Source: an uncultured Chthoniobacter sp. | GTDB taxonomy: Bacteria > Verrucomicrobiota > Verrucomicrobiia > Chthoniobacterales > JACTMZ01 | DNA: 64,000 bases | Direction: 5' to 3' | NCBI GenBank assembly: GCA_964609925.1 | Contig: CAZSUJ010000009.1 | Span: 4,290-68,289, forward strand | Part shown: piece by piece, positions 1 through 64,000 of the stretch | How positions within the stretch are numbered: the first letter of the stretch is position 1 | Layout of the letters: each line of letters begins with the position of its first letter | Position numbers and translations under genes: made by a program | The notes under the pieces: generated by a model | Databases searched by the model: none | What the model was told of the DNA's origin: nothing | The model's input: the letters and a program-made list of their open reading frames with translations, nothing else

Positions 1-646
1 TGCCCGGCCAGCGGACTTGGATGCGCTGGTTCACGGTGAAGTTGTGTCCGGTGATGGGGATGACGCTGGTGCCGGCTGGGACGTAGACGTTGTCCACGAG
101 TGTGCGCGTGGCGGTGTCGACCGTGTTCGAGTTGCCGTCGAAGGCGATCACGCGGGAGTTGCGCGTGTTGCCGGACTCCTGCTCGTTGGTGGTGCCCATG
201 GCGTAAATGCGCGTGCCGGTGAGCGGGTGGTCGCCTTCGCCGCGGATGACGACGCCGGACGCGCGGACGGTGATGCGGTTGATCGAGTGGATCTCCCATC
301 GTCCGGCCTTCAGGAGGAGGGCGCCGCGGAAGCCGTTGACCAGCGGACGCGCCGCGATGAAGTCGAGGGCGGTCTGGATGCGGTCGGTCTGGTCACCGGT
401 GCCGGGTGAAAGCGTGACGACGACCGGGACTTGGTAGCCGCCGGGTGCGTTGGGCAGCGGGGAGTTGCCGTAGTTGTAGCCGACGGTGGAGAAATCCGGG
501 ATGCGGTCGCCCTTCGGGGTTGGTTGGTAGGTGATGGATTGGTCCGCGTTGATGATGACCGGAACGGCGAACTGCGGGTTCTGCGCATCCGCCGAGGCGG
601 CGAGGACCGCAAAGGCGATGGCGGCGCGAACAGGGCGGGTGGTCAC
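1..646 (-). CDS. Secreted right-handed beta-helix (pectate-lyase-fold) protein, N-terminal part only; the gene runs off the left edge
   Basis: Absent from the ORF track because there is no stop in the window. Minus-strand translation from GTG at 646 gives VTTRPVRAAIAFAVLAASADAQNPQF...SPGTGDQTDRIQTALDFIAARPLVNGFRGALLLKAGRWEIHSINRITVRASGVVIRGEG. That is a signal-peptide-like start followed by a pectate_lyase_3-type N-terminal motif. The GTG overlaps the TGA of the upstream gene (GTGA, 643-646). Confidence 0.6.
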   Translation of the reverse strand, partial: MTTRPVRAAIAFAVLAASADAQNPQFAVPVIINADQSITYQPTPKGDRIPDFSTVGYNYGNSPLPNAPGGYQVPVVVTLSPGTGDQTDRIQTALDFIAARPLVNGFRGALLLKAGRWEIHSINRITVRASGVVIRGEGDHPLTGTRIYAMGTTNEQESGNTRNSRVIAFDGNSNTVDTATRTLVDNVYVPAGTSVIPITGHNFTVNQRIQVRWPG

Positions 647-3600
647 GGCGTCCCTTTCTTGAAAAGTCTCTCGACGTCGGGGGCCGCGAGTTCGCGGTTG
701 TGGACGGTCAGGCCGGCGATGGCGCCGGGGTGGTCGGCGAGGATGTCGAGTGCGTCGGTGGCGAGGTCGGGTGTGCCCGCGGCCGACGAGACAAGCTTTC
801 CGTCGAGGTAGAGCGTGATGCGGTCCGGCGTCGCGGTGAGGACGACGTGGTGCCATGTGCCTGGCTTGATCTCGGCGCTCTCGAGGTCGCCGGGGCCGGC
901 GCGGAGGCGGTTGTTGCGGAGGTCGGCCCAGACGGTGCGGTAGCGCTTGCCGAACGCGGTGAGCCCTTGCTTGCCGAAGAGCATGCCGTCACCCGTGTCG
1001 CTGCGGAACCACAGGCCGACGCTGAACTCTGGGTCGAGCATGTTGAGCCGTTGCAGCTTGAGCGGCACGCGTCCGGTGCCGCGGGTCATGTTGATGTCCA
1101 CGCCGCCGGGTCCTTCGGCGACGGTGAATGGACGCGAGACCATGGCTGTGCGCCCGTCCACCACCTCGCGCTTGGCGAAGTCGGCAAACCAAACGCGGCA
1201 CCGCTTGTCCAATTCGGCGAAACCCGGCTTGCCGTCCCACGCGTCGAAGTTCACCGAGGCAATGAGGTCTGCTTCGGCCGGGCGGGCGGGGAAGGACTGT
1301 CCTGACGCACGCTTGAGATCGCCGCCGCCCAGAGCCACGGTCTGGCCATCGGGGTGGGTGACGGTCAACTCGGCCGGGCTGGAGCCGAGCCGCAGCGAGA
1401 TCGGATACCATCCGGACTTGAGCCCGATCCGGCCGGGCGGCATGCGGCCGGGAACTCCGTGTTGGACAACCACCTCGCCGCCGAGGCGCAGTTGGTTCTG
1501 GTAAACCGAGCGGAACTTGCCGAGGTGCTGGCTGCTGCTGCTTCGGGTTGGCAGATGGAATGAGTAAACGCCGTCTGCCGGGGCGTGGAACCATCCATCG
1601 TAGGCGACAACTTGGCCGGGGTTGCCGTTGCCGTCGATGAGTGGGGTGGCCTCCTGCCGACGGGGCGTGGCGCCATCGATGTCGAGGTAGTCCGGCGAGC
1701 GGGACTTGCCGCTCCGTTCGTAGGCTGTGCGGATCACGCCGGTCTCGAGCGCTGCCGGCGGGCGGCCCGGTTCGAGCCACTTGATGTCGGGTTGTGCGGG
1801 CCGCGCATCCGGCGGGAGCACGGCGGCCAGTTGCGATGGAGGCACGGGTGCGAAGGATGCCGAGTCCGGCCCGCGGACGGCGACGCGGAACGGCATGACG
1901 CCGTGGGTTGACATGTTCCAGAAGATCGGGTCAGTGACGACGAGTTCGAGGGCATGCCATCCGGCGCCCAGCACGACGCTGCCGCGCCGCTCCGCCTGTT
2001 GCTGGTGGAACACGCCTGTCTCGGCGATGGCGTCCTGTGCGCCGACCGTCAAGAGCACGGGCCCCGACGAATCGACTGCGAAGTCGTGCACGCCCGCGCT
2101 GTCCGCCTTGAACCAGCCTGTGAAGCGGTAGAATCCCTTGGCCTGCTTCTCGATCGGCGCGGCGGGGACGACGTGCGGGAGCGCAAAGCCGTCGGCCGAT
2201 GCGGCGGTGACGAGCGGTTCCGATTTGTCGAGGTCGGGGAGCATGACCTTGTGCGCGCGGAAGAGCCCGCGGTCGTCCCACATCTTCGTCGCCATCTCGT
2301 AAACGCGGGCGAGGAGTCCCGGCTTCGCGTCGGTCGGCGGTGCGGGTGTGCCCGGAGTGGCTGCGCGTGATTCGAAGCGGGCGACCGTTTCGGAACCCGC
2401 ACGGTTTTCGCCCGGCCACGAAGGGTCGAAGACGCGGGCCCGCAGGGTGGCGGATTCCTTGACCGCGAACGGGGCCTCGTAGAGCGCAGAGGAGGGGCCG
2501 GGTTCGCTCCCGTCGAGCGTGTAACGGATTTCTGCGGGTGCCGGCACGCGTTCGAAGGCCGCCATGATCCCGTCCGCAAAAGGATACACCGGCGTCTCGC
2601 CCTCGCGGCGGGTGGTGCGGAGGTCGTTCGGATCGAAATGGTCGCCGCGCACGACAAGAACGGGCCGGGCTGGCGCCGCGGGGTTGGGCAAAGCCGGCTT
2701 CCCGTCGCGTTGGAAGTCGAAGACGGTGCGCCCGCCATCCGTCGTCGCGAACTTGTAGGTATCGCGCTGGCCGCCGAGAACGACCTCGAGGGAATTGTCC
2801 GCCCACTTCGTCTCCGGCAGCGGATCGCCGTGCCGGTGCGGGTAGAACATGATGCGGAACTCGGGGGATTCCGAAATGGCGGGGACGACGAGCTGCGAGA
2901 AGCCGCGGAATGGCTGTTCGGGGCGTCCTGGCACGACATGGATGCGCGGCACGGGGTAGCCGTAGTCGGTGTTGCGGTGGAGCACGCGCACGAGCATCAG
3001 CGGGTCGCCCTTCGCCACGATGGGGCGTCCAGTTTGCGGGTCGCGCGAGGTGTTGCCCGGGGCGAGGAGGAACTCGCTCTGGCGCAAGGCGGATGGCTCG
3101 ACGTTCTGGAATTGCACCTCCGTGGTTTTCGAGTCCACGACCACGACGTCGTTGGGAAGGTTGAACGAGGACTCGAAGAGGTGCTTCTCGTCGCCGGGTT
3201 TCGCGGCGTCGTCGATGACCAGCACGTAGGGATGGGGGCCGCGGGCGAGGTGCACCGTGCGGTAGGCGCGCTCCATCGGATTGTTGGTCGTGTAGTGCTC
3301 GACGAGGCGCGTCTCGCCGCTCCATGGGCCGTAGTCGGTGTGCGCGTAGCCGTCGTTGAAGGCGACCGTTCCGGGGTGGAACGCCACCTGCAGGTCGCGG
3401 GTGAGGTCGAAGTTCTTCTCGGTGAAGGGCGCGTAGTAGGGCAGGGCACCGGAAGGAGAGTCGAGCGGGTGGACCTGCATGACCTTGCCGTAGCTATAGG
3501 CCATGCGCGCATCGCCCGCGGCGGAGAGTCCGTGCGGTCCCTCGTTCACCCCGAGCCATACGCCCGACACAGGCGGCCAGGCGAGGCCGCGTCCGTCGAC

Positions 3601-5097
3601 CGTGAGCATGTTCTGGAGTCCGGTGGCCTTGACCGCGAGCAGGTCCTCGTCACGCAGCCAGTTCACACCGTCCTTCCACAAGGTGAGGCGGTTGGCCTCG
3701 GAGCCCTCGTGTCCGCCGTAAAAGAAGTCCTGCTTGTTGACGAAGCCGAGGTGGAGGTCGCCGATCTGCCAGGAGTTGCGCGCCTCGACGTAGCCGCGCA
3801 GATCGTCCTTCCAAGTGAGGGGCAGTTTGAGCGGATCGATGGACTTCTGGTCGTTCCAATCGGCGAGTTTGCCCGCGCGGTTGTCGTCCGGGCCGCCACC
3901 GGCGAAGAGCAGGAGCAGCTCGGGAGCCACGCCGACGGGATCGGGCCAGCGCGCCTTGGTGTCGGTGAGGAACGGGTGCGTGCTGATCGTCGCGCTATAG
4001 AGCAGGTCGAATTTCTTGTCTTCCGGGTAGAGGAAGCGCATCAGCCAGATGACGTGGAAGGCGGACGCGCGCATCTCCTCGCGGATGACCCAGCGGCCGT
4101 TCTCCCAGCGGAGGGTGGAGAGGAAGAAGCGGAGTTTGGCGACGAGGTGGTCGTGGCGCAGGAGGTCGCGGTCGCGGCGTCCGACGGCGACGAAGGCGGA
4201 CGTGTTGAGCCAGCCCTTGATCGACTCGTAGCACATGCCATCCGGGCTGAGGAACCAGTCGAGCATGGCGCGGACCTTGTGCGCGGACGCGCGGAAGGTG
4301 GCCTCGGGAAATCCGGGCTGCCCCTCGATGAGGAGCATCAGGCGGATGAACTCCATCCCGAATCCCTTGTGGTTGTTGATCATGAAATGGTCCGGTTCGG
4401 CGAGGTAGTTGGTGAACCGGTCCTTCACGAGCCGCGCGATGACGCGTTCCGTCTCGGCGCGCTCGTCCGGCGTGAGCCAGCGGTGGAGGTAGTCGTAGTC
4501 GAGGAGTTTCCAGATCTCGTGCGGCGGGTCGGGATCGCCCGACGCGACGAGCGAGCGCTCGGCTGACCAGATGTTCGCGGCGTCCGGCTGGGCGTCGATC
4601 CGGTCGATCTTCGGCTCAAGGTGCCGCACCATTTTCATGAACTGCCGGGCGAGCGCCTTGCCCAGGGCGTCGTCCTCTGCCACCAGCGCGTAGAACGGGC
4701 TGCGGCTTTCCTTCAGGCGTTCCCAGAGCGTGCTGAACTCCGGAGGCGCAGCCTCGCCCTGCTTGACGCGGCGGCGGATGTCAGCCACGTCGTCAGGGGT
4801 GACGAGCACGCGGGGGTGGATGCCGGGGGCCGGCGGCGGATGCAGTTTCTGCGCGGCGAAGCCCGGCGTGTCGTAGGTGACCGGCGCGGGCAGGGCGGGC
4901 GGGGCGGGATGGAAGTTGGTGCCCGTGACCTCGGCGTAAGTCGGGTGGGCCCGCGGTTGCCACGCCGGTTCCTGGTAGAATGTGCGCGGGGTCGGTGAAG
5001 GGGATGGCTCAGCCGCGCCGGCCTGGGGAGGCTGGACGAGAAAAGACGCCGCGGCAACCGCGGGCATCAGGAAGGAAGTGCGAACCGGGCCGTTCAT
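643..5097 (-). CDS. Secreted multidomain heparinase II/III-like (alginate-lyase-fold) protein with PA14-like, chitobiase/Fn3_assoc-like and C-terminal LamG modules
   Basis: A 1492-aa ORF. The likely start is ATG 5097 (MNGPVRTSFLMPAVAAASFLVQPPQAGAAEP, signal-like). Module evidence: an alpha/alpha-toroid-like N-half; a Hepar_II_III-like segment (GGHEGSEANRLTLWKDGVNWLRD...NMLTVDGRGL); IRYTLDGSEPGPSSALYEAPFAVKESATLRARVF (CHB_HEX_C-like); GFYRFTGWFKADSAGVHDFAVDSSGPVLLTVG and DGWFHAPADGVYSFHL (PA14-like); LWFRSDTGDGMLFGK...WHHVVLTATPDRITLYLDGKLV (LamG). Confidence 0.8.
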   Translation of the reverse strand: MNGPVRTSFLMPAVAAASFLVQPPQAGAAEPSPSPTPRTFYQEPAWQPRAHPTYAEVTGTNFHPAPPALPAPVTYDTPGFAAQKLHPPPAPGIHPRVLVTPDDVADIRRRVKQGEAAPPEFSTLWERLKESRSPFYALVAEDDALGKALARQFMKMVRHLEPKIDRIDAQPDAANIWSAERSLVASGDPDPPHEIWKLLDYDYLHRWLTPDERAETERVIARLVKDRFTNYLAEPDHFMINNHKGFGMEFIRLMLLIEGQPGFPEATFRASAHKVRAMLDWFLSPDGMCYESIKGWLNTSAFVAVGRRDRDLLRHDHLVAKLRFFLSTLRWENGRWVIREEMRASAFHVIWLMRFLYPEDKKFDLLYSATISTHPFLTDTKARWPDPVGVAPELLLLFAGGGPDDNRAGKLADWNDQKSIDPLKLPLTWKDDLRGYVEARNSWQIGDLHLGFVNKQDFFYGGHEGSEANRLTLWKDGVNWLRDEDLLAVKATGLQNMLTVDGRGLAWPPVSGVWLGVNEGPHGLSAAGDARMAYSYGKVMQVHPLDSPSGALPYYAPFTEKNFDLTRDLQVAFHPGTVAFNDGYAHTDYGPWSGETRLVEHYTTNNPMERAYRTVHLARGPHPYVLVIDDAAKPGDEKHLFESSFNLPNDVVVVDSKTTEVQFQNVEPSALRQSEFLLAPGNTSRDPQTGRPIVAKGDPLMLVRVLHRNTDYGYPVPRIHVVPGRPEQPFRGFSQLVVPAISESPEFRIMFYPHRHGDPLPETKWADNSLEVVLGGQRDTYKFATTDGGRTVFDFQRDGKPALPNPAAPARPVLVVRGDHFDPNDLRTTRREGETPVYPFADGIMAAFERVPAPAEIRYTLDGSEPGPSSALYEAPFAVKESATLRARVFDPSWPGENRAGSETVARFESRAATPGTPAPPTDAKPGLLARVYEMATKMWDDRGLFRAHKVMLPDLDKSEPLVTAASADGFALPHVVPAAPIEKQAKGFYRFTGWFKADSAGVHDFAVDSSGPVLLTVGAQDAIAETGVFHQQQAERRGSVVLGAGWHALELVVTDPIFWNMSTHGVMPFRVAVRGPDSASFAPVPPSQLAAVLPPDARPAQPDIKWLEPGRPPAALETGVIRTAYERSGKSRSPDYLDIDGATPRRQEATPLIDGNGNPGQVVAYDGWFHAPADGVYSFHLPTRSSSSQHLGKFRSVYQNQLRLGGEVVVQHGVPGRMPPGRIGLKSGWYPISLRLGSSPAELTVTHPDGQTVALGGGDLKRASGQSFPARPAEADLIASVNFDAWDGKPGFAELDKRCRVWFADFAKREVVDGRTAMVSRPFTVAEGPGGVDINMTRGTGRVPLKLQRLNMLDPEFSVGLWFRSDTGDGMLFGKQGLTAFGKRYRTVWADLRNNRLRAGPGDLESAEIKPGTWHHVVLTATPDRITLYLDGKLVSSAAGTPDLATDALDILADHPGAIAGLTVHNRELAAPDVERLFKKGTP

Positions 5098-5238
5098 GGG
5101 GGAGGAGCGGATACAATACACTTGCCGCCGAGAGCGCTCGACGTTTCGCGAGAATTTAAATGCAAAACTACCGCAACTTTATCGGGCATTGCCCGACAGT
5201 CATGGTGTCGCCCGCGGTCGCCGGGCGCTGCTTTGCGG

Positions 5239-5655
5239 CTATCGGATGAAGTAGCCGGAGACCCGCCAGGCGCCCTCGGGGTCCTTCATGGGGGTGACCG
5301 TCTCGACCGCCTCCGCCTTTTGGGCGAACTTCGCCTTGAACTGGATGACAACGTATTCGCCGTCCGGTGCGCCGGGGAGCGTCGTGGTGAACTTAGCTCC
5401 CATCAACTCCCGCGATTCCAGTTTGCCCAGCGGGCTTCGGACCGACTTCACCGCCGCCTCCCATTGAGCCTGCGAAACCGCCTCCTTGAAGACCGGGGCC
5501 GCCTCCTTCCAACTCGCGGCGTAGTCGCCCGAGTCCACGAGCGAGAGCCACGCCTCGGCGGCCTTCACGGCGGGGGCGGTTTGGTCATCGGCTTTCGCGG
5601 AAAGCGCGAGGGCGAGAAGGAGAGCGGTGGCGGCTGGGAGGAGGAATGATTTCAC
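5239..5655 (-). CDS. Small secreted DUF4019-like protein
   Basis: 138 aa with a GTG start. MKSFLLPAATALLLALALSAKA is a signal peptide. AWLSLVDSGDYAASWKEAAPVFKEAVSQAQWEAAV...GEYVVIQFKAKF matches the DUF4019 pattern from memory. Confidence 0.75.
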   Translation of the reverse strand: MKSFLLPAATALLLALALSAKADDQTAPAVKAAEAWLSLVDSGDYAASWKEAAPVFKEAVSQAQWEAAVKSVRSPLGKLESRELMGAKFTTTLPGAPDGEYVVIQFKAKFAQKAEAVETVTPMKDPEGAWRVSGYFIR

Positions 5656-5798
5656 AAGCGAAGCCTAGGCCCCTGCCGCAGGATGGACCACGATAATGGG
5701 TAGCCTGCTCTTCGGGAATCTATGGCACGCGTCACAAAGCGCGTTTGCGCCGCCCGCATCTCCATGCTGGCGGTGCCCGGCTTCAGGAGGCACGAATC

Positions 5799-7337
5799 AT
5801 GGCATCTGTGAAGATCATCAACCCCATCATTGCCGGCTTCCATCCCGATCCCAGCGTCTGCCGGGTCGGTCGCGACTATTTTCTGGTCAACAGCACCTTC
5901 GAGTATTTTCCGGGTGTCCCGATCCACCACAGCCGGGACCTCGTGAACTGGAGGCTGATCGGGCATTGCCTCACGCGCGAAAGCCAGTTGGCGCTGCACG
6001 GCGTTCCTCCTTCCGACGGCATTTACGCGCCGACCATCCGCCATCATGCCGGGCGCTTCTACATGGTGACGACGAACATCCGGGGCGGCGGCAACTTCTT
6101 CGTCCACGCCGAGGATCCCGCCGGCCCGTGGTCCGAGCCGGTGTGGCTGGCCCAGCGGGGCATCGACCCTTCGCTGTGGTTCGCGGCGGACGGACGGGTC
6201 TTCCTGACTTCCAATGGAACGGGCTGGGCGCCGGTGCGTGGGCTTTACCAATGCGAGATCGATCCGCAGACGGGCGAGCAACTCACCGAAACGCGATTCC
6301 TTTGGCCGGGAACCGGTGGCGCTTATCCGGAGGCGCCGCATCTTTTCGAGCGCGGTGGTTACTACTACCTCGTGGCGGCCGAGGGCGGGACGGCCGAGGG
6401 ACACATGGTGACCATCGCCCGCTCGCGCGATCCCTACGGGCCGTTCGAGTCGTGTCCGCGTAATCCGGTGCTGAGCCATCGCAGCCTGATGGGCGACATC
6501 CACGCCACGGGGCACGCGGATTTCTTCGAGGACCACCGGGGCGACTGGTGGGTGGTGTTCCTCGGCATTCGCTACGGCGAGCACGGTTGGCACCACCTCG
6601 GGCGCGAGACCTTTCTGGCGCCGGTCGAGTGGGATGCCGACGGCTGGCCGGTTGTGAATGGAGGCCGCCCCGTGACTCTCGAAATGGAAACCGACCGCGC
6701 GATCGAACCGCATGTCTGGCCCGCCGCAGCCGTCCGCGATGATTTCGACGCGCCCGAGTTCTCGCCGGTCTGGGTGCATCTCCGCAACCCGCGGCCCGGC
6801 AGCTTTTCCCTCGCCGCGCGCCCCGGTTTCTTGCGCTTGCACGGATTGTCTGTCTCGCTCGACGAAGCGGCTGATCCGTCGTGCGTCCTGCGCCGCGTGC
6901 AGCATATGGAGTTCGCAGCCCGCGCCTTGCTCGATGCTGGTGCGGAGGCGCCGGAAGAAGCCGGCCTCACGGTGCTGATCGACAACCGCCACCGGGCAGA
7001 TCTCGTCGTGCGGCGGTGCGACGGTCGGCGCGAAGCGGTCTTGCGGCGTCGTATCGGTCCGGCGACGTGCGAGGGCGATGCAGTTCCCGTTCCCGACGGT
7101 CCGCTTACCTTGGAAGTCTCTGGTTCACCGCGCGCCTGTCGATTCGCGGTGATTGCGGGCGACTTCCGTGCCGACCTCGGCGAGCACGAGACGCGCTATC
7201 TCTCGACCGAGGTGTCCGGCGGATACACGGGTGCGATGATCGGGCCGTTCGCGTTTTCGTCCGACGGCAGCGGGCACGCAGACTTCGATTGGTTCGAGTA
7301 TCAGCCGGGGCCGACGGGCGGCGCGCTCAGGCCGTGA
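5799..7337 (+). CDS. GH43 beta-xylosidase/alpha-L-arabinofuranosidase (XynB-type, with C-terminal beta-sandwich)
   Basis: ATG 5799 lies 8 nt after AGGAGG (5785-5790). MASVKIINPIIAGFHPDPSVCRVGRDYFLVNSTFEYFPGVPIHHSRDLVNWRLIGH is the canonical GH43 N-terminus. There is no signal peptide. The 18-aa extension in the ORF track (5745) is unsupported. Confidence 0.9.
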   Translation: MASVKIINPIIAGFHPDPSVCRVGRDYFLVNSTFEYFPGVPIHHSRDLVNWRLIGHCLTRESQLALHGVPPSDGIYAPTIRHHAGRFYMVTTNIRGGGNFFVHAEDPAGPWSEPVWLAQRGIDPSLWFAADGRVFLTSNGTGWAPVRGLYQCEIDPQTGEQLTETRFLWPGTGGAYPEAPHLFERGGYYYLVAAEGGTAEGHMVTIARSRDPYGPFESCPRNPVLSHRSLMGDIHATGHADFFEDHRGDWWVVFLGIRYGEHGWHHLGRETFLAPVEWDADGWPVVNGGRPVTLEMETDRAIEPHVWPAAAVRDDFDAPEFSPVWVHLRNPRPGSFSLAARPGFLRLHGLSVSLDEAADPSCVLRRVQHMEFAARALLDAGAEAPEEAGLTVLIDNRHRADLVVRRCDGRREAVLRRRIGPATCEGDAVPVPDGPLTLEVSGSPRACRFAVIAGDFRADLGEHETRYLSTEVSGGYTGAMIGPFAFSSDGSGHADFDWFEYQPGPTGGALRP

Positions 7338-8466
7338 AGACGGAAAGATCCCAACGGTCGCGCCATTCGATCACGGGGCGTTCATTCTCGAAGCGGATGG
7401 GAAGCCAGACGTAGCCGCTCGTGCGGTGGGCCTCGGGGCGCCATGTGTCGAACATGGCGATGAACGCACCGGGGATTCCCGGCACCGGCAGCACGTGCGT
7501 GCTTTGTCCGCCGAAGGTGAGTTCGGGGCCGAGGCGGTTCGCGGGAGTCGGTCCGGCACAGGGGTTGCCGCGTTCGCGCCACGGTCCCCAGATGCTTTCG
7601 GCGACGGAGGCGCGGGCCGTATTGGGGTTCCAGCCGGTGCAGTGCGAGGAGAGCATCCAGTAGAGGCCCGCGTGTTTGAAGAGCGCCGGGGCCTCGTGCC
7701 AGAGGTAGGGGAACGCGCGGCTCCAGTGGCCGTCGTGCGTGATGAAATCCGCGGCGAGCCGCGCGATGTGGAGCGTGGCGTTCTCCTCCGAGGAATAGAC
7801 GTGGTAGGCGGAGCCGTCGTCATCCACGAAGAGGGTCATGTCCTTGGCCATCTGGCCGCCGTGGAAGTCGCGGCCGAGGAAGTTCATCTTGGCGCGGTCG
7901 GGATGCGGACTTCCCCAGAAAGCAGTGCCGAGGAGTTTTTCGCCCTCGGGCAGCGCGGCGATTTGTGCGGCAGTGACGTCGGCGGGCCAGACGCCGGGGT
8001 TGGGGCGGAGTGAATGCAGAAAGCGGTAGGGGCCCGTCGGGCTGTCGGCGATGGCGACCCCGCTGCGGGCGGCTTTGCGTCCGTGTCCCTTGAGCTCGAG
8101 GTGGAACCACATGACGAACTTCCCGGTGGTCGGATTGAAGATGACCTTCGGACGTTCGAGGATGCAACCGCGCTCGATTTCGTGTCCGGGTTCGTCAACG
8201 ACGGCCAGAGCGATGCCGCGATCGGTCCAGTTGTAGAGGTCGGTGGAGGAGTAAACGTGGACACCGACCTCGGCGGTGTCGCCGTCCTCCTTGTGCTCGC
8301 CGAACCAGTAGAAGATGCCGTCGTGGACGAGGATGCCGCCGCCGTGGGCATTGATGTGGTTGCCTTGGTCGTCCGGCCACGGCTCATCCGGAATGAAGCA
8401 GGAACGGCGTGGGTAAGTCTCCAAAGTGCGTGGCGCGCGAGGGGGAGGGTGCGGGGTGGCGCTCAA
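7327..8466 (-). CDS. GH43 family glycoside hydrolase (five-bladed propeller, cytoplasmic; subfamily uncertain, possibly exo-galactanase-like)
   Basis: 379 aa. NAHGGGILVHDGIFYWFGEHKEDG...VYSSTDLYNWTDRG...ERPKVIFNPTTGKFVMWFH is a GH43-type motif series. A TTG start at 8466 overlaps the fucosidase stop (TTGA). The 3' end overlaps the convergent GH43 gene by 11 nt (7327-7337). Confidence 0.85.
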   Translation of the reverse strand: MSATPHPPPRAPRTLETYPRRSCFIPDEPWPDDQGNHINAHGGGILVHDGIFYWFGEHKEDGDTAEVGVHVYSSTDLYNWTDRGIALAVVDEPGHEIERGCILERPKVIFNPTTGKFVMWFHLELKGHGRKAARSGVAIADSPTGPYRFLHSLRPNPGVWPADVTAAQIAALPEGEKLLGTAFWGSPHPDRAKMNFLGRDFHGGQMAKDMTLFVDDDGSAYHVYSSEENATLHIARLAADFITHDGHWSRAFPYLWHEAPALFKHAGLYWMLSSHCTGWNPNTARASVAESIWGPWRERGNPCAGPTPANRLGPELTFGGQSTHVLPVPGIPGAFIAMFDTWRPEAHRTSGYVWLPIRFENERPVIEWRDRWDLSVFTA

Positions 8467-10193
8467 GGATTGAGCACCGGCTCGAGCCGGATCCTGCGGA
8501 CGCTAAGGCTCTTCCAGCCTTCGGCCACCGGCTTGAGAGCAATGGTGACCTCGCCGGCTGGCAACTCGATGCTTCCAAGTTCGACGGTCTTCCACTCAGC
8601 GTCGCCGCCGGTTGCCTCGACCGTTGCGGGGACGGATGTTTCTTTGCCCGAGACGAGCGTGAGCTTGGCCGGCTGCGCGGCTGCGACCTCGGCTGTGACC
8701 TTCCACGAGCCCGCGCGGTCCGTCTTGAGGAGATATGCCAGATACCAGTTGGGGTTCCGCCAGTCCGTCAGGAACTCATTCGGTCCCTGGTCGCGCAATT
8801 GGATGTTACCGCTGTGCGAACCGTGCGCGTCCGCGTCGCCCGGGGCGAGTGTGATGACACCATCGGGACCCGCGGTGAGGAAGGCCTCCTGCGTCGCGGT
8901 CACCGGGCCGGGGAAGTCGAGGCGGACGACCGAGACATCGGGGTCGGGAGCCTCGCCCGGGAGAGTCAGCTCAAGGCCTTTCTCTGAGGTCGCCGCGGTC
9001 ACGGCAGTTCCATTGGCGAGGAGTCGTCCGCCCGTCGGCTCTCCCTTGAGGGTGGGCAGGAGAATCTTGCCATCCGCCGGCCATTCCCAGACGTGGGCGT
9101 AGAGCGTGGTGGTGCCGTCCGCATTGCTCCGCATCGTCACGCGGCCCCAAGGCAGGCGGCGGGGGAAGGGGCCGGCCTGCGTCCCGTAAATCGCCTCGCC
9201 GTTCACCTTCATCCAGCGGCCCACGGCCTGCAGGCGCTCCACGCTTTCCGGAGGGATGACGCCGTCGGCTGTCGGGCCGACGTTGAGGAGGAAGTTGCCG
9301 CCCTTGCTAGCGATGTCCGAGAGGTTGCGGAGCAACTGGCGCACGCTCTTCCAGTTCTTGTCGCCCTTCTTGAATCCCCATGTGTCGTTCATCGTCATGC
9401 AGACTTCGAACCGTTCACCGGGATAGCCGCGCGGCGGGATGTGCTGCTCGGGGGTCTTCGTATCACCGGCGAAGCCTTGGCCGAGGCGGTTGTTGTTGAT
9501 GATGCGCGGGTGCTGCGCCATGAACTCGGCGAAGGGTTTGACCCTTTCGTGCGTCATGTCCCTCGGCGTGTCCCACCAGAGGATGTCCGGTTGGTAGCGC
9601 TCCACGATCTCCTTGACCTGCGGCAGGGCGATCTTGCCGAGGTAGTCGTCGTAGTTGCCCGCATGTGCGGGGTCCCAATCCTTGCCGTCACCCAGCTTCG
9701 CGCCGCCGGGATGCGTCCAATCCTGCGCCTGCGAATAGTAGAGGCCGAACTTCAGTCCCTCCTTGCGCGCAGCTTCGGCGAGCGGGGTGAGGAGGTCGCG
9801 CTTCGCTCCGGACGACATCACGTCCCAATCGGTGACCTCGGAATCGTAGAGCGCGAAGCCGTCGTGGTGCTTCGAGGTGATGACGATGTATTTCATGCCG
9901 GCCTCCTTGGCCAGGCGGGCCCAGGCGGCCGGATCGTAATTCGCGGCGGTGAAGTCCTTGGCGAACGCTTTGTAGTCGGCCACCGGAATCTTGCCGTTCT
10001 TCATGATCCACTCCCCGATGCCCGGGATCTGCTTGCCCTGCCATTCGCCGGCCGGAACGGCATAGACGCCCCAGTGGATGAACATCCCGAACCGCGCGTC
10101 GTCGAACCATGCGAGCCGGTCGGCGGACGTGTCGGGGGCTGCTGCATGGATGGTGAGTGGGGTCATGGCGAGAGAGAGGAGGGCGGACTTCAT
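8463..10193 (-). CDS. GH29 alpha-L-fucosidase, secreted
   Basis: The real start is ATG 10193 (MKSALLSLAMTPLTIHAAAP, signal). RLAWFDDARFGMFIHWGVYAVPAGEW is the GH29 signature. The upstream 129 aa of the track ORF is Arg-rich junk that overlaps the preceding gene. ATGA overlap at 10190-10193. Confidence 0.9.
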   Translation of the reverse strand: MKSALLSLAMTPLTIHAAAPDTSADRLAWFDDARFGMFIHWGVYAVPAGEWQGKQIPGIGEWIMKNGKIPVADYKAFAKDFTAANYDPAAWARLAKEAGMKYIVITSKHHDGFALYDSEVTDWDVMSSGAKRDLLTPLAEAARKEGLKFGLYYSQAQDWTHPGGAKLGDGKDWDPAHAGNYDDYLGKIALPQVKEIVERYQPDILWWDTPRDMTHERVKPFAEFMAQHPRIINNNRLGQGFAGDTKTPEQHIPPRGYPGERFEVCMTMNDTWGFKKGDKNWKSVRQLLRNLSDIASKGGNFLLNVGPTADGVIPPESVERLQAVGRWMKVNGEAIYGTQAGPFPRRLPWGRVTMRSNADGTTTLYAHVWEWPADGKILLPTLKGEPTGGRLLANGTAVTAATSEKGLELTLPGEAPDPDVSVVRLDFPGPVTATQEAFLTAGPDGVITLAPGDADAHGSHSGNIQLRDQGPNEFLTDWRNPNWYLAYLLKTDRAGSWKVTAEVAAAQPAKLTLVSGKETSVPATVEATGGDAEWKTVELGSIELPAGEVTIALKPVAEGWKSLSVRRIRLEPVLNP

Positions 10194-11827
10194 GGTTTGG
10201 TGAGGCGGAAGGTTTTGGTCACCGGTTTGGCGGTGCGGATGGCGGGCTCGCTGGCGCGGCCCCATTGCCAGGCGGTCACGGCGACTTCTATGGGAAACTT
10301 CGCACCGGGTGGCACCGGCGTGAGACGGACGCTGTCGCCTTCGACAATCGCCGGTCCGTGGGCGACGAAGAATGAGACGGGCAGACCCGAGTCGGAAGTG
10401 GCGGAGACTTTGACGGACTCCGTGCCCGCGGGCACGTCCGGGATATCGTCGAAGGTGATCGTTTGCTGCGTCCCGGTGTCGTTCTTCTCGATGGTAACGT
10501 GCACAGGCTGGATCGTGCGGCGCACGCGGTCGTTCCCCTCGTGTTTCACGATGAGGTAGGTCGCCGCGCGTGCGGTCCACGTTCGGTCGGCGGCGATGCG
10601 GAATTTTCCGTCACCCAGCGGGGCGAAAGGCCCGCAGATCCACTCGGCCACCGGTGCGCCTTCGGCACGGGCCAGAGGTTCACCGGCACCGACGAAGCCG
10701 TCCGGGATGCTTTCGAGCAGGACAGGTTCAACCGTGAATTCTCCATCGCTCTTCACGAAAAGCTTGGTCACGGAATTCAGCGCGAAGGGTTCGGTGCGGC
10801 AGCCTTCGCCGGGCTCGATCGAGGCGAATTGCGCCTCCGTTGCCGGGCCCGGTTCCGAAAGGCGCTGCGCGGCTTTGGCCAGGTCCTCGTCGAAGAACCA
10901 CGGACGCTTCCGCTGTTCCTCGGTCGCCTCGGCGTAGGGAATGACAGCGAGGTCCGTCTGGCCGTCCAGCGGCAGATTCGCCAGCACGCCGCGGTTGAGA
11001 TCGACCGGCTTCAACGCCGCGGTGCCATCGTCCGGCAGGCGCGCCCGGACCGCGGCGTTGATGTATCGGGCGAAATAATCCGCCATCGGCTCCGAGCAGT
11101 AGAAGTGCCCCGTGCCGTGCTCGATCACGATGCTCAGCGGCCATCCTTGGGCGGCGCGGTTGGCGCCCCACTGTGGGTAGGAACCCGTGTCCCGCCATGT
11201 CGTGCGGATGTCCTTCTTGGACTGACCCCATTCCTGCGCTGTGCCGAGCGTCCAGAGGAGAGGGACGGTCTTGTTCTGCGGTTCGTGGGGATTCTTGACG
11301 CAGATGCCGGCGATGCAGCGGTCCGGGCGCTGGTTGAGCAGGCCGCAGACCATGAGGAGGTGGCCGGACTCGCCGACGGGAAGCCATGGCGCGGTGGCGA
11401 CCTCGGGGTAGCCGGAAACGTCGGCGAGTTGCTTCAGCAATCGCTCGAGGAACGCCACCTGCGTCTCATCCTGTCCTTTCGTCTCCTTGCGGAAGTTCCA
11501 GAAAGTCGGCACGGCCCAGACGATGCCGAGGTCGTTCTTGGCGCAGGCCTCGCGGATGGACGAGTGTCCGACCAGCATGTGCTCGGGGACGTTGGCACCG
11601 AGGATGAGAAGTCCTCGGAGCTTAGCGCAGTCATCCGGGATCCAGAGGTAGGCGGTGGATGTGTTGCGCGACTCCTCCGGCCAATCCTCATTGGTCGCGG
11701 TGACCGCCCACTGGAAAACCTGATTTTCCGGCGAGCGCGGGCCGGGAGTTGCGTGGCCTGCGGAGATTGCTGCCAGAAAAGCGGCTGCAGCGCAGCAAGA
11801 CCGGCGAGCTGCCACGAAGGCTGTCAT
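10190..11827 (-). CDS. Secreted hypothetical protein (possible alpha/beta-hydrolase-like N-half plus Ig-like C-terminal region)
   Basis: Start ATG 11827 (MTAFVAARRSCCAAAAFLAAISAGHA, signal). Coding-like composition. VGESGHLLM weakly resembles a nucleophile elbow. The C-terminus has VKVSATSDSGLPVSFFVAHGPAIVEGDSVRLTP (Ig-like). ATGA overlaps at both ends. Confidence 0.7.
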   Translation of the reverse strand: MTAFVAARRSCCAAAAFLAAISAGHATPGPRSPENQVFQWAVTATNEDWPEESRNTSTAYLWIPDDCAKLRGLLILGANVPEHMLVGHSSIREACAKNDLGIVWAVPTFWNFRKETKGQDETQVAFLERLLKQLADVSGYPEVATAPWLPVGESGHLLMVCGLLNQRPDRCIAGICVKNPHEPQNKTVPLLWTLGTAQEWGQSKKDIRTTWRDTGSYPQWGANRAAQGWPLSIVIEHGTGHFYCSEPMADYFARYINAAVRARLPDDGTAALKPVDLNRGVLANLPLDGQTDLAVIPYAEATEEQRKRPWFFDEDLAKAAQRLSEPGPATEAQFASIEPGEGCRTEPFALNSVTKLFVKSDGEFTVEPVLLESIPDGFVGAGEPLARAEGAPVAEWICGPFAPLGDGKFRIAADRTWTARAATYLIVKHEGNDRVRRTIQPVHVTIEKNDTGTQQTITFDDIPDVPAGTESVKVSATSDSGLPVSFFVAHGPAIVEGDSVRLTPVPPGAKFPIEVAVTAWQWGRASEPAIRTAKPVTKTFRLTKP

Positions 11828-12816
11828 GCCATGCGGGCGAGGCGCTCGTAGTCCACGCGGTGGCGCAGATCGACACCCGTGAGGTAACGCTCGGCTTCCT
11901 CGAGCATCCAACGTCCGAGGCGCCGGACTTCCGATCCCATGCTTCCGGCGATGTGCGGCGTGAGGATGACGTTCGGCAGTGTGCGCAGCGGCGAGTCAGG
12001 CAGCGGCGGTTCGGGATGCGTGACGTCGAGGATCGCGGTGATGTCGGTCCGCTCGCGCAACGCGGTGCAGAGCCCGGCCTCGTCCACGACAGCGCCGCGG
12101 CTGGTGTTGAGGAACGTGGCCCCCTTCTTCATCAGCCGGATCTGGTCCGCACCGATGAGTCCCTCCGTCTCGGCGATCCATGGCGTGTGCAGGCTCACCA
12201 CGTCGCTCGTGCGGAAGACCTCGTCTAGGGAGGCGAGGGTGGCGCCATGACGCGCGGCGTCCTCAGGCTCGAGGTAGGGGTCGTGCACGATGACGCGCAC
12301 TTCGTGGTTGGCGAGGAGGTCGGCGAGTCGTCGTCCGACCGCGCCAAGCGAAACCAGTCCGACCGTTGCGCCGTAGACGCCGTGGGGCTCGCCTCCGATC
12401 TTGGTGAATTTGTCGGCGGGGTCCTGCCTCGGGTAAGCCCAGAAATTCTTCAAGCTCAGGAGAATCACCGCGAGGCAATACTCCGCCACGGGGAGGCCGT
12501 TGGCTTCGGCGGCGCTCGAGATGACCAGCCCGCGTTCGACCGCGGCCGGTGTGACGAAACCCTTGACCGTGCCGGCTGCGTAAAAGACGGCTTCGAGCGA
12601 CGGGGCGGCCTCGAGGAATTCCTCGTCGAGGGTGGGGATGCCCCAGGTCGAGAAGATGAGCTCGGCGTCGGAGAGTGCGTCGCGATGCTCGCGCCAAGCG
12701 GCAGGATTGATCTCGACGGGATCCAAATCCACGAGGCGGGAAATCTCGGCGCGAATTGACGGTGGATACGCGGCGGCGAGGAGGTGCAGAGGTCCGAGGA
12801 GAATGGCTTTTTTCAT
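11824..12816 (-). CDS. D-isomer-specific 2-hydroxyacid dehydrogenase (NAD-binding), cytoplasmic
   Basis: 330 aa from ATG 12816 (MKKAILLGP...). GLVSLGAVGRRLA is the Rossmann GxGxxG motif. Also LHTPWIAETEGLI...FLNTSRGAVVDE...DVTHPEP...TPHIAG. The rest of the 670-aa track ORF is a spurious N-terminal extension. Confidence 0.9.
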   Translation of the reverse strand: MKKAILLGPLHLLAAAYPPSIRAEISRLVDLDPVEINPAAWREHRDALSDAELIFSTWGIPTLDEEFLEAAPSLEAVFYAAGTVKGFVTPAAVERGLVISSAAEANGLPVAEYCLAVILLSLKNFWAYPRQDPADKFTKIGGEPHGVYGATVGLVSLGAVGRRLADLLANHEVRVIVHDPYLEPEDAARHGATLASLDEVFRTSDVVSLHTPWIAETEGLIGADQIRLMKKGATFLNTSRGAVVDEAGLCTALRERTDITAILDVTHPEPPLPDSPLRTLPNVILTPHIAGSMGSEVRRLGRWMLEEAERYLTGVDLRHRVDYERLARMA

Positions 12817-12845
12817 GGTTGGAGACTGTCCGGTAGCACGCCTGA

Positions 12846-15236
12846 TCAGGGCGGTGGCACGGACACGTTCAGGCGCATGAAGCGTTGCGCGGGGTTGTCC
12901 CCCGGATCCAACACATCGAGCACGGTGACGTTTTCTCCCAAGTTCCCGGGGTTCTCGGCGAGAACTTTCCACGAGGTGAGGTTCGAGGTGGCTTCGACGC
13001 GGTAGGTCACGTCGCCGCGCAGACGGGGGAACGTCAGCGACTCGGGCGACGTGTGCATGGTCACAGGCGTGTTGTTGCCGCAGGCGTAGCCCATGAGTTC
13101 GTTGATGTAGGCCGGAGCGCCGTAAACGTCGGCCGAGGTGCGGTGGGAGTTGGTGTGATCTCCGTCCTGGTTGCTGTTGACGGCGATCATGTGACCGAAG
13201 GGCGGGATGGTGTCGGCCACGGTGGTGGTGCCGTTCGTGGCGGCGAGCGGGGTGACCGTGTTGGTCCAACTGCGGTGCAGTGTGGTGCGGGCGTAGTTGG
13301 TCCCGACGACGAAACTGCCGGAGTAGCTGCGGGCCGTGCCGGTGAGGTTCTGCACGATGCGGACCTTGCGCGCGTTTTCGTGGAACTGCAGCACGGCCCA
13401 GTTGGTGTTGTTCGTGAGGACGTTGTAGACGGGGGATGCTGCGGCGTTGGTGCCGCGGTGGACGTCGAGAACGAGCCAGCGGCGGGTTCCGGCGGGGAAG
13501 ATCACGGGCGCGTCGTCGCCCGCGATGGCCGGATCGTGCAGGCGGACGAGGGCGGAGAAGTCGTCGGTCGAATTGGGATCGGAAATGGCGAGGCGCTGGG
13601 TGGTGATGTTGCCGGTGAAGGTGGAAAGGGGCACCCTGGCCCGCAGATCGCCGAAGGCGAACGAATTGGTGGCCGGTTGCGTGAGGTCGAGGTAGCTGCC
13701 CATGATGCCGCGGCGGCCGCCGGAGAAGACGAGGCGCGCATCGAGTCCGTAGACCGTGCTTTGCGCGTCGGAAACGATCTGGAGGAGGCCGATGGCGCGC
13801 TCCCCGGTCAGCACCCAGAGTTGCTGTCCCATCCACGGGGTGACGCCGTTGCTCCAGTTGGGCGACGCGGCGGCGCTGGTCCGCCTCGAGATGCGGTAGG
13901 TGGTGGAGAGAGTTCCGAAGTTCCGCCTCGTGATCGTGCGCGTCCGCTCGTCCTGCGCGAGGTAGCGATACTTCGACCCGCGCATCAGGTCGGTCTCTTC
14001 ACCGGGGGATTCTTTGAATTCGACCAGCACGGTATCGAGGGCACCCTTGAGCGACGTTCTGTTGGTGACCGCGCCCAGCGCAAAGGCGCCGACGAACGTG
14101 GCCTTGCCGCACTGCCGTCCGTCGTAGCCTTGGGTCGCGATGAGGTCGGCGTTCTCGGGGCCGCCATCCTGCACGTTCCGCCCGTTGACCGTCCATCCCC
14201 ACACCCCGCCGAAGCGGCCGCGCGGGCCCTGGATGTTGGCGTCGAAGAATACCCCGACGTCCGTTGGCGGTGTGCGCGTGATGCGGTCGGGTTGGTAGAG
14301 GATCGTGTTGAGGAGTTCGGTCGAGGTGGCGGTCTCCTCGGGTTTGCCGAAGAAGTAGTTGTAGCCGTCGTTGTAGAGGTAGGCCTTCCACAGCGAGGAC
14401 TTCGTGCTGCGGATGTTGTTATACATGTGCTTGTAGGGGATGTTCGACGACTGCTCGGTGAAGCCGTCGGGCTCGTTGGCCACGACGGAGTAGCGCAGCG
14501 TCGCATCAACGAGGCGCTTGGCCGCGGGCGAGCCGGTGATTTTCCACCACCAGAGGAAGCAGCGGATGGTTTCGTCATGGTAGGTCGAGACCTCGCCCCA
14601 GAATCCGACGTAGCGCGTGGCTCCGTCGCCGAGGGCGTTGAGCGCGAGGACATCGTCGATGGATTTGCGCGCCGTCTCCGCCGTGGCGGCATCGCCCCGG
14701 GCTAGGGCGCCGAAGTAGAGCGCCATGGCCAGGCGGATGTCGCCGTTCAGCCAGCCCTGAGCGAGGATGCCCTGGTTGTAGAGGAGGGGGTTGTCCGAAA
14801 GGATCGAGTTCTGGTTGGTGAGGATGGCATCCTCATAAAGGGCGATGCGGGTCGGTGACAGCGATTCGGGGGCGTGTTGCTTGAGCAGGTAGTAGGCGTA
14901 GTGCGCCTGCCAGATGCTGCCGATATCTCGCAACTCCTGGCCGGATCCCCAGAGGCCGAAGCGGTGATCGAGAAGGACGAGAAGACGGTCGAGGTAGGCG
15001 CTCTGCCCCTTCACGGGGCTGTCCGGTGAAAGATAGCCGTAGACTGCGAGCAGGATTTCATCGCCAGCCTTGCCGGTGTCCGGTTGCGGGACGGGGTCGC
15101 CGGTCTTCACTCCCCGCGGAAAGACCGCGGCGATGTTCGGTGCGTCCGGGTTCAGCGCGACGAATTCATGCGGCGCGGCGGCCGCCCCGCGGATGGCGCA
15201 CAAGATGACGGCTGCGATGAGGGGCCCGGTCTTCAT
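12846..15236 (-). CDS. Secreted hypothetical protein: alpha/alpha-toroid-like N-half, beta-rich C-half, shared C-terminal module (possible novel polysaccharide lyase/hydrolase)
   Basis: 796 aa. MKTGPLIAAVILCAIRGAAAAP is a signal peptide. The protein ends ...INELMGYACGNNTP...LTFPRLRGDVTYRVEATSNLTSWKVLAENPG...PAQRFMRLNVSVPPP. ATGA overlap with the upstream gene at 15233-15236. Confidence 0.8.
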   Translation of the reverse strand: MKTGPLIAAVILCAIRGAAAAPHEFVALNPDAPNIAAVFPRGVKTGDPVPQPDTGKAGDEILLAVYGYLSPDSPVKGQSAYLDRLLVLLDHRFGLWGSGQELRDIGSIWQAHYAYYLLKQHAPESLSPTRIALYEDAILTNQNSILSDNPLLYNQGILAQGWLNGDIRLAMALYFGALARGDAATAETARKSIDDVLALNALGDGATRYVGFWGEVSTYHDETIRCFLWWWKITGSPAAKRLVDATLRYSVVANEPDGFTEQSSNIPYKHMYNNIRSTKSSLWKAYLYNDGYNYFFGKPEETATSTELLNTILYQPDRITRTPPTDVGVFFDANIQGPRGRFGGVWGWTVNGRNVQDGGPENADLIATQGYDGRQCGKATFVGAFALGAVTNRTSLKGALDTVLVEFKESPGEETDLMRGSKYRYLAQDERTRTITRRNFGTLSTTYRISRRTSAAASPNWSNGVTPWMGQQLWVLTGERAIGLLQIVSDAQSTVYGLDARLVFSGGRRGIMGSYLDLTQPATNSFAFGDLRARVPLSTFTGNITTQRLAISDPNSTDDFSALVRLHDPAIAGDDAPVIFPAGTRRWLVLDVHRGTNAAASPVYNVLTNNTNWAVLQFHENARKVRIVQNLTGTARSYSGSFVVGTNYARTTLHRSWTNTVTPLAATNGTTTVADTIPPFGHMIAVNSNQDGDHTNSHRTSADVYGAPAYINELMGYACGNNTPVTMHTSPESLTFPRLRGDVTYRVEATSNLTSWKVLAENPGNLGENVTVLDVLDPGDNPAQRFMRLNVSVPPP

Positions 15237-18200
15237 GGGGCGGCGGCGAGTTCGGGGCTGATCGTTTCGCCTTCGCGGAGGATCCGTGCGCGGGTCCGTC
15301 CATCATCCCCGGAAACGAACTCCACGCGATCCTCGCCCTTGGGCCAGGCAATGGTGGTGCGGGAATCCCCGGGGGCGGAGGAGATGCGGGGCAAAGGATC
15401 GCCCGCGCGCACGGGCAGAAGGAGGACGCGGAAACGGGCCTCCTGGCCGCGGTTGTTGATGAGAAGCTGGTTCAGGAACTGGCTGGATCCGTCCTTCGCG
15501 GGCGGACAGGCGATGCGCTTCACCTCGAAGAGTGGCAGGTCCTTGCGCGGGTCGGCAGAGAGTCCGGCCGCGTGCAAAAGAAGAAGCGGTTGGCCGCGGG
15601 CGGGACGAATGGTCGAGGGGGCAGCCGAGGATTTCGGATCGGCGTCCTGCCCTGTGGAGGCGAGCGCGATGGTATCCGCCGGCAGGCCGGGCACATCGGC
15701 CAGCCAGACGCCGCCGTTGAGCATGGCCGACCACTGGTAGAGGCGCTCCTTCTCGTCCTTCTTCAGGTCATCCACGACAAAGCCCCACGGATGCGGGCCA
15801 CGCACCAGGCCGACGGTGCGGAAGACGCGCTCCATCGGGTTGAATTTCGCGCGGGAGGTGGCGATGTAGTTCGAGGAGTTGTAGTTCGGCCACCACGGGC
15901 GCCACTTCGAGCGGGCTGTGCCGGCGAAGATGCGCGCGATCTGCGGCGAGGGGTCCATTTCCCAATCGAGCGCGGACCACTCGGCTGTCCAAACCGGCGG
16001 CGGTTGCGTGTTCCATCTCCACGAGTAGGCGTAGGCGAGGTCGGCTGCAGCGAGCGAGCCGGCTGCGGTCGCGGCGGCGCCGAGATAGCGGGCCGCGGCG
16101 TTGTAGCCGTTCGAGACACCCGGAACGCCCCCGTCCAGTCCGCCCGGTTGGGAGAGCCCGTCCACCATGACGAGGTTATGGAAGTTGCCCGAGTAGGCCT
16201 GCGTGAAGGGCGATTCGGTGATCCAATCGACCCCGAGGGCCGAGAAGTGGAACATACCCGCGTCCGCGTGGTGGTGCCCGGCGCCGAGGTAATGGCTGGG
16301 GCGCACCATCATGTTGATCCATGCCGCGTCCGGCGAACGGTCGCTATAGGCCGAGAACACGCCGTGGGACGGCGCGTCGAAGTCGAGCGGCAGGCCGAGG
16401 TCGGCGCGCGTGGTCGGTTCAAGGTCGCTGTCGAAGAGGACGGCTGCGACGAATCCCGGGTAGGTCAGGCTTGGCAGCCGCAGGCGCTTGTCGGCGGCGG
16501 CCGCCTTGCGGTGGGCCTCCGCGTCGAAGTCCGGCCCCGGAAACCGCGTGCCGACGAGCCCGGCCGCGGTGGCGAGGTAGTCCGGCAGTCGGCTCTGCGG
16601 GTAGAACGACTTCCACTGGGGAAGGAGGCTGGCGGACAGGGCCTCGCGGCTGTGCGGGACGAACTGCGTGCCGCTGTTGGGAATGACGCGGCCGTTGGGC
16701 GAGGTCATCTGGACCTGACCCTCCAGCAGACGTCGCCAATGCGGGTGGGCGAAGAGGTTTTCGCCGCGCCGCGAGCTGATGACCATCGAGAGAAGCTGGA
16801 ATTGCAGGCCGCCTCCCGTCTTGCCGTTGCTCTCGAAGATGACGCCTGCCGGGTCGATGCCCCACTCGCAGAACGCGCGCACGCTTTCGCGGCCGACGGC
16901 GAAGGCCTCCTCGTCGAACCCCGGCAATCCCTCGATCGCCGCCACGGCGATGAAGTGGGTCAGATCCCAGGCCATCCAGTTGACGTCCCGGACGCGCGGA
17001 GGGCCGTCCTGTCCGTGCGAACGCCGTCCGTAGGTCGCCTTGGCGATGACGCGGCGCATGGTGTCCTTCTGCTCCGGCGTCATCCAGCGGCCGGCGAGGT
17101 CGAGGCTCAGCCCGAGGTTCATGTGCGCGACGAGACCGTGGATGTTGCGCCAGTGGGTGCGGGCGCCCGAGCCGTTGAGCGGATCGAGGGAGCCGTCGGG
17201 CAGGCGCAGGGAGGAACCGAACTCGGAGTCGCTGATGGCGAGCCATTGGTCGATCAGGGGTTCGCGCAACTGGTAGTAATTGGCCACGGCTGCCGCAACC
17301 TCGCGGCCGCGCTCGTCATCGTTCGCGAGCAGGCAATAGAGCGCCATCGCGGTGAGGCACTCCGGGACGTAGGCGACGTGGGACGAGTAGATGCCCGCTT
17401 TCTGGTCCTTGAACATGTGCGCGGCCGAGCGGGTGGCAACCTGCTCGGGTCGCACGTTGTCGGGCCACTCGAGGCCGTCGAGTTGTCCGGTTGCGAGTTT
17501 GCGGAAGACCTGTCCGTCGCTCGTCGTGGGGTCCCACCACGACTTGCGGAAAAGCTCCTCCATCTCGATCAGCGCCTTGCGACCGGTGCCGGTCGCCTTC
17601 ACGCGCGCGCGGATCGCAGGCAGGTCGGATTCGCTGAAGAGAAGGCGCGGGTAGACTCCCGGTTCGGGCACGGCCGAGCCGAACATCGCCTTGTTGATGC
17701 CCGTTTCATCGTAATCGCTCGCGGGGACCATCGGCCATTGCGTCTGCGGTCCTTCCAGAAGCGCGATCTGCTCCGCGGTCACCTTGACGTGATTCGTCCA
17801 TTCGCCCTGCCGCGCGAGGAGAGGGATGTTCCTCGCGGCGATCCCGGGATCGGCGAATGACTCGGGCGTGTCGAAGAGCGTCACGATGCTTTCCATCAAC
17901 GAGGGCTCCGCGGGCGCCTTCCATTCTTCCTTCGCCGCGACCATGAGCCCGGAGGGATGGCGCGTCACCTTGAGGCCCGCGGCGGCGGCCGCGGCGTCGA
18001 ATGCGACGTAAGGCTCGCCAGCGATCTCCACCGTCGGTGTTGCTGTCGCAGCCGCTGCGGATGGCGCCAGTAGTTCGCTCGGCCGGTAAACCCAGCGGTC
18101 GGAGATTTTGGCGAGATCGGCTGGCACTGGCGACGGTTGCGTTGCGCCGTCGCCGAGCAATCGGGCGAACGATGCCGGGACGAACATCGTCCCGCCGCGG

Positions 18201-18475
18201 AGTTCCGCCGCAGCATGAAGAAGGTTGGTCTCGCTCAGGCGGGTGCGTGCGCCTCCGACGTAGCCGTAGCGGCTGCCGGGAAAGACGGCGATGCCGGGGC
18301 CGAGCGCATCGAGCGCCATGCCGATCGAACTGCGCGTGTAGGGCAGTCCCTTGTCCTGCAGCGGTGGGGGCAAGACCACCGGTTCTCCCGCGTGGGCAGC
18401 GGCGAGGGCGCAGGCCATGACCAACACGGCTGCGGACAGGCGCCGTGGCATGGAGGCATGCGGTGAGGGTAGCAT
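15233..18475 (-). CDS. Secreted heparinase II/III-like protein with N-terminal copper-amine-oxidase-N (stalk)-like domain
   Basis: 1080 aa, starting at ATG 18475 or 18451. The signal is RRLSAAVLVMACALAAAHA. GGTMFVPASFARLLG is a stalk-domain motif. GAGHHHADAGMFHFSALGVDWITESPFTQAYSGNFHNLVMVDGLSQ is the classic Hepar_II_III motif. VFRTVGLVRGPHPWGFVVDDLKKD is shared with the two paralogs. Confidence 0.85.
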   Translation of the reverse strand: MLPSPHASMPRRLSAAVLVMACALAAAHAGEPVVLPPPLQDKGLPYTRSSIGMALDALGPGIAVFPGSRYGYVGGARTRLSETNLLHAAAELRGGTMFVPASFARLLGDGATQPSPVPADLAKISDRWVYRPSELLAPSAAAATATPTVEIAGEPYVAFDAAAAAAGLKVTRHPSGLMVAAKEEWKAPAEPSLMESIVTLFDTPESFADPGIAARNIPLLARQGEWTNHVKVTAEQIALLEGPQTQWPMVPASDYDETGINKAMFGSAVPEPGVYPRLLFSESDLPAIRARVKATGTGRKALIEMEELFRKSWWDPTTSDGQVFRKLATGQLDGLEWPDNVRPEQVATRSAAHMFKDQKAGIYSSHVAYVPECLTAMALYCLLANDDERGREVAAAVANYYQLREPLIDQWLAISDSEFGSSLRLPDGSLDPLNGSGARTHWRNIHGLVAHMNLGLSLDLAGRWMTPEQKDTMRRVIAKATYGRRSHGQDGPPRVRDVNWMAWDLTHFIAVAAIEGLPGFDEEAFAVGRESVRAFCEWGIDPAGVIFESNGKTGGGLQFQLLSMVISSRRGENLFAHPHWRRLLEGQVQMTSPNGRVIPNSGTQFVPHSREALSASLLPQWKSFYPQSRLPDYLATAAGLVGTRFPGPDFDAEAHRKAAAADKRLRLPSLTYPGFVAAVLFDSDLEPTTRADLGLPLDFDAPSHGVFSAYSDRSPDAAWINMMVRPSHYLGAGHHHADAGMFHFSALGVDWITESPFTQAYSGNFHNLVMVDGLSQPGGLDGGVPGVSNGYNAAARYLGAAATAAGSLAAADLAYAYSWRWNTQPPPVWTAEWSALDWEMDPSPQIARIFAGTARSKWRPWWPNYNSSNYIATSRAKFNPMERVFRTVGLVRGPHPWGFVVDDLKKDEKERLYQWSAMLNGGVWLADVPGLPADTIALASTGQDADPKSSAAPSTIRPARGQPLLLLHAAGLSADPRKDLPLFEVKRIACPPAKDGSSQFLNQLLINNRGQEARFRVLLLPVRAGDPLPRISSAPGDSRTTIAWPKGEDRVEFVSGDDGRTRARILREGETISPELAAAP

Positions 18476-18622
18476 CGTTCGAAGGGAGGTGGACCGACGT
18501 TCCGGCCGGGAACTTACAGGAAGTTGCGGTCAGAGTCCCCGGCAAGGATTGGTTGTCTTGCGGGAATCCCGCGGCGCGATTCCCTGGAATGATGGGCTGG
18601 AAACATGTCGTGGCTGCCGGGT

Positions 18623-20134
18623 TCAGGGCTCGACGGAAAGCCGCCACGGAGAGACGGGGAGAGATTCGTCGGTGAAGATCGTCAGCGTGCAGAAGTTCCG
18701 CCAGCCGTAGCGCACGTGTTTTGCTTCGCCGGGCGGGGTGAGGATGAGCGTGCGGCCGTCTTCCGAAACAGCCGTCGCCGTGGGGGCCTGCCAAGTTGAG
18801 CCGTCTGCCGAGACCTCGAGCGTGGGGACCAGAGGGTCGCGCAGTTCAAGGCGACCGGGCAGATCATCGAAGGTGATTTCCAAACGTCCGTCCCGCGTGA
18901 CCACCCGGCTTGCGTTCGGGCTCTGCGCGGCGGAACCCGTCTCGCCGTAAACGCGCGACAACGCGAGTCGCGCGAATCTCTCGCCGATGGGTTGCTTGTC
19001 GATCGGGTGGACGTTGTGGCGTTCCCCGCGATCGAGTGTGACGACGAAGCCCGAATGCGGGTCGGCCTTGGCGACCGCCGTCTGGCCCTCGCGCAGTTTG
19101 GCGAAGGCATCCCCGTCGTCGGGTTGCCGGTGGGTCGGAGTCGAGACCTGAGCGATGAAGAACGGCATTTCGGACTGACCCCAATCGCGACGCATCTCCG
19201 CACGGAGCGCGGTGAGCAGGGCCGGGTAGTCGTCCGGCTTCCCGGCATTGTTCTCGCCCTGATACCAGAGCACGCCGCGCGCCGTGTAGGGCGTGATGAG
19301 CGAGAACATGGATTCGCGCAGGCCCGCCGGACGCGACTTGCTGCGGAAGCCGTAGGGTTCCTTGGGCTCGGGTCCGAGTTCCGCCTCGGGCGTGCCCGCC
19401 TTCTTCCTCTCCTCGTAGCTCTTCTTCGCGACCTGGAATTCCTGCCACGCCTTCTCGTAGGAAGCGGCGTCTGGGAACAACGCGCGCTTCTTCTCATCCT
19501 CATCGAGAGTGGCCTTGAACCCGGCGCCCGCGATGGCCTCGCGGCTCATCCATGCCTCGATGGGGGTGCCCCCGAAGCTGCAGTTCACGAGCCCGACCGG
19601 CACGCCGAGTTTCTTTTGCAACGCATCGGCGAAGAAATAGCCGACGGCACCGAAGAACGGCGCGGACGCCTTGTCGAACGGCTTCCAGCCGAACGCGGGG
19701 AGGGGATCGCCTTCGTAGGGACGCAACGGGATCTTGAGCTGCCGGATGCGCGGGTTGTCGGCCGTCGCCAGCAGAGCGTCAGTGAGTGGGGCGCATTGGT
19801 TGAGCCTCCACTCCATGTTCGACTGTCCGGTCAGCAGCCACACCTCGCCGACGGCAATGTTCTTCAACTCCACGACCGAATCACCGCGGAGGGTAAGCGT
19901 GGCGGAATCCGTCGCGGGCATGGCTGGCAGGGTGACCGACCATTTCCCGTCCCGCACCTCAGCCGAGGCCTTGTGGCCGAGCATCTCCACTTCCACTCTC
20001 TCCCCGTCACGTCCCGTGCCCCAGACCTCAACCGGCTTGTCGCGCTGCAGCACGGCGTTGTCGGTGAACACGGGCGCGAACTGCGCGGCCGACGCCGCGG
20101 AGATGAGAGTCAGGAGTGCGATGAGTGTTTTCAT
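18623..20134 (-). CDS. Sialate O-acetylesterase-like SGNH carbohydrate esterase, secreted
   Basis: 503 aa. MKTLIALLTLISAASAAQ is a signal peptide. PVFTDNAVLQRDKPVEVWG...GEVWLLTGQSNMEW is the family signature (GQSNM block). Confidence 0.9.
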   Translation of the reverse strand: MKTLIALLTLISAASAAQFAPVFTDNAVLQRDKPVEVWGTGRDGERVEVEMLGHKASAEVRDGKWSVTLPAMPATDSATLTLRGDSVVELKNIAVGEVWLLTGQSNMEWRLNQCAPLTDALLATADNPRIRQLKIPLRPYEGDPLPAFGWKPFDKASAPFFGAVGYFFADALQKKLGVPVGLVNCSFGGTPIEAWMSREAIAGAGFKATLDEDEKKRALFPDAASYEKAWQEFQVAKKSYEERKKAGTPEAELGPEPKEPYGFRSKSRPAGLRESMFSLITPYTARGVLWYQGENNAGKPDDYPALLTALRAEMRRDWGQSEMPFFIAQVSTPTHRQPDDGDAFAKLREGQTAVAKADPHSGFVVTLDRGERHNVHPIDKQPIGERFARLALSRVYGETGSAAQSPNASRVVTRDGRLEITFDDLPGRLELRDPLVPTLEVSADGSTWQAPTATAVSEDGRTLILTPPGEAKHVRYGWRNFCTLTIFTDESLPVSPWRLSVEP

Positions 20135-20141
20135 GAGTGGG

Positions 20142-21095
20142 TCACCAAGGTGGGGTCGCGGACGTGGTCAAGGTTGGCTCGCCCTCCAGCCAGCCGAGCG
20201 AGGCGAGGAACTTATCGGCTTCGCGGATCGCGGGGACCACGACGGATTCCGGCCACTTGTAGCCCGCAATGGCGAATGCGTGGCCGATCTCGGGCCCGTA
20301 GAGCACGAGGTCGCAGCGGTTGCCGGCGGACTTCATGGCGGCAGCGAACCGCTCGGCTTGTTCGACGCGGACCACCTTGTCGCCGCGTCCGTGGACGACG
20401 AGCGCGGGTGGTTGTCCGGGCGCGACATGGAAGATCGGGGAGAGATCCCGGGCCCGCGCGACCGAAGCTGCGTCCGTGGGGCGTGGCACGGACTTGTCCG
20501 CGAGGGCCGACCCGCCGACCGCGTAGCGGATCCAGTTGTCCTCGGTCATGTCCACGATCGGGTTGTAGAGCACCATCGCATCCGGGCGGCCACGGACGGC
20601 GGTGTCGTCGTCCGGGTGGTCGAAACCGTCGAGCGTTCCGAGCGAAGCCGCGAGGTGCCCCCCGGCGGACTCGCCGACCACCGCGATGCGGTCGGGGTCA
20701 ACGCCGAGCTCCGCGGCATGGGAGCGCACCCAACGCAGGGCGGAGCGGGCATCGGACAGACAATCCGCAACGCCAGGACCTTCGGGCAGCGCCTTGCGGT
20801 AGGTGATGACGAACGCCACGGCGCCGCGGTCGGCGAAGTAGCGCCCGAACGGGAGGGATCCAGCGGGTGATCCGCCGACCCACGCGCCGCCATGGATCCA
20901 CAGGATGGCCGGGCGGTGGTCGCCGGCTTTCCAGTCGTGCGGCTTGAAGGTGTGGAGCAGCAGGTCCTGTCCGTCGCGTCGTGCGTAAACGATTTCCTCC
21001 GGCGCCGGCTCGTTCATGAAATCCGACAACGGCCGGGCATCCGGGGCGGCGGCGAGGGAACCGGCAGCCAACACGGCGGTCAGCCCGGCCATCAT
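20142..21095 (-). CDS. Alpha/beta-hydrolase carbohydrate esterase/lipase (HGG + GxSxG type), secreted
   Basis: Start ATG 21095 (MMAGLTAVLAAGSLAAAP). ILWIHGGAWVGGS is the oxyanion HGG motif and VVGESAGGHLA is the GxSxG motif. ATGA overlap with the giant upstream gene (21092-21095). The upstream part of the track ORF (to 21680) is spurious. Confidence 0.9.
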   Translation of the reverse strand: MMAGLTAVLAAGSLAAAPDARPLSDFMNEPAPEEIVYARRDGQDLLLHTFKPHDWKAGDHRPAILWIHGGAWVGGSPAGSLPFGRYFADRGAVAFVITYRKALPEGPGVADCLSDARSALRWVRSHAAELGVDPDRIAVVGESAGGHLAASLGTLDGFDHPDDDTAVRGRPDAMVLYNPIVDMTEDNWIRYAVGGSALADKSVPRPTDAASVARARDLSPIFHVAPGQPPALVVHGRGDKVVRVEQAERFAAAMKSAGNRCDLVLYGPEIGHAFAIAGYKWPESVVVPAIREADKFLASLGWLEGEPTLTTSATPPW

Positions 21096-24000
21096 GGGGC
21101 AACCGGGGCGCTCACCTTGATTCGCATGAAGCGCTGGCGCGGGTCCAAGGTCGAGATGTCCACCTCGTCGGTCACGGTCACCGGTCCGGGCACGTTGGCA
21201 GCGCCCGAGGATTGCCAGATCGGCGACCAATTGGTGCCCGGTGTCGAGGTGGCCTCGACTTGGTAGGTCACACGCGGGTCCGCGATGCGGTTGAAGGTCA
21301 GCGTGAGGCGGTCCTCGCTGATCGCACGGGTGAGAAGGTTCGTCTGGCCGGTGGCGTTGGTCGGCGAGGTGCCGAGGGCGTATTCCATCACGTTGGGCAT
21401 GCCGTCGCGGTCGGGATCCGCGCCATCCGCCGCGGTGCCGGAGTTGTTGGTGGCGCCGAAGTTGCCCTGACGCCACGTGTCTCGCGGGGCGGCAAACGTG
21501 ATGTTCTCGAAGAGATTCGTCGCGCTCTGTCCGCCGGTGCGCGGGGCGACGAAAAGGCCGACGCTGAGGTTGGCACCGGTCAGCGGGTTGGTGCGCGGCG
21601 GCCCGATCTGGGTCCAGTTCGTGCCATCGGGCGAACGGAAGCAGGTGAAGACATCGCCCCGGCGGACGAGGCGGACCCATTCGGGGATGCCGACGCCGTT
21701 GGTCGAGCTGCTGAAGAAGTTCACGTTGTTCGAGCTGCCGCTGGGCGCCGTCTTGTGCTGGGCCCAGGCATTGCCGCTGCGCAGCATGTAGGTCGCGCTG
21801 TAGCGCGCGCCCGTGGCGGTGGACTCGCGGAAGATGATCCCCGCCTTGGCCGACGAGTCGGGCGCCCCGAAAGTGGTCAGTCTGGCGGTGAACGTCCCGT
21901 CACCCTGCCACGGCTGCGAGACGTAGGTGAACGAGTCGTTGTTGCCGGTCCAAAGGTCGCCCGTCGTGCCGCCGTTGGTCGCGCCGCCGCGTCCGACGAC
22001 GAGGATTCCGTTGCCGTTGGTGATGGCGGCGGTGCCCGCGGTGGCGCCGGTGTAGGGGTGGACCTGTTGAACGGTCCACGGCGCGGGGAGCGGCGGCACG
22101 GTGACGGTCACGGTGAAGCTGGCGGTGCTCGTGTTGCCCGCCGCGTCAGTCGCGCTGACGTTCACCGTGGTCGTGCCGAGGTTGAAGAACGAGCCGGAGG
22201 CGGGTGTGACGGTGGGCGTGACATCGCCCGACAGGGCGTCCACCGCAACGACGTCGAACTCGACGTTGGCCCCGGTGGCCGTGGTGCCGGACACGCTGAT
22301 GTTGCCCGGCGTGGTGATGACGGGGCCCGTGGTGTCGGGGGCGACCTGCGGCGAGTAGAGGCGCAGTTCGGCCAGTTGGAGGAGCGACGGATCGCCGTTG
22401 TTGGCCGTGACATTGAGCCGGTAGAACTTGAACGCCGCGTTGTTGGCGAAGTTGAAGGCCAGGGTCTGCCCGCGCGCGGTGAAGGCGACGTTCGTCCGCG
22501 TGTCGAGCAGCACCCAGTTGACGCCGTCGTAGGAGCCGAGGAACTGCCAGTCTCGCGGGTCGGCGGCCGGTGTGTCGGCCGAACTGGTCACCTCGTAGCG
22601 GGTGACGCGAACGGCGGCGTCGCCGGCGAACTGGTAGTCGAGCCGCGCAGTGGTGGTGCCGCCTTGCGATTGCCATGAGGTGGCGGCATTGCCGTCGAAC
22701 GCGTTGGCCGCGGGTTGCCCCGCGCTGTCCGTCGAGGCCGTGCCGCCGCCGGGCGCCGCGGCCAGCGGGAAGGTGGTGGTCGAGTTGCCCGTCTCCGCCC
22801 AGTGCTCACCGGCGCTGTTGACCGCGTAGAAACGGAAGAAGTAGCGCGTGGAAGGAGCGAGGTTCACCGGCGTGTGCGAGATGTGGCCCGAGCCGGGCGA
22901 GCCGAGGTTGGCGGCGAACTGCCAGCTCGCGGCATCGGTGCCGCCGTCGGAAGTTCCGAAGTAGCAGTAGACCGTGGCGTTGGCGTCGAACTGCGGGTAG
23001 ACCAGCGTGCCCGTGAAAGTGGCGGTGTTGGCTCCCACGGCCGAGGCGCCGCGCGTCACCACGAACGGCGTCTGGACCGCGGCGTCGGAGCGGTATTCGT
23101 CGTTGTAGAGGCCCGCCATTTCGTGGGGGATCGGAACGAAGCCGGGCATGTTCGAGTAAACGATCGAGTCGGGCCGCAGGCGGAGGTCGTCGTTGGCGAA
23201 GTCGATGAAGCCGGGTTCGGACGCGTAGCCGATGTTCGGCCCCGACCCGAGCGCGGCGGCGCTCGATGTGCTCACGCTGTGTGTGCGTGTGTTGGTGTCC
23301 GTGGTGACGCGGCGCCAGTTGAAATCGGCGGAGAGCGGGCGGTAGGCCACGTTGTTCTGGATCACGCCGTTGGTGGCCGAGTGGAACACGAAGTTAACGC
23401 GGCTGTTGACCATGATGTTGTTGAAAACGTTGAGGCGCATGTCCACGCCGGCGACGGCCTCGCCCGGCCCGGTCGGGGTGGTCGTCCATAATCCGTAGCC
23501 GCGGGTCGCCCCGAAGGTCGCAGCCCCCGCGGCCGCACGGAGGTTGGCCACGTTGCCGTAGATGGCGACTTTCACGTGATCGAAGTCGTTGTAGTAGGCG
23601 TCGCCCACCGGGCTGGAGCCGACGTGGTTGTAACGGATGACCGAGTTCGCCTGGTAGTTCGGGCCGAAGCGGTAGATCGCGCCCATGTCGTCGGACACGC
23701 GGACGTGGTCGCGGATGTCGTTGTATTCGATGACCTGATTGTGTCCGCCCCAGTAGAGCGCGCCGTGCGGGGTGGTGCGGATGTCGTTGTGGGCGATGCG
23801 GGTGCCGACCGAATTCTGCGACCACGAGCCGATGGGACCGCCGAAGCCGGTGTCGATCGCGCCTTGGTAAACGCGCACGACCTCGCCGAAGTTGCGGAAC
23901 TTGTTGTTCACGACGAAGTGGTCGGTGTTGACGAGGGCGGGGTTGGTCTGGCCGCCGCGGAGCATGACGCCTCCGGCGGCGAGCTTCTCGAAGTCGCCCG

Positions 24001-27000
24001 AGACGACGCCGTTGGAAGCGCCACCGTTGATGTCCACGGCGAGGGCGCCGGTCTGGCGGAAGTCGCAACCGAGCAGGAGGTTGTTCGTGCTGTTGACGAT
24101 CTGGAACGTGTTGCCCAGGTGGCGCTGGAAGGTGAGTGACTGGAACCGGACGTTGCTGACGTTCGTCATGGCAACGAGCGGGGAGGCGAGGTCTGACAAC
24201 TCGACGCTGCCATCGGTCGGTGCGTTCGTAGTGTCGCGCAGGAGGTAGAGGCGGGCGCGGCTGAAATCGATGGCCCACTCGCCGGGGACGTCCATCTCCT
24301 CGAGGAGGTTCAGCGCCCAGTAGGGCTCGTTCGAGCTGCCTGCGGGCCGCGCGTATTTGCTGCCGATGCCGTTCGGCACGATCGCATTGGTCGCGACTGT
24401 GTTTGTGACGAACCCGATCGTGCGCTTGGCGCCGGTGTCCAACACTGTGACGCGCACGCCGTTGACCTGCCACGGGACGCGCCAGCGCCCTTGGAGCCAG
24501 AGGCCGCCGCGCGTCAGGGCGGTCTGCCAGCGGGCGATGCGGGCGGCGTCCGCCGCCTTGAATCGGAATGCGCCGCCCACCCGGTTGGTCACGCCGTTGC
24601 TGTCAACGTAGAGGCCGGCGCCGTTGAGGAAGCCCGTCCCGTCGTCAGCCGTGCCGGTCGCCACGCCGTCCATCGTGAGACTCGTCGTCAGTGTGTCGTC
24701 GGTCGGGTTCACGTTCGGGTAGCGCGACAATTGCATCCGCTCGCCGTTCTGGAACACCTCGAGCAGCCCGCCGTTGAGCGACGAGCGCTGGGGATTGAAG
24801 ATGATCCACTCGTTGAAGACCGAAGGGAAGTTGGTGGCGCGGGCGATGCCGGCCACGCTGACCTCGAAGATTTGCGCGGGGTTGACGCCCGGTGCGACGC
24901 GGTTGGTTTCGCTCGCGGCCAGCGGGCTGAATTGCGATCCGAGGAGGGAGCGGGCGCCGGTGAGGATCGGCGTTTCGCCGGGGAAGGCTGTGTAGATGAC
25001 CGGGGCGGCGGGCGTGCCGGAGTCGGTCGCGCCGAGAACAAAGCTGTTCGTGCGACGGTGGACGCCGTCGCGCAGGAAGACGGTGACGCCGCCCGCGGGG
25101 AGCGGACGCGAGAGGCCGCGGATGGTGTCGCGCGCCTTCTCGAGCGTGCGGAAGGGCGCCCCGGCCGAGCCGTTGTTCGTGTCCGATCCGCCCGGCGCGA
25201 CGTGGTAGCTGACGGTGCTCGTTGGAACGGGGATACGGACGCGGACGAGGAAGTTGCGCGTGACCGGGGCTCCTGCGGAATATGTTTCCACCACGCGCAG
25301 CCAATGAGTGCCGACCGCCTTGTTGTTCGGTGTGTAGGTGAAGGTCTGGGCGGTGCCCACGGTGTCGCCGTCGAGGATCCACTGGTAGGACGTCGCGCCG
25401 GGCGAGGCCTCGAACGTGCGGCTGGCGCCGGCGTCCACGACGAAAGCCGCGGTGGAGGGTGGCGTGGTCACGCGGAGGTTGAAGGTGCGCGTGACCGTGC
25501 CGGCCGCGTTGGACGCCGTGACCTCGTAGTTGCCGAGGTCGGAGGCCTGCAATGCGATGAGCGTGAGCGCGCTCGAGTTGGCCCCGGGGATGATCTCGCC
25601 ATCCTTGCGCCAGACGTAGGTGAGGGGGCCGTTGCTGGTCGCGGTGAGACCGAGAACGACCGAGTCGCCGAGCGAGACTTCGGGCGGGGCGTTCGTTGAG
25701 ACGACGACGGGCGCGGTGACGCCTTGGAATTGTCCGAGCACCACGGAATTCGACGACTGCGAGACGACGAACGTCTGGAGCCCGTCCGTGCTGACCACGC
25801 GGGATCCGAAGGGGACGTTGGTGAAGGCGCCGGTGAGGTTCGTGCTGGTGAGGATGGTGAACGTGTGGTTCGTCGCGGGCGTGAAGCCGGGCAGGACGTT
25901 GACCGAAAGCGCGCCGCCGAGGACGGCCGAGCCCGTGACAACGACATTGTCGTGGGAGGGGGCGTTCGTTTGGAAGACAGTCGCCGCGTTGGTCCCGCCG
26001 AGGTCGATGGCCAGCGTGCCGCCGCGGACGTTGTAATTCCCGGTGACCGTGGTGCGTCCGGCTGTGCCGTTGCCCCCGGGCGCGAGGGTGCCGCCGTGGT
26101 TGTAGAGCGTGCCTTGGCCGACGGAGTTCGTGCCCGGGTCGGCGTGGGGCGCCCCGCCAGCGAGGCCGGTGGCGGAGGCGTAGCCGAGGTTCGTCGCGGT
26201 GAAGGTGGACACCGCGAGGGTGCCGCCGAGGAAGTTGAAGTTGCGGACGTTGTTCGTGCCGGGCTGGACGACGGTTCCCGCGTTGGTCGCGCCGGTGCCG
26301 TTGGTCGAGGCGGATGCCGGCGTGGTGCCCTGGATCGGTCCGGCGACGAGGAGCGTTCCGCCGGCCAGCGTGTAGGACGCGGAGAGGTTCGAGACCGGGG
26401 TGTAGGCGATGTTCGTGCCGCTGCCCGCGCTGGTCATGCCGCTGTGGCCGATGGTGAGCGACGTGGACGTGCCGCCGTTGGTGCCGCCACCGGGCGTCAG
26501 GCCGATCTGCACGGTGCCGCCGGTCTGGGACATGCGGGCGTTCATGCCCACGCCGAGGGAGTTGCCGCCGTTCACGGCGTTGTTGGCCTGGGCGAGATCG
26601 AGCAGGCCGCCGGAGACGTTGACCACGGCGGTGCCGGTGGAAACGACCGAACCGGGGGCGAACTTGCCGCCGTTGACGTAGACCGAGGCGTTGTTGGCCG
26701 CGCGCAGCACGCCGCCGCTGACGTTGATCGTGCCGCCGCCGAGGAAGCGCGCCGCGCCCAACGTGATCGTGCCGCCCTTGACCGCGAGCGTGCCGGAGAA
26801 GAAGTCGGCGCTGCCATTGCGGCCGAGGTCGCCGACGTTCCATGTGCCCGAGTTGACCTCGACGAGGCCGTTGCTGTTGACCGTGAGTGCGCCGTGCGGG
26901 CCGCTGTTCTGGATCGAGTTGGTCGAGGTGGTGGCCGGGTTGTTCGTGCCGTCGCCGCCGAGGCGCAGAACGCCGCCGGCACGCACGGCCACGGCCATGT

Positions 27001-27556
27001 TGCTCGCGCCACCGGTGAGACTCATGCTGCGCCCCGGTTCTGGGCTTAGCACCACGGGGCCGGTGGCGTTTGTCGCGCCGACGGCAAGGAGGAAGGCGTT
27101 GGTGCCGGTGACAGATCCGCTGACGAGCAGCGTGCCGCCGGTGCCGGCGGACCAAGTCTGCGCAGCCCCGAGGAACAGGTTGGCGGAGATGGTGTTCGTG
27201 CCGTTGGTCTGTCCGAAAGATGAGATGCCGTTCGTGCCGACCGAAAGCGTGGCCGAGTTCGTTCCCGATAACGCCCAACCACCGCCCGGTGTCCCGAAGG
27301 CAAGGCCGGCGATGCTCCGGTTCGTCGTCAATTGTGGCTGGGCGACCGCCGCTGAACCGGTGAAGACCGCCGAGTCATTCGTCAGGTCGTTGGCCGGCAG
27401 GGCGGACCAGTTGCCGGGATTCTCGAAGTCGTTCCCCGCCAAGCCACTCCAAGTCACCGGCGCGGCTTGGATCACAGGCGGGAGCACGGCGAGGCCCAGC
27501 ATCATGACGATGCTGCGACGCAGTAAGCCTGCGGCGATGGGGGACGCTGGGGGCAT
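21092..27556 (-). CDS. Giant (2154 aa) secreted multidomain protein: PATR repeats, Ig/PKD-like, beta-helix catalytic-like core, discoidin, HYR, jelly-roll, TSP3-like and shared C-terminal module
   Basis: - Signal: MPPASPIAAGLLRRSIVMMLGLAVLPPVIQAAP.
- About 500 aa of G/T/N-rich autotransporter-associated beta-strand repeats (GTLLVSGSVTG..., GGTLAIDLGG...).
- Ig I-set-like: LTYVWRKDGEIIPG...DLGNYEVTASNAAGT.
- Beta-helix entry: YHVAPGGSDTNNGSAGAPFRTLEKARD, followed by many helix turns.
- F5/8 type C: NAFDGNAATSWQS...FYRLNV.
- HYR-like: TTGPVITTPGNISVSG...ATDAAGNTSTASFTVTV.
- DUF1349/LamG-like: AKAGIIFRES...PEWVRLVRRGD.
- Ca-site-like: DPDRDG.
- C-terminal end: ...RQRFMRIKVSAPVAP. Confidence 0.9.
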   Translation of the reverse strand: MPPASPIAAGLLRRSIVMMLGLAVLPPVIQAAPVTWSGLAGNDFENPGNWSALPANDLTNDSAVFTGSAAVAQPQLTTNRSIAGLAFGTPGGGWALSGTNSATLSVGTNGISSFGQTNGTNTISANLFLGAAQTWSAGTGGTLLVSGSVTGTNAFLLAVGATNATGPVVLSPEPGRSMSLTGGASNMAVAVRAGGVLRLGGDGTNNPATTSTNSIQNSGPHGALTVNSNGLVEVNSGTWNVGDLGRNGSADFFSGTLAVKGGTITLGAARFLGGGTINVSGGVLRAANNASVYVNGGKFAPGSVVSTGTAVVNVSGGLLDLAQANNAVNGGNSLGVGMNARMSQTGGTVQIGLTPGGGTNGGTSTSLTIGHSGMTSAGSGTNIAYTPVSNLSASYTLAGGTLLVAGPIQGTTPASASTNGTGATNAGTVVQPGTNNVRNFNFLGGTLAVSTFTATNLGYASATGLAGGAPHADPGTNSVGQGTLYNHGGTLAPGGNGTAGRTTVTGNYNVRGGTLAIDLGGTNAATVFQTNAPSHDNVVVTGSAVLGGALSVNVLPGFTPATNHTFTILTSTNLTGAFTNVPFGSRVVSTDGLQTFVVSQSSNSVVLGQFQGVTAPVVVSTNAPPEVSLGDSVVLGLTATSNGPLTYVWRKDGEIIPGANSSALTLIALQASDLGNYEVTASNAAGTVTRTFNLRVTTPPSTAAFVVDAGASRTFEASPGATSYQWILDGDTVGTAQTFTYTPNNKAVGTHWLRVVETYSAGAPVTRNFLVRVRIPVPTSTVSYHVAPGGSDTNNGSAGAPFRTLEKARDTIRGLSRPLPAGGVTVFLRDGVHRRTNSFVLGATDSGTPAAPVIYTAFPGETPILTGARSLLGSQFSPLAASETNRVAPGVNPAQIFEVSVAGIARATNFPSVFNEWIIFNPQRSSLNGGLLEVFQNGERMQLSRYPNVNPTDDTLTTSLTMDGVATGTADDGTGFLNGAGLYVDSNGVTNRVGGAFRFKAADAARIARWQTALTRGGLWLQGRWRVPWQVNGVRVTVLDTGAKRTIGFVTNTVATNAIVPNGIGSKYARPAGSSNEPYWALNLLEEMDVPGEWAIDFSRARLYLLRDTTNAPTDGSVELSDLASPLVAMTNVSNVRFQSLTFQRHLGNTFQIVNSTNNLLLGCDFRQTGALAVDINGGASNGVVSGDFEKLAAGGVMLRGGQTNPALVNTDHFVVNNKFRNFGEVVRVYQGAIDTGFGGPIGSWSQNSVGTRIAHNDIRTTPHGALYWGGHNQVIEYNDIRDHVRVSDDMGAIYRFGPNYQANSVIRYNHVGSSPVGDAYYNDFDHVKVAIYGNVANLRAAAGAATFGATRGYGLWTTTPTGPGEAVAGVDMRLNVFNNIMVNSRVNFVFHSATNGVIQNNVAYRPLSADFNWRRVTTDTNTRTHSVSTSSAAALGSGPNIGYASEPGFIDFANDDLRLRPDSIVYSNMPGFVPIPHEMAGLYNDEYRSDAAVQTPFVVTRGASAVGANTATFTGTLVYPQFDANATVYCYFGTSDGGTDAASWQFAANLGSPGSGHISHTPVNLAPSTRYFFRFYAVNSAGEHWAETGNSTTTFPLAAAPGGGTASTDSAGQPAANAFDGNAATSWQSQGGTTTARLDYQFAGDAAVRVTRYEVTSSADTPAADPRDWQFLGSYDGVNWVLLDTRTNVAFTARGQTLAFNFANNAAFKFYRLNVTANNGDPSLLQLAELRLYSPQVAPDTTGPVITTPGNISVSGTTATGANVEFDVVAVDALSGDVTPTVTPASGSFFNLGTTTVNVSATDAAGNTSTASFTVTVTVPPLPAPWTVQQVHPYTGATAGTAAITNGNGILVVGRGGATNGGTTGDLWTGNNDSFTYVSQPWQGDGTFTARLTTFGAPDSSAKAGIIFRESTATGARYSATYMLRSGNAWAQHKTAPSGSSNNVNFFSSSTNGVGIPEWVRLVRRGDVFTCFRSPDGTNWTQIGPPRTNPLTGANLSVGLFVAPRTGGQSATNLFENITFAAPRDTWRQGNFGATNNSGTAADGADPDRDGMPNVMEYALGTSPTNATGQTNLLTRAISEDRLTLTFNRIADPRVTYQVEATSTPGTNWSPIWQSSGAANVPGPVTVTDEVDISTLDPRQRFMRIKVSAPVAP

Positions 27557-27611
27557 GGGGCATTTCCTCTTCAGGAATCGACCGTAAATCTATACATCCG
27601 TTTGGATTCCG

Positions 27612-28382
27612 GTGACGCGAAACAATGGCACAGTTTCCAGAAGCGCGCCTCTGATTGTTGCGGCCCCTTCCGGCGGCCCGGCAAAGCCCATGCAAGTCAA
27701 CCCGCGCAAACACCGCCCCTTGCAGGTGGAGAGGGTCCCTCCGCTTCCACCGGCAACCGTGCTCCGGTTGGTCCGGCTCTGGCCGCATGCCCGGAAACAG
27801 GGGCGTGAGATCGGGCAATTGTATCGGGTCGGATACTATTCCAAGATGGATGGCTTGGACTGCGTCTGGTTGGTCGATTCCGGAGGTCACTATGGCTGGA
27901 CGGCCGACCACGCCTTTGTCTCCCGGCACTTTGAGGTGGTCCGTCGTTCATCCGAGCGATCCCTTTACGGTTCGAACCGCCCGAAACTCGGCCCGTTGCG
28001 CGGCCGACCATTGGCCGCGATGAACCAACGTCCTGATGCCGCGAGCGCCGACCTGCTCCGTCCCATCCGTTCGCTCATTGGCAAATCGGAGAAAGCGCAG
28101 CAGAAACTGACGCCTGGCACGTGGCAGCACGGCATGTTGCAGGAGAACATGCGGGCCTTGCGCCTGGCGGCGGCGCTCATGAACGGTGTGGGGCAGGGGC
28201 CGGAAGATCCGACGCGGGAGGAATGCGAATCGGCGCTCCGCGCCTTGGCCGGCATGATTTCCAAGAGCAGAAAAGCTCAGGCCAAGTTCATCCCGGGAAC
28301 TTCCCACCACACGCTGCAGCGGGCTCGTCTCCGGTCGCTCCGCGCGGCAAACTCACTGATCAAAGCCAGACTTGGAGGATAG
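27612..28382 (+). CDS. Hypothetical protein with C-terminal internal repeat; start uncertain (GTG 27612 or ATG 27690)
   Basis: This is the only sizeable plus-strand ORF between the two minus-strand blocks. It uses many TTG/CGT/TCG/AAA codons, unlike its neighbours. The C-terminal half has two about 35-aa repeats: KSEKAQQKLTPGTWQHGMLQENMRALRLAAALM and KSRKAQAKFIPGTSHHTLQRARLRSLRAANSLI. I recognise no family confidently. Confidence 0.55.
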   Translation: MTRNNGTVSRSAPLIVAAPSGGPAKPMQVNPRKHRPLQVERVPPLPPATVLRLVRLWPHARKQGREIGQLYRVGYYSKMDGLDCVWLVDSGGHYGWTADHAFVSRHFEVVRRSSERSLYGSNRPKLGPLRGRPLAAMNQRPDAASADLLRPIRSLIGKSEKAQQKLTPGTWQHGMLQENMRALRLAAALMNGVGQGPEDPTREECESALRALAGMISKSRKAQAKFIPGTSHHTLQRARLRSLRAANSLIKARLGG

Positions 28383-28418
28383 GACGCCTGTCATCCGATT
28401 CCCGTGAGCGCTACGACC

Positions 28419-31400
28419 TCAGGGGGCGTGGACTTTGAGGCGGAGGAAGCGGGAGGGGACGAGGCCGGAGGTCAGGTCCAGGGTGTCGGAAGCGGTGACG
28501 AGGCCGGGCGTGTTGTTCGTGCCGGTGGACTGCCAGACGGTCTGCCAGGTTGCGGCGATTGATGGGGCGCCTTGGACGAGGTAGGTGAGGCTCGGGTCGG
28601 GCGTTCGGTTGAAGGTCAGGGTGAGGAAGTTGCCGGTCCGCCCGATCATGCCGCGGTCGGAAGAGTGCGGAGCCCAGGGGTCCGTGCCGGTCGCATATTC
28701 GTGGAGGTTGGTCAGGCCGTCGCCATCCGGGTCGGCGATATCGGCGCCGTCGCCGACGTTGTCCGCGTTGCCGAACTGGTCTTCGCGCCAACTCTGGCGC
28801 GGGGTGAGGAAGCTGATGTTGTCGAAGAGGACGGTGGCGGGGTTGGTGCCGGTGCGCGGGCCGACGGCGAGGCCGACGCGCACATTGGTGCCGGCGAGGG
28901 TGTTTGTGATGGTCGGTCCGACCTGGGTCCAGGTGATCCCGTCGCCGGAGAAGAAGCTGCGCGAGGTGTTGTTCGAGCGCACGAGGCGGACCCATTCCGG
29001 GATACCGCGGCCAGAGGACTGGGTGTTGGTGACATTGCCGCCGGGGGTGAGCTTGTTCTGGTTGAAGCCGCTGCCGGCGCGGGTCATGTAGGTGAACGTG
29101 TTCTTGGCGCCGTTGGTGAGTGACTCGCGGATCATGATGCCGGCCTTGGCGGCGGAGTCGCTGCTGGAGAAGCTGACCAAGCGGGCGGTGAAGATGCCGT
29201 CGCCGGTCCATGGCATGTGGGCGAAGGTGAAGTTCTCGCTGGAGCCGTTCCAGATGTCGCCGCCGCGGCCTTGGAAAGTGAAGGCGCCGGTGCCGAAGTC
29301 GTAGCTCACGGTGCCGTTGGTGCCGCTCGTGCCATTGCCGATCTGCGAGACGGTCCAAGGGGTGGGAGGAAGGGGCAGGACGGTGACCATCCAGACGAGT
29401 TCGGCCGTGTTGCCGGCGGCGTCGGTCGCGGTGGTGGTAACGGGAGTGGTGCCGATGGGGAAGAGCGTGCCGGAGGCGGGCGTGTTCACGGTTGCGACGG
29501 CGCCATTCACGTTGTCGAGAGCGCTAGTGGTGAAGTTCACCACGGCACCGGTGGCGCCGGTGGCGGGGACGGAGAGGGCAGCGGGTGCGGTGATGACGGG
29601 TGCGGTGGTGTCCGTGCCGTTGGCGTCAGCAACTGCGCCGGTGACGATCGCGTAGTCGGAGAGCCCGGCCGGCGAGACGCAACGCACGCGGTAGTCGTAG
29701 GTGTGGCCGGGCTGGGTTGCGGTGTCGAGCCAGGTGGCGGTTCCCGCGGCGAGAGTGGTCGCGACGGGCTTCCAGTTCTCCGCGCCGGTCTCCGAACGCT
29801 CCACGACGTAGGCGGTTTCGGTCGTGGCGTTGTCCGACCAGTTCAGCCGGATGGCCGCCGCGGGTTGGCTGGCGGCGAGGAGGTTGGTCGGCGCTGCGGG
29901 GAGCGTCGTGGCCGTCCCGGCGGGGGTGCGCGAGGGCGCGGGTTCGATCTGGTTGCGATAATCGAGGAGTCGCGTGCCGTTCCGGTCGAGCGTGAACTCG
30001 TTCATGGTCACGCTCTGTCCGGCCACGGTCGCTGTGCGGGGCGTGAAGGCAAACGTATCCGTCTGCGCGCCGATCGTGACGGTGAGGTTTGAGCCGGAAA
30101 GCGTGGTGGCGGGCAGGGCGTCGCCTGCGCGGAAGGGGAAGAGGAGGATGCGGTATTCCGGCGCCGGGGTCGCGCCGCGTTCGATGACGAGGCGGTTCCA
30201 GTTTTCCGCGGTGGTCGGGCTGTTGACCGTCTCGATGTAGGCAAGGGAGCTGCCGGAGGTTCCGGCGGCTTGGGCCGGGGTGCCGTCCGCGCGGAGGATG
30301 CGGACGAGCAGGCGGCGGTTGCCGGTGGCGGCCGGTTCGGTCAGGACGACATCTGTGGCGGGGTCTGCACCGGAAGGAAGTCCTGCGCCGGTGAGGATGG
30401 TCAGGTCCTTGGGCAGGGCGGCGAACCATTTGTAAGTGCGCGCGGTGTCGTCCTTGCGCACATCGTCCACCACGAGGACGTAGGGTTTCGCGCTGCGGAC
30501 GAGACCGATCGTGCGGAAGACCTGCCGCATCGGGTTGAAGGACCGGGCCTGCAGGCCTTCGAACTGGCCGGGGTTGACCCAATGGGGGAAGGCGCGGAAG
30601 GGGGTGTTACCGAAAGCCTCGGGGATCTTGTTGCCGGCGCGGCGGAAGGTGTTGTGATTGTTCTGCTCGAGGGTGAAGCCGCTCGTGACGGTGGGGGTGG
30701 TGGTGTAGGCGTTCCAGCGCCATTCCTGGCTGTAGGCGTAGGTGGCGTCGCCCGTAGCGAAGACGGCGTCCCCGCCGGTGGGCGTCCACGCCGCGAGCTT
30801 CGAGGGGATGCGCTGCTTGTCGCCCTCCTGGTTGGTCAGCTTCATGCTGAGGCCGTCCACCTCGACGATGCTCTGGTAGCGGGCCTCCTGGATCATCGAG
30901 TCGCTGCCGCCGCTGTTGTAGTTGATGAAGAGGCGGCCGAGGGCCGAGAGGGTGAAGGTGTTGCGGTCGGCGAAGGTGTGGCCGCCGAAGTCCTGCCGCA
31001 CGTGGAAGAGGAGCGCCGCGGCCTCGGGGTCGTAGCCGGAGCGCGCGATCACGCTGCCTCCCTCGGGGTCCACGTAGTCGAGCGCGCCCTGCGCCTCGGT
31101 GTTGTGGGCGGTCCACGAGCTGGTCGAGGACACATCGGTCGCGTAAACGGCGGCCGGCAGGAGCATATTGAAATAGACGCTGCGCGGGGAGAACTTGCCG
31201 TCCCGAAAATCGGGGAACGTGCGCCATTGGCCTGCGGAGTCCTTGTATTCCGTGTTGATGAAGTTCCGCCACGCGAAGTCGGCCTGCGTGCTGTCCGGAT
31301 ACATCCACTTGAGCGCGATGTAATCGAGGCCGTTCATGAACTGGCGGCCCTTCTCGGGATTCGGTCCGCTGCCGCCGAGGAGATCGTAGAGGATGAACGA

Positions 31401-32561
31401 GTAGCCGAACGGCTGGGTGGAGGCAGGCATCCATTCCTTCGCGTAGGCGCGGACGTGCGGGTGGGCGAAGAAGTTCCAGCCGCGCCGTGCGAACGGGACC
31501 ATGTGTGCGCCGAAGAGGTAGTTCTTGCCCTGCCCCTCGAGGCCCGAGCCGGACTTGAACCAGCCGTAGGTGAAGAATTTGTGGTAGGAGCCCATGGCCC
31601 GGGCGAACCAGTCGGCGAGCTGCTGCGAGGAATATCCGGCGTCCGCCACGCCGACCTCGCCCTCGATGGCCATGGCGGTGATGAGCTTGAACGAGTTGAT
31701 GGCGACCCAGTTTGTCGCGACCGCTTCGGCGGCGCAGCCCACGCCGGTGTATTCCGTGTTCGACGCGTCGCTGGAGAAAAAACCGCCCATCAACTTGGCC
31801 AGCGCTTGGCGGACGGTGTCGCGCTGGGGCTGGGTCATGGCGTTGAAGACCATGTCGTAGGCCAGAGCGGTGTGGTGTCCGCCGAAGCGGTGCTGGTTGG
31901 AGCGCTTGCCGTTGAGCGTTGCCCCCGGCGGGCCGGGGAAATCAGGGTCGGCGAGGACGTCCGCCGCCCAGGTGGCGAGCGCGGTGGCGAGGTTGGCCTG
32001 ACGTTGCGCGATGCCGGGTTGCCCCTCGAGCACGAGGCACTCGAAGGCCTCGAGCGCCATCGAACTGCCGAGCACGTAAAGGCCGGTGCCGTCGTTGGCG
32101 GCGATCATCGCGTCGAGCGCGGCGGTGTTCCCGGCCACGAGTTGGTTGTAGACGGCCGACCTGTCGTAGAGACCGGCGTTGGCGCGCGAGGTGCCGTCCG
32201 GCATGAGCTTGAACGAATTCGGCTTCGGGTCCCACGCGACGGCGCGGCCGTTCCGCAGGAGGTCGGTGTAGAGCTGGATCTGCTTGAACGCCTCGATGCC
32301 GGCGGTCGTGTTGGCCAACCGGTCCCTGATGTCGGGCAGGTCCTCGGCGTTGAAGTAAACGCGGGGATGGACTCCCGCAGCCGGGGCGGGGGACAAGGTC
32401 CTCAGACCGCTGTAGTCGTAGGTGATCGAGCGCTGGCCGAGCACCTCGGGTCCGAAGAGTGTGCCGGGCTGCGATTGGGCATGCAGGCTTCCGGCCGAGG
32501 CGCAGAGCATTGCGACCGCAGCTGCGCGGAGGAGCGCGGAGAAACGATGGGGGTTTGGCAA
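28419..32561 (-). CDS. Secreted heparinase II/III-like protein with Fn3, HYR, jelly-roll, TSP3-like and shared C-terminal module
   Basis: The track ORF is 1462 aa, but the first in-frame ATG that makes sense is missing. TTG at 32561 gives MPNPHRFSALLRAAAVAMLCASAGSLHA|QS, a good signal peptide. Module evidence: a toroid N-half; GGHTFADRNTFTLSALGRLFINY...SIVEVDGLSM (Hepar_II_III-like); VFRTIGLVRSAKPYVLVVDDVRKD; Fn3 (IRLNWSDNATTETAYVVERS...YDYRVRCVS); HYR (TTAPVITAPAALSV...ATDAAGNTAELVWMVTV). It ends ...PSRFLRLKVHAP. Confidence 0.85.
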   Translation of the reverse strand: MPNPHRFSALLRAAAVAMLCASAGSLHAQSQPGTLFGPEVLGQRSITYDYSGLRTLSPAPAAGVHPRVYFNAEDLPDIRDRLANTTAGIEAFKQIQLYTDLLRNGRAVAWDPKPNSFKLMPDGTSRANAGLYDRSAVYNQLVAGNTAALDAMIAANDGTGLYVLGSSMALEAFECLVLEGQPGIAQRQANLATALATWAADVLADPDFPGPPGATLNGKRSNQHRFGGHHTALAYDMVFNAMTQPQRDTVRQALAKLMGGFFSSDASNTEYTGVGCAAEAVATNWVAINSFKLITAMAIEGEVGVADAGYSSQQLADWFARAMGSYHKFFTYGWFKSGSGLEGQGKNYLFGAHMVPFARRGWNFFAHPHVRAYAKEWMPASTQPFGYSFILYDLLGGSGPNPEKGRQFMNGLDYIALKWMYPDSTQADFAWRNFINTEYKDSAGQWRTFPDFRDGKFSPRSVYFNMLLPAAVYATDVSSTSSWTAHNTEAQGALDYVDPEGGSVIARSGYDPEAAALLFHVRQDFGGHTFADRNTFTLSALGRLFINYNSGGSDSMIQEARYQSIVEVDGLSMKLTNQEGDKQRIPSKLAAWTPTGGDAVFATGDATYAYSQEWRWNAYTTTPTVTSGFTLEQNNHNTFRRAGNKIPEAFGNTPFRAFPHWVNPGQFEGLQARSFNPMRQVFRTIGLVRSAKPYVLVVDDVRKDDTARTYKWFAALPKDLTILTGAGLPSGADPATDVVLTEPAATGNRRLLVRILRADGTPAQAAGTSGSSLAYIETVNSPTTAENWNRLVIERGATPAPEYRILLFPFRAGDALPATTLSGSNLTVTIGAQTDTFAFTPRTATVAGQSVTMNEFTLDRNGTRLLDYRNQIEPAPSRTPAGTATTLPAAPTNLLAASQPAAAIRLNWSDNATTETAYVVERSETGAENWKPVATTLAAGTATWLDTATQPGHTYDYRVRCVSPAGLSDYAIVTGAVADANGTDTTAPVITAPAALSVPATGATGAVVNFTTSALDNVNGAVATVNTPASGTLFPIGTTPVTTTATDAAGNTAELVWMVTVLPLPPTPWTVSQIGNGTSGTNGTVSYDFGTGAFTFQGRGGDIWNGSSENFTFAHMPWTGDGIFTARLVSFSSSDSAAKAGIMIRESLTNGAKNTFTYMTRAGSGFNQNKLTPGGNVTNTQSSGRGIPEWVRLVRSNNTSRSFFSGDGITWTQVGPTITNTLAGTNVRVGLAVGPRTGTNPATVLFDNISFLTPRQSWREDQFGNADNVGDGADIADPDGDGLTNLHEYATGTDPWAPHSSDRGMIGRTGNFLTLTFNRTPDPSLTYLVQGAPSIAATWQTVWQSTGTNNTPGLVTASDTLDLTSGLVPSRFLRLKVHAP

Positions 32562-32658
32562 GGTGTCCGGGGTTTCGGATAGTGTGACACAGGTCGCACA
32601 ACTCTGTCGGACAGCTCGCGCGGCAAAGAATGGTAAACCTTCCGCGCGTGCCGGGCGG

Positions 32659-34053
32659 TCACCGCGCCGGTCGTTGCGCGGGCGCAAGCGCCGGATCGTC
32701 GAGGTCCAACCGGTAGAGCACTTGATTATACTCGTGGCGCGGCGTCGGCACTGCACCGTCTGCGAACATGGCCGTGTAGGTTCCCTCGAAAAGAACGAAG
32801 GCCGCATCGTCGGGCGTGAGTTCAGGGTGCAGACGCACGTTGTAGAAGGTGTGCTTACGGTGGCTGAGGACTTTCACGGCTGGACTCCAAGGACCAAGCG
32901 GCGAATCCGCCTCGGCATACCAAATCTCGCCCAGTTTCGACGGCGAGCCGTCGGCTTGCTGGAACACGGCGATCCACTTCCTGCGGTAGCCGCTCCACGC
33001 GATCGAGCCGCTGTGCGGTCCGTCGGCGGGCTTGATCTCGCCGCTGCCGTCCGCAGCCTTGAGCGGGGCGGGCTTGGTGAGCTGTTCCCATTGCTCCGGG
33101 TCAGACCAAGCTTCGAAGGTGGCGGGGCACTTGAGGGAGGGAAACGGATGTCCGAACAGGATCCAATCGCGCCCGGCGTCGTCGGCCCACCGCACGGCAT
33201 GGCCGGTTGGCAGCGGCGGCGGTTGGCGCGAGGTGGCCGACTTTTTCCAGACCTTGCGATGGGCTTGGAAGTTCTGTCCGTCCCAGACAGCGAGCCCCCA
33301 CTCATCGATGTCGTCGAGCGAACGGACCTTCATGTAGGTGGCCACGAGTCTTTCGTTGCCATCCTTGTCCGGGAGGTTGGCCAGCGCCGTTAGCCATGTC
33401 GGGCCCTCGCCCGGGACCTCCGCGATGTTGCGCGGGTTTCCGTTCTTGTCGCGGAAGAGATCGAATGGCAGCCGAAGCGGCGGCTCGAACGAGGCAAGGG
33501 GGTGCTGCGCGGTCGTCGCGCCTGAGCAGTGGAACAATCCGAGCGGACGGTCTGGCAGCGTCGTGTCGCCCCACAGCCGGAAGAGGCGTTCGCCGAGTCG
33601 CGCAACCTGCACGCTGTCGCACCCGGCCACGCCCGACTCCTCCCATGCTGTGTCCCGTCCCGTCTTCTGGCTCTCCGCGAACAACCCGGCCCCGGTGAGG
33701 CGTCCGAGGCACTTGGCGATCGAAGTCCTGCGCACCTCGATGCGCCGTGTTTCCCCGGAGGCAGGGGTGAGCTTGGCTCCGCGGAATCCCATGCCATCCG
33801 GCGGCAACTCGTAGCCGTCCGCCGCGACCTCGAGCCAGACCTCGCGTCCCATGAGTTCCGGCAGATCGAAGGCCGCCACCCCTGCGTTGTCTGTGAAGAA
33901 GCTCACGCCGTGCGTCGTGCGCAGCTCCACCCGCGGCACGGGCCATCCGTTCTCGCCATCCACCACCTCGATGCGGAATGGATCCGCTGCGTGCGCAGCC
34001 GCCGTGGCGGCACACCAGATAACGACAAGGCACCGCTGGAGGCTCTCAGCCAT
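32659..34053 (-). CDS. Secreted hypothetical protein (CarboxypepD_reg-like N-domain plus beta-propeller/DUF4185-like body; function unknown)
   Basis: 464 aa. MAESLQRCLVVIWCAATAAAHA is a signal peptide. FRIEVVDGENGWPVPRVELRTTHGVSFFTDNAGVAAF fits a small beta-sandwich. LFRLWGDTTLPD resembles a DUF4185/GH-like motif. The ATG at 34053 overlaps the vapC 3' end by 8 nt. Confidence 0.75.
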   Translation of the reverse strand: MAESLQRCLVVIWCAATAAAHAADPFRIEVVDGENGWPVPRVELRTTHGVSFFTDNAGVAAFDLPELMGREVWLEVAADGYELPPDGMGFRGAKLTPASGETRRIEVRRTSIAKCLGRLTGAGLFAESQKTGRDTAWEESGVAGCDSVQVARLGERLFRLWGDTTLPDRPLGLFHCSGATTAQHPLASFEPPLRLPFDLFRDKNGNPRNIAEVPGEGPTWLTALANLPDKDGNERLVATYMKVRSLDDIDEWGLAVWDGQNFQAHRKVWKKSATSRQPPPLPTGHAVRWADDAGRDWILFGHPFPSLKCPATFEAWSDPEQWEQLTKPAPLKAADGSGEIKPADGPHSGSIAWSGYRRKWIAVFQQADGSPSKLGEIWYAEADSPLGPWSPAVKVLSHRKHTFYNVRLHPELTPDDAAFVLFEGTYTAMFADGAVPTPRHEYNQVLYRLDLDDPALAPAQRPAR

Positions 34054-34441
34054 ACCCGCGCAGTTCCAAGCCCCGGATGCGCGCGAGGTGCGTCAGATCG
34101 CGGGTCACGAGAGGGCAGGATTTGGCCAGCGCCGTGGCTGAGATCCAGAGGTCGTTCGACCCGATGAGCCTCCCCGATTTCCTGAGCCGCCGGGCTTGCT
34201 CGGCGTATCTCTCCGCGATCGCCGCGTCAACCGGGATGAGGTCGAAGCATTCCACCATCGAAAGGATGGCGGAGGCGCGAGGATCAGGGAATCCCTCACA
34301 GAACTCCCCGTAAGCAACCACGGGCAGCAAGGCGGCGCAGTCCGCATGTTCGCGGAGGAATTCATGGGCCGGGCCGCGTCCCGACTTCCTCTCGCGTTGG
34401 AAATCGATGAGGAAAGTCGTGTCGAAGATCAACGACTCCAC
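34046..34441 (-). CDS. vapC: PIN-domain ribonuclease toxin VapC
   Basis: 131 aa. MESLIFDTTFLIDFQRE carries the first acidic residue. The PIN pattern continues ...VVAYGEFCEG...GSNDLWISATAL...LVTRDLTHLARI. It sits immediately downstream of, and overlaps, a small antitoxin gene. Confidence 0.9.
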   Translation of the reverse strand: MESLIFDTTFLIDFQRERKSGRGPAHEFLREHADCAALLPVVAYGEFCEGFPDPRASAILSMVECFDLIPVDAAIAERYAEQARRLRKSGRLIGSNDLWISATALAKSCPLVTRDLTHLARIRGLELRGYG

Positions 34442-34665
34442 GGATTCTCCGGCGGCTTGTCTGCATGCTGGGCGGCGTCGAGGCGGTCCAAGACCTCATC
34501 GTTCACTCTGCCGGCGGACCGTCGGAGAAGGTCGCCGCACGTCCGACTTCCCGAATCCCACTTGGCCCGCTTGATGACTTTGGAGAAGGACTCGGTGGCA
34601 TGGCTTCTGGCGCGGACGAGGGTGCGGTAGGCCTCTTCATCGACTGAGAGTGTCCTTGTCGCCAT
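34429..34665 (-). CDS. vapB: VapB-type antitoxin (PF02697-like 'putative antitoxin' family)
   Basis: MATRTLSVDEEAYRTLVRARSHATESFSKVIKRA matches the (T)IsvddEvYerLkklK..geSFSdvIrrl pattern of this family. It overlaps vapC by 13 nt. ATG 34665 is preferred over 34677 because 34677 lies inside the predicted -10 box. Confidence 0.7.
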   Translation of the reverse strand: MATRTLSVDEEAYRTLVRARSHATESFSKVIKRAKWDSGSRTCGDLLRRSAGRVNDEVLDRLDAAQHADKPPENPWSR

Positions 34666-34672
34666 ACACAGA

Positions 34673-34700
34673 TGCATACACAGAGCCTCAAGACAGTCAA
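34673..34700 (-). promoter_or_regulatory. Candidate sigma70-type promoter of vapBC; predicts a leaderless or near-leaderless mRNA
   Basis: The minus strand reads TTGACT (34700-34695), 16 nt, TATGCA (34678-34673), 7 nt, ATG (34665). An imperfect palindrome GACAGTCAACTGAC overlaps the -35 and may be an autoregulatory operator. Confidence 0.45.
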
Positions 34701-34723
34701 CTGACAGCCTTCAGCACCGCGCT

Positions 34724-36217
34724 CTAGCGGGAGGGAGGAGAGAACTGGAACGGTCCGAAGTCGGCGTGCGAGGGCGCATCGCCCTCAGCGTGGTGAAACA
34801 AGCCGACGCGGGAGCCGACCCAGCCACCCTCCTTCGCTGCGAAGATGCGCTCGGGCAGCACATCGAAGAAGAACGAGCCGTCCGGTTGCACGTTCACGCC
34901 AACCGGAGTTGTCCCCGCAGGGCTCAGGCCGAGCAACTCGAGGCCGTCGGGCGTGCCGAGCACCAACTCGCAGCCGTCCGCGCCGCGGCGCAGTCCGACG
35001 AAGTGGGCGTCGGCCCCGCTGGTGACCGCGAGGCCGGCCACGCTGGCGACCACCCCCTGCGCGAGATCGATGGTTGTTTCGACTCGGAAACTGCCGGCGG
35101 GGAATTTCTGCCCGACGAAACGCGGATAGCGGGCGACGCCCTCGGCGGGTGACGGGCCAGCGAACAGGCGGAGTTGCCCGGGGCGCGCAGCCATGGACCA
35201 CCACGAGTCCTCATGATTTGCCTGCCATTGCCATTGGAGCCCGAGTGATGAGCCGGTGAACTCGTCGCTCGTGGCCGGGATCTCCGGACCGAATCCCGGC
35301 ACGGGCTTGCGGCAGCGGCTCACCGGTTGGCAAACGCCATTGCGGACCTCGCCGCAGAGCGGCCAACCGTCCACCCATTCCACGGGCTGGAGGTGGGTGA
35401 TGCGGCCGAACGGACCGCGGTCCTGGAAATGCGCGAACCACCATGAGCCGTCGGCGAGATCGACCAGCGCGCCTTGGTGCGGGCCATTGATCTCGGTCTC
35501 GCCCTGCGCGAGGACGACTTTCTCCTCGTAGGGACCCCAGATGTCGCGTGAGCGGAACGCGACCTGCCATCCGGTCTGCACACCGCCGCCGGGGCACATG
35601 ATGTAATACCAGCCGTCGAGTTTGTGGAGCTTCGGGCCCTCGAGGTAAAGGTGGTGCGGGGTGTGGAAAAGCTCGCGTCCTTCACCGAGCAATCGCCGCG
35701 CGTCGGGCGACATGGGCCGCAGGTGAATGCGCTCCTTCAGCCCGCTGCGCGAGAACGCGTAGGCGTGGGCGAGATAGGCTTGTCCGTCGTCGTCCCAGAA
35801 AAGGCACGGATCAATCCACCCCTTGGCTTCCTGCAGGCACCACGGCTCCTCCCATCGGCCGAGCGGGTCGTCGGTGCATGTGACGTAGATGCCCTCGTCC
35901 GGCATGGGAAAGACGATCCAGAACTTTCCTGCGTGGTGGCGGATGGCAGGCGCCCACACACCGCTGCCGAGGCGGACATCGCGGTAGGACGGGTGGGGGA
36001 CGTTGCGGATGGCGTGGTTGACGAGGCGCCAGTTGACGAGGTCGCGCGAGTGCAGGATCGGCAGCCCGGGCGTGCAGTTGAAACTCGAGGCCGTCATCCA
36101 GAAATCATCGCCGACGCGGATGATGTCCGGGTCGGAATAGTCGGCGTGGATGATCGGGTTGGAATAGGTCCCGTCGCCGTTGTCGGGGATCCAGAGATAA
36201 GGGCAGGCGTTGCTCAT
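34724..36217 (-). CDS. GH43 beta-xylosidase-like glycoside hydrolase with C-terminal beta-sandwich, cytoplasmic
   Basis: Start ATG 36217. MSNACPYLWIPDNGDGTYSNPIIHADYSDPDIIRVGDDFWMTASSFNCTPGLPILHSRDLVNWRLVNH is a canonical GH43 N-terminus. ATGA overlap with the GH52 gene (36214-36217). The rest of the 1094-aa track ORF is a spurious extension. Confidence 0.9.
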   Translation of the reverse strand: MSNACPYLWIPDNGDGTYSNPIIHADYSDPDIIRVGDDFWMTASSFNCTPGLPILHSRDLVNWRLVNHAIRNVPHPSYRDVRLGSGVWAPAIRHHAGKFWIVFPMPDEGIYVTCTDDPLGRWEEPWCLQEAKGWIDPCLFWDDDGQAYLAHAYAFSRSGLKERIHLRPMSPDARRLLGEGRELFHTPHHLYLEGPKLHKLDGWYYIMCPGGGVQTGWQVAFRSRDIWGPYEEKVVLAQGETEINGPHQGALVDLADGSWWFAHFQDRGPFGRITHLQPVEWVDGWPLCGEVRNGVCQPVSRCRKPVPGFGPEIPATSDEFTGSSLGLQWQWQANHEDSWWSMAARPGQLRLFAGPSPAEGVARYPRFVGQKFPAGSFRVETTIDLAQGVVASVAGLAVTSGADAHFVGLRRGADGCELVLGTPDGLELLGLSPAGTTPVGVNVQPDGSFFFDVLPERIFAAKEGGWVGSRVGLFHHAEGDAPSHADFGPFQFSPPSR

Positions 36218-38316
36218 CGTTCGTTCAGCCACAGCCACGACGTGACTCCGCGGGGGTAGTATTTGCTGCCCCGCGCCTCTCCGGCGACCATCTGGTCGCT
36301 CCAAGCGAAGTAGGCGTTGCGCTCGTCGACCAGCCAGGCGCGGTGTGCGGCGTCCGCCTTCGGGTCGGGCCCGAATCGGAAGATCTCGCGGGCCACGTGC
36401 TGGCACAGGTAGATCTTGCTCAGCCAGGAGTTGTCGTTGGTTGAGCTGAGCTTCCATCCGCCATCGGTGAACCGGCAGGTGCCCTTGACGAGGATCTTCC
36501 GCAGGTGGACGGAGAGCGCGTCGCGAAGGAATCCGAACTCCCCGCGGGCGCCGAGGAGCGGGGCGAGGTCCCAAGCGAGCGCGAAGACGAGGCCCTCGAT
36601 GGCGGGGATGATGCGCGAGGTGTTGCCCTCGCCCATGACGGCGGGAATCCAGCCGGCGCGGTCGCGGTTCGAGACGATCGTGCGGGCGCAGAGCATTGCC
36701 TGGTGACCGGCGCGCTTGGCTTCGGCCTTGCGTCCGAGCCGGCTCAGGATCTCGCGGAGGCCCACGTAAGCGGCCCATGTTTTCACCGCGAGGTAGAGGT
36801 TGTTGCGAGCCTGCCCGAGCGAAACGTCGAGGCTGTCGTAGGTGGTGATCTCCGCGCCACCGGCGCAGCGGGACGAGTCGGCGCTCATCACGCCGTCGCG
36901 CTTGCGCGGATCCGGATGGTCGCGGTTGACGAGGCTGGACAGACAGCGGCGGAAGACGCTGCCGTTCGCACGCAGCCATTTCGCATCGCCCGTCTTCAGC
37001 ACGTAGGTCGTGGCGCAGCAGACCCAATTGACCAACTGCTCGTGCGTCATGTGCGAGAAGCAGCCGGTCAGTCCGGCCTTCTCGTAGGACGAATGTCCTG
37101 GGCGGGACACGCAGTTCCCGATGCCCATGTCGTGGGTGAAACTGATGCCGCCGGGGTATTCGCGGGCGTCGCCCGGCAACCGCACCCGGTCGGTGTAGGC
37201 GTAGCGCCGCACGAACCAATCGAGCTGGTTGCGCACGACCCACGGGTTGCGGTCGAGTTCGAAGAAGAGGTGGTCCACCGTGAGGTCGAACGTGTTGAGC
37301 ATCCGGTATTCGCCCTCGTTGGCGCACCAGAACGGCTCGTCCTTGGCGGTGACGAGAAACTCGGTCGCGCCGAGGTAGCTGCGGACGGCGTGGCAGACGT
37401 GGAACCGCTGGTCGTCGCTCAGGTGGGAGCGGTCGATGCGGCGGTCGGCTTCGAGCGCCAGAGCCTTCTGCTCGTCCCAGCGCCCGAGCGCGTAAACGGC
37501 GACCTCCTCGATCGAGCCGAACAGGCGCGTGTAGTAGTAACTGGCCGGGAGGCCGCTGGTCACCGTGCCGTCGCGGTGGAAACACACCGCGAAGCGGTAG
37601 CGGACGAGGCGGCCGGCGGGAACGACGGCCATGAGCACACCAACGCCGCCGAGTCCGAAGGCGAGGTTCTCGGGCAGATCCGGCTCGAGGCATTGGTCGA
37701 GGGTGAAGCCGCAGCCCGAGAAGACGTCCGGGTTGTCGCTCACGATGGCCGTGACGGGGCCTTGGCCGACGCCGGTGAATCGTCCGCGGGAAACGTCGTC
37801 GAGGCGGCGGGTGTTGTAGAATGGACTGGATCCCTCGTAGCCGAAGAACGCCTTGCGCGGGCGACGTCCCTTGCGGTTGTCGATGATTAGCTCGGCGAAG
37901 ACGGCTGGGACGAGTGCGCTCCGCAGGGCGGATGCCGATGCCCGTGCGGGGTCTGGAACCGGTTTGGGCGCGGAGTAGATCGAGAAGGTGAGGTCGCCCG
38001 CAGTCCATGTGTCGCTTCCCAGGGAGAAACGGCGGGTGATCGCCGAGGCGGCAAACGGGCGCACGCGGCCGGGCTTGAGCTTCGCATCGGCCGCAACGTC
38101 GTAGCGCCGCGCCGAGTCCGCGCTGCTGGCGAAGAAGGGAAGCGCCTCGTAGCCGCGGCCGTCGCGCCGCTCGACGCCGATGAAGACGTTCTCGTCGGCT
38201 GGGCCGCCGAGCTCAAGGCCGAGCCCGCCCTTGGGCCCCGGGAAGCCGAGGGTGAAACTCGCGAACGCGCCGACCGGCGAGTGGTGCGCGTTGAAGAGCG
38301 CGGACCGGCCCTTCAT
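36214..38316 (-). CDS. GH52 beta-xylosidase
   Basis: Start ATG 38316. MKGRSALFNAHHSPVGAFASFTLGFPGPKGGLGLELGGPADENVFIGVE...DTWTAGDLTFSIYSAPKPVPDP is near-identical in pattern to the N-terminus of Geobacillus XynB2-type GH52 enzymes, recalled from memory. About 700 aa, the typical GH52 size. Confidence 0.9.
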   Translation of the reverse strand: MKGRSALFNAHHSPVGAFASFTLGFPGPKGGLGLELGGPADENVFIGVERRDGRGYEALPFFASSADSARRYDVAADAKLKPGRVRPFAASAITRRFSLGSDTWTAGDLTFSIYSAPKPVPDPARASASALRSALVPAVFAELIIDNRKGRRPRKAFFGYEGSSPFYNTRRLDDVSRGRFTGVGQGPVTAIVSDNPDVFSGCGFTLDQCLEPDLPENLAFGLGGVGVLMAVVPAGRLVRYRFAVCFHRDGTVTSGLPASYYYTRLFGSIEEVAVYALGRWDEQKALALEADRRIDRSHLSDDQRFHVCHAVRSYLGATEFLVTAKDEPFWCANEGEYRMLNTFDLTVDHLFFELDRNPWVVRNQLDWFVRRYAYTDRVRLPGDAREYPGGISFTHDMGIGNCVSRPGHSSYEKAGLTGCFSHMTHEQLVNWVCCATTYVLKTGDAKWLRANGSVFRRCLSSLVNRDHPDPRKRDGVMSADSSRCAGGAEITTYDSLDVSLGQARNNLYLAVKTWAAYVGLREILSRLGRKAEAKRAGHQAMLCARTIVSNRDRAGWIPAVMGEGNTSRIIPAIEGLVFALAWDLAPLLGARGEFGFLRDALSVHLRKILVKGTCRFTDGGWKLSSTNDNSWLSKIYLCQHVAREIFRFGPDPKADAAHRAWLVDERNAYFAWSDQMVAGEARGSKYYPRGVTSWLWLNER

Positions 38317-38317
38317 C

Positions 38318-40678
38318 TCAGTGCGCCGGACGGTTGGATGCGTTGACGTCCGTCTGCGAGTCGAACCCGCCGTCGGTGTCGGCCGTGCGCAGGAGTTCCA
38401 TGTCGCGTGGCGGGACCGAGGTGCGGTAAGCGTCGGCGAACAGCCCGATGCGCGCCATGGGGATCTGCGGGAAGCCTGAGATCTCATGGAAAACGGCGGC
38501 ATCCGGTTTGAGGGAGAAGTCGAGTTCCGCCGGATTGACGAACATGCCGAGGTCATCGCTTTCCACGTTGCCGGCGAACGACAGTCCCTCGAAATCGCCT
38601 TCCTTGCCGGAGGTGCGCAGCCCCTTCTCGCAACGGACGAAGAGGTTGTCCTCGATGACAATGTTGCTCGGCTTTTGCGTCTCCGTCTCGAGGATGCCGA
38701 CGAGTTCCGGGTAGCGCTCGCTCCATGGCGGCTGGGTGTAGGGGACGGAGTCGAGGTCGCCGCGCAGGCGCTTGTCCGTGATGGTGTAGCCGCGGGCGAT
38801 CCCCCGCGAATCGATGTGCATGGCGCGGGGGCTTTCGACGATCACGTTGTTGACGAAGGTCTGGTAATGACCCCCGCCGATGAATCCGCCGGACTCGGTC
38901 TTGTAGGCCACGTTGCCGACGAAGGTGTCGCCGCAGTCGCCGTCGTCCACATAGAAGGCGTTCGCGTTCATCGAGTGGTGGACGAAGTTGTGGCGGATGA
39001 TGTTCCCCCGCGAGGTCCAGCCGGAATTCGTGTAGAAGCAGCCGAGGTCGCTCGAGCCGAGGCCGACGCGGTAGATTTCGTTGAATTCGAAAACATTGTC
39101 GTTGCCCGCGTAAACGATGCCGCTGTTCATGCAGTCGTGGATGCGGTTGTTGGCGATGAGGACGCCGACCGCCTCGGCGCGCGGGCCGAGGCCGCCGTTG
39201 ATGCCCGGCGCCGGGAAGAACAGTCCGGCGCGGGTCACGAGGTTGTTGACGATGCGGTGGCCTGAGGGGGAAAGCGTGGCGCGGTCCCCGCCGGTGTAGG
39301 CGATGCCCGAGTAACCGGTCTCCGCCGTGTCGCACGAGAGCACCGTGTGGCGCCAACCGCCCTCGAGCACAATGCCGTCACGCGAGACATTGGAAACCCT
39401 GCATCCGGCGATGAGGACATCCTCGCCCCCCGTCACGCGGATGCCGTCGCCCAGTCCGCTGTCCACGGAAAGGCCCTTGAGCGAGACGTGCGAAACGTTG
39501 CGGAGGTGAACGACGGGCTTGGTCACGTCGGTGACAAGCAGTTCGGCGGCGCCTTCCGGCGGCAGGATGTAGAGCGTGTCGTCGGTGAAGCGGACAGCCC
39601 ACTCGCCGGGCGTGCTGATTTCCTCGATGAGGTTGATCGCCTCCCAAGGTTCCTCGCCGGATCCCGGGCCGGGGCCGTTGTTGGGGGCGCGGGTGTATTT
39701 GGAACCGATGCCGCCGCCGATGCGTCCGGCCAGGGTGATCGATCGGTTGCCCGGGTCGATCTGCCCGACGCGGGCGGCCTCGATGACCCAGGGAACGCGC
39801 CAGAACCCGCGCAGCCAGAGGCCATCGGCGACCGCCTGCTGCCAGCGGAGCACGTCGTCCTCGTTGAACACGAACACGCCGTTGGAATCCGGCGTGATGC
39901 CGTTGTCGAGCACCTTGGCCATGCGGGCGAAGCGTCCGGCGTCGGGCCAACGGGAGAGGGGAAGGCGGCGCCCGTCGGTCTGCACCTCGAGGAGTTCGAT
40001 GCCGCGGAAGTTGTCGGGAAACCGGCGTGCCTTCAGCCCCCCCTCCGCCAGCGGGAGGATGCGAACCTGGTCGCGCACTTCCTCGCGGAGGCGTTCCCGG
40101 AGTGCCGGGTCGGTCACGGGGGCGAGTGAAGAGATGGGAACAAGGACGCCGGAAGAGATGCGCACATCCTCGCCGGGTGCCGCCGTGTAGACGATCGGCC
40201 GCTCGGGGGAACCCGAATCCTCCTCGGCCAAGACGAGTCCGTCGCGCACCACGTAGTGCCCGCCGCCGATGACGATACGCACGGGGCGGTCCTTGATCGT
40301 GCGGGCCGCATCGCGGGCCGCTTCGATCGTGCCGAAGGGCTTGGCGGCGGAGCCATCCCCGCCGGACGCGGCGGAGACGGCGACGTGCAGGATGGCCGAG
40401 TTATCGGGAAGGTTTTCCTGCGGTGATGCCGTTACTGGTGCTTGTGCAGGCGTTGCAGTTGCGGCGACAACCGGTGTCTCGGCCGGTGCCGCGGCGGGTG
40501 TCGAGGCAACGGTCTGCGCGGGCGTTTGCGGGGGTGTCTCAGCGGGTGCAGCTTGCGCAGGCGCGGCGGCCGCAGGCTTGGTCGCCGGCGGGGTGGGGGC
40601 GGAGACCTGCCCCAGAATGAAATACAGGCCGCCGCCGACGACAACGAGGGCGATGAGAAGACTGAGCGCGGTCTTCAT
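38318..40678 (-). CDS. Membrane-anchored right-handed beta-helix protein (pectate-lyase fold) with Pro/Ala-rich linker
   Basis: 786 aa. MKTALSLLIALVVVGGGLYFILG is a TM anchor, followed by about 70 aa of P/A/T linker. LHVAVSAASGGDGSAAKPFGTIEAARDAAR is the same entry motif as the giant 21092-27556 core. Beta-helix turns follow (NNRIHDCMNSGIVYAGNDNVFEFNEIYRV...). Confidence 0.85.
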   Translation of the reverse strand: MKTALSLLIALVVVGGGLYFILGQVSAPTPPATKPAAAAPAQAAPAETPPQTPAQTVASTPAAAPAETPVVAATATPAQAPVTASPQENLPDNSAILHVAVSAASGGDGSAAKPFGTIEAARDAARTIKDRPVRIVIGGGHYVVRDGLVLAEEDSGSPERPIVYTAAPGEDVRISSGVLVPISSLAPVTDPALRERLREEVRDQVRILPLAEGGLKARRFPDNFRGIELLEVQTDGRRLPLSRWPDAGRFARMAKVLDNGITPDSNGVFVFNEDDVLRWQQAVADGLWLRGFWRVPWVIEAARVGQIDPGNRSITLAGRIGGGIGSKYTRAPNNGPGPGSGEEPWEAINLIEEISTPGEWAVRFTDDTLYILPPEGAAELLVTDVTKPVVHLRNVSHVSLKGLSVDSGLGDGIRVTGGEDVLIAGCRVSNVSRDGIVLEGGWRHTVLSCDTAETGYSGIAYTGGDRATLSPSGHRIVNNLVTRAGLFFPAPGINGGLGPRAEAVGVLIANNRIHDCMNSGIVYAGNDNVFEFNEIYRVGLGSSDLGCFYTNSGWTSRGNIIRHNFVHHSMNANAFYVDDGDCGDTFVGNVAYKTESGGFIGGGHYQTFVNNVIVESPRAMHIDSRGIARGYTITDKRLRGDLDSVPYTQPPWSERYPELVGILETETQKPSNIVIEDNLFVRCEKGLRTSGKEGDFEGLSFAGNVESDDLGMFVNPAELDFSLKPDAAVFHEISGFPQIPMARIGLFADAYRTSVPPRDMELLRTADTDGGFDSQTDVNASNRPAH

Positions 40679-40683
40679 CTCGA

Positions 40684-41985
40684 TCAGGCGAGAGGCTCGT
40701 TGTTGGCAGTGACGTTGGTGAAACGCTGGCCTTCGACGTCCTCGAGGTGGAGGGCGGGACGTTCGTCCGCCTCGCGGGTCGAGAACTCGCAGTCGCGGAA
40801 GCGGATGTTGCGGGTGTGGCGCAGGAACAAGGCCCAGCTCGGCAGCGGGTGGAAGGCGGGGAATTCCGGATACTCCCCCTCCTGCTCGGGCACCGGGGCG
40901 TCGGAGCGTTTCCCTCCTCCGGGATACACGACGCGGACGTTATCGAACGTCACATCCTCGACGTTGTGGCCGGGGATGCCGGTGACGATGATGCCGGCCT
41001 TCCGCGGGTATTTCCCGTAGAGGAGGAAGCCCTCTTCCCAGACGTTGATGCGGACGTTGCGGATGACCACACCGCGCAGGATGCCGACGGGGCGGTCGGG
41101 TTGGTCGGCGAAATACTTGCGCAACCGCGAGCCGAGCCGGATGAAAATCGGCCCCGAAACGTTGTCCATGATGATGTTGTCTACCAGCACGTTCTCGAGG
41201 CGGCATCCATCCATGCTGATCACCTTGAGCCCTCCACCGTTCGTGTTGTGGATCACGATGTTGCTGAAGATGATGTTGCGGAAATCGCCAGCCGACTCGG
41301 TGCCGAGTTTGAGCGCACCCCAGTCGCTCGAGATGCGGCAACCGGTGACCACGATGTCCTCCGAAGGCGTGGCCCGCGTGGCCTTGATGCAAACGGCGTC
41401 GTCCCCCGTGTCGATGTCGCAGTCGCTGATCCGCACGCGGCGGCAGGAATCCACGTCGATGCCGTCGTTGTTGCTGTTGACCCGGCTGCGGATCGTCACG
41501 CCGTGGATGAGCACGTTCTCGCACCCGAGGTAGTGGCTGACCCAGCCGGGAGAGTTCTGCAGGGTCACGCCGGTCACCTGCACGTCGCGGCAGTCGATGA
41601 AACGCACCATGAACGGCCGTCCATCCTCCTCGAAGCCGTATTCCCCGCCGCTTCCGTCAATGATTCCCTGCCCAGTGATGGCGGTCCCCACGGTATCCTC
41701 GGCGTAGATGAGGCAGCGGTTGCGCTTCTGCCCGACGGCGTCGGTGAAGCCGCCCGCCACCTCCGGGTAATCCTCGATCCGGGGGCTGCCCTTCAGCGTG
41801 CAGCCGTTGTCGAGGTGGAGGGTGACGTTGGAACGGAGGTGGATCGTCCCGATGAGGTAGAGCCCGGCTGGCACGCGGACCGTGCCACCGCCGGCGGCCG
41901 CGGCTGCGTCGATGGCTCTCTGCAGGGCCTTGGTCTGGGGTTGGTCGGTGCTGGGGCGCACGCCGTGTTCGGTGGCGGTGGTCAT
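40684..41985 (-). CDS. GH28 polygalacturonase-like glycoside hydrolase
   Basis: The start is probably ATG 41985 (MTTATEHG...). KALQRAIDAAAAAGGGTVRVPAGLYLIGTIHLRSNVTLHL...NNDGIDVDSCRRVRISDCDIDTGDDAVCIK are GH28 catalytic motifs (NxDGID / GDD). No signal peptide is evident. Confidence 0.9.
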   Translation of the reverse strand: MTTATEHGVRPSTDQPQTKALQRAIDAAAAAGGGTVRVPAGLYLIGTIHLRSNVTLHLDNGCTLKGSPRIEDYPEVAGGFTDAVGQKRNRCLIYAEDTVGTAITGQGIIDGSGGEYGFEEDGRPFMVRFIDCRDVQVTGVTLQNSPGWVSHYLGCENVLIHGVTIRSRVNSNNDGIDVDSCRRVRISDCDIDTGDDAVCIKATRATPSEDIVVTGCRISSDWGALKLGTESAGDFRNIIFSNIVIHNTNGGGLKVISMDGCRLENVLVDNIIMDNVSGPIFIRLGSRLRKYFADQPDRPVGILRGVVIRNVRINVWEEGFLLYGKYPRKAGIIVTGIPGHNVEDVTFDNVRVVYPGGGKRSDAPVPEQEGEYPEFPAFHPLPSWALFLRHTRNIRFRDCEFSTREADERPALHLEDVEGQRFTNVTANNEPLA

Positions 41986-42102
41986 GGTGGGGAGGCTTTG
42001 GAATGTGTGGTCGCCGCGGCGCGGAGACACAGCATGTTCCTAACCCGGGCCGCACCCGCGGGCCAGCGGCGGGTGCGAGTAAGGAGGGAATAATTCTCTA
42101 AG

Positions 42103-42144
42103 TTTGCCGGCATTTGGCCGGGAAAAATTGGCATGTATTTGCCA
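42103..42144. promoter_or_regulatory. Candidate operator/promoter region between the divergent GH28 block and the transporter-xylA-fuc operon
   Basis: This is a locally AT-rich segment. It has repeated half-sites TTTGCC / TTGGC: gTTTGCCggcaTTTGGCCgggaaaaaTTGGCAtgtatTTGCCAc. It includes the inverted repeat TGGCA-N6-TGCCA (42129-42144) and the palindrome TGCCGGCA. Confidence 0.3.
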
Positions 42145-42200
42145 CTGTCGCCCTTGGCTGCAGGTGCCACTTCATTCACCCTCGGCCCCACATCCCCCCT

Positions 42201-44627
42201 ATGACACCGCGCCTGCCTTCCCTTCTTCTCCTCGTTGTTGTCTGCTGCTGCTCCGCCTCCGCGGCGCTGCCGACCCAACCGATGCGGGTGGGAGAACTGC
42301 CCCCTCCGCCCTTCGACCCTTCCGGCGGCTTCGTCGTCTCGTTTCCGGATGCCCTCGTGGCAGCAGGACGCGGGCCCGATGGCGCCATGGTTCTCTGGAC
42401 GAACTCCCCGGATGGCCGGCAGCAATGGCAGCCCGCGGGTGGAACGGTGCCGCGCGATGCCGCGGTGGCACGCCATGGCGGCGTGTGGATTCTCGCCGGC
42501 GGTGTCGAGAACGGCGCGCCAACGGCGGCGGTTCGCACGCTGAGATTCGACGGGGGCGTTCCCGTTCTTGAGCCTCTTCCGGATCTGCCGTCCGTCATCG
42601 CCGGCGCCGCCGCTGCCGTGGTTGGTGAGAAGCTCTATGTTTTCGGCGGAAGCAAGTCGGGCGACATGCTGGCTCCGACGGCCGAGCTTTGGGAACTGGA
42701 CCTCGGCACGCCCGGTGCGACATGGAACGCCGCCCCGCCGCTTCCCGGGGAGGCCCGGGCCTTCGCGGCCTACGCGGGGCATAGCGGCATGCTCTGCATT
42801 TTCGGTGGGACCGACGCCGCGGGCACAGCATTGCGTGACACGTGGGTCTACCGCCCCGTGCCGCTGGAGGGAACAAAGGAGTCCGGCTGGAAGCGCTTGG
42901 GCGATGCGCCTGCACCCTTGGCGCGCGGCGCGGCCCTGCCGCTCGGGCAATCGCAGTTGCTTGTCATGGGTGGCGCGCAACCTCTGCTCTTCCACACCGT
43001 CACCGATGCGTGGTGCGCCTTCGACGCCTTGCCGCGTCTCGCCGGAACGGCGCTCGCGCGGTCGAAGGACGCGGTGGTGGCGCTGGGCACGGGCGAGGGG
43101 GGCGCGCCGGGGGCGGCCGAGCTGTCGACTCCGCGCAGTGTTCGCAACCTCGCGCTGATCGATTACGCGATGATCATCGCCTACTTCGTCGTCATCTTCC
43201 TCATCGGCGTCTATTTCTCGCGCAAGCAGGACACGAGTGCCGAGTTCTCGCTGGGCAACCGGCAGGTCAAATGGTGGGCCGCCGGCATCAGCATGTTCGC
43301 GACCGGGGCCTCGGCCATCAGCTTCATCGCCATCCCCGCGCTTGCTTTCTCGACCAACCTCGTCTGGCTCTTCCCGCTCGTGGCCATGATCCCGGGGTAT
43401 TTCGTCACAGCCTACCTCATCTACCCGATGCTCCGGCGGCTCGAGATCGCCTCGACCTACGAATACCTCGAGCGGCGGTTCAGCCGTGCCCTGCGCGTGA
43501 TCGCGAGCCTCCAGGCCATCATCTTCCAGTCTTTCGTCCGCGCCGCCGTGGTCCTGCTCCTGCCCTCGCTCGCTATCTCGTCGGTCACCGGCATCAACGT
43601 CTACACCAGCGTGCTGATCATGGGCGTGGTCACCACGATCTACACCGCGATCGGCGGATTCGAGGCGGTGATCTGGACCGAGGTGCTGCAGGCCGTGCTC
43701 ATGTTGCTGGCCCCTCTGGCCATCATCTGGGTGTGCATCGCCAGCCTGCCGGGCGGCATGGGCGAGTTCTGGTCCACCGGGCTCGCCTACTCGAAGTTCG
43801 ACTTCGCCGTGCTCTCGTGGGACCCGACCGTTCCGGCCTTGTGGGTTCTCGTGTTGGGAACCTTCCTCACGGCAACCGTCGCCTCGGCGGGCGACCAGCC
43901 GGTCATCCAGCGCGTCTTCTCCGCCCCGCTGCCGGAGGTCCGCAAGGTCAATGCAACGTTCACCATCTGCGGCATCATCATCGGCATCATGACCAATGTG
44001 ATGGGCATCGCGATTTTCGCCTACTTCCGCGCCCACCCCGAGATGCTCGATCCGCTCTCGCAGAACGACCAGATCGTGCCGCTCTTCGTGACCCAAGCCA
44101 TGCCGCTGGCCTTCCCGGGCATCGTCATCGCGGCGATCTTCGCCGCTGCCATGTCCACCGTGGCGAGTTCCATGAACAGCGTGGCCACGATCTTCACCGA
44201 GGATTTCTACGTTAAGCTGCGTCCCCAGTCCTCCGACCGGGAACGCCTGCTCACGCTGAAGATCGGATCCTACGTGGTCGGCGTCATCGGCACGGTGATG
44301 GCACTGCTGCTTGCCGCCCAGGACCTCAAGTCCATGATGGTCGTCTGGAACCAGTTGGTCGCTCTGGTGGGCGGCGGCATCGTCGGCGTGTATTCGCTCG
44401 GCATGTTCAGCAAGCGCGCCAACGGCTTCGGGGCGATCTGCGGGGCGATCGCGAGCATCGTGGTCACGGCGCTGGTGCGGATCTACACTCCGCTGCATTG
44501 GGGCACCTACATCCCGATCGCCATTTTCAGTTGCATCGTCGTCGGCTACCTCGCCAGTCTTTTGCGTCCGCAAACCAAGGACCTGAAGGGCCTGACGGTC
44601 TTCACTCCGTCCGCAGCTTCCGCCTAA
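42201..44627 (+). CDS. Fusion protein: signal peptide + Kelch/beta-propeller (NanM-like mutarotase fold) + sodium:solute symporter (SSS family)
   Basis: ATG 42201 ([21 protein letters not shown]). Kelch-like blades: [35 protein letters not shown]. From about 43149 it is an SSS permease: [58 protein letters not shown]... with many TM segments running to 44627. Confidence 0.85.
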
Positions 44628-44640
44628 CCAGTCCAGGATC

Positions 44641-45948
<1,308 letters not shown>

Positions 45949-46040
45949 TGATCCCCCCGCGGTTCTCCGCCATCCAAATCTTCGCGGCTCTCGCTGCCAT
46001 GGGCCGCAGTCGGGCGCTTCGGTGCCCTGCTGTCTGAGTC

Positions 46041-46478
46041 ATGCTCAAAGGAATCCATCCCGCCGTCAGCCCGGAACTCCTCAAGACCTTGGCCGAGATG
46101 GGCCATGGTGACGAAATCATCCTCGCGGATGCGCACTTTCCCGGGCATTCCGTGAATGCGAGAGTTCTCCGAGCCGATGGTTTGTCCATCGCGACTCTGC
46201 TCGACGCCATCCTGCCGCTCTTCGAGTTGGACAGCTACGCACCTCCGCTCGTCATGATGGCTGCGGTCCCGGGGGACACCCTCGACCCCGCTGTCGAGGA
46301 GAGTTACCTGCGCGCCATCCGTCTTCACGTGCCTGACGCGAAGCCGCCGGAGCGCATCGACCGCTTCGATTTCTACGACCGGGCGCGCGCCGCCTTCGCC
46401 GTGGTCATGAGCGGCGAGACCGCCAAATACGGCAACATCCTGCTCAAGAAAGGCGTCACGCCGACCGCAGTTCCCTGA
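46041..46478 (+). CDS. fucU: L-fucose mutarotase (RbsD/FucU family)
   Basis: 145 aa. [35 protein letters not shown]...[11 protein letters not shown] is the FucU pattern. Confidence 0.9.
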
Positions 46479-46530
46479 GCGCAGAAGACTTCGCTGAAAC
46501 CGAACACTGAAAACTGAACACTTCCGACCC

Positions 46531-48306
46531 ATGAACCCCGTCCTCACCAACCTCCCCAAAGTCGGCATCCGTCCGACCATCGACGGCCGCCTCGGCGGCG
46601 TCCGCGAGTCGCTTGAAAACCAGACCATGGCCATGGCCCGCGCCACAGCCAAGCTGATCAGCTCGACGCTGCGGCATCCCACCGGCGAGCCCGTCGCGTG
46701 CGTGGTTGCCGACACTTGCATCGGCGGTGTCGCGGAGGCCGCGGCGTGCGCCGAGAAGTTCCGCCGCGAGAACGTCGGTGTCTCGCTCACGGTCACGCCC
46801 TGCTGGTGCTACGGGTCCGAGACCATGGACGCAGACCCGCTCACTCCCAAGGCGATCTGGGGCTTCAACGGCACCGAGCGTCCGGGAGCGGTCTATCTCG
46901 CCGCCGCGCTGGCCGGACACACCCAGAAGGGCCTGCCCGCGTTCGGCATCTACGGGCACGATGTGCAGGACGGCGGGGACAAGGAAATCCCGGACGACGT
47001 GCGGGAGAAGATCCTCCGCTTTGTCCGCGCCGGACTCGCCACCGCGACCATGCGCGGCCGCGCCTACCTCGCCATGGGCGGAACGTCCATGGGCATCGCG
47101 GGTTCGATCGTCAGCCCGGACTTCTTCGAGCACTGGCTCGGCATGCGCAGCGAATCGGTCGACATGACCGAGTTCATCCGGCGCATCGACCGGGGGATTT
47201 ACGACAAAGTCGAGTTCACCAGGGCGCTCGCCTGGGTGAAGACCAACTGCCGCGAGGGCAAGGACTGGAACAGCCCGAAGACGAAGCGCTCCCGCAAACG
47301 TGTGAACGCCGAGTGGGAGACCTCGGTCAAGATGGCCCTCATCGCCCGCGACCTCATGGTCGGCAATCCGAAACTCGCCAAGTTGGGCTTCGGCGAGGAG
47401 GCGCAGGGACACCACGCCATCGCGTCCGGTTTCCAGGGCCAGCGCCAATGGACCGACCACATGCCCAACGGCGATTTCCTCGAGGCCATCCTCAGCACAT
47501 CCTTCGATTGGAACGGCCGCCGCGCTCCCTACATCGTGGCGACGGAGAACGACGCCATGAACGGTGCCGGCATGCTCCTCGGTTACCTGCTCACCAACAC
47601 GGCCCAGGTGTTCGCTGACCTGCGCGCCTATTGGAGCCCGGAAGCCATACGCCGCGTCTCCGGCGAGGCGCCGACCGGCCTGGCCGCCCAGGGGCTTCTG
47701 CACCTCATCAATTCCGGCCCCGCCGCCCTCGACGGGTGCGGCCAGCAAAGCATCAATGGGCAGCCGGCGATGAAGCCGTTCTGGGAGATCACCAACGCCG
47801 AGGTCAAGGCGTGCCTCGCCGCCACGACATGGCATCCCTCGATCACAGAATACTTCCCCGGTGGCGGCTGGAGCACTCGCTACGTCACCCGTGGCGGCAT
47901 GCCGGCCACCATGTTCCGGCTCAACCTCGTGCACGGCCTCGGCCCCGCGTTGCAGATCGCCGAGGGCGAGACGGTCGAGCTTCCGCCGAAGACCCACAAG
48001 CTTCTCGAGGAGCGCACGAACCCGACGTGGCCGACCACTTGGTTCGTCCCGCGGTTGACCGGGCGCGGCCCCTTCTCCGACACCTACTCGGTCATGAACA
48101 ACTGGGGCGCCAACCATTGCGTGATGAGCTACGGCCACATCGGGGCCGACCTCATCAGTCTCGCCAGCATGCTGCGAATCCCGGTCTACATGCACAATGT
48201 GGATCGCGCGCGCGTGTTCCGGCCCAGCGCATGGGCCGCGTTCGGCACCGACGATCTCGAGGGCGCGGACTTCCGTGCCTGCGCGAACTTCGGCCCGCTC
48301 TACTGA
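46531..48306 (+). CDS. fucI: L-fucose isomerase
   Basis: 591 aa, the FucI size. [26 protein letters not shown]...[13 protein letters not shown]...[17 protein letters not shown] are FucI N-terminal motifs. Confidence 0.95.
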
Positions 48307-48327
48307 CCCGGTGCCCGGGGCGCCTTT

Positions 48328-48389
48328 TGTAGCGGCGGTCTCCGACCGCCGAACGCAACCATCCGCCGGTGGAGACACCGGCGCTCCAG
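48328..48389. repeat. REPIN-like doublet: two inverted REP units, slightly degenerate
   Basis: tGTAGCGGCGGTCtccGACCGCCG, a 12-nt spacer, then CGCCGGTGgagaCACCGGCGCTCCAg. Each unit is GTAG/GGAG plus an 8-bp hairpin. It lies 22 nt after the fucI stop. Confidence 0.6.
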
Positions 48390-48447
48390 CCGATCCATCT
48401 CGTCGCCCGCCGCGTGGCTGCTAAACTGCAGCCTCGCGCCCCGTCGC

Positions 48448-49848
48448 ATGACACGCTTCCTACTCGTCGTCCTCGTCCTTCTCGTTGCCGCCTACTTCGG
48501 TTGGCGGCAGGTGCAGCAGCCACCGCCGCCACCCGCGCCGGCGGTGGTGGTTGAGGCGACTCCTGCTCCGACTCCGGAGGCAACCCCCGAACCGGTCGCC
48601 ACACCACGCGTCGCGCCCGAGGGGATGGTCTACGTGGTCCGTCGCTTCACGGTGTCCACTCCGCAGGGTATTCATGCCTTCACGCCCGGGCGCGAGGTGC
48701 GCTTCATTCGCGAGGAGCCCGGCTACTACGTCGTGGCGGACGGCGATGTGGAGGGCCGCGCTCCCCGGCTTTGGTTCACGAGGGATGCAGAGGAGGCCCA
48801 TGCGCTGCGTGAGGAGCACCTCAGCGCGGAGGAGGTCGCCGCGCGCCTGCTCGAACAATCGCAGCGGCAGGCGGCCGATTTCGAGGCGCGGGAGCGGGCC
48901 AAGGTGGACGCTTTTGCGGGGGCCCTGCAGGGCCGGGGCGCCACGCCGGCACCGGCGACCAAGCCTGAGCCGGCGCCCGCAGCGGCATCACCGGCCGAGG
49001 CGCCTTCCGGCCCCCTTCGCATCGGGGCGTGGAACCTGGAGTTTTTCGGCAGCCGCAAGGATCCGCCGAGGACGAAGGACGACGTGCAGGCGATCGCGGA
49101 CTACATCCGGGGCCTCGGCGTGGCGGCGCTCGTGCTGACGGAGGTGGACGGCGAGGGGCCGGTGCACGAACTCTGCCGCCTCATCGGTCCCACGTGGAAG
49201 AGCGTCGTCGGCTCGAGCAAAAAGGGCGGCAACGCGTCCGCCCCGGAACAGGCCGTGGCCATCATCTGGGACGACTCGCGGCTCGACTTGGTTTCCGGCG
49301 GCGAACTGCGGCAGATGCCGCGCACGCTCGACGGCCTGCCCATCTTCCACCGATTGCCCGTGACGGCCGCCCTGCGCGATCGACGGGGCGGTCCCGATTT
49401 CCGCCTCGTGGGCGTGCACTTCAAGGCCGGACGCGACCCCGAGTCCAACCGCAAGCGCCAACTCGAGATCGGGGAGATCCGGCGCTACCTCGACGACCTG
49501 CGCGAAAACGACGGCGAGGACCGCGACGTCGTGGTTCTCGGTGATTTCAATTCCGGCGATGACTTTCCCGAGGCCAAGACGCTGACGGCGGGGCGTGAGT
49601 TTTCCTACCTCACCAAGCCGGGCGGGGGGACCAGCATCATCCACTTCAACCGGCAGATCGACCACATCGTTCCCGCGTCGGACTTCGACGAAATCCAGGC
49701 GGGCTCGTTCGACATCCACAACCGTGAAGGGTTGGCCAACCGCGAGGAATGGCGCAACCGCTACTCCGACCACTTCCCGATCACCGTGGGCGTCAGCCAG
49801 AAGCCCGATGACGACCCGGACGCGGCATTCTCACCTCCGGGGGGATAG
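48448..49848 (+). CDS. Membrane-anchored endonuclease/exonuclease/phosphatase (EEP) family protein
   Basis: 466 aa. MTRFLLVVLVLLVAAYFGW is an N-terminal TM segment. It is followed by a Pro-rich linker, a small domain, a charged helix (EEHLSAEEVAARLLEQSQRQAADFEARERAKVD) and an EEP core (LRIGAWNLEFFG...VLTEVDG...VGVHFKAG...VVLGDFN...IDHIV...SDHFPITV). Confidence 0.85.
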   Translation: MTRFLLVVLVLLVAAYFGWRQVQQPPPPPAPAVVVEATPAPTPEATPEPVATPRVAPEGMVYVVRRFTVSTPQGIHAFTPGREVRFIREEPGYYVVADGDVEGRAPRLWFTRDAEEAHALREEHLSAEEVAARLLEQSQRQAADFEARERAKVDAFAGALQGRGATPAPATKPEPAPAAASPAEAPSGPLRIGAWNLEFFGSRKDPPRTKDDVQAIADYIRGLGVAALVLTEVDGEGPVHELCRLIGPTWKSVVGSSKKGGNASAPEQAVAIIWDDSRLDLVSGGELRQMPRTLDGLPIFHRLPVTAALRDRRGGPDFRLVGVHFKAGRDPESNRKRQLEIGEIRRYLDDLRENDGEDRDVVVLGDFNSGDDFPEAKTLTAGREFSYLTKPGGGTSIIHFNRQIDHIVPASDFDEIQAGSFDIHNREGLANREEWRNRYSDHFPITVGVSQKPDDDPDAAFSPPGG

Positions 49849-49877
49849 AAGAGCCTCATCGTTGGCGGACGGTTCTT

Positions 49878-49940
49878 CTGTAGCGGCGCTGTCCCCAGCG
49901 CCGGTGAGTTGCGTCGCCGGTGGGGACACCGGCGCTACAG
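49878..49940. repeat. REPIN doublet (two inverted 26-nt REP units)
   Basis: CTGTAGCGGCGCTGtccccAGCGCCG, an 11-nt spacer, then CGCCGGTGgggaCACCGGCGCTACAG. This shows the GTAG head plus hairpin architecture. Confidence 0.75.
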
Positions 49941-50041
49941 TGCGATCATTGTGAGCGTGATGACCGACGCCCGATGACGATCCGGAGGCGGCATTCTCAC
50001 CTCCGGGGGATAGAGAGCCTCACCGTCGGCGGGCGATTCTC

Positions 50042-50088
50042 CTGTAGCGGCGATGTCCCCATCGCCGGTGGGGACACCGGCGCTACAG
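50042..50088. repeat. REPIN doublet with the two units abutting (5-nt overlap)
   Basis: CTGTAGCGGCGATGtccccATCGCCGGTGgggaCACCGGCGCTACAG. Confidence 0.75.
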
Positions 50089-50189
50089 ACCGATCATCGT
50101 GAGCCAGATGCCCGGTGGTGGTCCGGGCGAGGTCGGCTCACCGCAGGACTCTGCTCGAATGAAGCCCCCCGTCCTCTTGGACCATAAGC

Positions 50190-50219
50190 AAAACCCCGCG
50201 CCGTTGCCGGCGCGGGGTT
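50190..50219 (-). terminator. Rho-independent terminator of the 50248-52326 gene
   Basis: The minus strand reads AACCCCGCGCC-ggcaac-GGCGCGGGGTT followed by TTGCTTAT. This is an 11-bp GC-rich stem and a T-rich tail, about 29 nt after the stop. Confidence 0.65.
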
Positions 50220-50247
50220 GCTTGATGATCGATGATGGAGCCTGCGG

Positions 50248-52326
50248 TCAGGGCTGCAGCACGGCCTCGATGCCCAGGAACTGGTTCGTCGAGGTGCGCG
50301 GGGTGCTGAAGATCTGACGCGCCGTGCCGAAGGGCACGCCGGACTGATCAACCGCATTGCTCTGCGTCACGGTATTCGTGGTCCACGGACCGGTAGCCAG
50401 GTTGGTCGTGGTCCGTCCGATGACCGAGAGGCTCGGGTTGTTCGTCCGGACGATGGCCGTGATGGACAGCAGGTTCGTCGTCAGAGTGGTGACGGACGGA
50501 ACGCTGTTGTTGTTCGTCGGGCCGCTGGCGCCGCCGACCGCGTAGAGGCTGAGGTTCGTCGTGTTGAGCGGTGCGCCCTGCGCCCAGCTCGTGAACGTCG
50601 CCCCTCCATTGTCGTTGCTCCAGAAGACCAAGGGCAGGGTCTGCACCACATTCGAGGGCCCGAGCACCCAGCTGCGGTTCTCGAAGAGGTCGTTCGGGTT
50701 GACGATCTCGTAGCCGTTGTTCACGGGGAAGCCGGGGCTGTAGAACTTGTATTGGTTGGTCGTGCCGGGGGCGCCCGAGATCGCGAACTCGCCCACGTAG
50801 ATGTTCGAGCCGGCGTTGGTCAGGTTGTAGTTCGTGTTGCCGGTCTCGTAGTTCTGCCCGTTGAAGTTGCCGATGACACGGACGACTCCGCCGTTCGTGT
50901 TGAAGTTGCCGTTGGCCACCTGCACGGTCATGTCAACCGAGAAGGACACGGGGCGGCTGGCCGGGACGTTGGTCTGGTTGTTCCAGAACACGGTGGGCTC
51001 GACCTGCGCGGGAGTCGGGCTGCCGTTCGTGTTCAGGGCGAGCACCAACTGGCGGTTGGGATCGTTCTCGTAGCCGCTGTTGGGCATGCCGACGCTGTAG
51101 AATTTGTAGGCGATGTTTTGCCCGTCCAAGCCGGCGATGTTCGAGATCGTTCCGGTGAAGACGCTGTTCGTGCCGGGGGTCAGGATGTTCCCCGAGGCCC
51201 CGCTGGTGTCCCAGTTGTTGAACGCGCCGACCACGAGCACATCGTTCGTGCCGTTGTAGTTGCCGAGCGCCTCTTGCACCGACATGTCCACGGAGAAGGT
51301 CACGTCGCGGAAGCCCTGGATGTTGTTGTAAAACACCGTGGGGAGGGTGAGGGGAGGCGGGGTGGAATTGGTCCCGACCGCGAAGGTCCGGTCAGGCGAG
51401 GTTTCGAGTGAGGCATCGATGGCGAATTTGTAGTTCACCGATGTCCCGTAGAACCCCGGGATGGCAAAGGTGCCTTCGAAGATACCGTTGGTGTCCCCGT
51501 CCGAGAGTTCATAAGCGAGATCACCGGGCGTGAACCCGTTCCAAGCGCCCGCGACGGTGACCACGTTCAGGGCCGGGTTGAAGTTAGTTATGGCCGTCTG
51601 CACGTTCATGTCCACCGAGAAGGTTACGGTGTTGGTGATGGAGAGCGCCGAGTTGGCCAGCGTGTAGGAATTGATGGGGTTAGTGCCGCCCGAAGTGTAG
51701 GGGCCGCCCCAACCGGTGACCGATACGTTCGGGTTCGCCAAGGCATCAAGCGCGCTATCTCCGCCGCCGCTGCCGGAGGAATAAGCATCAAAATAAAGGA
51801 CGCTGCCCAGATTGGTGGTCCCCAAACTGGCTTTGCTCACCGTGTAGTTGATGGTCGAGGTGCCGTTGGTGTTGGTGGCGAACGTGTAGGCGGTGAGGTT
51901 GCCAAGGTTGGTGCTCCAGTTGGTGCCAGTATAGCCCCAGATCTGTGAGCCGCCACCGCCGTTGACCCAAGAACCGATCCAGCGCGTCATGCCGCCAGTC
52001 GGGCCGTTGAGCTGGATCGGGCGATTCCAGCCGTTGCCGGTGTTGGTGTTTGTTGTGGCACCCGTCGCTATGCCGATCATCAAGTTGGCCCAGTCGTTAG
52101 GAGAGGCGATGATGCCATTGACGGTGAGGTTGAAGATCACGTCGCTGCTCGTGTCGGACACCTCCATCTTCACGATGTCCAAGGTGCCTCCGGCCGTCGG
52201 GAGGTTCGTCGCGATGTCACCGATCGCATCCGTGTAAATTGTCGGCTGCGCCAGCAAAGAGCCGGCGGTGAGGCTGAAAACGGCGAAGAACGCGCAGACG
52301 CGCACAACGAGGGGGCGGATTTTCAT
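50248..52326 (-). CDS. Secreted N/T/G-rich protein: glucodextranase-C-like N-domain, three tandem CBM20-like (starch-binding-fold) modules, shared C-terminal domain
   Basis: 692 aa. The signal is MKIRPLVVRVCAFFAVFSLTAGSLLA|Q. DAIGDIATN...LDIVKMEVSDTSSDVIFNLTVNG forms the N-domain. There are three about 105-aa repeats, each opening (T/D/P)V(T/S)FSVDM.VQ and containing ...V.G.(W/F)N....YKF... The C-terminus is NLSLYAVGGASGPT...LSITAIVRTNNPSLSVIGRTTTNLATGPWTTN...RQIFSTPRTSTNQFLGIEAVLQP. Confidence 0.85.
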   Translation of the reverse strand: MKIRPLVVRVCAFFAVFSLTAGSLLAQPTIYTDAIGDIATNLPTAGGTLDIVKMEVSDTSSDVIFNLTVNGIIASPNDWANLMIGIATGATTNTNTGNGWNRPIQLNGPTGGMTRWIGSWVNGGGGSQIWGYTGTNWSTNLGNLTAYTFATNTNGTSTINYTVSKASLGTTNLGSVLYFDAYSSGSGGGDSALDALANPNVSVTGWGGPYTSGGTNPINSYTLANSALSITNTVTFSVDMNVQTAITNFNPALNVVTVAGAWNGFTPGDLAYELSDGDTNGIFEGTFAIPGFYGTSVNYKFAIDASLETSPDRTFAVGTNSTPPPLTLPTVFYNNIQGFRDVTFSVDMSVQEALGNYNGTNDVLVVGAFNNWDTSGASGNILTPGTNSVFTGTISNIAGLDGQNIAYKFYSVGMPNSGYENDPNRQLVLALNTNGSPTPAQVEPTVFWNNQTNVPASRPVSFSVDMTVQVANGNFNTNGGVVRVIGNFNGQNYETGNTNYNLTNAGSNIYVGEFAISGAPGTTNQYKFYSPGFPVNNGYEIVNPNDLFENRSWVLGPSNVVQTLPLVFWSNDNGGATFTSWAQGAPLNTTNLSLYAVGGASGPTNNNSVPSVTTLTTNLLSITAIVRTNNPSLSVIGRTTTNLATGPWTTNTVTQSNAVDQSGVPFGTARQIFSTPRTSTNQFLGIEAVLQP

Positions 52327-52353
52327 GGGGGGATTGTTTGGTAGTTGTTGCGT

Positions 52354-52381
52354 AAATTAGCAGGAGCCGCTTGGGGCGCAA
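52354..52381 (-). promoter_or_regulatory. Weak candidate sigma70-like promoter for the 50248-52326 gene
   Basis: The minus strand reads TTGCGC (52381-52376), 16 nt, TAATTT (52359-52354), about 27 nt before ATG 52326. It overlaps the two CGTAAAT motif copies. Confidence 0.25.
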
Positions 52382-52411
52382 CGTAAATCTGTCCCGTGGC
52401 GCCGCGGCAAG

Positions 52412-52438
52412 CACCTCCCCGGCTGGGCCGGGGAGGTG
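52412..52438. repeat. Perfect 11-bp inverted repeat (stable hairpin) in the divergent intergenic region
   Basis: CACCTCCCCGG-ctggg-CCGGGGAGGTG. There is no flanking T-tract on either strand, so it is not a classical terminator. Confidence 0.7.
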
Positions 52439-52496
52439 ACAGATCCCATCCCGCAGCGGGTGGGCGGCTGGTTTTGGCGACACCACAAAAAACCAG

Positions 52497-52525
52497 TTGA
52501 CATTGCTCCGCGGTATTTACATTGT
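52497..52525 (+). promoter_or_regulatory. Candidate promoter of the pseudopilin operon (A-tract, TTGACA, weak -10); predicts a leaderless or very short-leader mRNA
   Basis: acaaaaaaccag-TTGACA (52497-52502), then either 15 nt and TACATT (52518-52523) or 17 nt and CATTGT (52520-52525). ATG follows at 52532. There is no Shine-Dalgarno sequence. Confidence 0.35.
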
Positions 52526-52531
52526 GATTAC

Positions 52532-53062
52532 ATGAATCAGCCAGAGTTGGCAGTCCGCAGTCCGCAGTCTTCAGGTTCGCAGCTGGCCTCCCGCTCCCTG
52601 ACTCCCGATGCCTGCTGCCACCGCGCCCGGCGCCCCTTCGATGCCTTCACCATGATCGAACTGCTCGTGGTCATCGCCATCATCGCGATCTTGGCCGGCC
52701 TCACTCTCTCCACTCTCGGCTACGTGAACCGCAAAGGCGCGGAATCCCGCGCCCGCGCCGAGGTGGCGGCGCTCTCTACCGCCATCGACAGCTTTTTCGC
52801 CGATTACGCGGCCTACCCGGCCTCGAACAACCTTTTCCGCGAACTCACGGGCCACAGCGCGGCGCCCATCAACACCAATCGCAAAGTCTTTTTCGAGCCC
52901 CCCGCCAACATCACGACCAACCTGACCACCGGTCCATTCATTGATCCTTGGGGAGCGGCCTACAACTACAACCCCAGCAACCCCGTCAACAACGTTGGCT
53001 TCTACGACCTGTGGACAACTGCTGGCGGGAAAACCAACCAGCGCGACTGGATACGAAATTGA
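52532..53062 (+). CDS. GspG-like major pseudopilin (prepilin-type N-terminal methylation domain) with a 38-aa leader
   Basis: ...RARRPFDA|FTMIELLVVIAIIAILAGLTL has the class III signal core with E at +5. The GspG-like body has RAEVAALSTAIDSFFADYAAYP, IDPWGAAYNYNP and YDLWTTAGGKTNQRDWIRN. Confidence 0.85.
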   Translation: MNQPELAVRSPQSSGSQLASRSLTPDACCHRARRPFDAFTMIELLVVIAIIAILAGLTLSTLGYVNRKGAESRARAEVAALSTAIDSFFADYAAYPASNNLFRELTGHSAAPINTNRKVFFEPPANITTNLTTGPFIDPWGAAYNYNPSNPVNNVGFYDLWTTAGGKTNQRDWIRN

Positions 53063-53802
53063 GCGAGGTGCTTCCAGTCGTTAGTCGTCAGTCGTCAGCA
53101 GGAAGAGACTGCGGCCACGCCTGGGTTCGCGCGCTGGGCCGCATTCTTCATTACCGCTCGACTCGTCACTCGCCACCCGTCACTCGTCACCGCGCCCGCC
53201 GCGCGGGCGCCTTCACCCTTCTCGAACTTCTCATCGTCATCGGCCTTATTGCCGTTCTCATGGGGCTGACCCTTCCTGCTTTGCAGGGCCTCTTCGGTGT
53301 GGCCGGTCGGCGGGGCGGGGTGAACGTCCTCGCCGGCGCGATGGAGCAAGCCCGCCTGATCGCTATCCAGCACGGTGTGTCCTCCTACGTGGGTTTCCCG
53401 ATGGCTTTGGCCGACAAGGAGACGGCCTGGAACTCGGTGATTGTGTTCCGTGAGACACGTGCCGATGAGCGAGCGACCAACCCGGCGCAGTTCGCGGTGA
53501 TCAGCCGGTGGTTGCGTTACCCCACCGGCGTTTTTGTTGATCCCGGGACCATTCCTTCTGCCACCGTGAGCATTACTAACCTTCCGCGCTTAGCCAACCA
53601 GCCCGTCACACAGGTGTCAGCCGTCCAATTTGACCGTTTCGGCAAGCTCCGGCCCGAATCGCCCCTCCGGATCCATGTGGGTGAGGGTGTCGTGCAGGGA
53701 TCCACGGTCCGGTTCCGGCCGACGACGAACAATTTCAACGCCCTCAATATCCTCCCGCTCACCGGGCGCGTCAAAATCACCGACGGGGTCCTCGGCGAAT
53801 GA
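53059..53802 (+). CDS. GspH-like minor pseudopilin; start inferred (TTG 53059 overlapping the upstream stop, or GTG 53068)
   Basis: RARRAGA|FTLLELLIVIGLIAVLMGLTLPAL is followed by VNVLAGAMEQARLIAIQHG, a GspH/FimT-like helix. There is no ATG/GTG/TTG between 53068 and the hydrophobic segment, which implies a 48-51 aa leader. Confidence 0.7.
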   Translation: MSEVLPVVSRQSSAGRDCGHAWVRALGRILHYRSTRHSPPVTRHRARRAGAFTLLELLIVIGLIAVLMGLTLPALQGLFGVAGRRGGVNVLAGAMEQARLIAIQHGVSSYVGFPMALADKETAWNSVIVFRETRADERATNPAQFAVISRWLRYPTGVFVDPGTIPSATVSITNLPRLANQPVTQVSAVQFDRFGKLRPESPLRIHVGEGVVQGSTVRFRPTTNNFNALNILPLTGRVKITDGVLGE

Positions 53803-54440
53803 AAACGTCACAGTTTCCGACGCGCACGCGCAACGCACGGGCTGCGGGCACTCGGGCTTTCCCCTGCCTTCCTTCCCCCGTCCCCCGCTCAACCTCTGCC
53901 GCTTCGCCCCAGCGCTCCGCTTTCAGCCTCGTCGAAGTCGTCATCTCCATCGGCATCTTTGCCTTCGTTATCGTCGGGATCGTGGGACTGTTTCCGGCCG
54001 CCCTGCGGGTGCGGTCCGAGTCCGCCCTCGACACCCGGGCCGCCATGATCGCGCAGCAATTGATGGCTGCGGTGGATTCCTCGTCCAGCCTGACCAACGT
54101 GGTTGTGCCCACCGGGGCCTACACGGGGAACCCGGCGACCCGGACGGTCAATGTCCTGCAGAGCAATTTCCCCACGGTCCTTGGCTACCAGTCGCGCAGC
54201 ACCTTTCCGTTCTGGTATTTCCGGACGGCTCCCAACAGCTCCTGGACCAATGCCGGGGGGAGTGACCAAGAAATCGCGCAGTCAGCCGCCAATGAGATCA
54301 CCACCTTGGTGCGCATGTCGGCCACCACCAACAATCTCAACAACCTGGCACAGATCACGATAGAAGTGCGCTCGCCGGCCGCCTTGTCCCTCTCGAATTC
54401 CCGCGTCGTCACATTCACCACCCTGCGCCCGCTGCAATGA
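53799..54440 (+). CDS. GspI-like minor pseudopilin with a 41-aa leader
   Basis: MKTSQFPTRTRNARAAGTRAFPCLPSPVPRSTSAASPQRSA|FSLVEVVISIGIFAFVIVGIVGLF. ATGA overlap with the upstream gene. Confidence 0.75.
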   Translation: MKTSQFPTRTRNARAAGTRAFPCLPSPVPRSTSAASPQRSAFSLVEVVISIGIFAFVIVGIVGLFPAALRVRSESALDTRAAMIAQQLMAAVDSSSSLTNVVVPTGAYTGNPATRTVNVLQSNFPTVLGYQSRSTFPFWYFRTAPNSSWTNAGGSDQEIAQSAANEITTLVRMSATTNNLNNLAQITIEVRSPAALSLSNSRVVTFTTLRPLQ

Positions 54441-55171
54441 AGACGTCGCCACCCTCCTCATCGCTCCCCGCCCGTCATGGGGTGGCCGTCGGAGGCTTCA
54501 CCCTGATCGAGTTGCTGGTCTCATCCGCCATCCTCGGCATCGTGATGTTCATTCTGCTCTCGACGCTCACGACGTCCCTGTCGTTGTGGCGGACAACCGA
54601 GGCAAGTATCTCGTCCGACCGCGAGGGTCGCTCGGCGAACCTCCTGCTCGCCCAGGATCTTGCCAACGCCGTCATGCCCACGAACCCGGCCCTCTGGCCG
54701 CAGGTCACCCCGAACTCGCTGCGCTTCCTCACCCTCCGTTCGCCGGAGTATCAAGGAGCCACCAACGGCGTCGGTGACCTGTGTTTCGTGGAGTATCGGG
54801 TCGGGCCCGACACCACCAGCAGCACGACCAACTTCGTTGCGCTGACTCGCAACTTCGTGGGGAGCACGGCTACTTATGCGGCGCTCAAGAATGGCAACTT
54901 CCCGACGGTTGACGCGTCGCGGGCCCAGTTGCTTGCGGCCAACGTGGTCCCGAACCGCCGCGTCCTTTATTATAACAACGACATCACGGACGCCTATTTC
55001 AACGCCCTCGGCACAAACGGCCTTCCGGTCACCGCCAACGCCCGTCCGGCCATTATCGACGTGACCATCTCCACCGCCGACGAGGAAGGCGTGCGCACTC
55101 TCGACATAACCAACAAGCAGTTGCGGAGCGGGGGGTATTTCTCCTTCCGTGTCGCTCTGCCCAGACCATGA
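54437..55171 (+). CDS. GspJ-like minor pseudopilin
   Basis: MKTSPPSSSLPARHGVAVGG|FTLIELLVSSAILGIVMFILLSTLTTSLSLWR is PulJ-like. ATGA overlaps at both ends. Confidence 0.75.
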   Translation: MKTSPPSSSLPARHGVAVGGFTLIELLVSSAILGIVMFILLSTLTTSLSLWRTTEASISSDREGRSANLLLAQDLANAVMPTNPALWPQVTPNSLRFLTLRSPEYQGATNGVGDLCFVEYRVGPDTTSSTTNFVALTRNFVGSTATYAALKNGNFPTVDASRAQLLAANVVPNRRVLYYNNDITDAYFNALGTNGLPVTANARPAIIDVTISTADEEGVRTLDITNKQLRSGGYFSFRVALPRP

Positions 55172-58100
55172 AGAAAACCCCCAACTGCCCACACGAGGAA
55201 AAGGGCGCCGTGCTCGTCACGACGCTCATCGTCCTCACCGTTCTTGCGGTCGTTGCCGTCGCTTTCATGCAGAGCAGTTCGATGGACCAGCTCGCCTCGC
55301 GCAGCGTGTCCGGCGCCTACCAGGCCCAGTTGATCGCCGACGCGGCCGTCGGGGTCGCGCGCGGGGAGGTGGCCCGCCTGATCCAGCGCTACCCGGATTC
55401 CGCCACGGTCTGGCAGAACATCGGGGGAGGTCAGACCAACGAGGCCACCGTTCTCTATGTGCGTGCCGACGCCAACAACACCAGCACCAACGCCCGGCCC
55501 GGCCAGTCTGGCGCCGAGGTGGCCTTCCTCGGCTACCCGCTCGTCTCCCGCACAAATACGAATCCGCTGACGCTTCCTGTCCTGGCGACCAACATGCCTT
55601 TCACCACGGCCAATCGGGAGATGGTCAACCTGAACGCGACAAACTCCAGTCGCTCGAACGCCTTCATCGGCCAACGCTCGATGACAAATCCCGGCGCACC
55701 AGTCGCCGCCGCCGACTGGATCTACATCGGGCGGAACCCCGGCCCGACCAACACCACCAATCCGCCGATTGGCCGGTATGCCTACTGGGTTGAGGACGAG
55801 AGCTTCAAGGTCAACGTCAATACCGCTACCAACGGGGCCCGGGGCACCAGCACGAACATCGGTCCCGACGGCGTCCGCTTGGACGGCTCGTGGCAGAGTT
55901 CCTCCAACGCCGCCGTGCGCGCCGCCGCAGCCGCCACCGTGGTGTCGGATCGCGGAACCAACGCATCCTTCTTCCCGACGGCCGGCTCGGCTGCCGTGGC
56001 CGCGGGCTTGCCCGATTCGCGCTCGGCTGACGAGTTCCGCTTCCTCACCACCGCGCACTCCGCCGGTCTCGACCTCTCCCGCGGCGGATTCCGGCGTTTC
56101 AACCTCAACACCATCACCAACGGCGACAAGCGCACTGCTCTCAACCGCGTCATCACCGCGATAACCAACTCCAACGCAGCCCCGCTATTCGGCCAGCGGT
56201 TTTACCGCACCAACAACAACGTTTTGGGCATCAACGACACCAACGCCGTCTCTACGAACCACGCGGCCATCTACCTCCAGAAGATCGCGGCGAACATCTA
56301 CGACTACCTCGACAGCGACGACCAGCCGACCATCATCAATAACGACGCCACCTACACCCTGCGCACCGGGCGGCCGACGGAGCCGATCTTCGCCGTCGGT
56401 GGAGGATATGACGGCAGCAATTCCATCGCGGCTTTCGGCGTCGAGAGTTTCCCGCGTCTGCAGGAATGGGCCATGCACGCGAGGGTGTGGCGGATGTCCT
56501 ACAGCAACGGCCCCGACAGCCGCAGCAATTTCGGGTTTGTGCACAACGCCACCAACCCCACCGCGAATCCCACTCGGGCTGACTACGAAATCTGGCTGGA
56601 CTACTACTTCGAGTTTTACAACCCCGGCACGCGAGACATCACGGTCAGCAATGCGTTCATCACGCTCGACAAGTTGCCGGCGTTCGACGGCGGCGGGTCA
56701 GGGGATGCACTCGCCAACGAACGCTCGATCACCAACATCCCGTTGAATGCCACCTTCCCCGCGGGCCGGGTCACGATCCTCTCCACGGCACCCATCGGGG
56801 AGGACAGCTTTTCGAGCAGCAGCTCCGGAGGCATCATCACCAACCGGGCGGACGTCGTTTATCTGACAGTTGCCGATACCAACCGCAAATTCACGGGCTT
56901 CACCACCAATATTGCAGTGCAAACTTACGACCCTGTCGGCGACAACCGGGTTCCGCCGAATCCGAACTTCAATCGCCTTTTCCAAGTCTCGATGAGGACC
57001 GGTCCCCAGACCAAAGGCTCCATCTTGATCGGAAACGACGCTGGCATCTTGGAAAGCTTTGTCGGGCTTCCATTCAACGCCCAGACTAACCCCAACGTCA
57101 GCGGTATGGCACTGAGGATCGGAAGCGGCTGGATCCGCAATGGGCTGATGACCATCGGCGATGGCAACAACGACAATGTGCGTGCGGCGAGCCTTTTTGG
57201 GAACAGTAATGACGGCAACGCCCGCCCTTCAGCCACCGAGGGCGATCCGCGGGCACTGAACGATCAATTGGAGTTCTTCAACTTTGCGACGAGCAACGCT
57301 GACCGCGACCAGACGCGCTTCTATGTCGCCGTCACCGGCAACTCGGGGCTCCCCGAGAACTCGACATTCGGCAGCCTCAACACCAATTACGTGTGGGCGA
57401 CGAACTGGACGGACTACACGCCTTGGCAGCCGAACTCGAACAATGCCCCGCTTTTCGTCCGAAACAGCCCCATGCTCAGCGTCGGTGAACTCGGCCACAT
57501 CACCGATCCGGCCCGGACGCTTGGCTCCTCCGGCAACATCGCCCGCTCGCGGGGAGGCGGGAGAACATTCCGGATCGGGCAGCCCGAGTTGACCAACGCG
57601 AACAGCCCCTGGCGCCAGGCCTGGTATACAGGAAGCCAGACCAATGCCAGCCGCACATGGACGTCTTGGCGTCTGGCCGACATCTTCACCGTCACCACAA
57701 ACACGAACGTGGCCATCCGCGGCCTGGTCAACCCGAACGGCGCCCTGCGTGACAACGGCGCCGCCCTGCGCGCCGCCCTCTTCGGACTTACCTTCCTCCC
57801 CGTCACCCCCGAAGGCGCCTCCTCCCTTGCGGGACGGGGAGCCAACGTTAGCAACGTGGTCAGCAATGTGGTGGCCCGCCTCACCAACGGTGCCGCGTCA
57901 GGCTTCGGCGCCGGGACCTTTAACCCGTTCTGGGAGCGTGGCGAGATCTCGGAACTGGCCGTCCTCAACTCATCCGCCTCGGGCACCGTGGCCGGTGGTG
58001 CGGTCATGTCGAACGCATTCGACCGTGGCCGCGAAGAGTTGGTGCGCCGCTCCATCGAGATGATTACCACGCGTGGTAGCGTCTTCACGGTCTATGCCGT

Positions 58101-58302
58101 CGGCCAGTCGTTGCGCGTCACCCCCAACTCAACTAATGTCACCGGCACGGTGACCGCCAAGAGCACCTTCGAGATCACTCCGCAGTTTGCGATCGGTGGA
58201 ACGAATGACGCTTTTGATCTGGCCAATGCCAACGCTGTCACCCGGCGTTTCCTGCCCCCCACCAACTACACCACCAAGGTCATCTCCACGTCCTACGATT
58301 AG
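55168..58302 (+). CDS. Giant (1044 aa) GspK-like pseudopilin-tip protein
   Basis: EEKGAVLVTTLIVLTVLAVVAVAFMQSS is a GspK-type non-cleaved hydrophobic N-terminus (RG.AL..VL...). GRYAYWVEDESFKVNVN matches the T2SSK signature (F/YA.wieDE..KiNlN). The remainder is N/T/S/G-rich with no family I recognise. Confidence 0.8.
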   Translation: MKKTPNCPHEEKGAVLVTTLIVLTVLAVVAVAFMQSSSMDQLASRSVSGAYQAQLIADAAVGVARGEVARLIQRYPDSATVWQNIGGGQTNEATVLYVRADANNTSTNARPGQSGAEVAFLGYPLVSRTNTNPLTLPVLATNMPFTTANREMVNLNATNSSRSNAFIGQRSMTNPGAPVAAADWIYIGRNPGPTNTTNPPIGRYAYWVEDESFKVNVNTATNGARGTSTNIGPDGVRLDGSWQSSSNAAVRAAAAATVVSDRGTNASFFPTAGSAAVAAGLPDSRSADEFRFLTTAHSAGLDLSRGGFRRFNLNTITNGDKRTALNRVITAITNSNAAPLFGQRFYRTNNNVLGINDTNAVSTNHAAIYLQKIAANIYDYLDSDDQPTIINNDATYTLRTGRPTEPIFAVGGGYDGSNSIAAFGVESFPRLQEWAMHARVWRMSYSNGPDSRSNFGFVHNATNPTANPTRADYEIWLDYYFEFYNPGTRDITVSNAFITLDKLPAFDGGGSGDALANERSITNIPLNATFPAGRVTILSTAPIGEDSFSSSSSGGIITNRADVVYLTVADTNRKFTGFTTNIAVQTYDPVGDNRVPPNPNFNRLFQVSMRTGPQTKGSILIGNDAGILESFVGLPFNAQTNPNVSGMALRIGSGWIRNGLMTIGDGNNDNVRAASLFGNSNDGNARPSATEGDPRALNDQLEFFNFATSNADRDQTRFYVAVTGNSGLPENSTFGSLNTNYVWATNWTDYTPWQPNSNNAPLFVRNSPMLSVGELGHITDPARTLGSSGNIARSRGGGRTFRIGQPELTNANSPWRQAWYTGSQTNASRTWTSWRLADIFTVTTNTNVAIRGLVNPNGALRDNGAALRAALFGLTFLPVTPEGASSLAGRGANVSNVVSNVVARLTNGAASGFGAGTFNPFWERGEISELAVLNSSASGTVAGGAVMSNAFDRGREELVRRSIEMITTRGSVFTVYAVGQSLRVTPNSTNVTGTVTAKSTFEITPQFAIGGTNDAFDLANANAVTRRFLPPTNYTTKVISTSYD

Positions 58303-58347
58303 GCCCGGAGATTGACTTTTTTGGCGGCTTCCTTTCCCTCTCTCTTC

Positions 58348-59337
58348 ATGATGATAAAGACGTTCGTCCATTCCGTTTGCGCCATCACCTTGCTGTTCTC
58401 GATCACCGTTTGCTCGGCCCAGACCAGCCCGGATGGAGTGGTGGGGGTCGGGGCCAGCGAAGTGCCCAAGGCCCAGTTGAGGCTGTTTGTCTTCCCCTTC
58501 GACGACTCCTCTCCGGCGCTCGTGGCCCGCGCCCAGGTCAAGGGCATGGAAGCACCCGCGGTGGTCGCCTCCGCGCCGGCCGGACGCAGCTCTGCTGAAC
58601 CGGGCTACGTTGATTTTCCCGCCGGCGATGGCGGCTACGAGGTGCTCGCGGGGGACAAACCCGTCGCCACCGGCCCCCTGCGGCTCGCGCCCAACCGCGC
58701 TTACACCATCGTCGCTTGGCAGGGTGGAGACCGCGCCTGGCAGGCCAAGCTGTTTTCGGATGATTCGGCGTCTTCCGCGCGTGCTATGCGTGTTCTGAAC
58801 TTCGTTCCCGGCCGCAAGTCGGTCGTGAGCGCCGGCGAGGCCGAGCCGGCCGCCGTGCCTGCCGCCACCGTGCAGGAGGTCCAGGTTCCGGCCAAGACCC
58901 TCGATATCCGCGCCCAAGTCCAAGACCCCGCAGGCGGCGCTCCTTTCCAGACCTCCACCGCATTCGACTTCTCCCAGGCCGGAAGCGGCTACCTGCTGAT
59001 CGCACCCGACTACCGCGGCAAGCCGGACATCAGAATGGTTCCCGGCGGTTTCGTCACCGCGACCGCCGAGGTTGCGGCGGCCGCCTCGGCCCCTGTGGCG
59101 CCGCCCAGCGCCTCGGACATCCAGAAAGAGGCTCAACAGACCCGTAAGCGTAGCCTGGCCTACCTCAAGCAGGCCCTCGCCGATCTGGAGGCCCTGCAAG
59201 CCGGACCGAATCCTCCCCCCAACGCCGACGCCATCCGGCGGGAGCTCCAGCAGCAACTCAAGGCCGTGGACCAACCCGCGGCTCCGGAGCCTGCTCCCGC
59301 CGCCCCTCGGGGAGCTGCGGCCGAGGCCGCGAGGTAG
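58348..59337 (+). CDS. Secreted hypothetical protein (beta-rich body plus C-terminal coiled-coil/Pro-Ala tail)
   Basis: MMIKTFVHSVCAITLLFSITVCSA|Q is a signal peptide. The 5' end is locally AT-rich. The C-terminus is DIQKEAQQTRKRSLAYLKQALADLEALQ...IRRELQQQLKAVDQPAAPEPAPAAP. The TTG at 58312 in the track is less likely as a start. Confidence 0.7.
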   Translation: MMIKTFVHSVCAITLLFSITVCSAQTSPDGVVGVGASEVPKAQLRLFVFPFDDSSPALVARAQVKGMEAPAVVASAPAGRSSAEPGYVDFPAGDGGYEVLAGDKPVATGPLRLAPNRAYTIVAWQGGDRAWQAKLFSDDSASSARAMRVLNFVPGRKSVVSAGEAEPAAVPAATVQEVQVPAKTLDIRAQVQDPAGGAPFQTSTAFDFSQAGSGYLLIAPDYRGKPDIRMVPGGFVTATAEVAAAASAPVAPPSASDIQKEAQQTRKRSLAYLKQALADLEALQAGPNPPPNADAIRRELQQQLKAVDQPAAPEPAPAAPRGAAAEAAR

Positions 59338-59593
59338 GGCCTCACCCGGCTTGACGAATCGGAAGGGCGCGCCGCTTACGCCTCCAACGGTCCGCGAAAG
59401 CTCAGGTTTTATGCTCGCGTGTCCCGTGCTGGCACGCGACTTGCTGTATTCTTGTCCGAAAAGGACCGCTCCGGCACCCGTTTCTCCTCAAGCCGACCGT
59501 TACAATCCCGTCACGGCCGGATATTTGGGTTGAAGCTGGGTCCTTCCCGGCCCACGTTTCACCAGCACCGTCGAACGCCCACCCATCCCAATC

Positions 59594-62500
59594 ATGACCA
59601 CCACCCGCCCCGCCCTCCGACTCCTCGCCGCTGCTGCTCTGGCGTCCTGCCTCAGCGCCACTGCTCACGCCCAACAGACATTCTTCAACTTGGCTGCCGG
59701 CAACTACTCGCAGGATTTCTCGAGCATAGGAGCATGGTCGAACAGCTACGCTGGCGGGACAGGGGCTGAAAACTGGCGGGTGGCCACCAGCGTGGCCTCC
59801 TCTCTGGTCACCAACGTCAACGTCTTTACCACCGCCACAAGCGGAGGCGTGCAAAGGGGCACGAACTCCATGGTGTTCCTCGCCACCGGCGCAAACACCG
59901 GCGGCACGGATCTGCTCCTTAACTTTTCCGGGCGCACATCGGGAATAATGAGCTTCAATTGGAGCAAGATCGCCAACACGCCTAACGAGACCAACGCCCG
60001 TTCCTCAGATCTGAAGGTGCAATACAGCACGGACAATGGAACCAACTTCACGGACATTACCAACTACGCTATCCCCCGCATCAACAACAACAGCACTCCG
60101 GAAAGCGGCAGCCTGAATTTCTCACTGCCCTCCGCGCTTTCCGGCCAACCCCAAGCCGTGCTGCGCTTCTTTTTCTGGAACAACGGGCAGGTCGGCGGTG
60201 CAGGCAATCGCCCCAAATGGAACATCGACGACGTCTTGATTACGTCGTCGGGTGCCGCCACCGCCCCGGTTGTGACCTCCTTCTCTCCGGCGACTGGTGC
60301 GGCAGGGACCTCGGTGACCATCGGCGGTTCGAATTTCACCGGCGCCACCAACGTCTCGTTCAATGGCGTGGCAGCTACTTTTCTCTTCAACAGTGACACC
60401 AGTATCACCGCTTCCGTTCCCGTTGGTGCCTTGAGTGGTCCGATTTCGGTCGCCAGCACCAATGGGACGGGCCTGAGCAGTAGCAATTTCCTCGTGCCTA
60501 CGCTCTCTGTCATCCTACCGGCCACCATCAACGAAGGTGATACCAGCTTCGGCGAGGTCACGCTTAACGAGACAAACGCCTCGGACATCAACGTGACCGT
60601 GACCAGTTCAAGCACGAACGATCTCGTGATCGACCCTGCGCCTATCGTCATCTTCGCCGGCCTTACCAACGCCTTCTTCAATTTCACCGCACCGCTGGAT
60701 AGCACGATCGACGGCGACACCAACGTGACCGTGACACCCTCCGCGGCTGGTTTTGCCTCCATCCCCGACACCATCACAGTAGTCAATGTGGACGCGGTGA
60801 AGATCCCGCTGACCTCGTTCTCCACGAACAGCTACATTCAGAATTTCGACAGCCTCGGCACCACCACGGTCTCCAATGTTGTTTCGCTCACCAGCGGAGT
60901 GCAGACCAGCTTGGGGACCGCCATAAGCACCAACCTGAACGGATGGTTCGCGGCCAAGATCGCCGGTAGTGCTGGTATCCCGAACGTGGTGGCCGATAAC
61001 GGCAGCAGCTCCAGCGGAGCGGTCTACAACTACGGCACAACTGGTGCCACGAACAGGTCGCTGGGCGGGCTCGCCAGTGGCAGTCTGACTCCCGCGTTTG
61101 GCGCATTGGTGGTAAACAACACCGGATCCACCATCAACTCCATTATCCTCAACCTCACGGGCAAATTCTGGCGGCCCTCGGCAGCCAACACTAACTCACT
61201 CAACTTCGCCTTCGGCGTCGTGGACGGAGTCAGCGTCAACAACAACAACTTCCTCACCACAGCCTCGGCCACCAATCTCTCGCTAGCGAACATAGTCGGT
61301 CCGGTGGTTGCTACCACCAACGACCAGACTCCCCTGGACGGCAACCTTGCCACCAACCAAGTCTTGATCAGCAACGTCGTCATTCCAGTGAGTTTGGCGC
61401 CCGGCGAGACGATGTTCTTCCGCTGGCAAGATTTCGACAACGTGAATGCCGACGCCGGCCTCGCCATCGACGACCTCAGCCTGACCGCGTCAACTAACCT
61501 TGCCGCTCCGTCGGTTGCCGCGGTCACCGTCAATCCGTTTGCCCTCGCCCAGGATCAGGCCCAGATCGCCTCCTCGGTTGTTTCCGAGGGTGGCTCAACC
61601 CTGACGGCCCGAGGCTTCGTCTATTCCGAGAGCTTCTTCAATACGAACCCGGTCATCGGCGGTCCGAACACGACGGCGATCACGAACACACCGGCCGAGG
61701 TTGGTGCCTTCACCAACACGATCACCGGCCTCCTCGCCAGCACGGCCTACACAGTTCGTTCCTTCGCCATCAATGCCCAGGGCACAAACTACAGCGTCGG
61801 GACGACCTTCAATACACTCGCGCCCAACCCGGCCTTCAGCGGGGTCTACACCCAGAGCTTCGACGGCCTGACCAATACGTTCTTCCCGAACGGTTGGCGC
61901 TGCCTCTCGACCAGCAACGTGAACAACTATGCGGGCGATTGGAACAGCACCAATGCTGTGGCCGTGGGCTTCTACGGCCGCACCAACATCCCCGGCATCC
62001 TCGGCTACCTCCACGGCAACGCGACTGGTATCCTCAGCAATCGCCTGACACTGGTGAACAACACAGGTGGAACACTGACCAACCTCTGGGTGTCTTACAC
62101 CGGTGAGGTCAATGTGCTGAATCCCACCAGCAACACCCGCTTCCCTGAGTGGACCGTGGTGGTGGACGGGCAGACCAATAGCGCCCTCTTCTACTCCACC
62201 GCGGGCGGCGTCAGCTCGAACCTCGTGGCGGAGATCACCGGGCTTAGCATCACGAATGGCGGTAACATCATCATCTCGTGGTCGTCCGATCGCGGCGCTG
62301 GCACCGGCTCGTCCCGCATGATCGGCATGACGGATGTCCGCGTGGCGACCAACGCGCCGCCGATCGGGACCCCGACCATCAACGTGAGCGGTTCGCTGAC
62401 GAACTTCACCACCACGGTCGGCACGGCCTCCGCCTCGCAGTCCTTCACGGCCTCGGGCACCAATCTGGTTGGCGACATCGAGGTGTCGACGCCGGCCTTC

Positions 62501-63049
62501 TACCAAGTGAGTGTGGACAACACGAACTTCTCGGGGGCCTTGAACCTGGCGCCGTCCGGCGGCGTGGTGACCAACACCTTGCTCTACGTCCGCCTCGCCG
62601 CGAACGCACCGGTCGGCAGCCCCGCCGGTAACGTGCTGCTCGGCAGCACCAACGCCGCGATCCAGACGGTGCCGGTGACCGGCACGGTCTTCAGCACCTA
62701 CACGGCATGGCTCAATGGTGCCCCGACGAACAATGCCAACCTGCTCAAATACGCCATCGGCGGCGCGAGCAGCCCGACGGCGACGGACGGCACGGCGCCC
62801 GCCACGGCAGTGACCAGCAGCAACCTGTCCATCACCGCCATCGTGCGCACGAACGACCCGGCCCTCGACGTCATCGGCGAAGGCCTGACCAACCTGAGCG
62901 TCGGTCCTTGGAGCACGAACGGCGTGACCCAGACGGTCTCGACGAACCAGGCGGGCGTGCCCACCGGCACCGAGCGGCAGATCTTCAGCATCCCGCGCGG
63001 CACGAACACCAGCCAGTTCCTCCGCCTCGACAGCATCCTGCAGCCGTAA
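59594..63049 (+). CDS. Large (1151 aa) secreted adhesin-like protein: three Y.Q.FD.LG-type sensor/binding modules, IPT/TIG, Calx-beta-like and Fn3-like domains, shared C-terminal domain
   Basis: The signal is MTTTRPALRLLAAAALASCLSATAHA|QQ. IPT/TIG evidence: PVVTSFSPATGAAGTSVTIGGSNFTGATNVSFNGVAA. Three modules begin YSQDFSSIG / YIQNFDSLG / YTQSFDGLT and end in ...IDDV/IDDLSL/MTDVRV. The C-terminus is NLLKYAIGGASSPT...LSITAIVRTNDPALDVIGEGLTNLSVGPWSTN...RQIFSIPRGTNTSQFLRLDSILQP. Confidence 0.85.
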   Translation: MTTTRPALRLLAAAALASCLSATAHAQQTFFNLAAGNYSQDFSSIGAWSNSYAGGTGAENWRVATSVASSLVTNVNVFTTATSGGVQRGTNSMVFLATGANTGGTDLLLNFSGRTSGIMSFNWSKIANTPNETNARSSDLKVQYSTDNGTNFTDITNYAIPRINNNSTPESGSLNFSLPSALSGQPQAVLRFFFWNNGQVGGAGNRPKWNIDDVLITSSGAATAPVVTSFSPATGAAGTSVTIGGSNFTGATNVSFNGVAATFLFNSDTSITASVPVGALSGPISVASTNGTGLSSSNFLVPTLSVILPATINEGDTSFGEVTLNETNASDINVTVTSSSTNDLVIDPAPIVIFAGLTNAFFNFTAPLDSTIDGDTNVTVTPSAAGFASIPDTITVVNVDAVKIPLTSFSTNSYIQNFDSLGTTTVSNVVSLTSGVQTSLGTAISTNLNGWFAAKIAGSAGIPNVVADNGSSSSGAVYNYGTTGATNRSLGGLASGSLTPAFGALVVNNTGSTINSIILNLTGKFWRPSAANTNSLNFAFGVVDGVSVNNNNFLTTASATNLSLANIVGPVVATTNDQTPLDGNLATNQVLISNVVIPVSLAPGETMFFRWQDFDNVNADAGLAIDDLSLTASTNLAAPSVAAVTVNPFALAQDQAQIASSVVSEGGSTLTARGFVYSESFFNTNPVIGGPNTTAITNTPAEVGAFTNTITGLLASTAYTVRSFAINAQGTNYSVGTTFNTLAPNPAFSGVYTQSFDGLTNTFFPNGWRCLSTSNVNNYAGDWNSTNAVAVGFYGRTNIPGILGYLHGNATGILSNRLTLVNNTGGTLTNLWVSYTGEVNVLNPTSNTRFPEWTVVVDGQTNSALFYSTAGGVSSNLVAEITGLSITNGGNIIISWSSDRGAGTGSSRMIGMTDVRVATNAPPIGTPTINVSGSLTNFTTTVGTASASQSFTASGTNLVGDIEVSTPAFYQVSVDNTNFSGALNLAPSGGVVTNTLLYVRLAANAPVGSPAGNVLLGSTNAAIQTVPVTGTVFSTYTAWLNGAPTNNANLLKYAIGGASSPTATDGTAPATAVTSSNLSITAIVRTNDPALDVIGEGLTNLSVGPWSTNGVTQTVSTNQAGVPTGTERQIFSIPRGTNTSQFLRLDSILQP

Positions 63050-63077
63050 GCGGCACGGACCACGCATAACGAAATGT

Positions 63078-63112
63078 GCAGAGCGGGGAGCAATCCCCGC
63101 TCTGCCTTTTTT
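63078..63112 (+). terminator. Rho-independent terminator
   Basis: GCAGAGCGGGGA-gcaa-TCCCCGCTCTGC followed by CTTTTTTG, 29 nt after the stop at 63049. Confidence 0.8.
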
Positions 63113-63134
63113 GTCATGGAGGCCCAACAGCCTC

Positions 63135-63192
63135 CTGTAGCGCCGGTGTCCCCACCGGCGTGCGGTGCGCGCCCACGGCGACTGAAGTCGCC
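63135..63192. repeat. REP unit (perfect consensus) plus a degenerate inverted partner
   Basis: CTGTAGCGCCGGTGtccccCACCGGCG (63135-63160) is identical to the reverse complement of the units at 49915-49940 and 50063-50088. The downstream partner is CACGGCGACtgaaGTCGCCGCTCC. Confidence 0.6.
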
Positions 63193-63322
63193 GCTCCGTC
63201 ATGGGCCGCCGGAGCGGCTGCTTCAGCTGCCGCCGACCGCCACCGCCAGACCGGAGTTCTGGCCACACAGGGCGCAATGCGGACTGCTTGCCCGTGCTGG
63301 GGGTTCGTCCTAATTTGACGCG

Positions 63323-63565
63323 GTGAAGCAATACCGTCCGGACGTCGAGCGCCAGAAGTGGCTTTACTCGATGGAGAAGTCGCGCGCGATCATGCGGCGA
63401 CGCCAAGGCAAGCTGCCCGGACCTGACCCGGCCAAGAGGCCGATTCCCGACAACTCCGAGCCATGGCTGCCCGGCGGGGTGCGCTCGGTGGCCGGCGCGC
63501 TCTGGATTTCGGACCGGATCAAGGAGGACATGCAGCGATGGGGAGTCAAACCTCCGACGACCTGA
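63323..63565 (+). CDS. Small hypothetical protein (weak call)
   Basis: 80-aa ORF with a GTG start and no recognisable motif. It overlaps the next ORF by 28 nt. It may be real only from an internal ATG. Confidence 0.3.
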   Translation: MKQYRPDVERQKWLYSMEKSRAIMRRRQGKLPGPDPAKRPIPDNSEPWLPGGVRSVAGALWISDRIKEDMQRWGVKPPTT

Positions 63566-64000
63566 TCCGGCGCCTTGCGGGGGAGTTCCGGGTGCTCACG
63601 CTCGGGGGCGTGGCCGTCATCGCCACCGGGCTGAGCCGCAACACCTTCGATGCGGACATCTGGGTCGAACCGTTCTCGTCGCCGGCCAACTGGGCCGGGC
63701 GCCTGGCGCCTCTGATTTATGATTCGGGGGCCGCGAAACCCGTGGCCATCGGATCGTGGAAAAGTATTGAGAGGGAGAACCTGGCCGGGGTAATCGGGCG
63801 CGACAGGGTGATCCGGATCAACGGCTTGGAGCGTCCACTGGACATTTTCCGCGAACCCAACCAGCTCGAAATGGACAGCTTCGACGAAGTGTGGGAGCGG
63901 GCTCGACCGATGGACGACGGCACCCGGCTGCCGGACGCGATCGATCTCCTGGTCAGCAAGGAGGAGACCGGGCGGACATCATCTTTCTGGAGGGCAAGAT
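63538..64000 (+). CDS. Nucleotidyltransferase-fold (MNT/DUF6036-like) protein, partial at the right edge
   Basis: Absent from the track because there is no stop in the window. The ATG at 63538 lies 10 nt after AAGGAGG (63521-63527). MGSQTSDDLIRRLAGEFRVLTLGGVAVIATGLSRNTFDADIWVEP has the GG-(x)n-G-x-R-x-T-x-D-x-D pattern of minimal nucleotidyltransferases. Confidence 0.4.
   Translation, partial: MGSQTSDDLIRRLAGEFRVLTLGGVAVIATGLSRNTFDADIWVEPFSSPANWAGRLAPLIYDSGAAKPVAIGSWKSIERENLAGVIGRDRVIRINGLERPLDIFREPNQLEMDSFDEVWERARPMDDGTRLPDAIDLLVSKEETGRTSSFWRAR

What the first reader, a model, noticed from the sequence alone, without database searches (positions are those of the whole stretch)
55168..58302. 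GspK-like protein about three times normal size
Canonical GspK/PulK proteins are roughly 300-350 aa (established knowledge). This ORF is 1044 aa. It keeps the GspK-type hydrophobic N-terminus (GAVLVTTLIVLTVLAVVAVAF) and the T2SSK core signature (GRYAYWVEDESFKVNVN).

It adds about 700 aa of N/T/S-rich sequence I cannot assign. If GspK caps the pseudopilus tip, as it does in T2SS, the extension would be displayed at the distal end. That is a natural place for a binding or enzymatic module.
Basis: partly seen in the sequence, partly recalled or inferred. Interest (0 to 1): 0.6.

Follow-up and report, generated by a model that had tools for sequence, protein, structure and literature searches.

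The report
Giant tip pilin of Verrucomicrobia
This 1044-residue gene is real and most likely encodes the cap subunit of a pilus-like filament with a large module of unknown function built into it; it belongs to a widespread but unstudied verrucomicrobial family, and oversized cap pilins of this general kind are already known in other bacteria.

Summary
The ORF (55168-58302, 1044 aa) is real. It matches end to end a family of 1,570 cluster representatives, mostly 950-1290 aa, so it is not a frameshift fusion. It is the last of five translationally coupled pilin genes whose products resemble GspG, H, I, J and K. It has a K-type N-terminus: Pfam PilX_N, a conserved Gly, and never Glu at +5. One helical subdomain (297-392) resembles the first GspK alpha-subdomain (hhalign 78-92 %). 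No Pfam T2SSK model fires, and GspK does not appear in a Foldseek search of a confident AlphaFold model (pLDDT 91, pTM 0.90). About 760 extra residues probably sit inside the pilin fold, at the GspK insertion site, and are followed by three C-terminal strands. They are not a C-terminal extension. N/T/S richness is general to secreted proteins here. The module's function is unknown and it has no PDB neighbour. Oversized K-type tip pilins are already described (ComZ, CpaL, cyanobacterial PilX/HpsA). New here are the link to this cassette, a fifth cassette gene, and close paralogues with a Sec signal instead of the pilin helix.

The parts
52532..53062 (+). G: GspG-like major (pseudo)pilin. Prepilin site ...D|AFTMIELL. 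The start is uncertain (ORF opens at 52436; ATG at 52532 matches the public gene call).
   Evidence: Pfam N_methyl and T2SSG above gathering score. hhalign to E. coli GspG: 98.5 %, E 3e-15, 124 columns. Public gene call. Present upstream only in the closest subfamily.
53011..53802 (+). D: GspH-like minor pilin (cassette protein D-like). Site G|AFTLLELL; long leader.
   Evidence: NCBIfam TIGR02596 top hit, sub-threshold. hhalign to GspH 89 % over 136 columns, to GspG 95 %. Homologue in 38 of 57 related loci.
53799..54440 (+). B: small GspI/PilV-like minor pilin (cassette protein B-like). 40-residue leader, site S|AFSLVEVV.
   Evidence: NCBIfam TIGR02598, XpsI and PilV hits on the N-terminal helix. 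hhalign to GspI 53 % and GspJ 56 %, ambiguous. ATGA overlap with D. Found in 44 of 57 loci.
54437..55171 (+). C: GspJ-like minor pilin (cassette protein C-like). Site G|GFTLIELL.
   Evidence: NCBIfam TIGR02599 top hit, sub-threshold. hhalign to GspJ 95.7 %, E 8e-9, 165 columns. ATGA overlaps with B and with A. Found in 44 of 57 loci.
55168..58302 (+). A: the giant K-type apical minor pilin (1044 aa), the subject of the finding.
55168..55389 (+). Leader (residues 1-13, ending in conserved Gly13) and alpha1 helix (14-74). Mature N-terminus AVLVT..., with Thr at +5.
   Evidence: PilX_N residues 12-61, E 2.7e-7. hhalign to GspK 96 % for residues 8-84. Helix 14-74 in the model. Residue +5 never Glu in 137 members.
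55399..55821 (+). First block of beta-strands (residues 78-210) ending in the family signature GRYAYWVEDESFKVNVN (202-218, nt 55771-55821).
   Evidence: Strands in the model. Invariant R203, A205, W207, E209-K214. Best stretch to TIGR02600. Only about 1 % probability against the GspK motif.
56056..56343 (+). T2SSK_1st-like helical subdomain (residues 297-392): RRFNLNTIT ... IAANIYDYLDSDDQPT.
   Evidence: hhalign to the GspK first alpha-subdomain: 86-92 % with A1 (E 5e-7 to 6e-6) and 78-86 % with A3. One sub-threshold Pfam T2SSK_1st hit starts at the same motif.
56344..57477 (+). Beta-rich module plus irregular region (residues 393-770). No assignable family.
   Evidence: Model strands 416-634, pLDDT mostly 84-97. 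Weak lamin-tail/Ig-like Foldseek hits only (E 0.005-0.05). Pfam LTD weak in 4 of 42 members. No Pfam hit when scanned alone.
57478..58077 (+). Most conserved, mainly helical region (residues 771-970): SVGELGH, RGGGRT.RIGQPE, WRLADIF, NPNGALRDNGAALRAALFG, ERGEISEL, DRGREELVRRSIEMIT. Possibly the second half of a GspK-like alpha-domain.
   Evidence: Invariant columns. Collinear but weak hhalign to GspK residues 170-327 (E 0.03, 0.002, 0.05).
58078..58299 (+). Three C-terminal strands (972-984, 989-1006, 1033-1043). The last lies at the extreme C-terminus and is the candidate in-cis 'C-beta' strand.
   Evidence: Model. Profile matches run to the last residues of family members. Framework from PMC13533445 and PMC6561018. 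The 3D pairing could not be inspected.
58312..59337 (+). Fifth cassette gene: signal-peptide protein with weak DUF4397 similarity (341 aa from TTG 58312; the public call starts at 58348).
   Evidence: Weak DUF4397. Directly downstream of A in 7 close loci and 9 distant loci. The two sets are homologous: hhalign 97 %, E 1e-10.
59594..63049 (+). 1151-aa secreted N/T/S-rich multidomain protein (Reelin-B/F5_F8-like, TIG/CoaZ repeat). Possibly co-transcribed with the cassette.
   Evidence: Conserved downstream in L002, L004 and L005. The first strong + strand terminator lies just after it.
63078..63105 (.). Strong bidirectional terminator-like hairpin (12-bp stem, 9 G-C pairs, T-run on both strands). 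Likely end of the transcription unit.
50248..52326 (-). Divergent 692-aa secreted N/T/S-rich protein (weak glucodextranase-C/CBM-like hits). Shares a C-terminal domain of about 115 aa with the 1151-aa protein.
   Evidence: Conserved upstream and divergent in L002, L004, L007 and L024, with the C-terminal domain shared.

Best explanation
The ORF encodes the apical (K-type, GspK/PilX-family) minor pilin of a type-4-filament pilin cassette in a Chthoniobacterales (Verrucomicrobiota) genome. The gene order is G-H-I-J-K-like, and the cassette is a distant relative of the NCBIfam 'Verru_Chthon cassette' D-B-C-A.

Proposed mechanism:
- Shown: the protein has a pilin-type N-terminus with a conserved Gly and no Glu at +5, which is the hallmark of the subunit that caps the filament.
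- Inferred from homologous systems: after insertion into the inner membrane and probable cleavage after Gly13, it assembles with the GspJ-like C and GspI-like B proteins into the tip initiation complex. The GspH-like D protein joins this complex to the GspG-like major subunit.
- Probable (about 70 %): the triple size comes from roughly 760 residues embedded in the pilin fold at the site of the GspK alpha-domain. These comprise a GspK-like helical subdomain, a beta-rich module and a conserved helical region. Three strands follow them, and the last, at the extreme C-terminus, completes the pilin sheet in cis as in GspK.
- Inferred, about 50 %: the embedded body rides at the filament tip as a built-in plug and ligand-binding head. 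It would replace a separate PilY1/PilC-type adhesin, as proposed for ComZ, CpaL and cyanobacterial PilX/HpsA.
- Unresolved: the ligand is unknown. The polysaccharide-degradation context suggests glycans or the co-encoded secreted proteins. Whether the filament is a periplasmic T2SS-type pseudopilus or a surface pilus cannot be decided from this window.
For: Real, conserved, full-length family. K-type N-terminus: PilX_N, hhalign to GspK 96 % for residues 8-84, no Glu at +5 in 137 members. Cassette: N_methyl motifs in four upstream genes; G to GspG 98.5 %, C to GspJ 95.7 %, D to GspH 89 %, B to GspI/J about 55 %; ATGA overlaps; three prepilin genes upstream of A in about 40 of 47 loci; D, B and C found in 38-44 of 57 loci. 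Sub-threshold hits of A, B, C and D to the four Verru_Chthon models. GspK-like subdomain at 297-392: hhalign 78-92 %. With residues 85-285 and 393-750 spliced out, the rest aligns globally to full GspK (99 %, E 2.6e-18, about 295 of 327 columns), while the swapped-order control aligns only one block. Confident compact model whose order is alpha1, strands, helices, beta-module, helices, three terminal strands. This matches the published GspK topology, with the insertion between strands 3 and 4, and the in-cis C-terminal strand model. A type-4-filament assembly ATPase lies next to the cassette in six related loci.
Confidence: 0.72

Rival explanations
1. T2SS-type reading. The cassette builds a short periplasmic pseudopilus, and the giant K head serves secretion rather than adhesion. 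It would recruit or push specific large cargo, such as the adjacent 692-aa and 1151-aa N/T/S-rich proteins, or gate the secretin.
For: G is GspG-like over its full length, with Pfam T2SSG above threshold. The order G-H-I-J-K is that of the E. coli gsp operon. The only significant similarity beyond the helix is to the GspK-specific alpha-domain. The two secreted proteins are conserved next to the cassette in the closest subfamily. The 1151-aa gene shares the transcription-unit terminator.
Against: No GspC/D/E/F/L/M gene in the window. The secreted neighbours are absent from most cassettes. Several cassettes occur per genome. Distant cassettes sit beside an ATPase operon that includes MglA/MglB-like polarity genes, which I associate from my own knowledge with pili rather than secretion. 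By my rough estimate a head of about 100 kDa would be at least 60 A across, which is large for a piston acting beneath a secretin.
Confidence: 0.3
2. Surface-pilus reading. The cassette primes an extracellular type IV pilus-like fibre, and the giant K head is its tip adhesin or plug, binding polysaccharide particles or surfaces. Multiple cassettes would supply interchangeable tips.
For: Pfam PilX_N. Published precedents for K homologues with large inserts acting as tip adhesins or plugs where PilY1 is absent. No PilY1-like gene in the cassette. A PilB-like ATPase (TIGR02538, 643 bits) with a small GTPase and MglB lies next to cassettes in L026, L029, L043 and L047. At least 2-3 copies occur per MAG. 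The window is rich in glycoside hydrolases.
Against: The ATPase scores about equally close to the GspE cut-off (614 of 630) and to the PilB cut-off (643 of 676). The major subunit here is GspG-like rather than PilA-like. No retraction ATPase, secretin or PilMNOP gene was seen in any held locus. The ligand is unknown and no lectin or CBM signature is detectable in the insert.
Confidence: 0.4
3. Not a pilin. The N-terminal hydrophobic helix is just a signal-anchor, and the protein is a membrane-tethered or secreted extracellular protein (binding protein or enzyme) that happens to sit beside pilin genes.
For: About 13 close paralogues (44-67 % identical over residues ~50-1044) replace the pilin leader and helix with a Sec signal peptide plus a beta-rich domain. 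They lie away from any pilin genes (L003, L008). No pilin or GspK fold was recovered by Foldseek.
Against: PilX_N is above threshold in 41 of 42 members. Gly is conserved and +5 is never Glu. The gene is translationally coupled to three or four prepilin genes in about 40 loci. The GspK-like subdomain is detected. The Sec-type forms are a minority confined to one subfamily.
Confidence: 0.05
4. Artefact: two or more genes joined by a frameshift or misassembly.
For: None beyond the unusual length.
Against: An identical protein occurs on an independent public contig. More than 120 full-length homologues and 252 cluster representatives at E<=1e-30 match end to end. A single compact model has pTM 0.90.
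Confidence: 0.01

Closest known systems
GspK (T2SS minor pseudopilin; E. coli GspK, structure 3CI0 as cited in PMC13533445 and PMC6561018)
   Same: Last gene after G-, H-, I- and J-like genes. Gly-hydrophobic N-terminus without Glu+5. N-terminal helix homologous (96 %). A helical subdomain with FNLN ... DY(W)xDxD motifs resembles the first GspK alpha-subdomain. The extra mass is placed mid-sheet with three strands after it.
   Different: 1044 aa against 286-393 aa. No Pfam T2SSK or NCBIfam GspK membership. No Foldseek match. A much larger first beta-block. A beta-rich module of about 380 aa interrupts the alpha-domain region. No Gsp machine genes nearby.
NCBIfam TIGR02600 'Verru_Chthon cassette protein A', with proteins B, C and D (TIGR02598, TIGR02599, TIGR02596)
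   Same: Same phylum. Same architecture: a giant protein (profile 1296 positions) preceded by three prepilin-type proteins in the order D-B-C-A. Each window gene's best or near-best NCBIfam hit is the corresponding cassette model. All 42 family members hit TIGR02600. The signature YWVEDESFKVN is shared.
   Different: All scores are far below the curated cut-offs (A: 54.9 against 332.3), so this is a sister family and not a member. This subfamily adds a GspG-like gene upstream and a DUF4397-like gene downstream. No paper in the searchable library mentions the cassette.
ComZ of Thermus thermophilus (PMC6561018)
   Same: A GspK-like pilin fold carrying a very large inserted domain. Argued to fit only at the filament tip. 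Encoded beside a partner minor pilin.
   Different: ComZ carries a beta-solenoid of about 380 aa inserted between the penultimate and last strands. Here about 760 aa are followed by three strands, no solenoid-like Foldseek match appears, and there is no evidence of DNA binding.
Cyanobacterial PilX, especially PilX_EPS / HpsA-like proteins of more than 1,280 aa (bioRxiv 10.64898/2026.02.12.705559)
   Same: Giant K-type pilin encoded with three pseudopilin-like genes. Lacks Glu5. Proposed to replace PilY1 as tip plug or adhesin. Several sets per genome in some species.
   Different: Those carry beta-solenoids inserted before the last strand. No NCBIfam HpsA hit occurs here. Different phylum. A GspK-like alpha-subdomain is retained here.
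CpaL of the Caulobacter Tad pilus (as described in PMC13533445)
   Same: A minor-pilin-like protein with a large middle region, whose own extreme C-terminal strand completes its N-terminal pilin sheet.
   Different: About 600 aa, in a Tad (type IVc) system, with no sequence similarity detected.
PilY1/PilC tip adhesins and grafted 'modular pilins' (PilB/PilC of S. sanguinis, CofB; PMC8179133)
   Same: A large functional head presented at the filament tip. PilY1 is of comparable size. The Sec-type paralogues found here parallel a non-pilin tip protein.
   Different: No PilY1 beta-propeller or vWA signature. In modular pilins the module is appended C-terminally via a linker, whereas here it appears to be internal.

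Membership tests
GspK / T2SSK (Pfam PF03934, PF21687; NCBIfam NF037980) | Match to the family HMMs at the curated thresholds | tested here: not met
   No Pfam T2SSK or T2SSK_1st hit for the protein or for any of 42 members at E<=10. One of 10 isolated subdomains hits T2SSK_1st at E 0.024, 15.8 bits against GA 26.2. NF037980 scores 19.6 bits against a cut-off of 130, on the N-terminal helix only.
GspK / T2SSK | Pilin-type N-terminus with conserved Gly and hydrophobic helix, but no Glu at +5 | tested here: met
   PilX_N above GA. hhalign 96 % to GspK residues 1-77. Residue +5 is T/I/V/S/L/A/Q in 137 members and never Glu.
GspK / T2SSK | Alpha-helical domain inserted in the pilin beta-sheet between strands 3 and 4 | tested here: inconclusive
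   The first subdomain is recovered by hhalign (78-92 %). The second half is only weakly recovered (E 0.002-0.05). The secondary-structure order fits. However, Foldseek lists no GspK and coordinates could not be inspected.
GspK / T2SSK | Encoded after gspG-H-I-J homologues | tested here: met
   Compare the E. coli operon.
GspK / T2SSK | Part of a T2SS with GspC/D/E/F/L/M | not testable with these tools
   None of these genes lies in the 64-kb window. The rest of the genome is not available. A GspE/PilB-type ATPase neighbours related cassettes in other genomes.
GspK / T2SSK | Size of about 300-350 aa | tested here: not met
   1044 aa against 286-393 aa for GspK homologues.
Verru_Chthon cassette protein A (NCBIfam TIGR02600) | Score at or above the curated cut-off (332.3 bits) | tested here: not met
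   54.9 bits, E 3.9e-15. All 42 members match, but the best is only E 2e-18. This is superfamily-level relatedness only.
Verru_Chthon cassette protein A (NCBIfam TIGR02600) | Giant protein preceded by three prepilin-type proteins (D, B, C) in Verrucomicrobiota, with multiple copies per genome | tested here: met
   At least 2-3 loci per MAG in three MAGs. That TIGRFAMs describes this as a four-gene cassette is my own recollection, not a tool result.
K-type tip pilins with an inserted head (ComZ / CpaL / cyanobacterial PilX-HpsA) | Pilin fold interrupted by a large insertion, with the closing beta-strand at the extreme C-terminus | tested here: inconclusive
   Terminal strand 1033-1043 in a compact model with pTM 0.90. 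Family matches run to the last residues. The spliced-profile alignment to GspK supports it. The strand pairing was not visible to me.
K-type tip pilins with an inserted head (ComZ / CpaL / cyanobacterial PilX-HpsA) | Insert is a beta-solenoid placed between the penultimate and last strands | tested here: not met
   Three strands follow the insert. There is no solenoid, ice-binding-protein or ComZ hit in Foldseek and no HpsA hit in NCBIfam.
PilY1/PilC tip adhesins | C-terminal PilY1-type beta-propeller; non-pilin protein with a Sec signal | tested here: not met
   No such Pfam or NCBIfam hit. The window protein has a pilin N-terminus. Only its Sec-type paralogues share the non-pilin trait.
Grafted modular pilins (sensu PMC8179133) | Small pilin module followed by a C-terminal functional module with a recognisable domain signature | tested here: not met
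   No extra Pfam domain. The most conserved pilin-completing elements lie at the C-terminus, so the module is internal.

The most novel reading that the evidence does not exclude
The body of about 970 residues is an autonomous extracellular ligand-binding (or catalytic) unit with a fold not represented in the PDB. Chthoniobacterales would deploy it in two ways: mounted on the tip of a type-4 filament as the K subunit, or released as a Sec-exported free protein in which the pilin helix is replaced by a beta-rich domain, sometimes with an added FGE-sulfatase domain. Several paralogous cassettes per genome would then give one filament machine a set of interchangeable heads for capturing different polysaccharides or particles. 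The free forms could compete for the same ligands, or cap I-J complexes in trans much as PilY1 does.
Probability: 0.15. Interest if true: 0.7.

Novelty: new variant of a known kind. Interest (0 to 1): 0.4.

Why it matters
Type-4 filaments (T2SS pseudopili and type IV pili) are started and capped by an H-I-J-K minor-pilin complex, and recent work shows that the K subunit or a PilY1-type partner determines what the tip does. This locus extends that picture to Verrucomicrobiota. The uncharacterised 'Verru_Chthon cassette' superfamily appears to be a set of tip complexes whose K subunit carries roughly 760 extra residues at the GspK-type insertion site. This is the largest such expansion I met in the papers read here, apart from HpsA. 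It is predicted with high confidence and has no PDB neighbour by Foldseek.

Three points could guide further work:
- The family is large, with 1,570 clusters at 50 % identity.
- It is multi-copy within genomes.
- In this subfamily it sits among polysaccharide-degrading genes and large secreted proteins.

If the head binds glycans, it would suggest a way for abundant soil and freshwater bacteria to contact insoluble substrates. The pilin and Sec-type paralogue pairs offer a natural experiment on what a tip head does on and off the filament. This remains an incremental extension of a known principle, and the function is unproven.

Tried and rejected
1. Pfam and NCBIfam scans of the protein, of 42 members and of isolated subdomains gave no T2SSK membership.
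2. Sequence-profile searches of the PDB with A1 and with A3 found nothing.
3. The first AlphaFold run used 42 close homologues and was poor (pLDDT 63). I rejected its interpretation in favour of the second run with 102 diverse sequences (pLDDT 91).
5. A third homologue search with the alignment as query returned the same sequences and was wasted.
6. It reaches only about 1 % probability, so this was rejected as evidence. A structural equivalence is still not excluded.
7. Internal duplication of 'strand-NxN-helices' units is not significant.
8. Frameshift fusion is rejected.
9. 'N/T/S-rich extension' as a distinct compositional block is rejected.
10. 'Giant K always accompanied by CBM/adhesin genes' is rejected. 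Only the four cassette genes plus the DUF4397-like gene recur.
11. Literature searches for the Verru_Chthon cassette, or for GspK or minor pilins in Verrucomicrobia, found nothing relevant.

Full report
OBSERVATION

The hydrophobic N-terminal string is at residues 13-33 and GRYAYWVEDESFKVNVN is at residues 202-218. It is a real gene of normal length for its family. An identical protein is recorded on an independent public contig with the same neighbours. More than 120 homologues of 960-1240 aa cover 93-100 % of it at 44-76 % identity. An exhaustive HMMER search of 1.84 billion cluster representatives with the family profile finds 1,570 relatives at E<=1e-3, 626 at E<=1e-10 and 252 at E<=1e-30. 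The best of these match from about residue 6 to the last residues. A frameshift fusion is therefore excluded. GspK homologues collected with E. coli GspK are 286-393 aa, so 'three times normal size' is correct.

One descriptive point fails. N+T+S content is 27-35 % in every segment except the N-terminal helix. It is 33-35 % in the two secreted neighbours, against 11-16 % in cytoplasmic enzymes of the window. It is a trait of extracellular proteins in this organism, not of an 'extension'.

CONTEXT

Four genes upstream on the same strand carry prepilin N-methylation motifs. Profiles built from related loci were compared with the E. coli Gsp proteins:
- G (52532-53062) matches GspG at 98.5 % (E 3e-15, full length).
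- C (54437-55171) matches GspJ at 95.7 % (E 8e-9, 165 columns).
- D (53011-53802) matches GspH at 89 % over 136 columns, and GspG at 95 %.
- B (53799-54440) is ambiguous between GspI (53 %) and GspJ (56 %), but is small like GspI.

The D/B, B/C and C/A junctions are ATGA overlaps. In NCBIfam each gene's best or near-best hit is the matching 'Verru_Chthon cassette' model: D to TIGR02596, B to TIGR02598, C to TIGR02599, A to TIGR02600. All are far below the curated cut-offs; for A the score is 54.9 against 332.3 bits.

A scan of one genome per species found 57 related loci, nearly all in Chthoniobacterales, with two or three loci in several MAGs. Three prepilin genes of about 200, 160 and 260 aa lie directly upstream of the giant gene in about 40 of 47 loci. 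Clustering of all neighbours shows that only these cassette genes recur, plus one more. That gene encodes a signal-peptide protein with weak DUF4397 similarity, directly downstream of A: the 341-aa ORF at 58312-59337 here. Its homologues follow A in 7 close and 9 distant loci, and the two sets are homologous (hhalign 97 %, E 1e-10).

The closest subfamily also conserves three further neighbours: the GspG-like gene, a divergent 692-aa secreted protein and a downstream 1151-aa secreted protein. The first strong terminator on the + strand lies just after the 1151-aa gene, at 63078-63105.

The window has no GspC/D/E/F or PilB/C/Q gene. Its other genes are glycoside hydrolases (GH43, GH52, GH28, fucosidase), sugar isomerases, a symporter and very large secreted proteins. 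In six more distant loci the cassette is divergently adjacent to an operon that encodes an MshEN/TPR protein, a GspE/PilB-type ATPase, a small Ras-like GTPase and MglB. The ATPase scores 643 bits for PilB (cut-off 676) and 614 for GspE (cut-off 630).

IS IT GspK-LIKE?

The N-terminus is K-type. Pfam PilX_N is above threshold and found in 41 of 42 members. hhalign against a 38-sequence GspK alignment gives 96 % probability for residues 8-84. After the conserved Gly, residue +5 is T, I, V, S, L, A or Q in 137 members and never Glu. Absence of Glu5 is the published hallmark of the apical subunit.

Beyond the helix, single-profile HMMs fail. No T2SSK or T2SSK_1st hit occurs in any of 42 members. 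Only 1 of 10 isolated subdomains hits, below threshold. No PDB chain is reached by profile search.

Profile-profile comparison does find a GspK-like piece. With the N-terminal helix removed, residues 286-406 align to GspK residues 80-176 (86 %, E 5.6e-6). RRFNLNTIT pairs with the GspK 'cFNLNAL' motif, and IAANIYDYLDSDDQPT pairs with 'DWIDxD'. Shorter slices and a more diverse alignment give 78-92 %. The one weak Pfam T2SSK_1st hit starts at the same motif.

It is instead the stretch that best matches TIGR02600. GspK likeness is therefore supported as remote homology plus genomic position.

EXTENSION OR INSERTION?

The C-terminal third aligns collinearly with the second half of GspK. APLFVRNSPMLSVGELGHI pairs with 'PPY..AN......SELR', LVNPNGAL..ALRAALFG with 'ININT...LL.AL', and RGSVFTVYAVG with 'S.YF'. 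The support is weak: E 0.03, 0.05 and 0.002.

With residues 85-285 and 393-750 spliced out, the remainder aligns globally to full-length GspK (99 %, E 2.6e-18, about 295 of 327 columns). A swapped-order control aligns only one block. Most of that score comes from the helix and the first subdomain.

The first AlphaFold2 model, from 42 close sequences, was poor (pLDDT 63). A second, from 102 diverse sequences, is confident and compact (pLDDT 91.3, pTM 0.90). Its secondary structure runs in this order:
- helix 14-74
- strands 78-124 and 181-210
- helices 238-293
- short strands at the FNLN motif
- helices 321-381
- a beta-rich block, 389-634
- an irregular stretch to about 770
- helices 772-965, which carry the most invariant motifs of the family
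- a long hairpin, 972-1006
- a final strand, 1033-1043, at the extreme C-terminus

Published topologies place the GspK alpha-domain between strands 3 and 4, and the ComZ solenoid between the penultimate and last strands. Three strands after the insert fit the GspK arrangement. I could not see the coordinates, so the strand pairing is inferred; I put it at about 70 %.

MECHANISM

Shown: K-type N-terminus, position in the cassette, translational coupling, conservation, and a compact predicted body.

Inferred from homologous systems: A is probably cleaved after Gly13 and nucleates a tip complex with C and B. D links that complex to the G-like major subunit. A stays at the apex because it lacks Glu5. 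Its own last strand completes its sheet in cis, as in GspK and CpaL. The embedded body of roughly 100 kDa then acts as a built-in head, serving as plug and/or ligand binder. No PilY1-like gene is present.

Unresolved: whether the filament is a periplasmic pseudopilus that serves secretion of the neighbouring large proteins, or a surface pilus that serves adhesion. The GspG-like major subunit and the GspK-type subdomain favour the first. PilX_N, the MglA/MglB-linked ATPase operon in distant cassettes, the multiple copies per genome and the published precedents favour the second.

AN UNEXPECTED SIDE FINDING

About 13 close paralogues (44-67 % identical over residues ~50-1044) lack the pilin leader and the first half of the helix. 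They begin with a Sec-type signal peptide and a beta-rich domain of about 135-170 aa that has no Pfam match. Two of them add an FGE-sulfatase domain. L003 and L008 are of this type. They lie in the same MAGs as the cassette loci L002 and L004, and they have no pilin genes nearby. The giant body therefore also exists off the filament, which argues that it has a function of its own.

COMPARISON WITH WHAT IS KNOWN, AND NOVELTY

Large K-type tip pilins are established. ComZ has a solenoid of about 380 aa (PMC6561018). CpaL is about 600 aa, and PMC13533445 states the general rule that K homologues in systems without a tip adhesin carry a large insertion before the C-terminal strand. Cyanobacterial PilX/HpsA proteins exceed 1,280 aa (bioRxiv 10.64898/2026.02.12.705559). 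Modular pilins in general are widespread (PMC8179133). The verrucomicrobial giant protein is itself catalogued at superfamily level as TIGR02600, although no paper in the searchable library mentions it.

What differs here:
- the GspK-type insertion site, with a retained GspK-like subdomain
- the size of the embedded region (about 760 aa)
- the absence of any PDB fold neighbour by Foldseek
- the fifth cassette gene
- the pilin and Sec-type paralogue pairs

I rate it a new variant of a known kind, with interest 0.4. It is solid and tidy, and useful to the type-4-filament field and to PVC biology. It is not a surprise of principle, and its function remains unproven.

Noticed in passing
L003:9452-13000 and L008:9242-12697 (related loci); proteins P0005, P0016, P0017, P0019, P0039, P0045, P0051, P0073, P0085, P0087, P0090, P0116, P0234: Close paralogues of the giant protein (44-67 % identical over residues ~50-1044) have no pilin leader or helix. 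Instead they carry a Sec-type signal peptide plus a beta-rich domain of about 135-170 aa with no Pfam match, and two add an FGE-sulfatase domain. They stand alone, without pilin genes, in the same MAGs as cassette loci.
   Followed up: partly
window 58312-59337 (+): A signal-peptide protein with weak DUF4397 similarity directly follows the giant gene. Homologues follow it in 7 close and 9 distant loci, sometimes duplicated, and the two sets are homologous at 97 % by hhalign. It looks like a fifth, undescribed cassette gene of unknown role.
   Followed up: partly
window 50251-50595 (-) and 62699-63046 (+): The 692-aa and 1151-aa secreted N/T/S-rich proteins that flank the cassette share a C-terminal domain of about 115 aa (...LSITAIVRTN.P.L.VIG..TNL..GPW.TN.VTQ...FL.....LQP) with no Pfam or NCBIfam match. 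The same domain ends large proteins in L005, L044 and L051. It may be a sorting or anchoring domain.
   Followed up: partly
L026:1820-7788 (-), also L029, L043, L047 and partly L014, L030: In distant cassettes, a divergent operon next to D-B-C-A encodes an MshEN/TPR protein, a GspE/PilB-type ATPase (PilB model 643 bits, GspE model 614 bits), an unassigned 668-714-aa protein, a small Ras-like GTPase and MglB. This resembles a polarity-controlled pilus motor module.
   Followed up: partly
window 53799-53918 (B) and 53011-53211 (D): The leaders before the G|FxLxE cleavage sites are unusually long for prepilins. B has 40 residues, with ATG as the only possible start. D has at least 47. C has 19.
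   Followed up: no
window 63078-63105: A perfect 12-bp G+C-rich hairpin with T-runs on both strands lies directly after the 1151-aa gene. It is the only strong terminator-like site between 52200 and 63400 on the + strand, which suggests one long transcription unit from G to the 1151-aa gene.
   Followed up: no
window 1-48306: The rest of the window is dense in polysaccharide-utilisation genes and giant secreted proteins. It includes three GH43-family hits (5745-7337, 7327-8466, 34724-~36200), GH52 (within 36214-38661), GH28 (40684-42030), alpha-L-fucosidase (8463-10580), a SASA esterase, L-fucose isomerase, a xylose-isomerase-like gene and a Kelch-fused sodium:solute symporter. The large secreted proteins are of 1492, 2154 and 1462 aa, with PA14, F5/8-C and HYR domains.
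   Followed up: partly
window 48448-49848 (+): A 466-aa protein with an N-terminal membrane anchor, a Pro/Ala-rich linker and an endonuclease/exonuclease/phosphatase domain (weakly similar to the MnuA and ExeM/NucH nucleases) is conserved upstream of the cassette in L002, L010 and L024.
   Followed up: no
models m1dc3dcd96339 and ma43da7c6f905 (window 55168-58299): Method note. The same protein went from pLDDT 63 and pTM 0.48, with 42 homologues at 45-76 % identity, to pLDDT 91 and pTM 0.90 once 27-45 %-identity cluster representatives were added. The region with the most invariant motifs (740-970) had been the worst predicted.
   Followed up: yes
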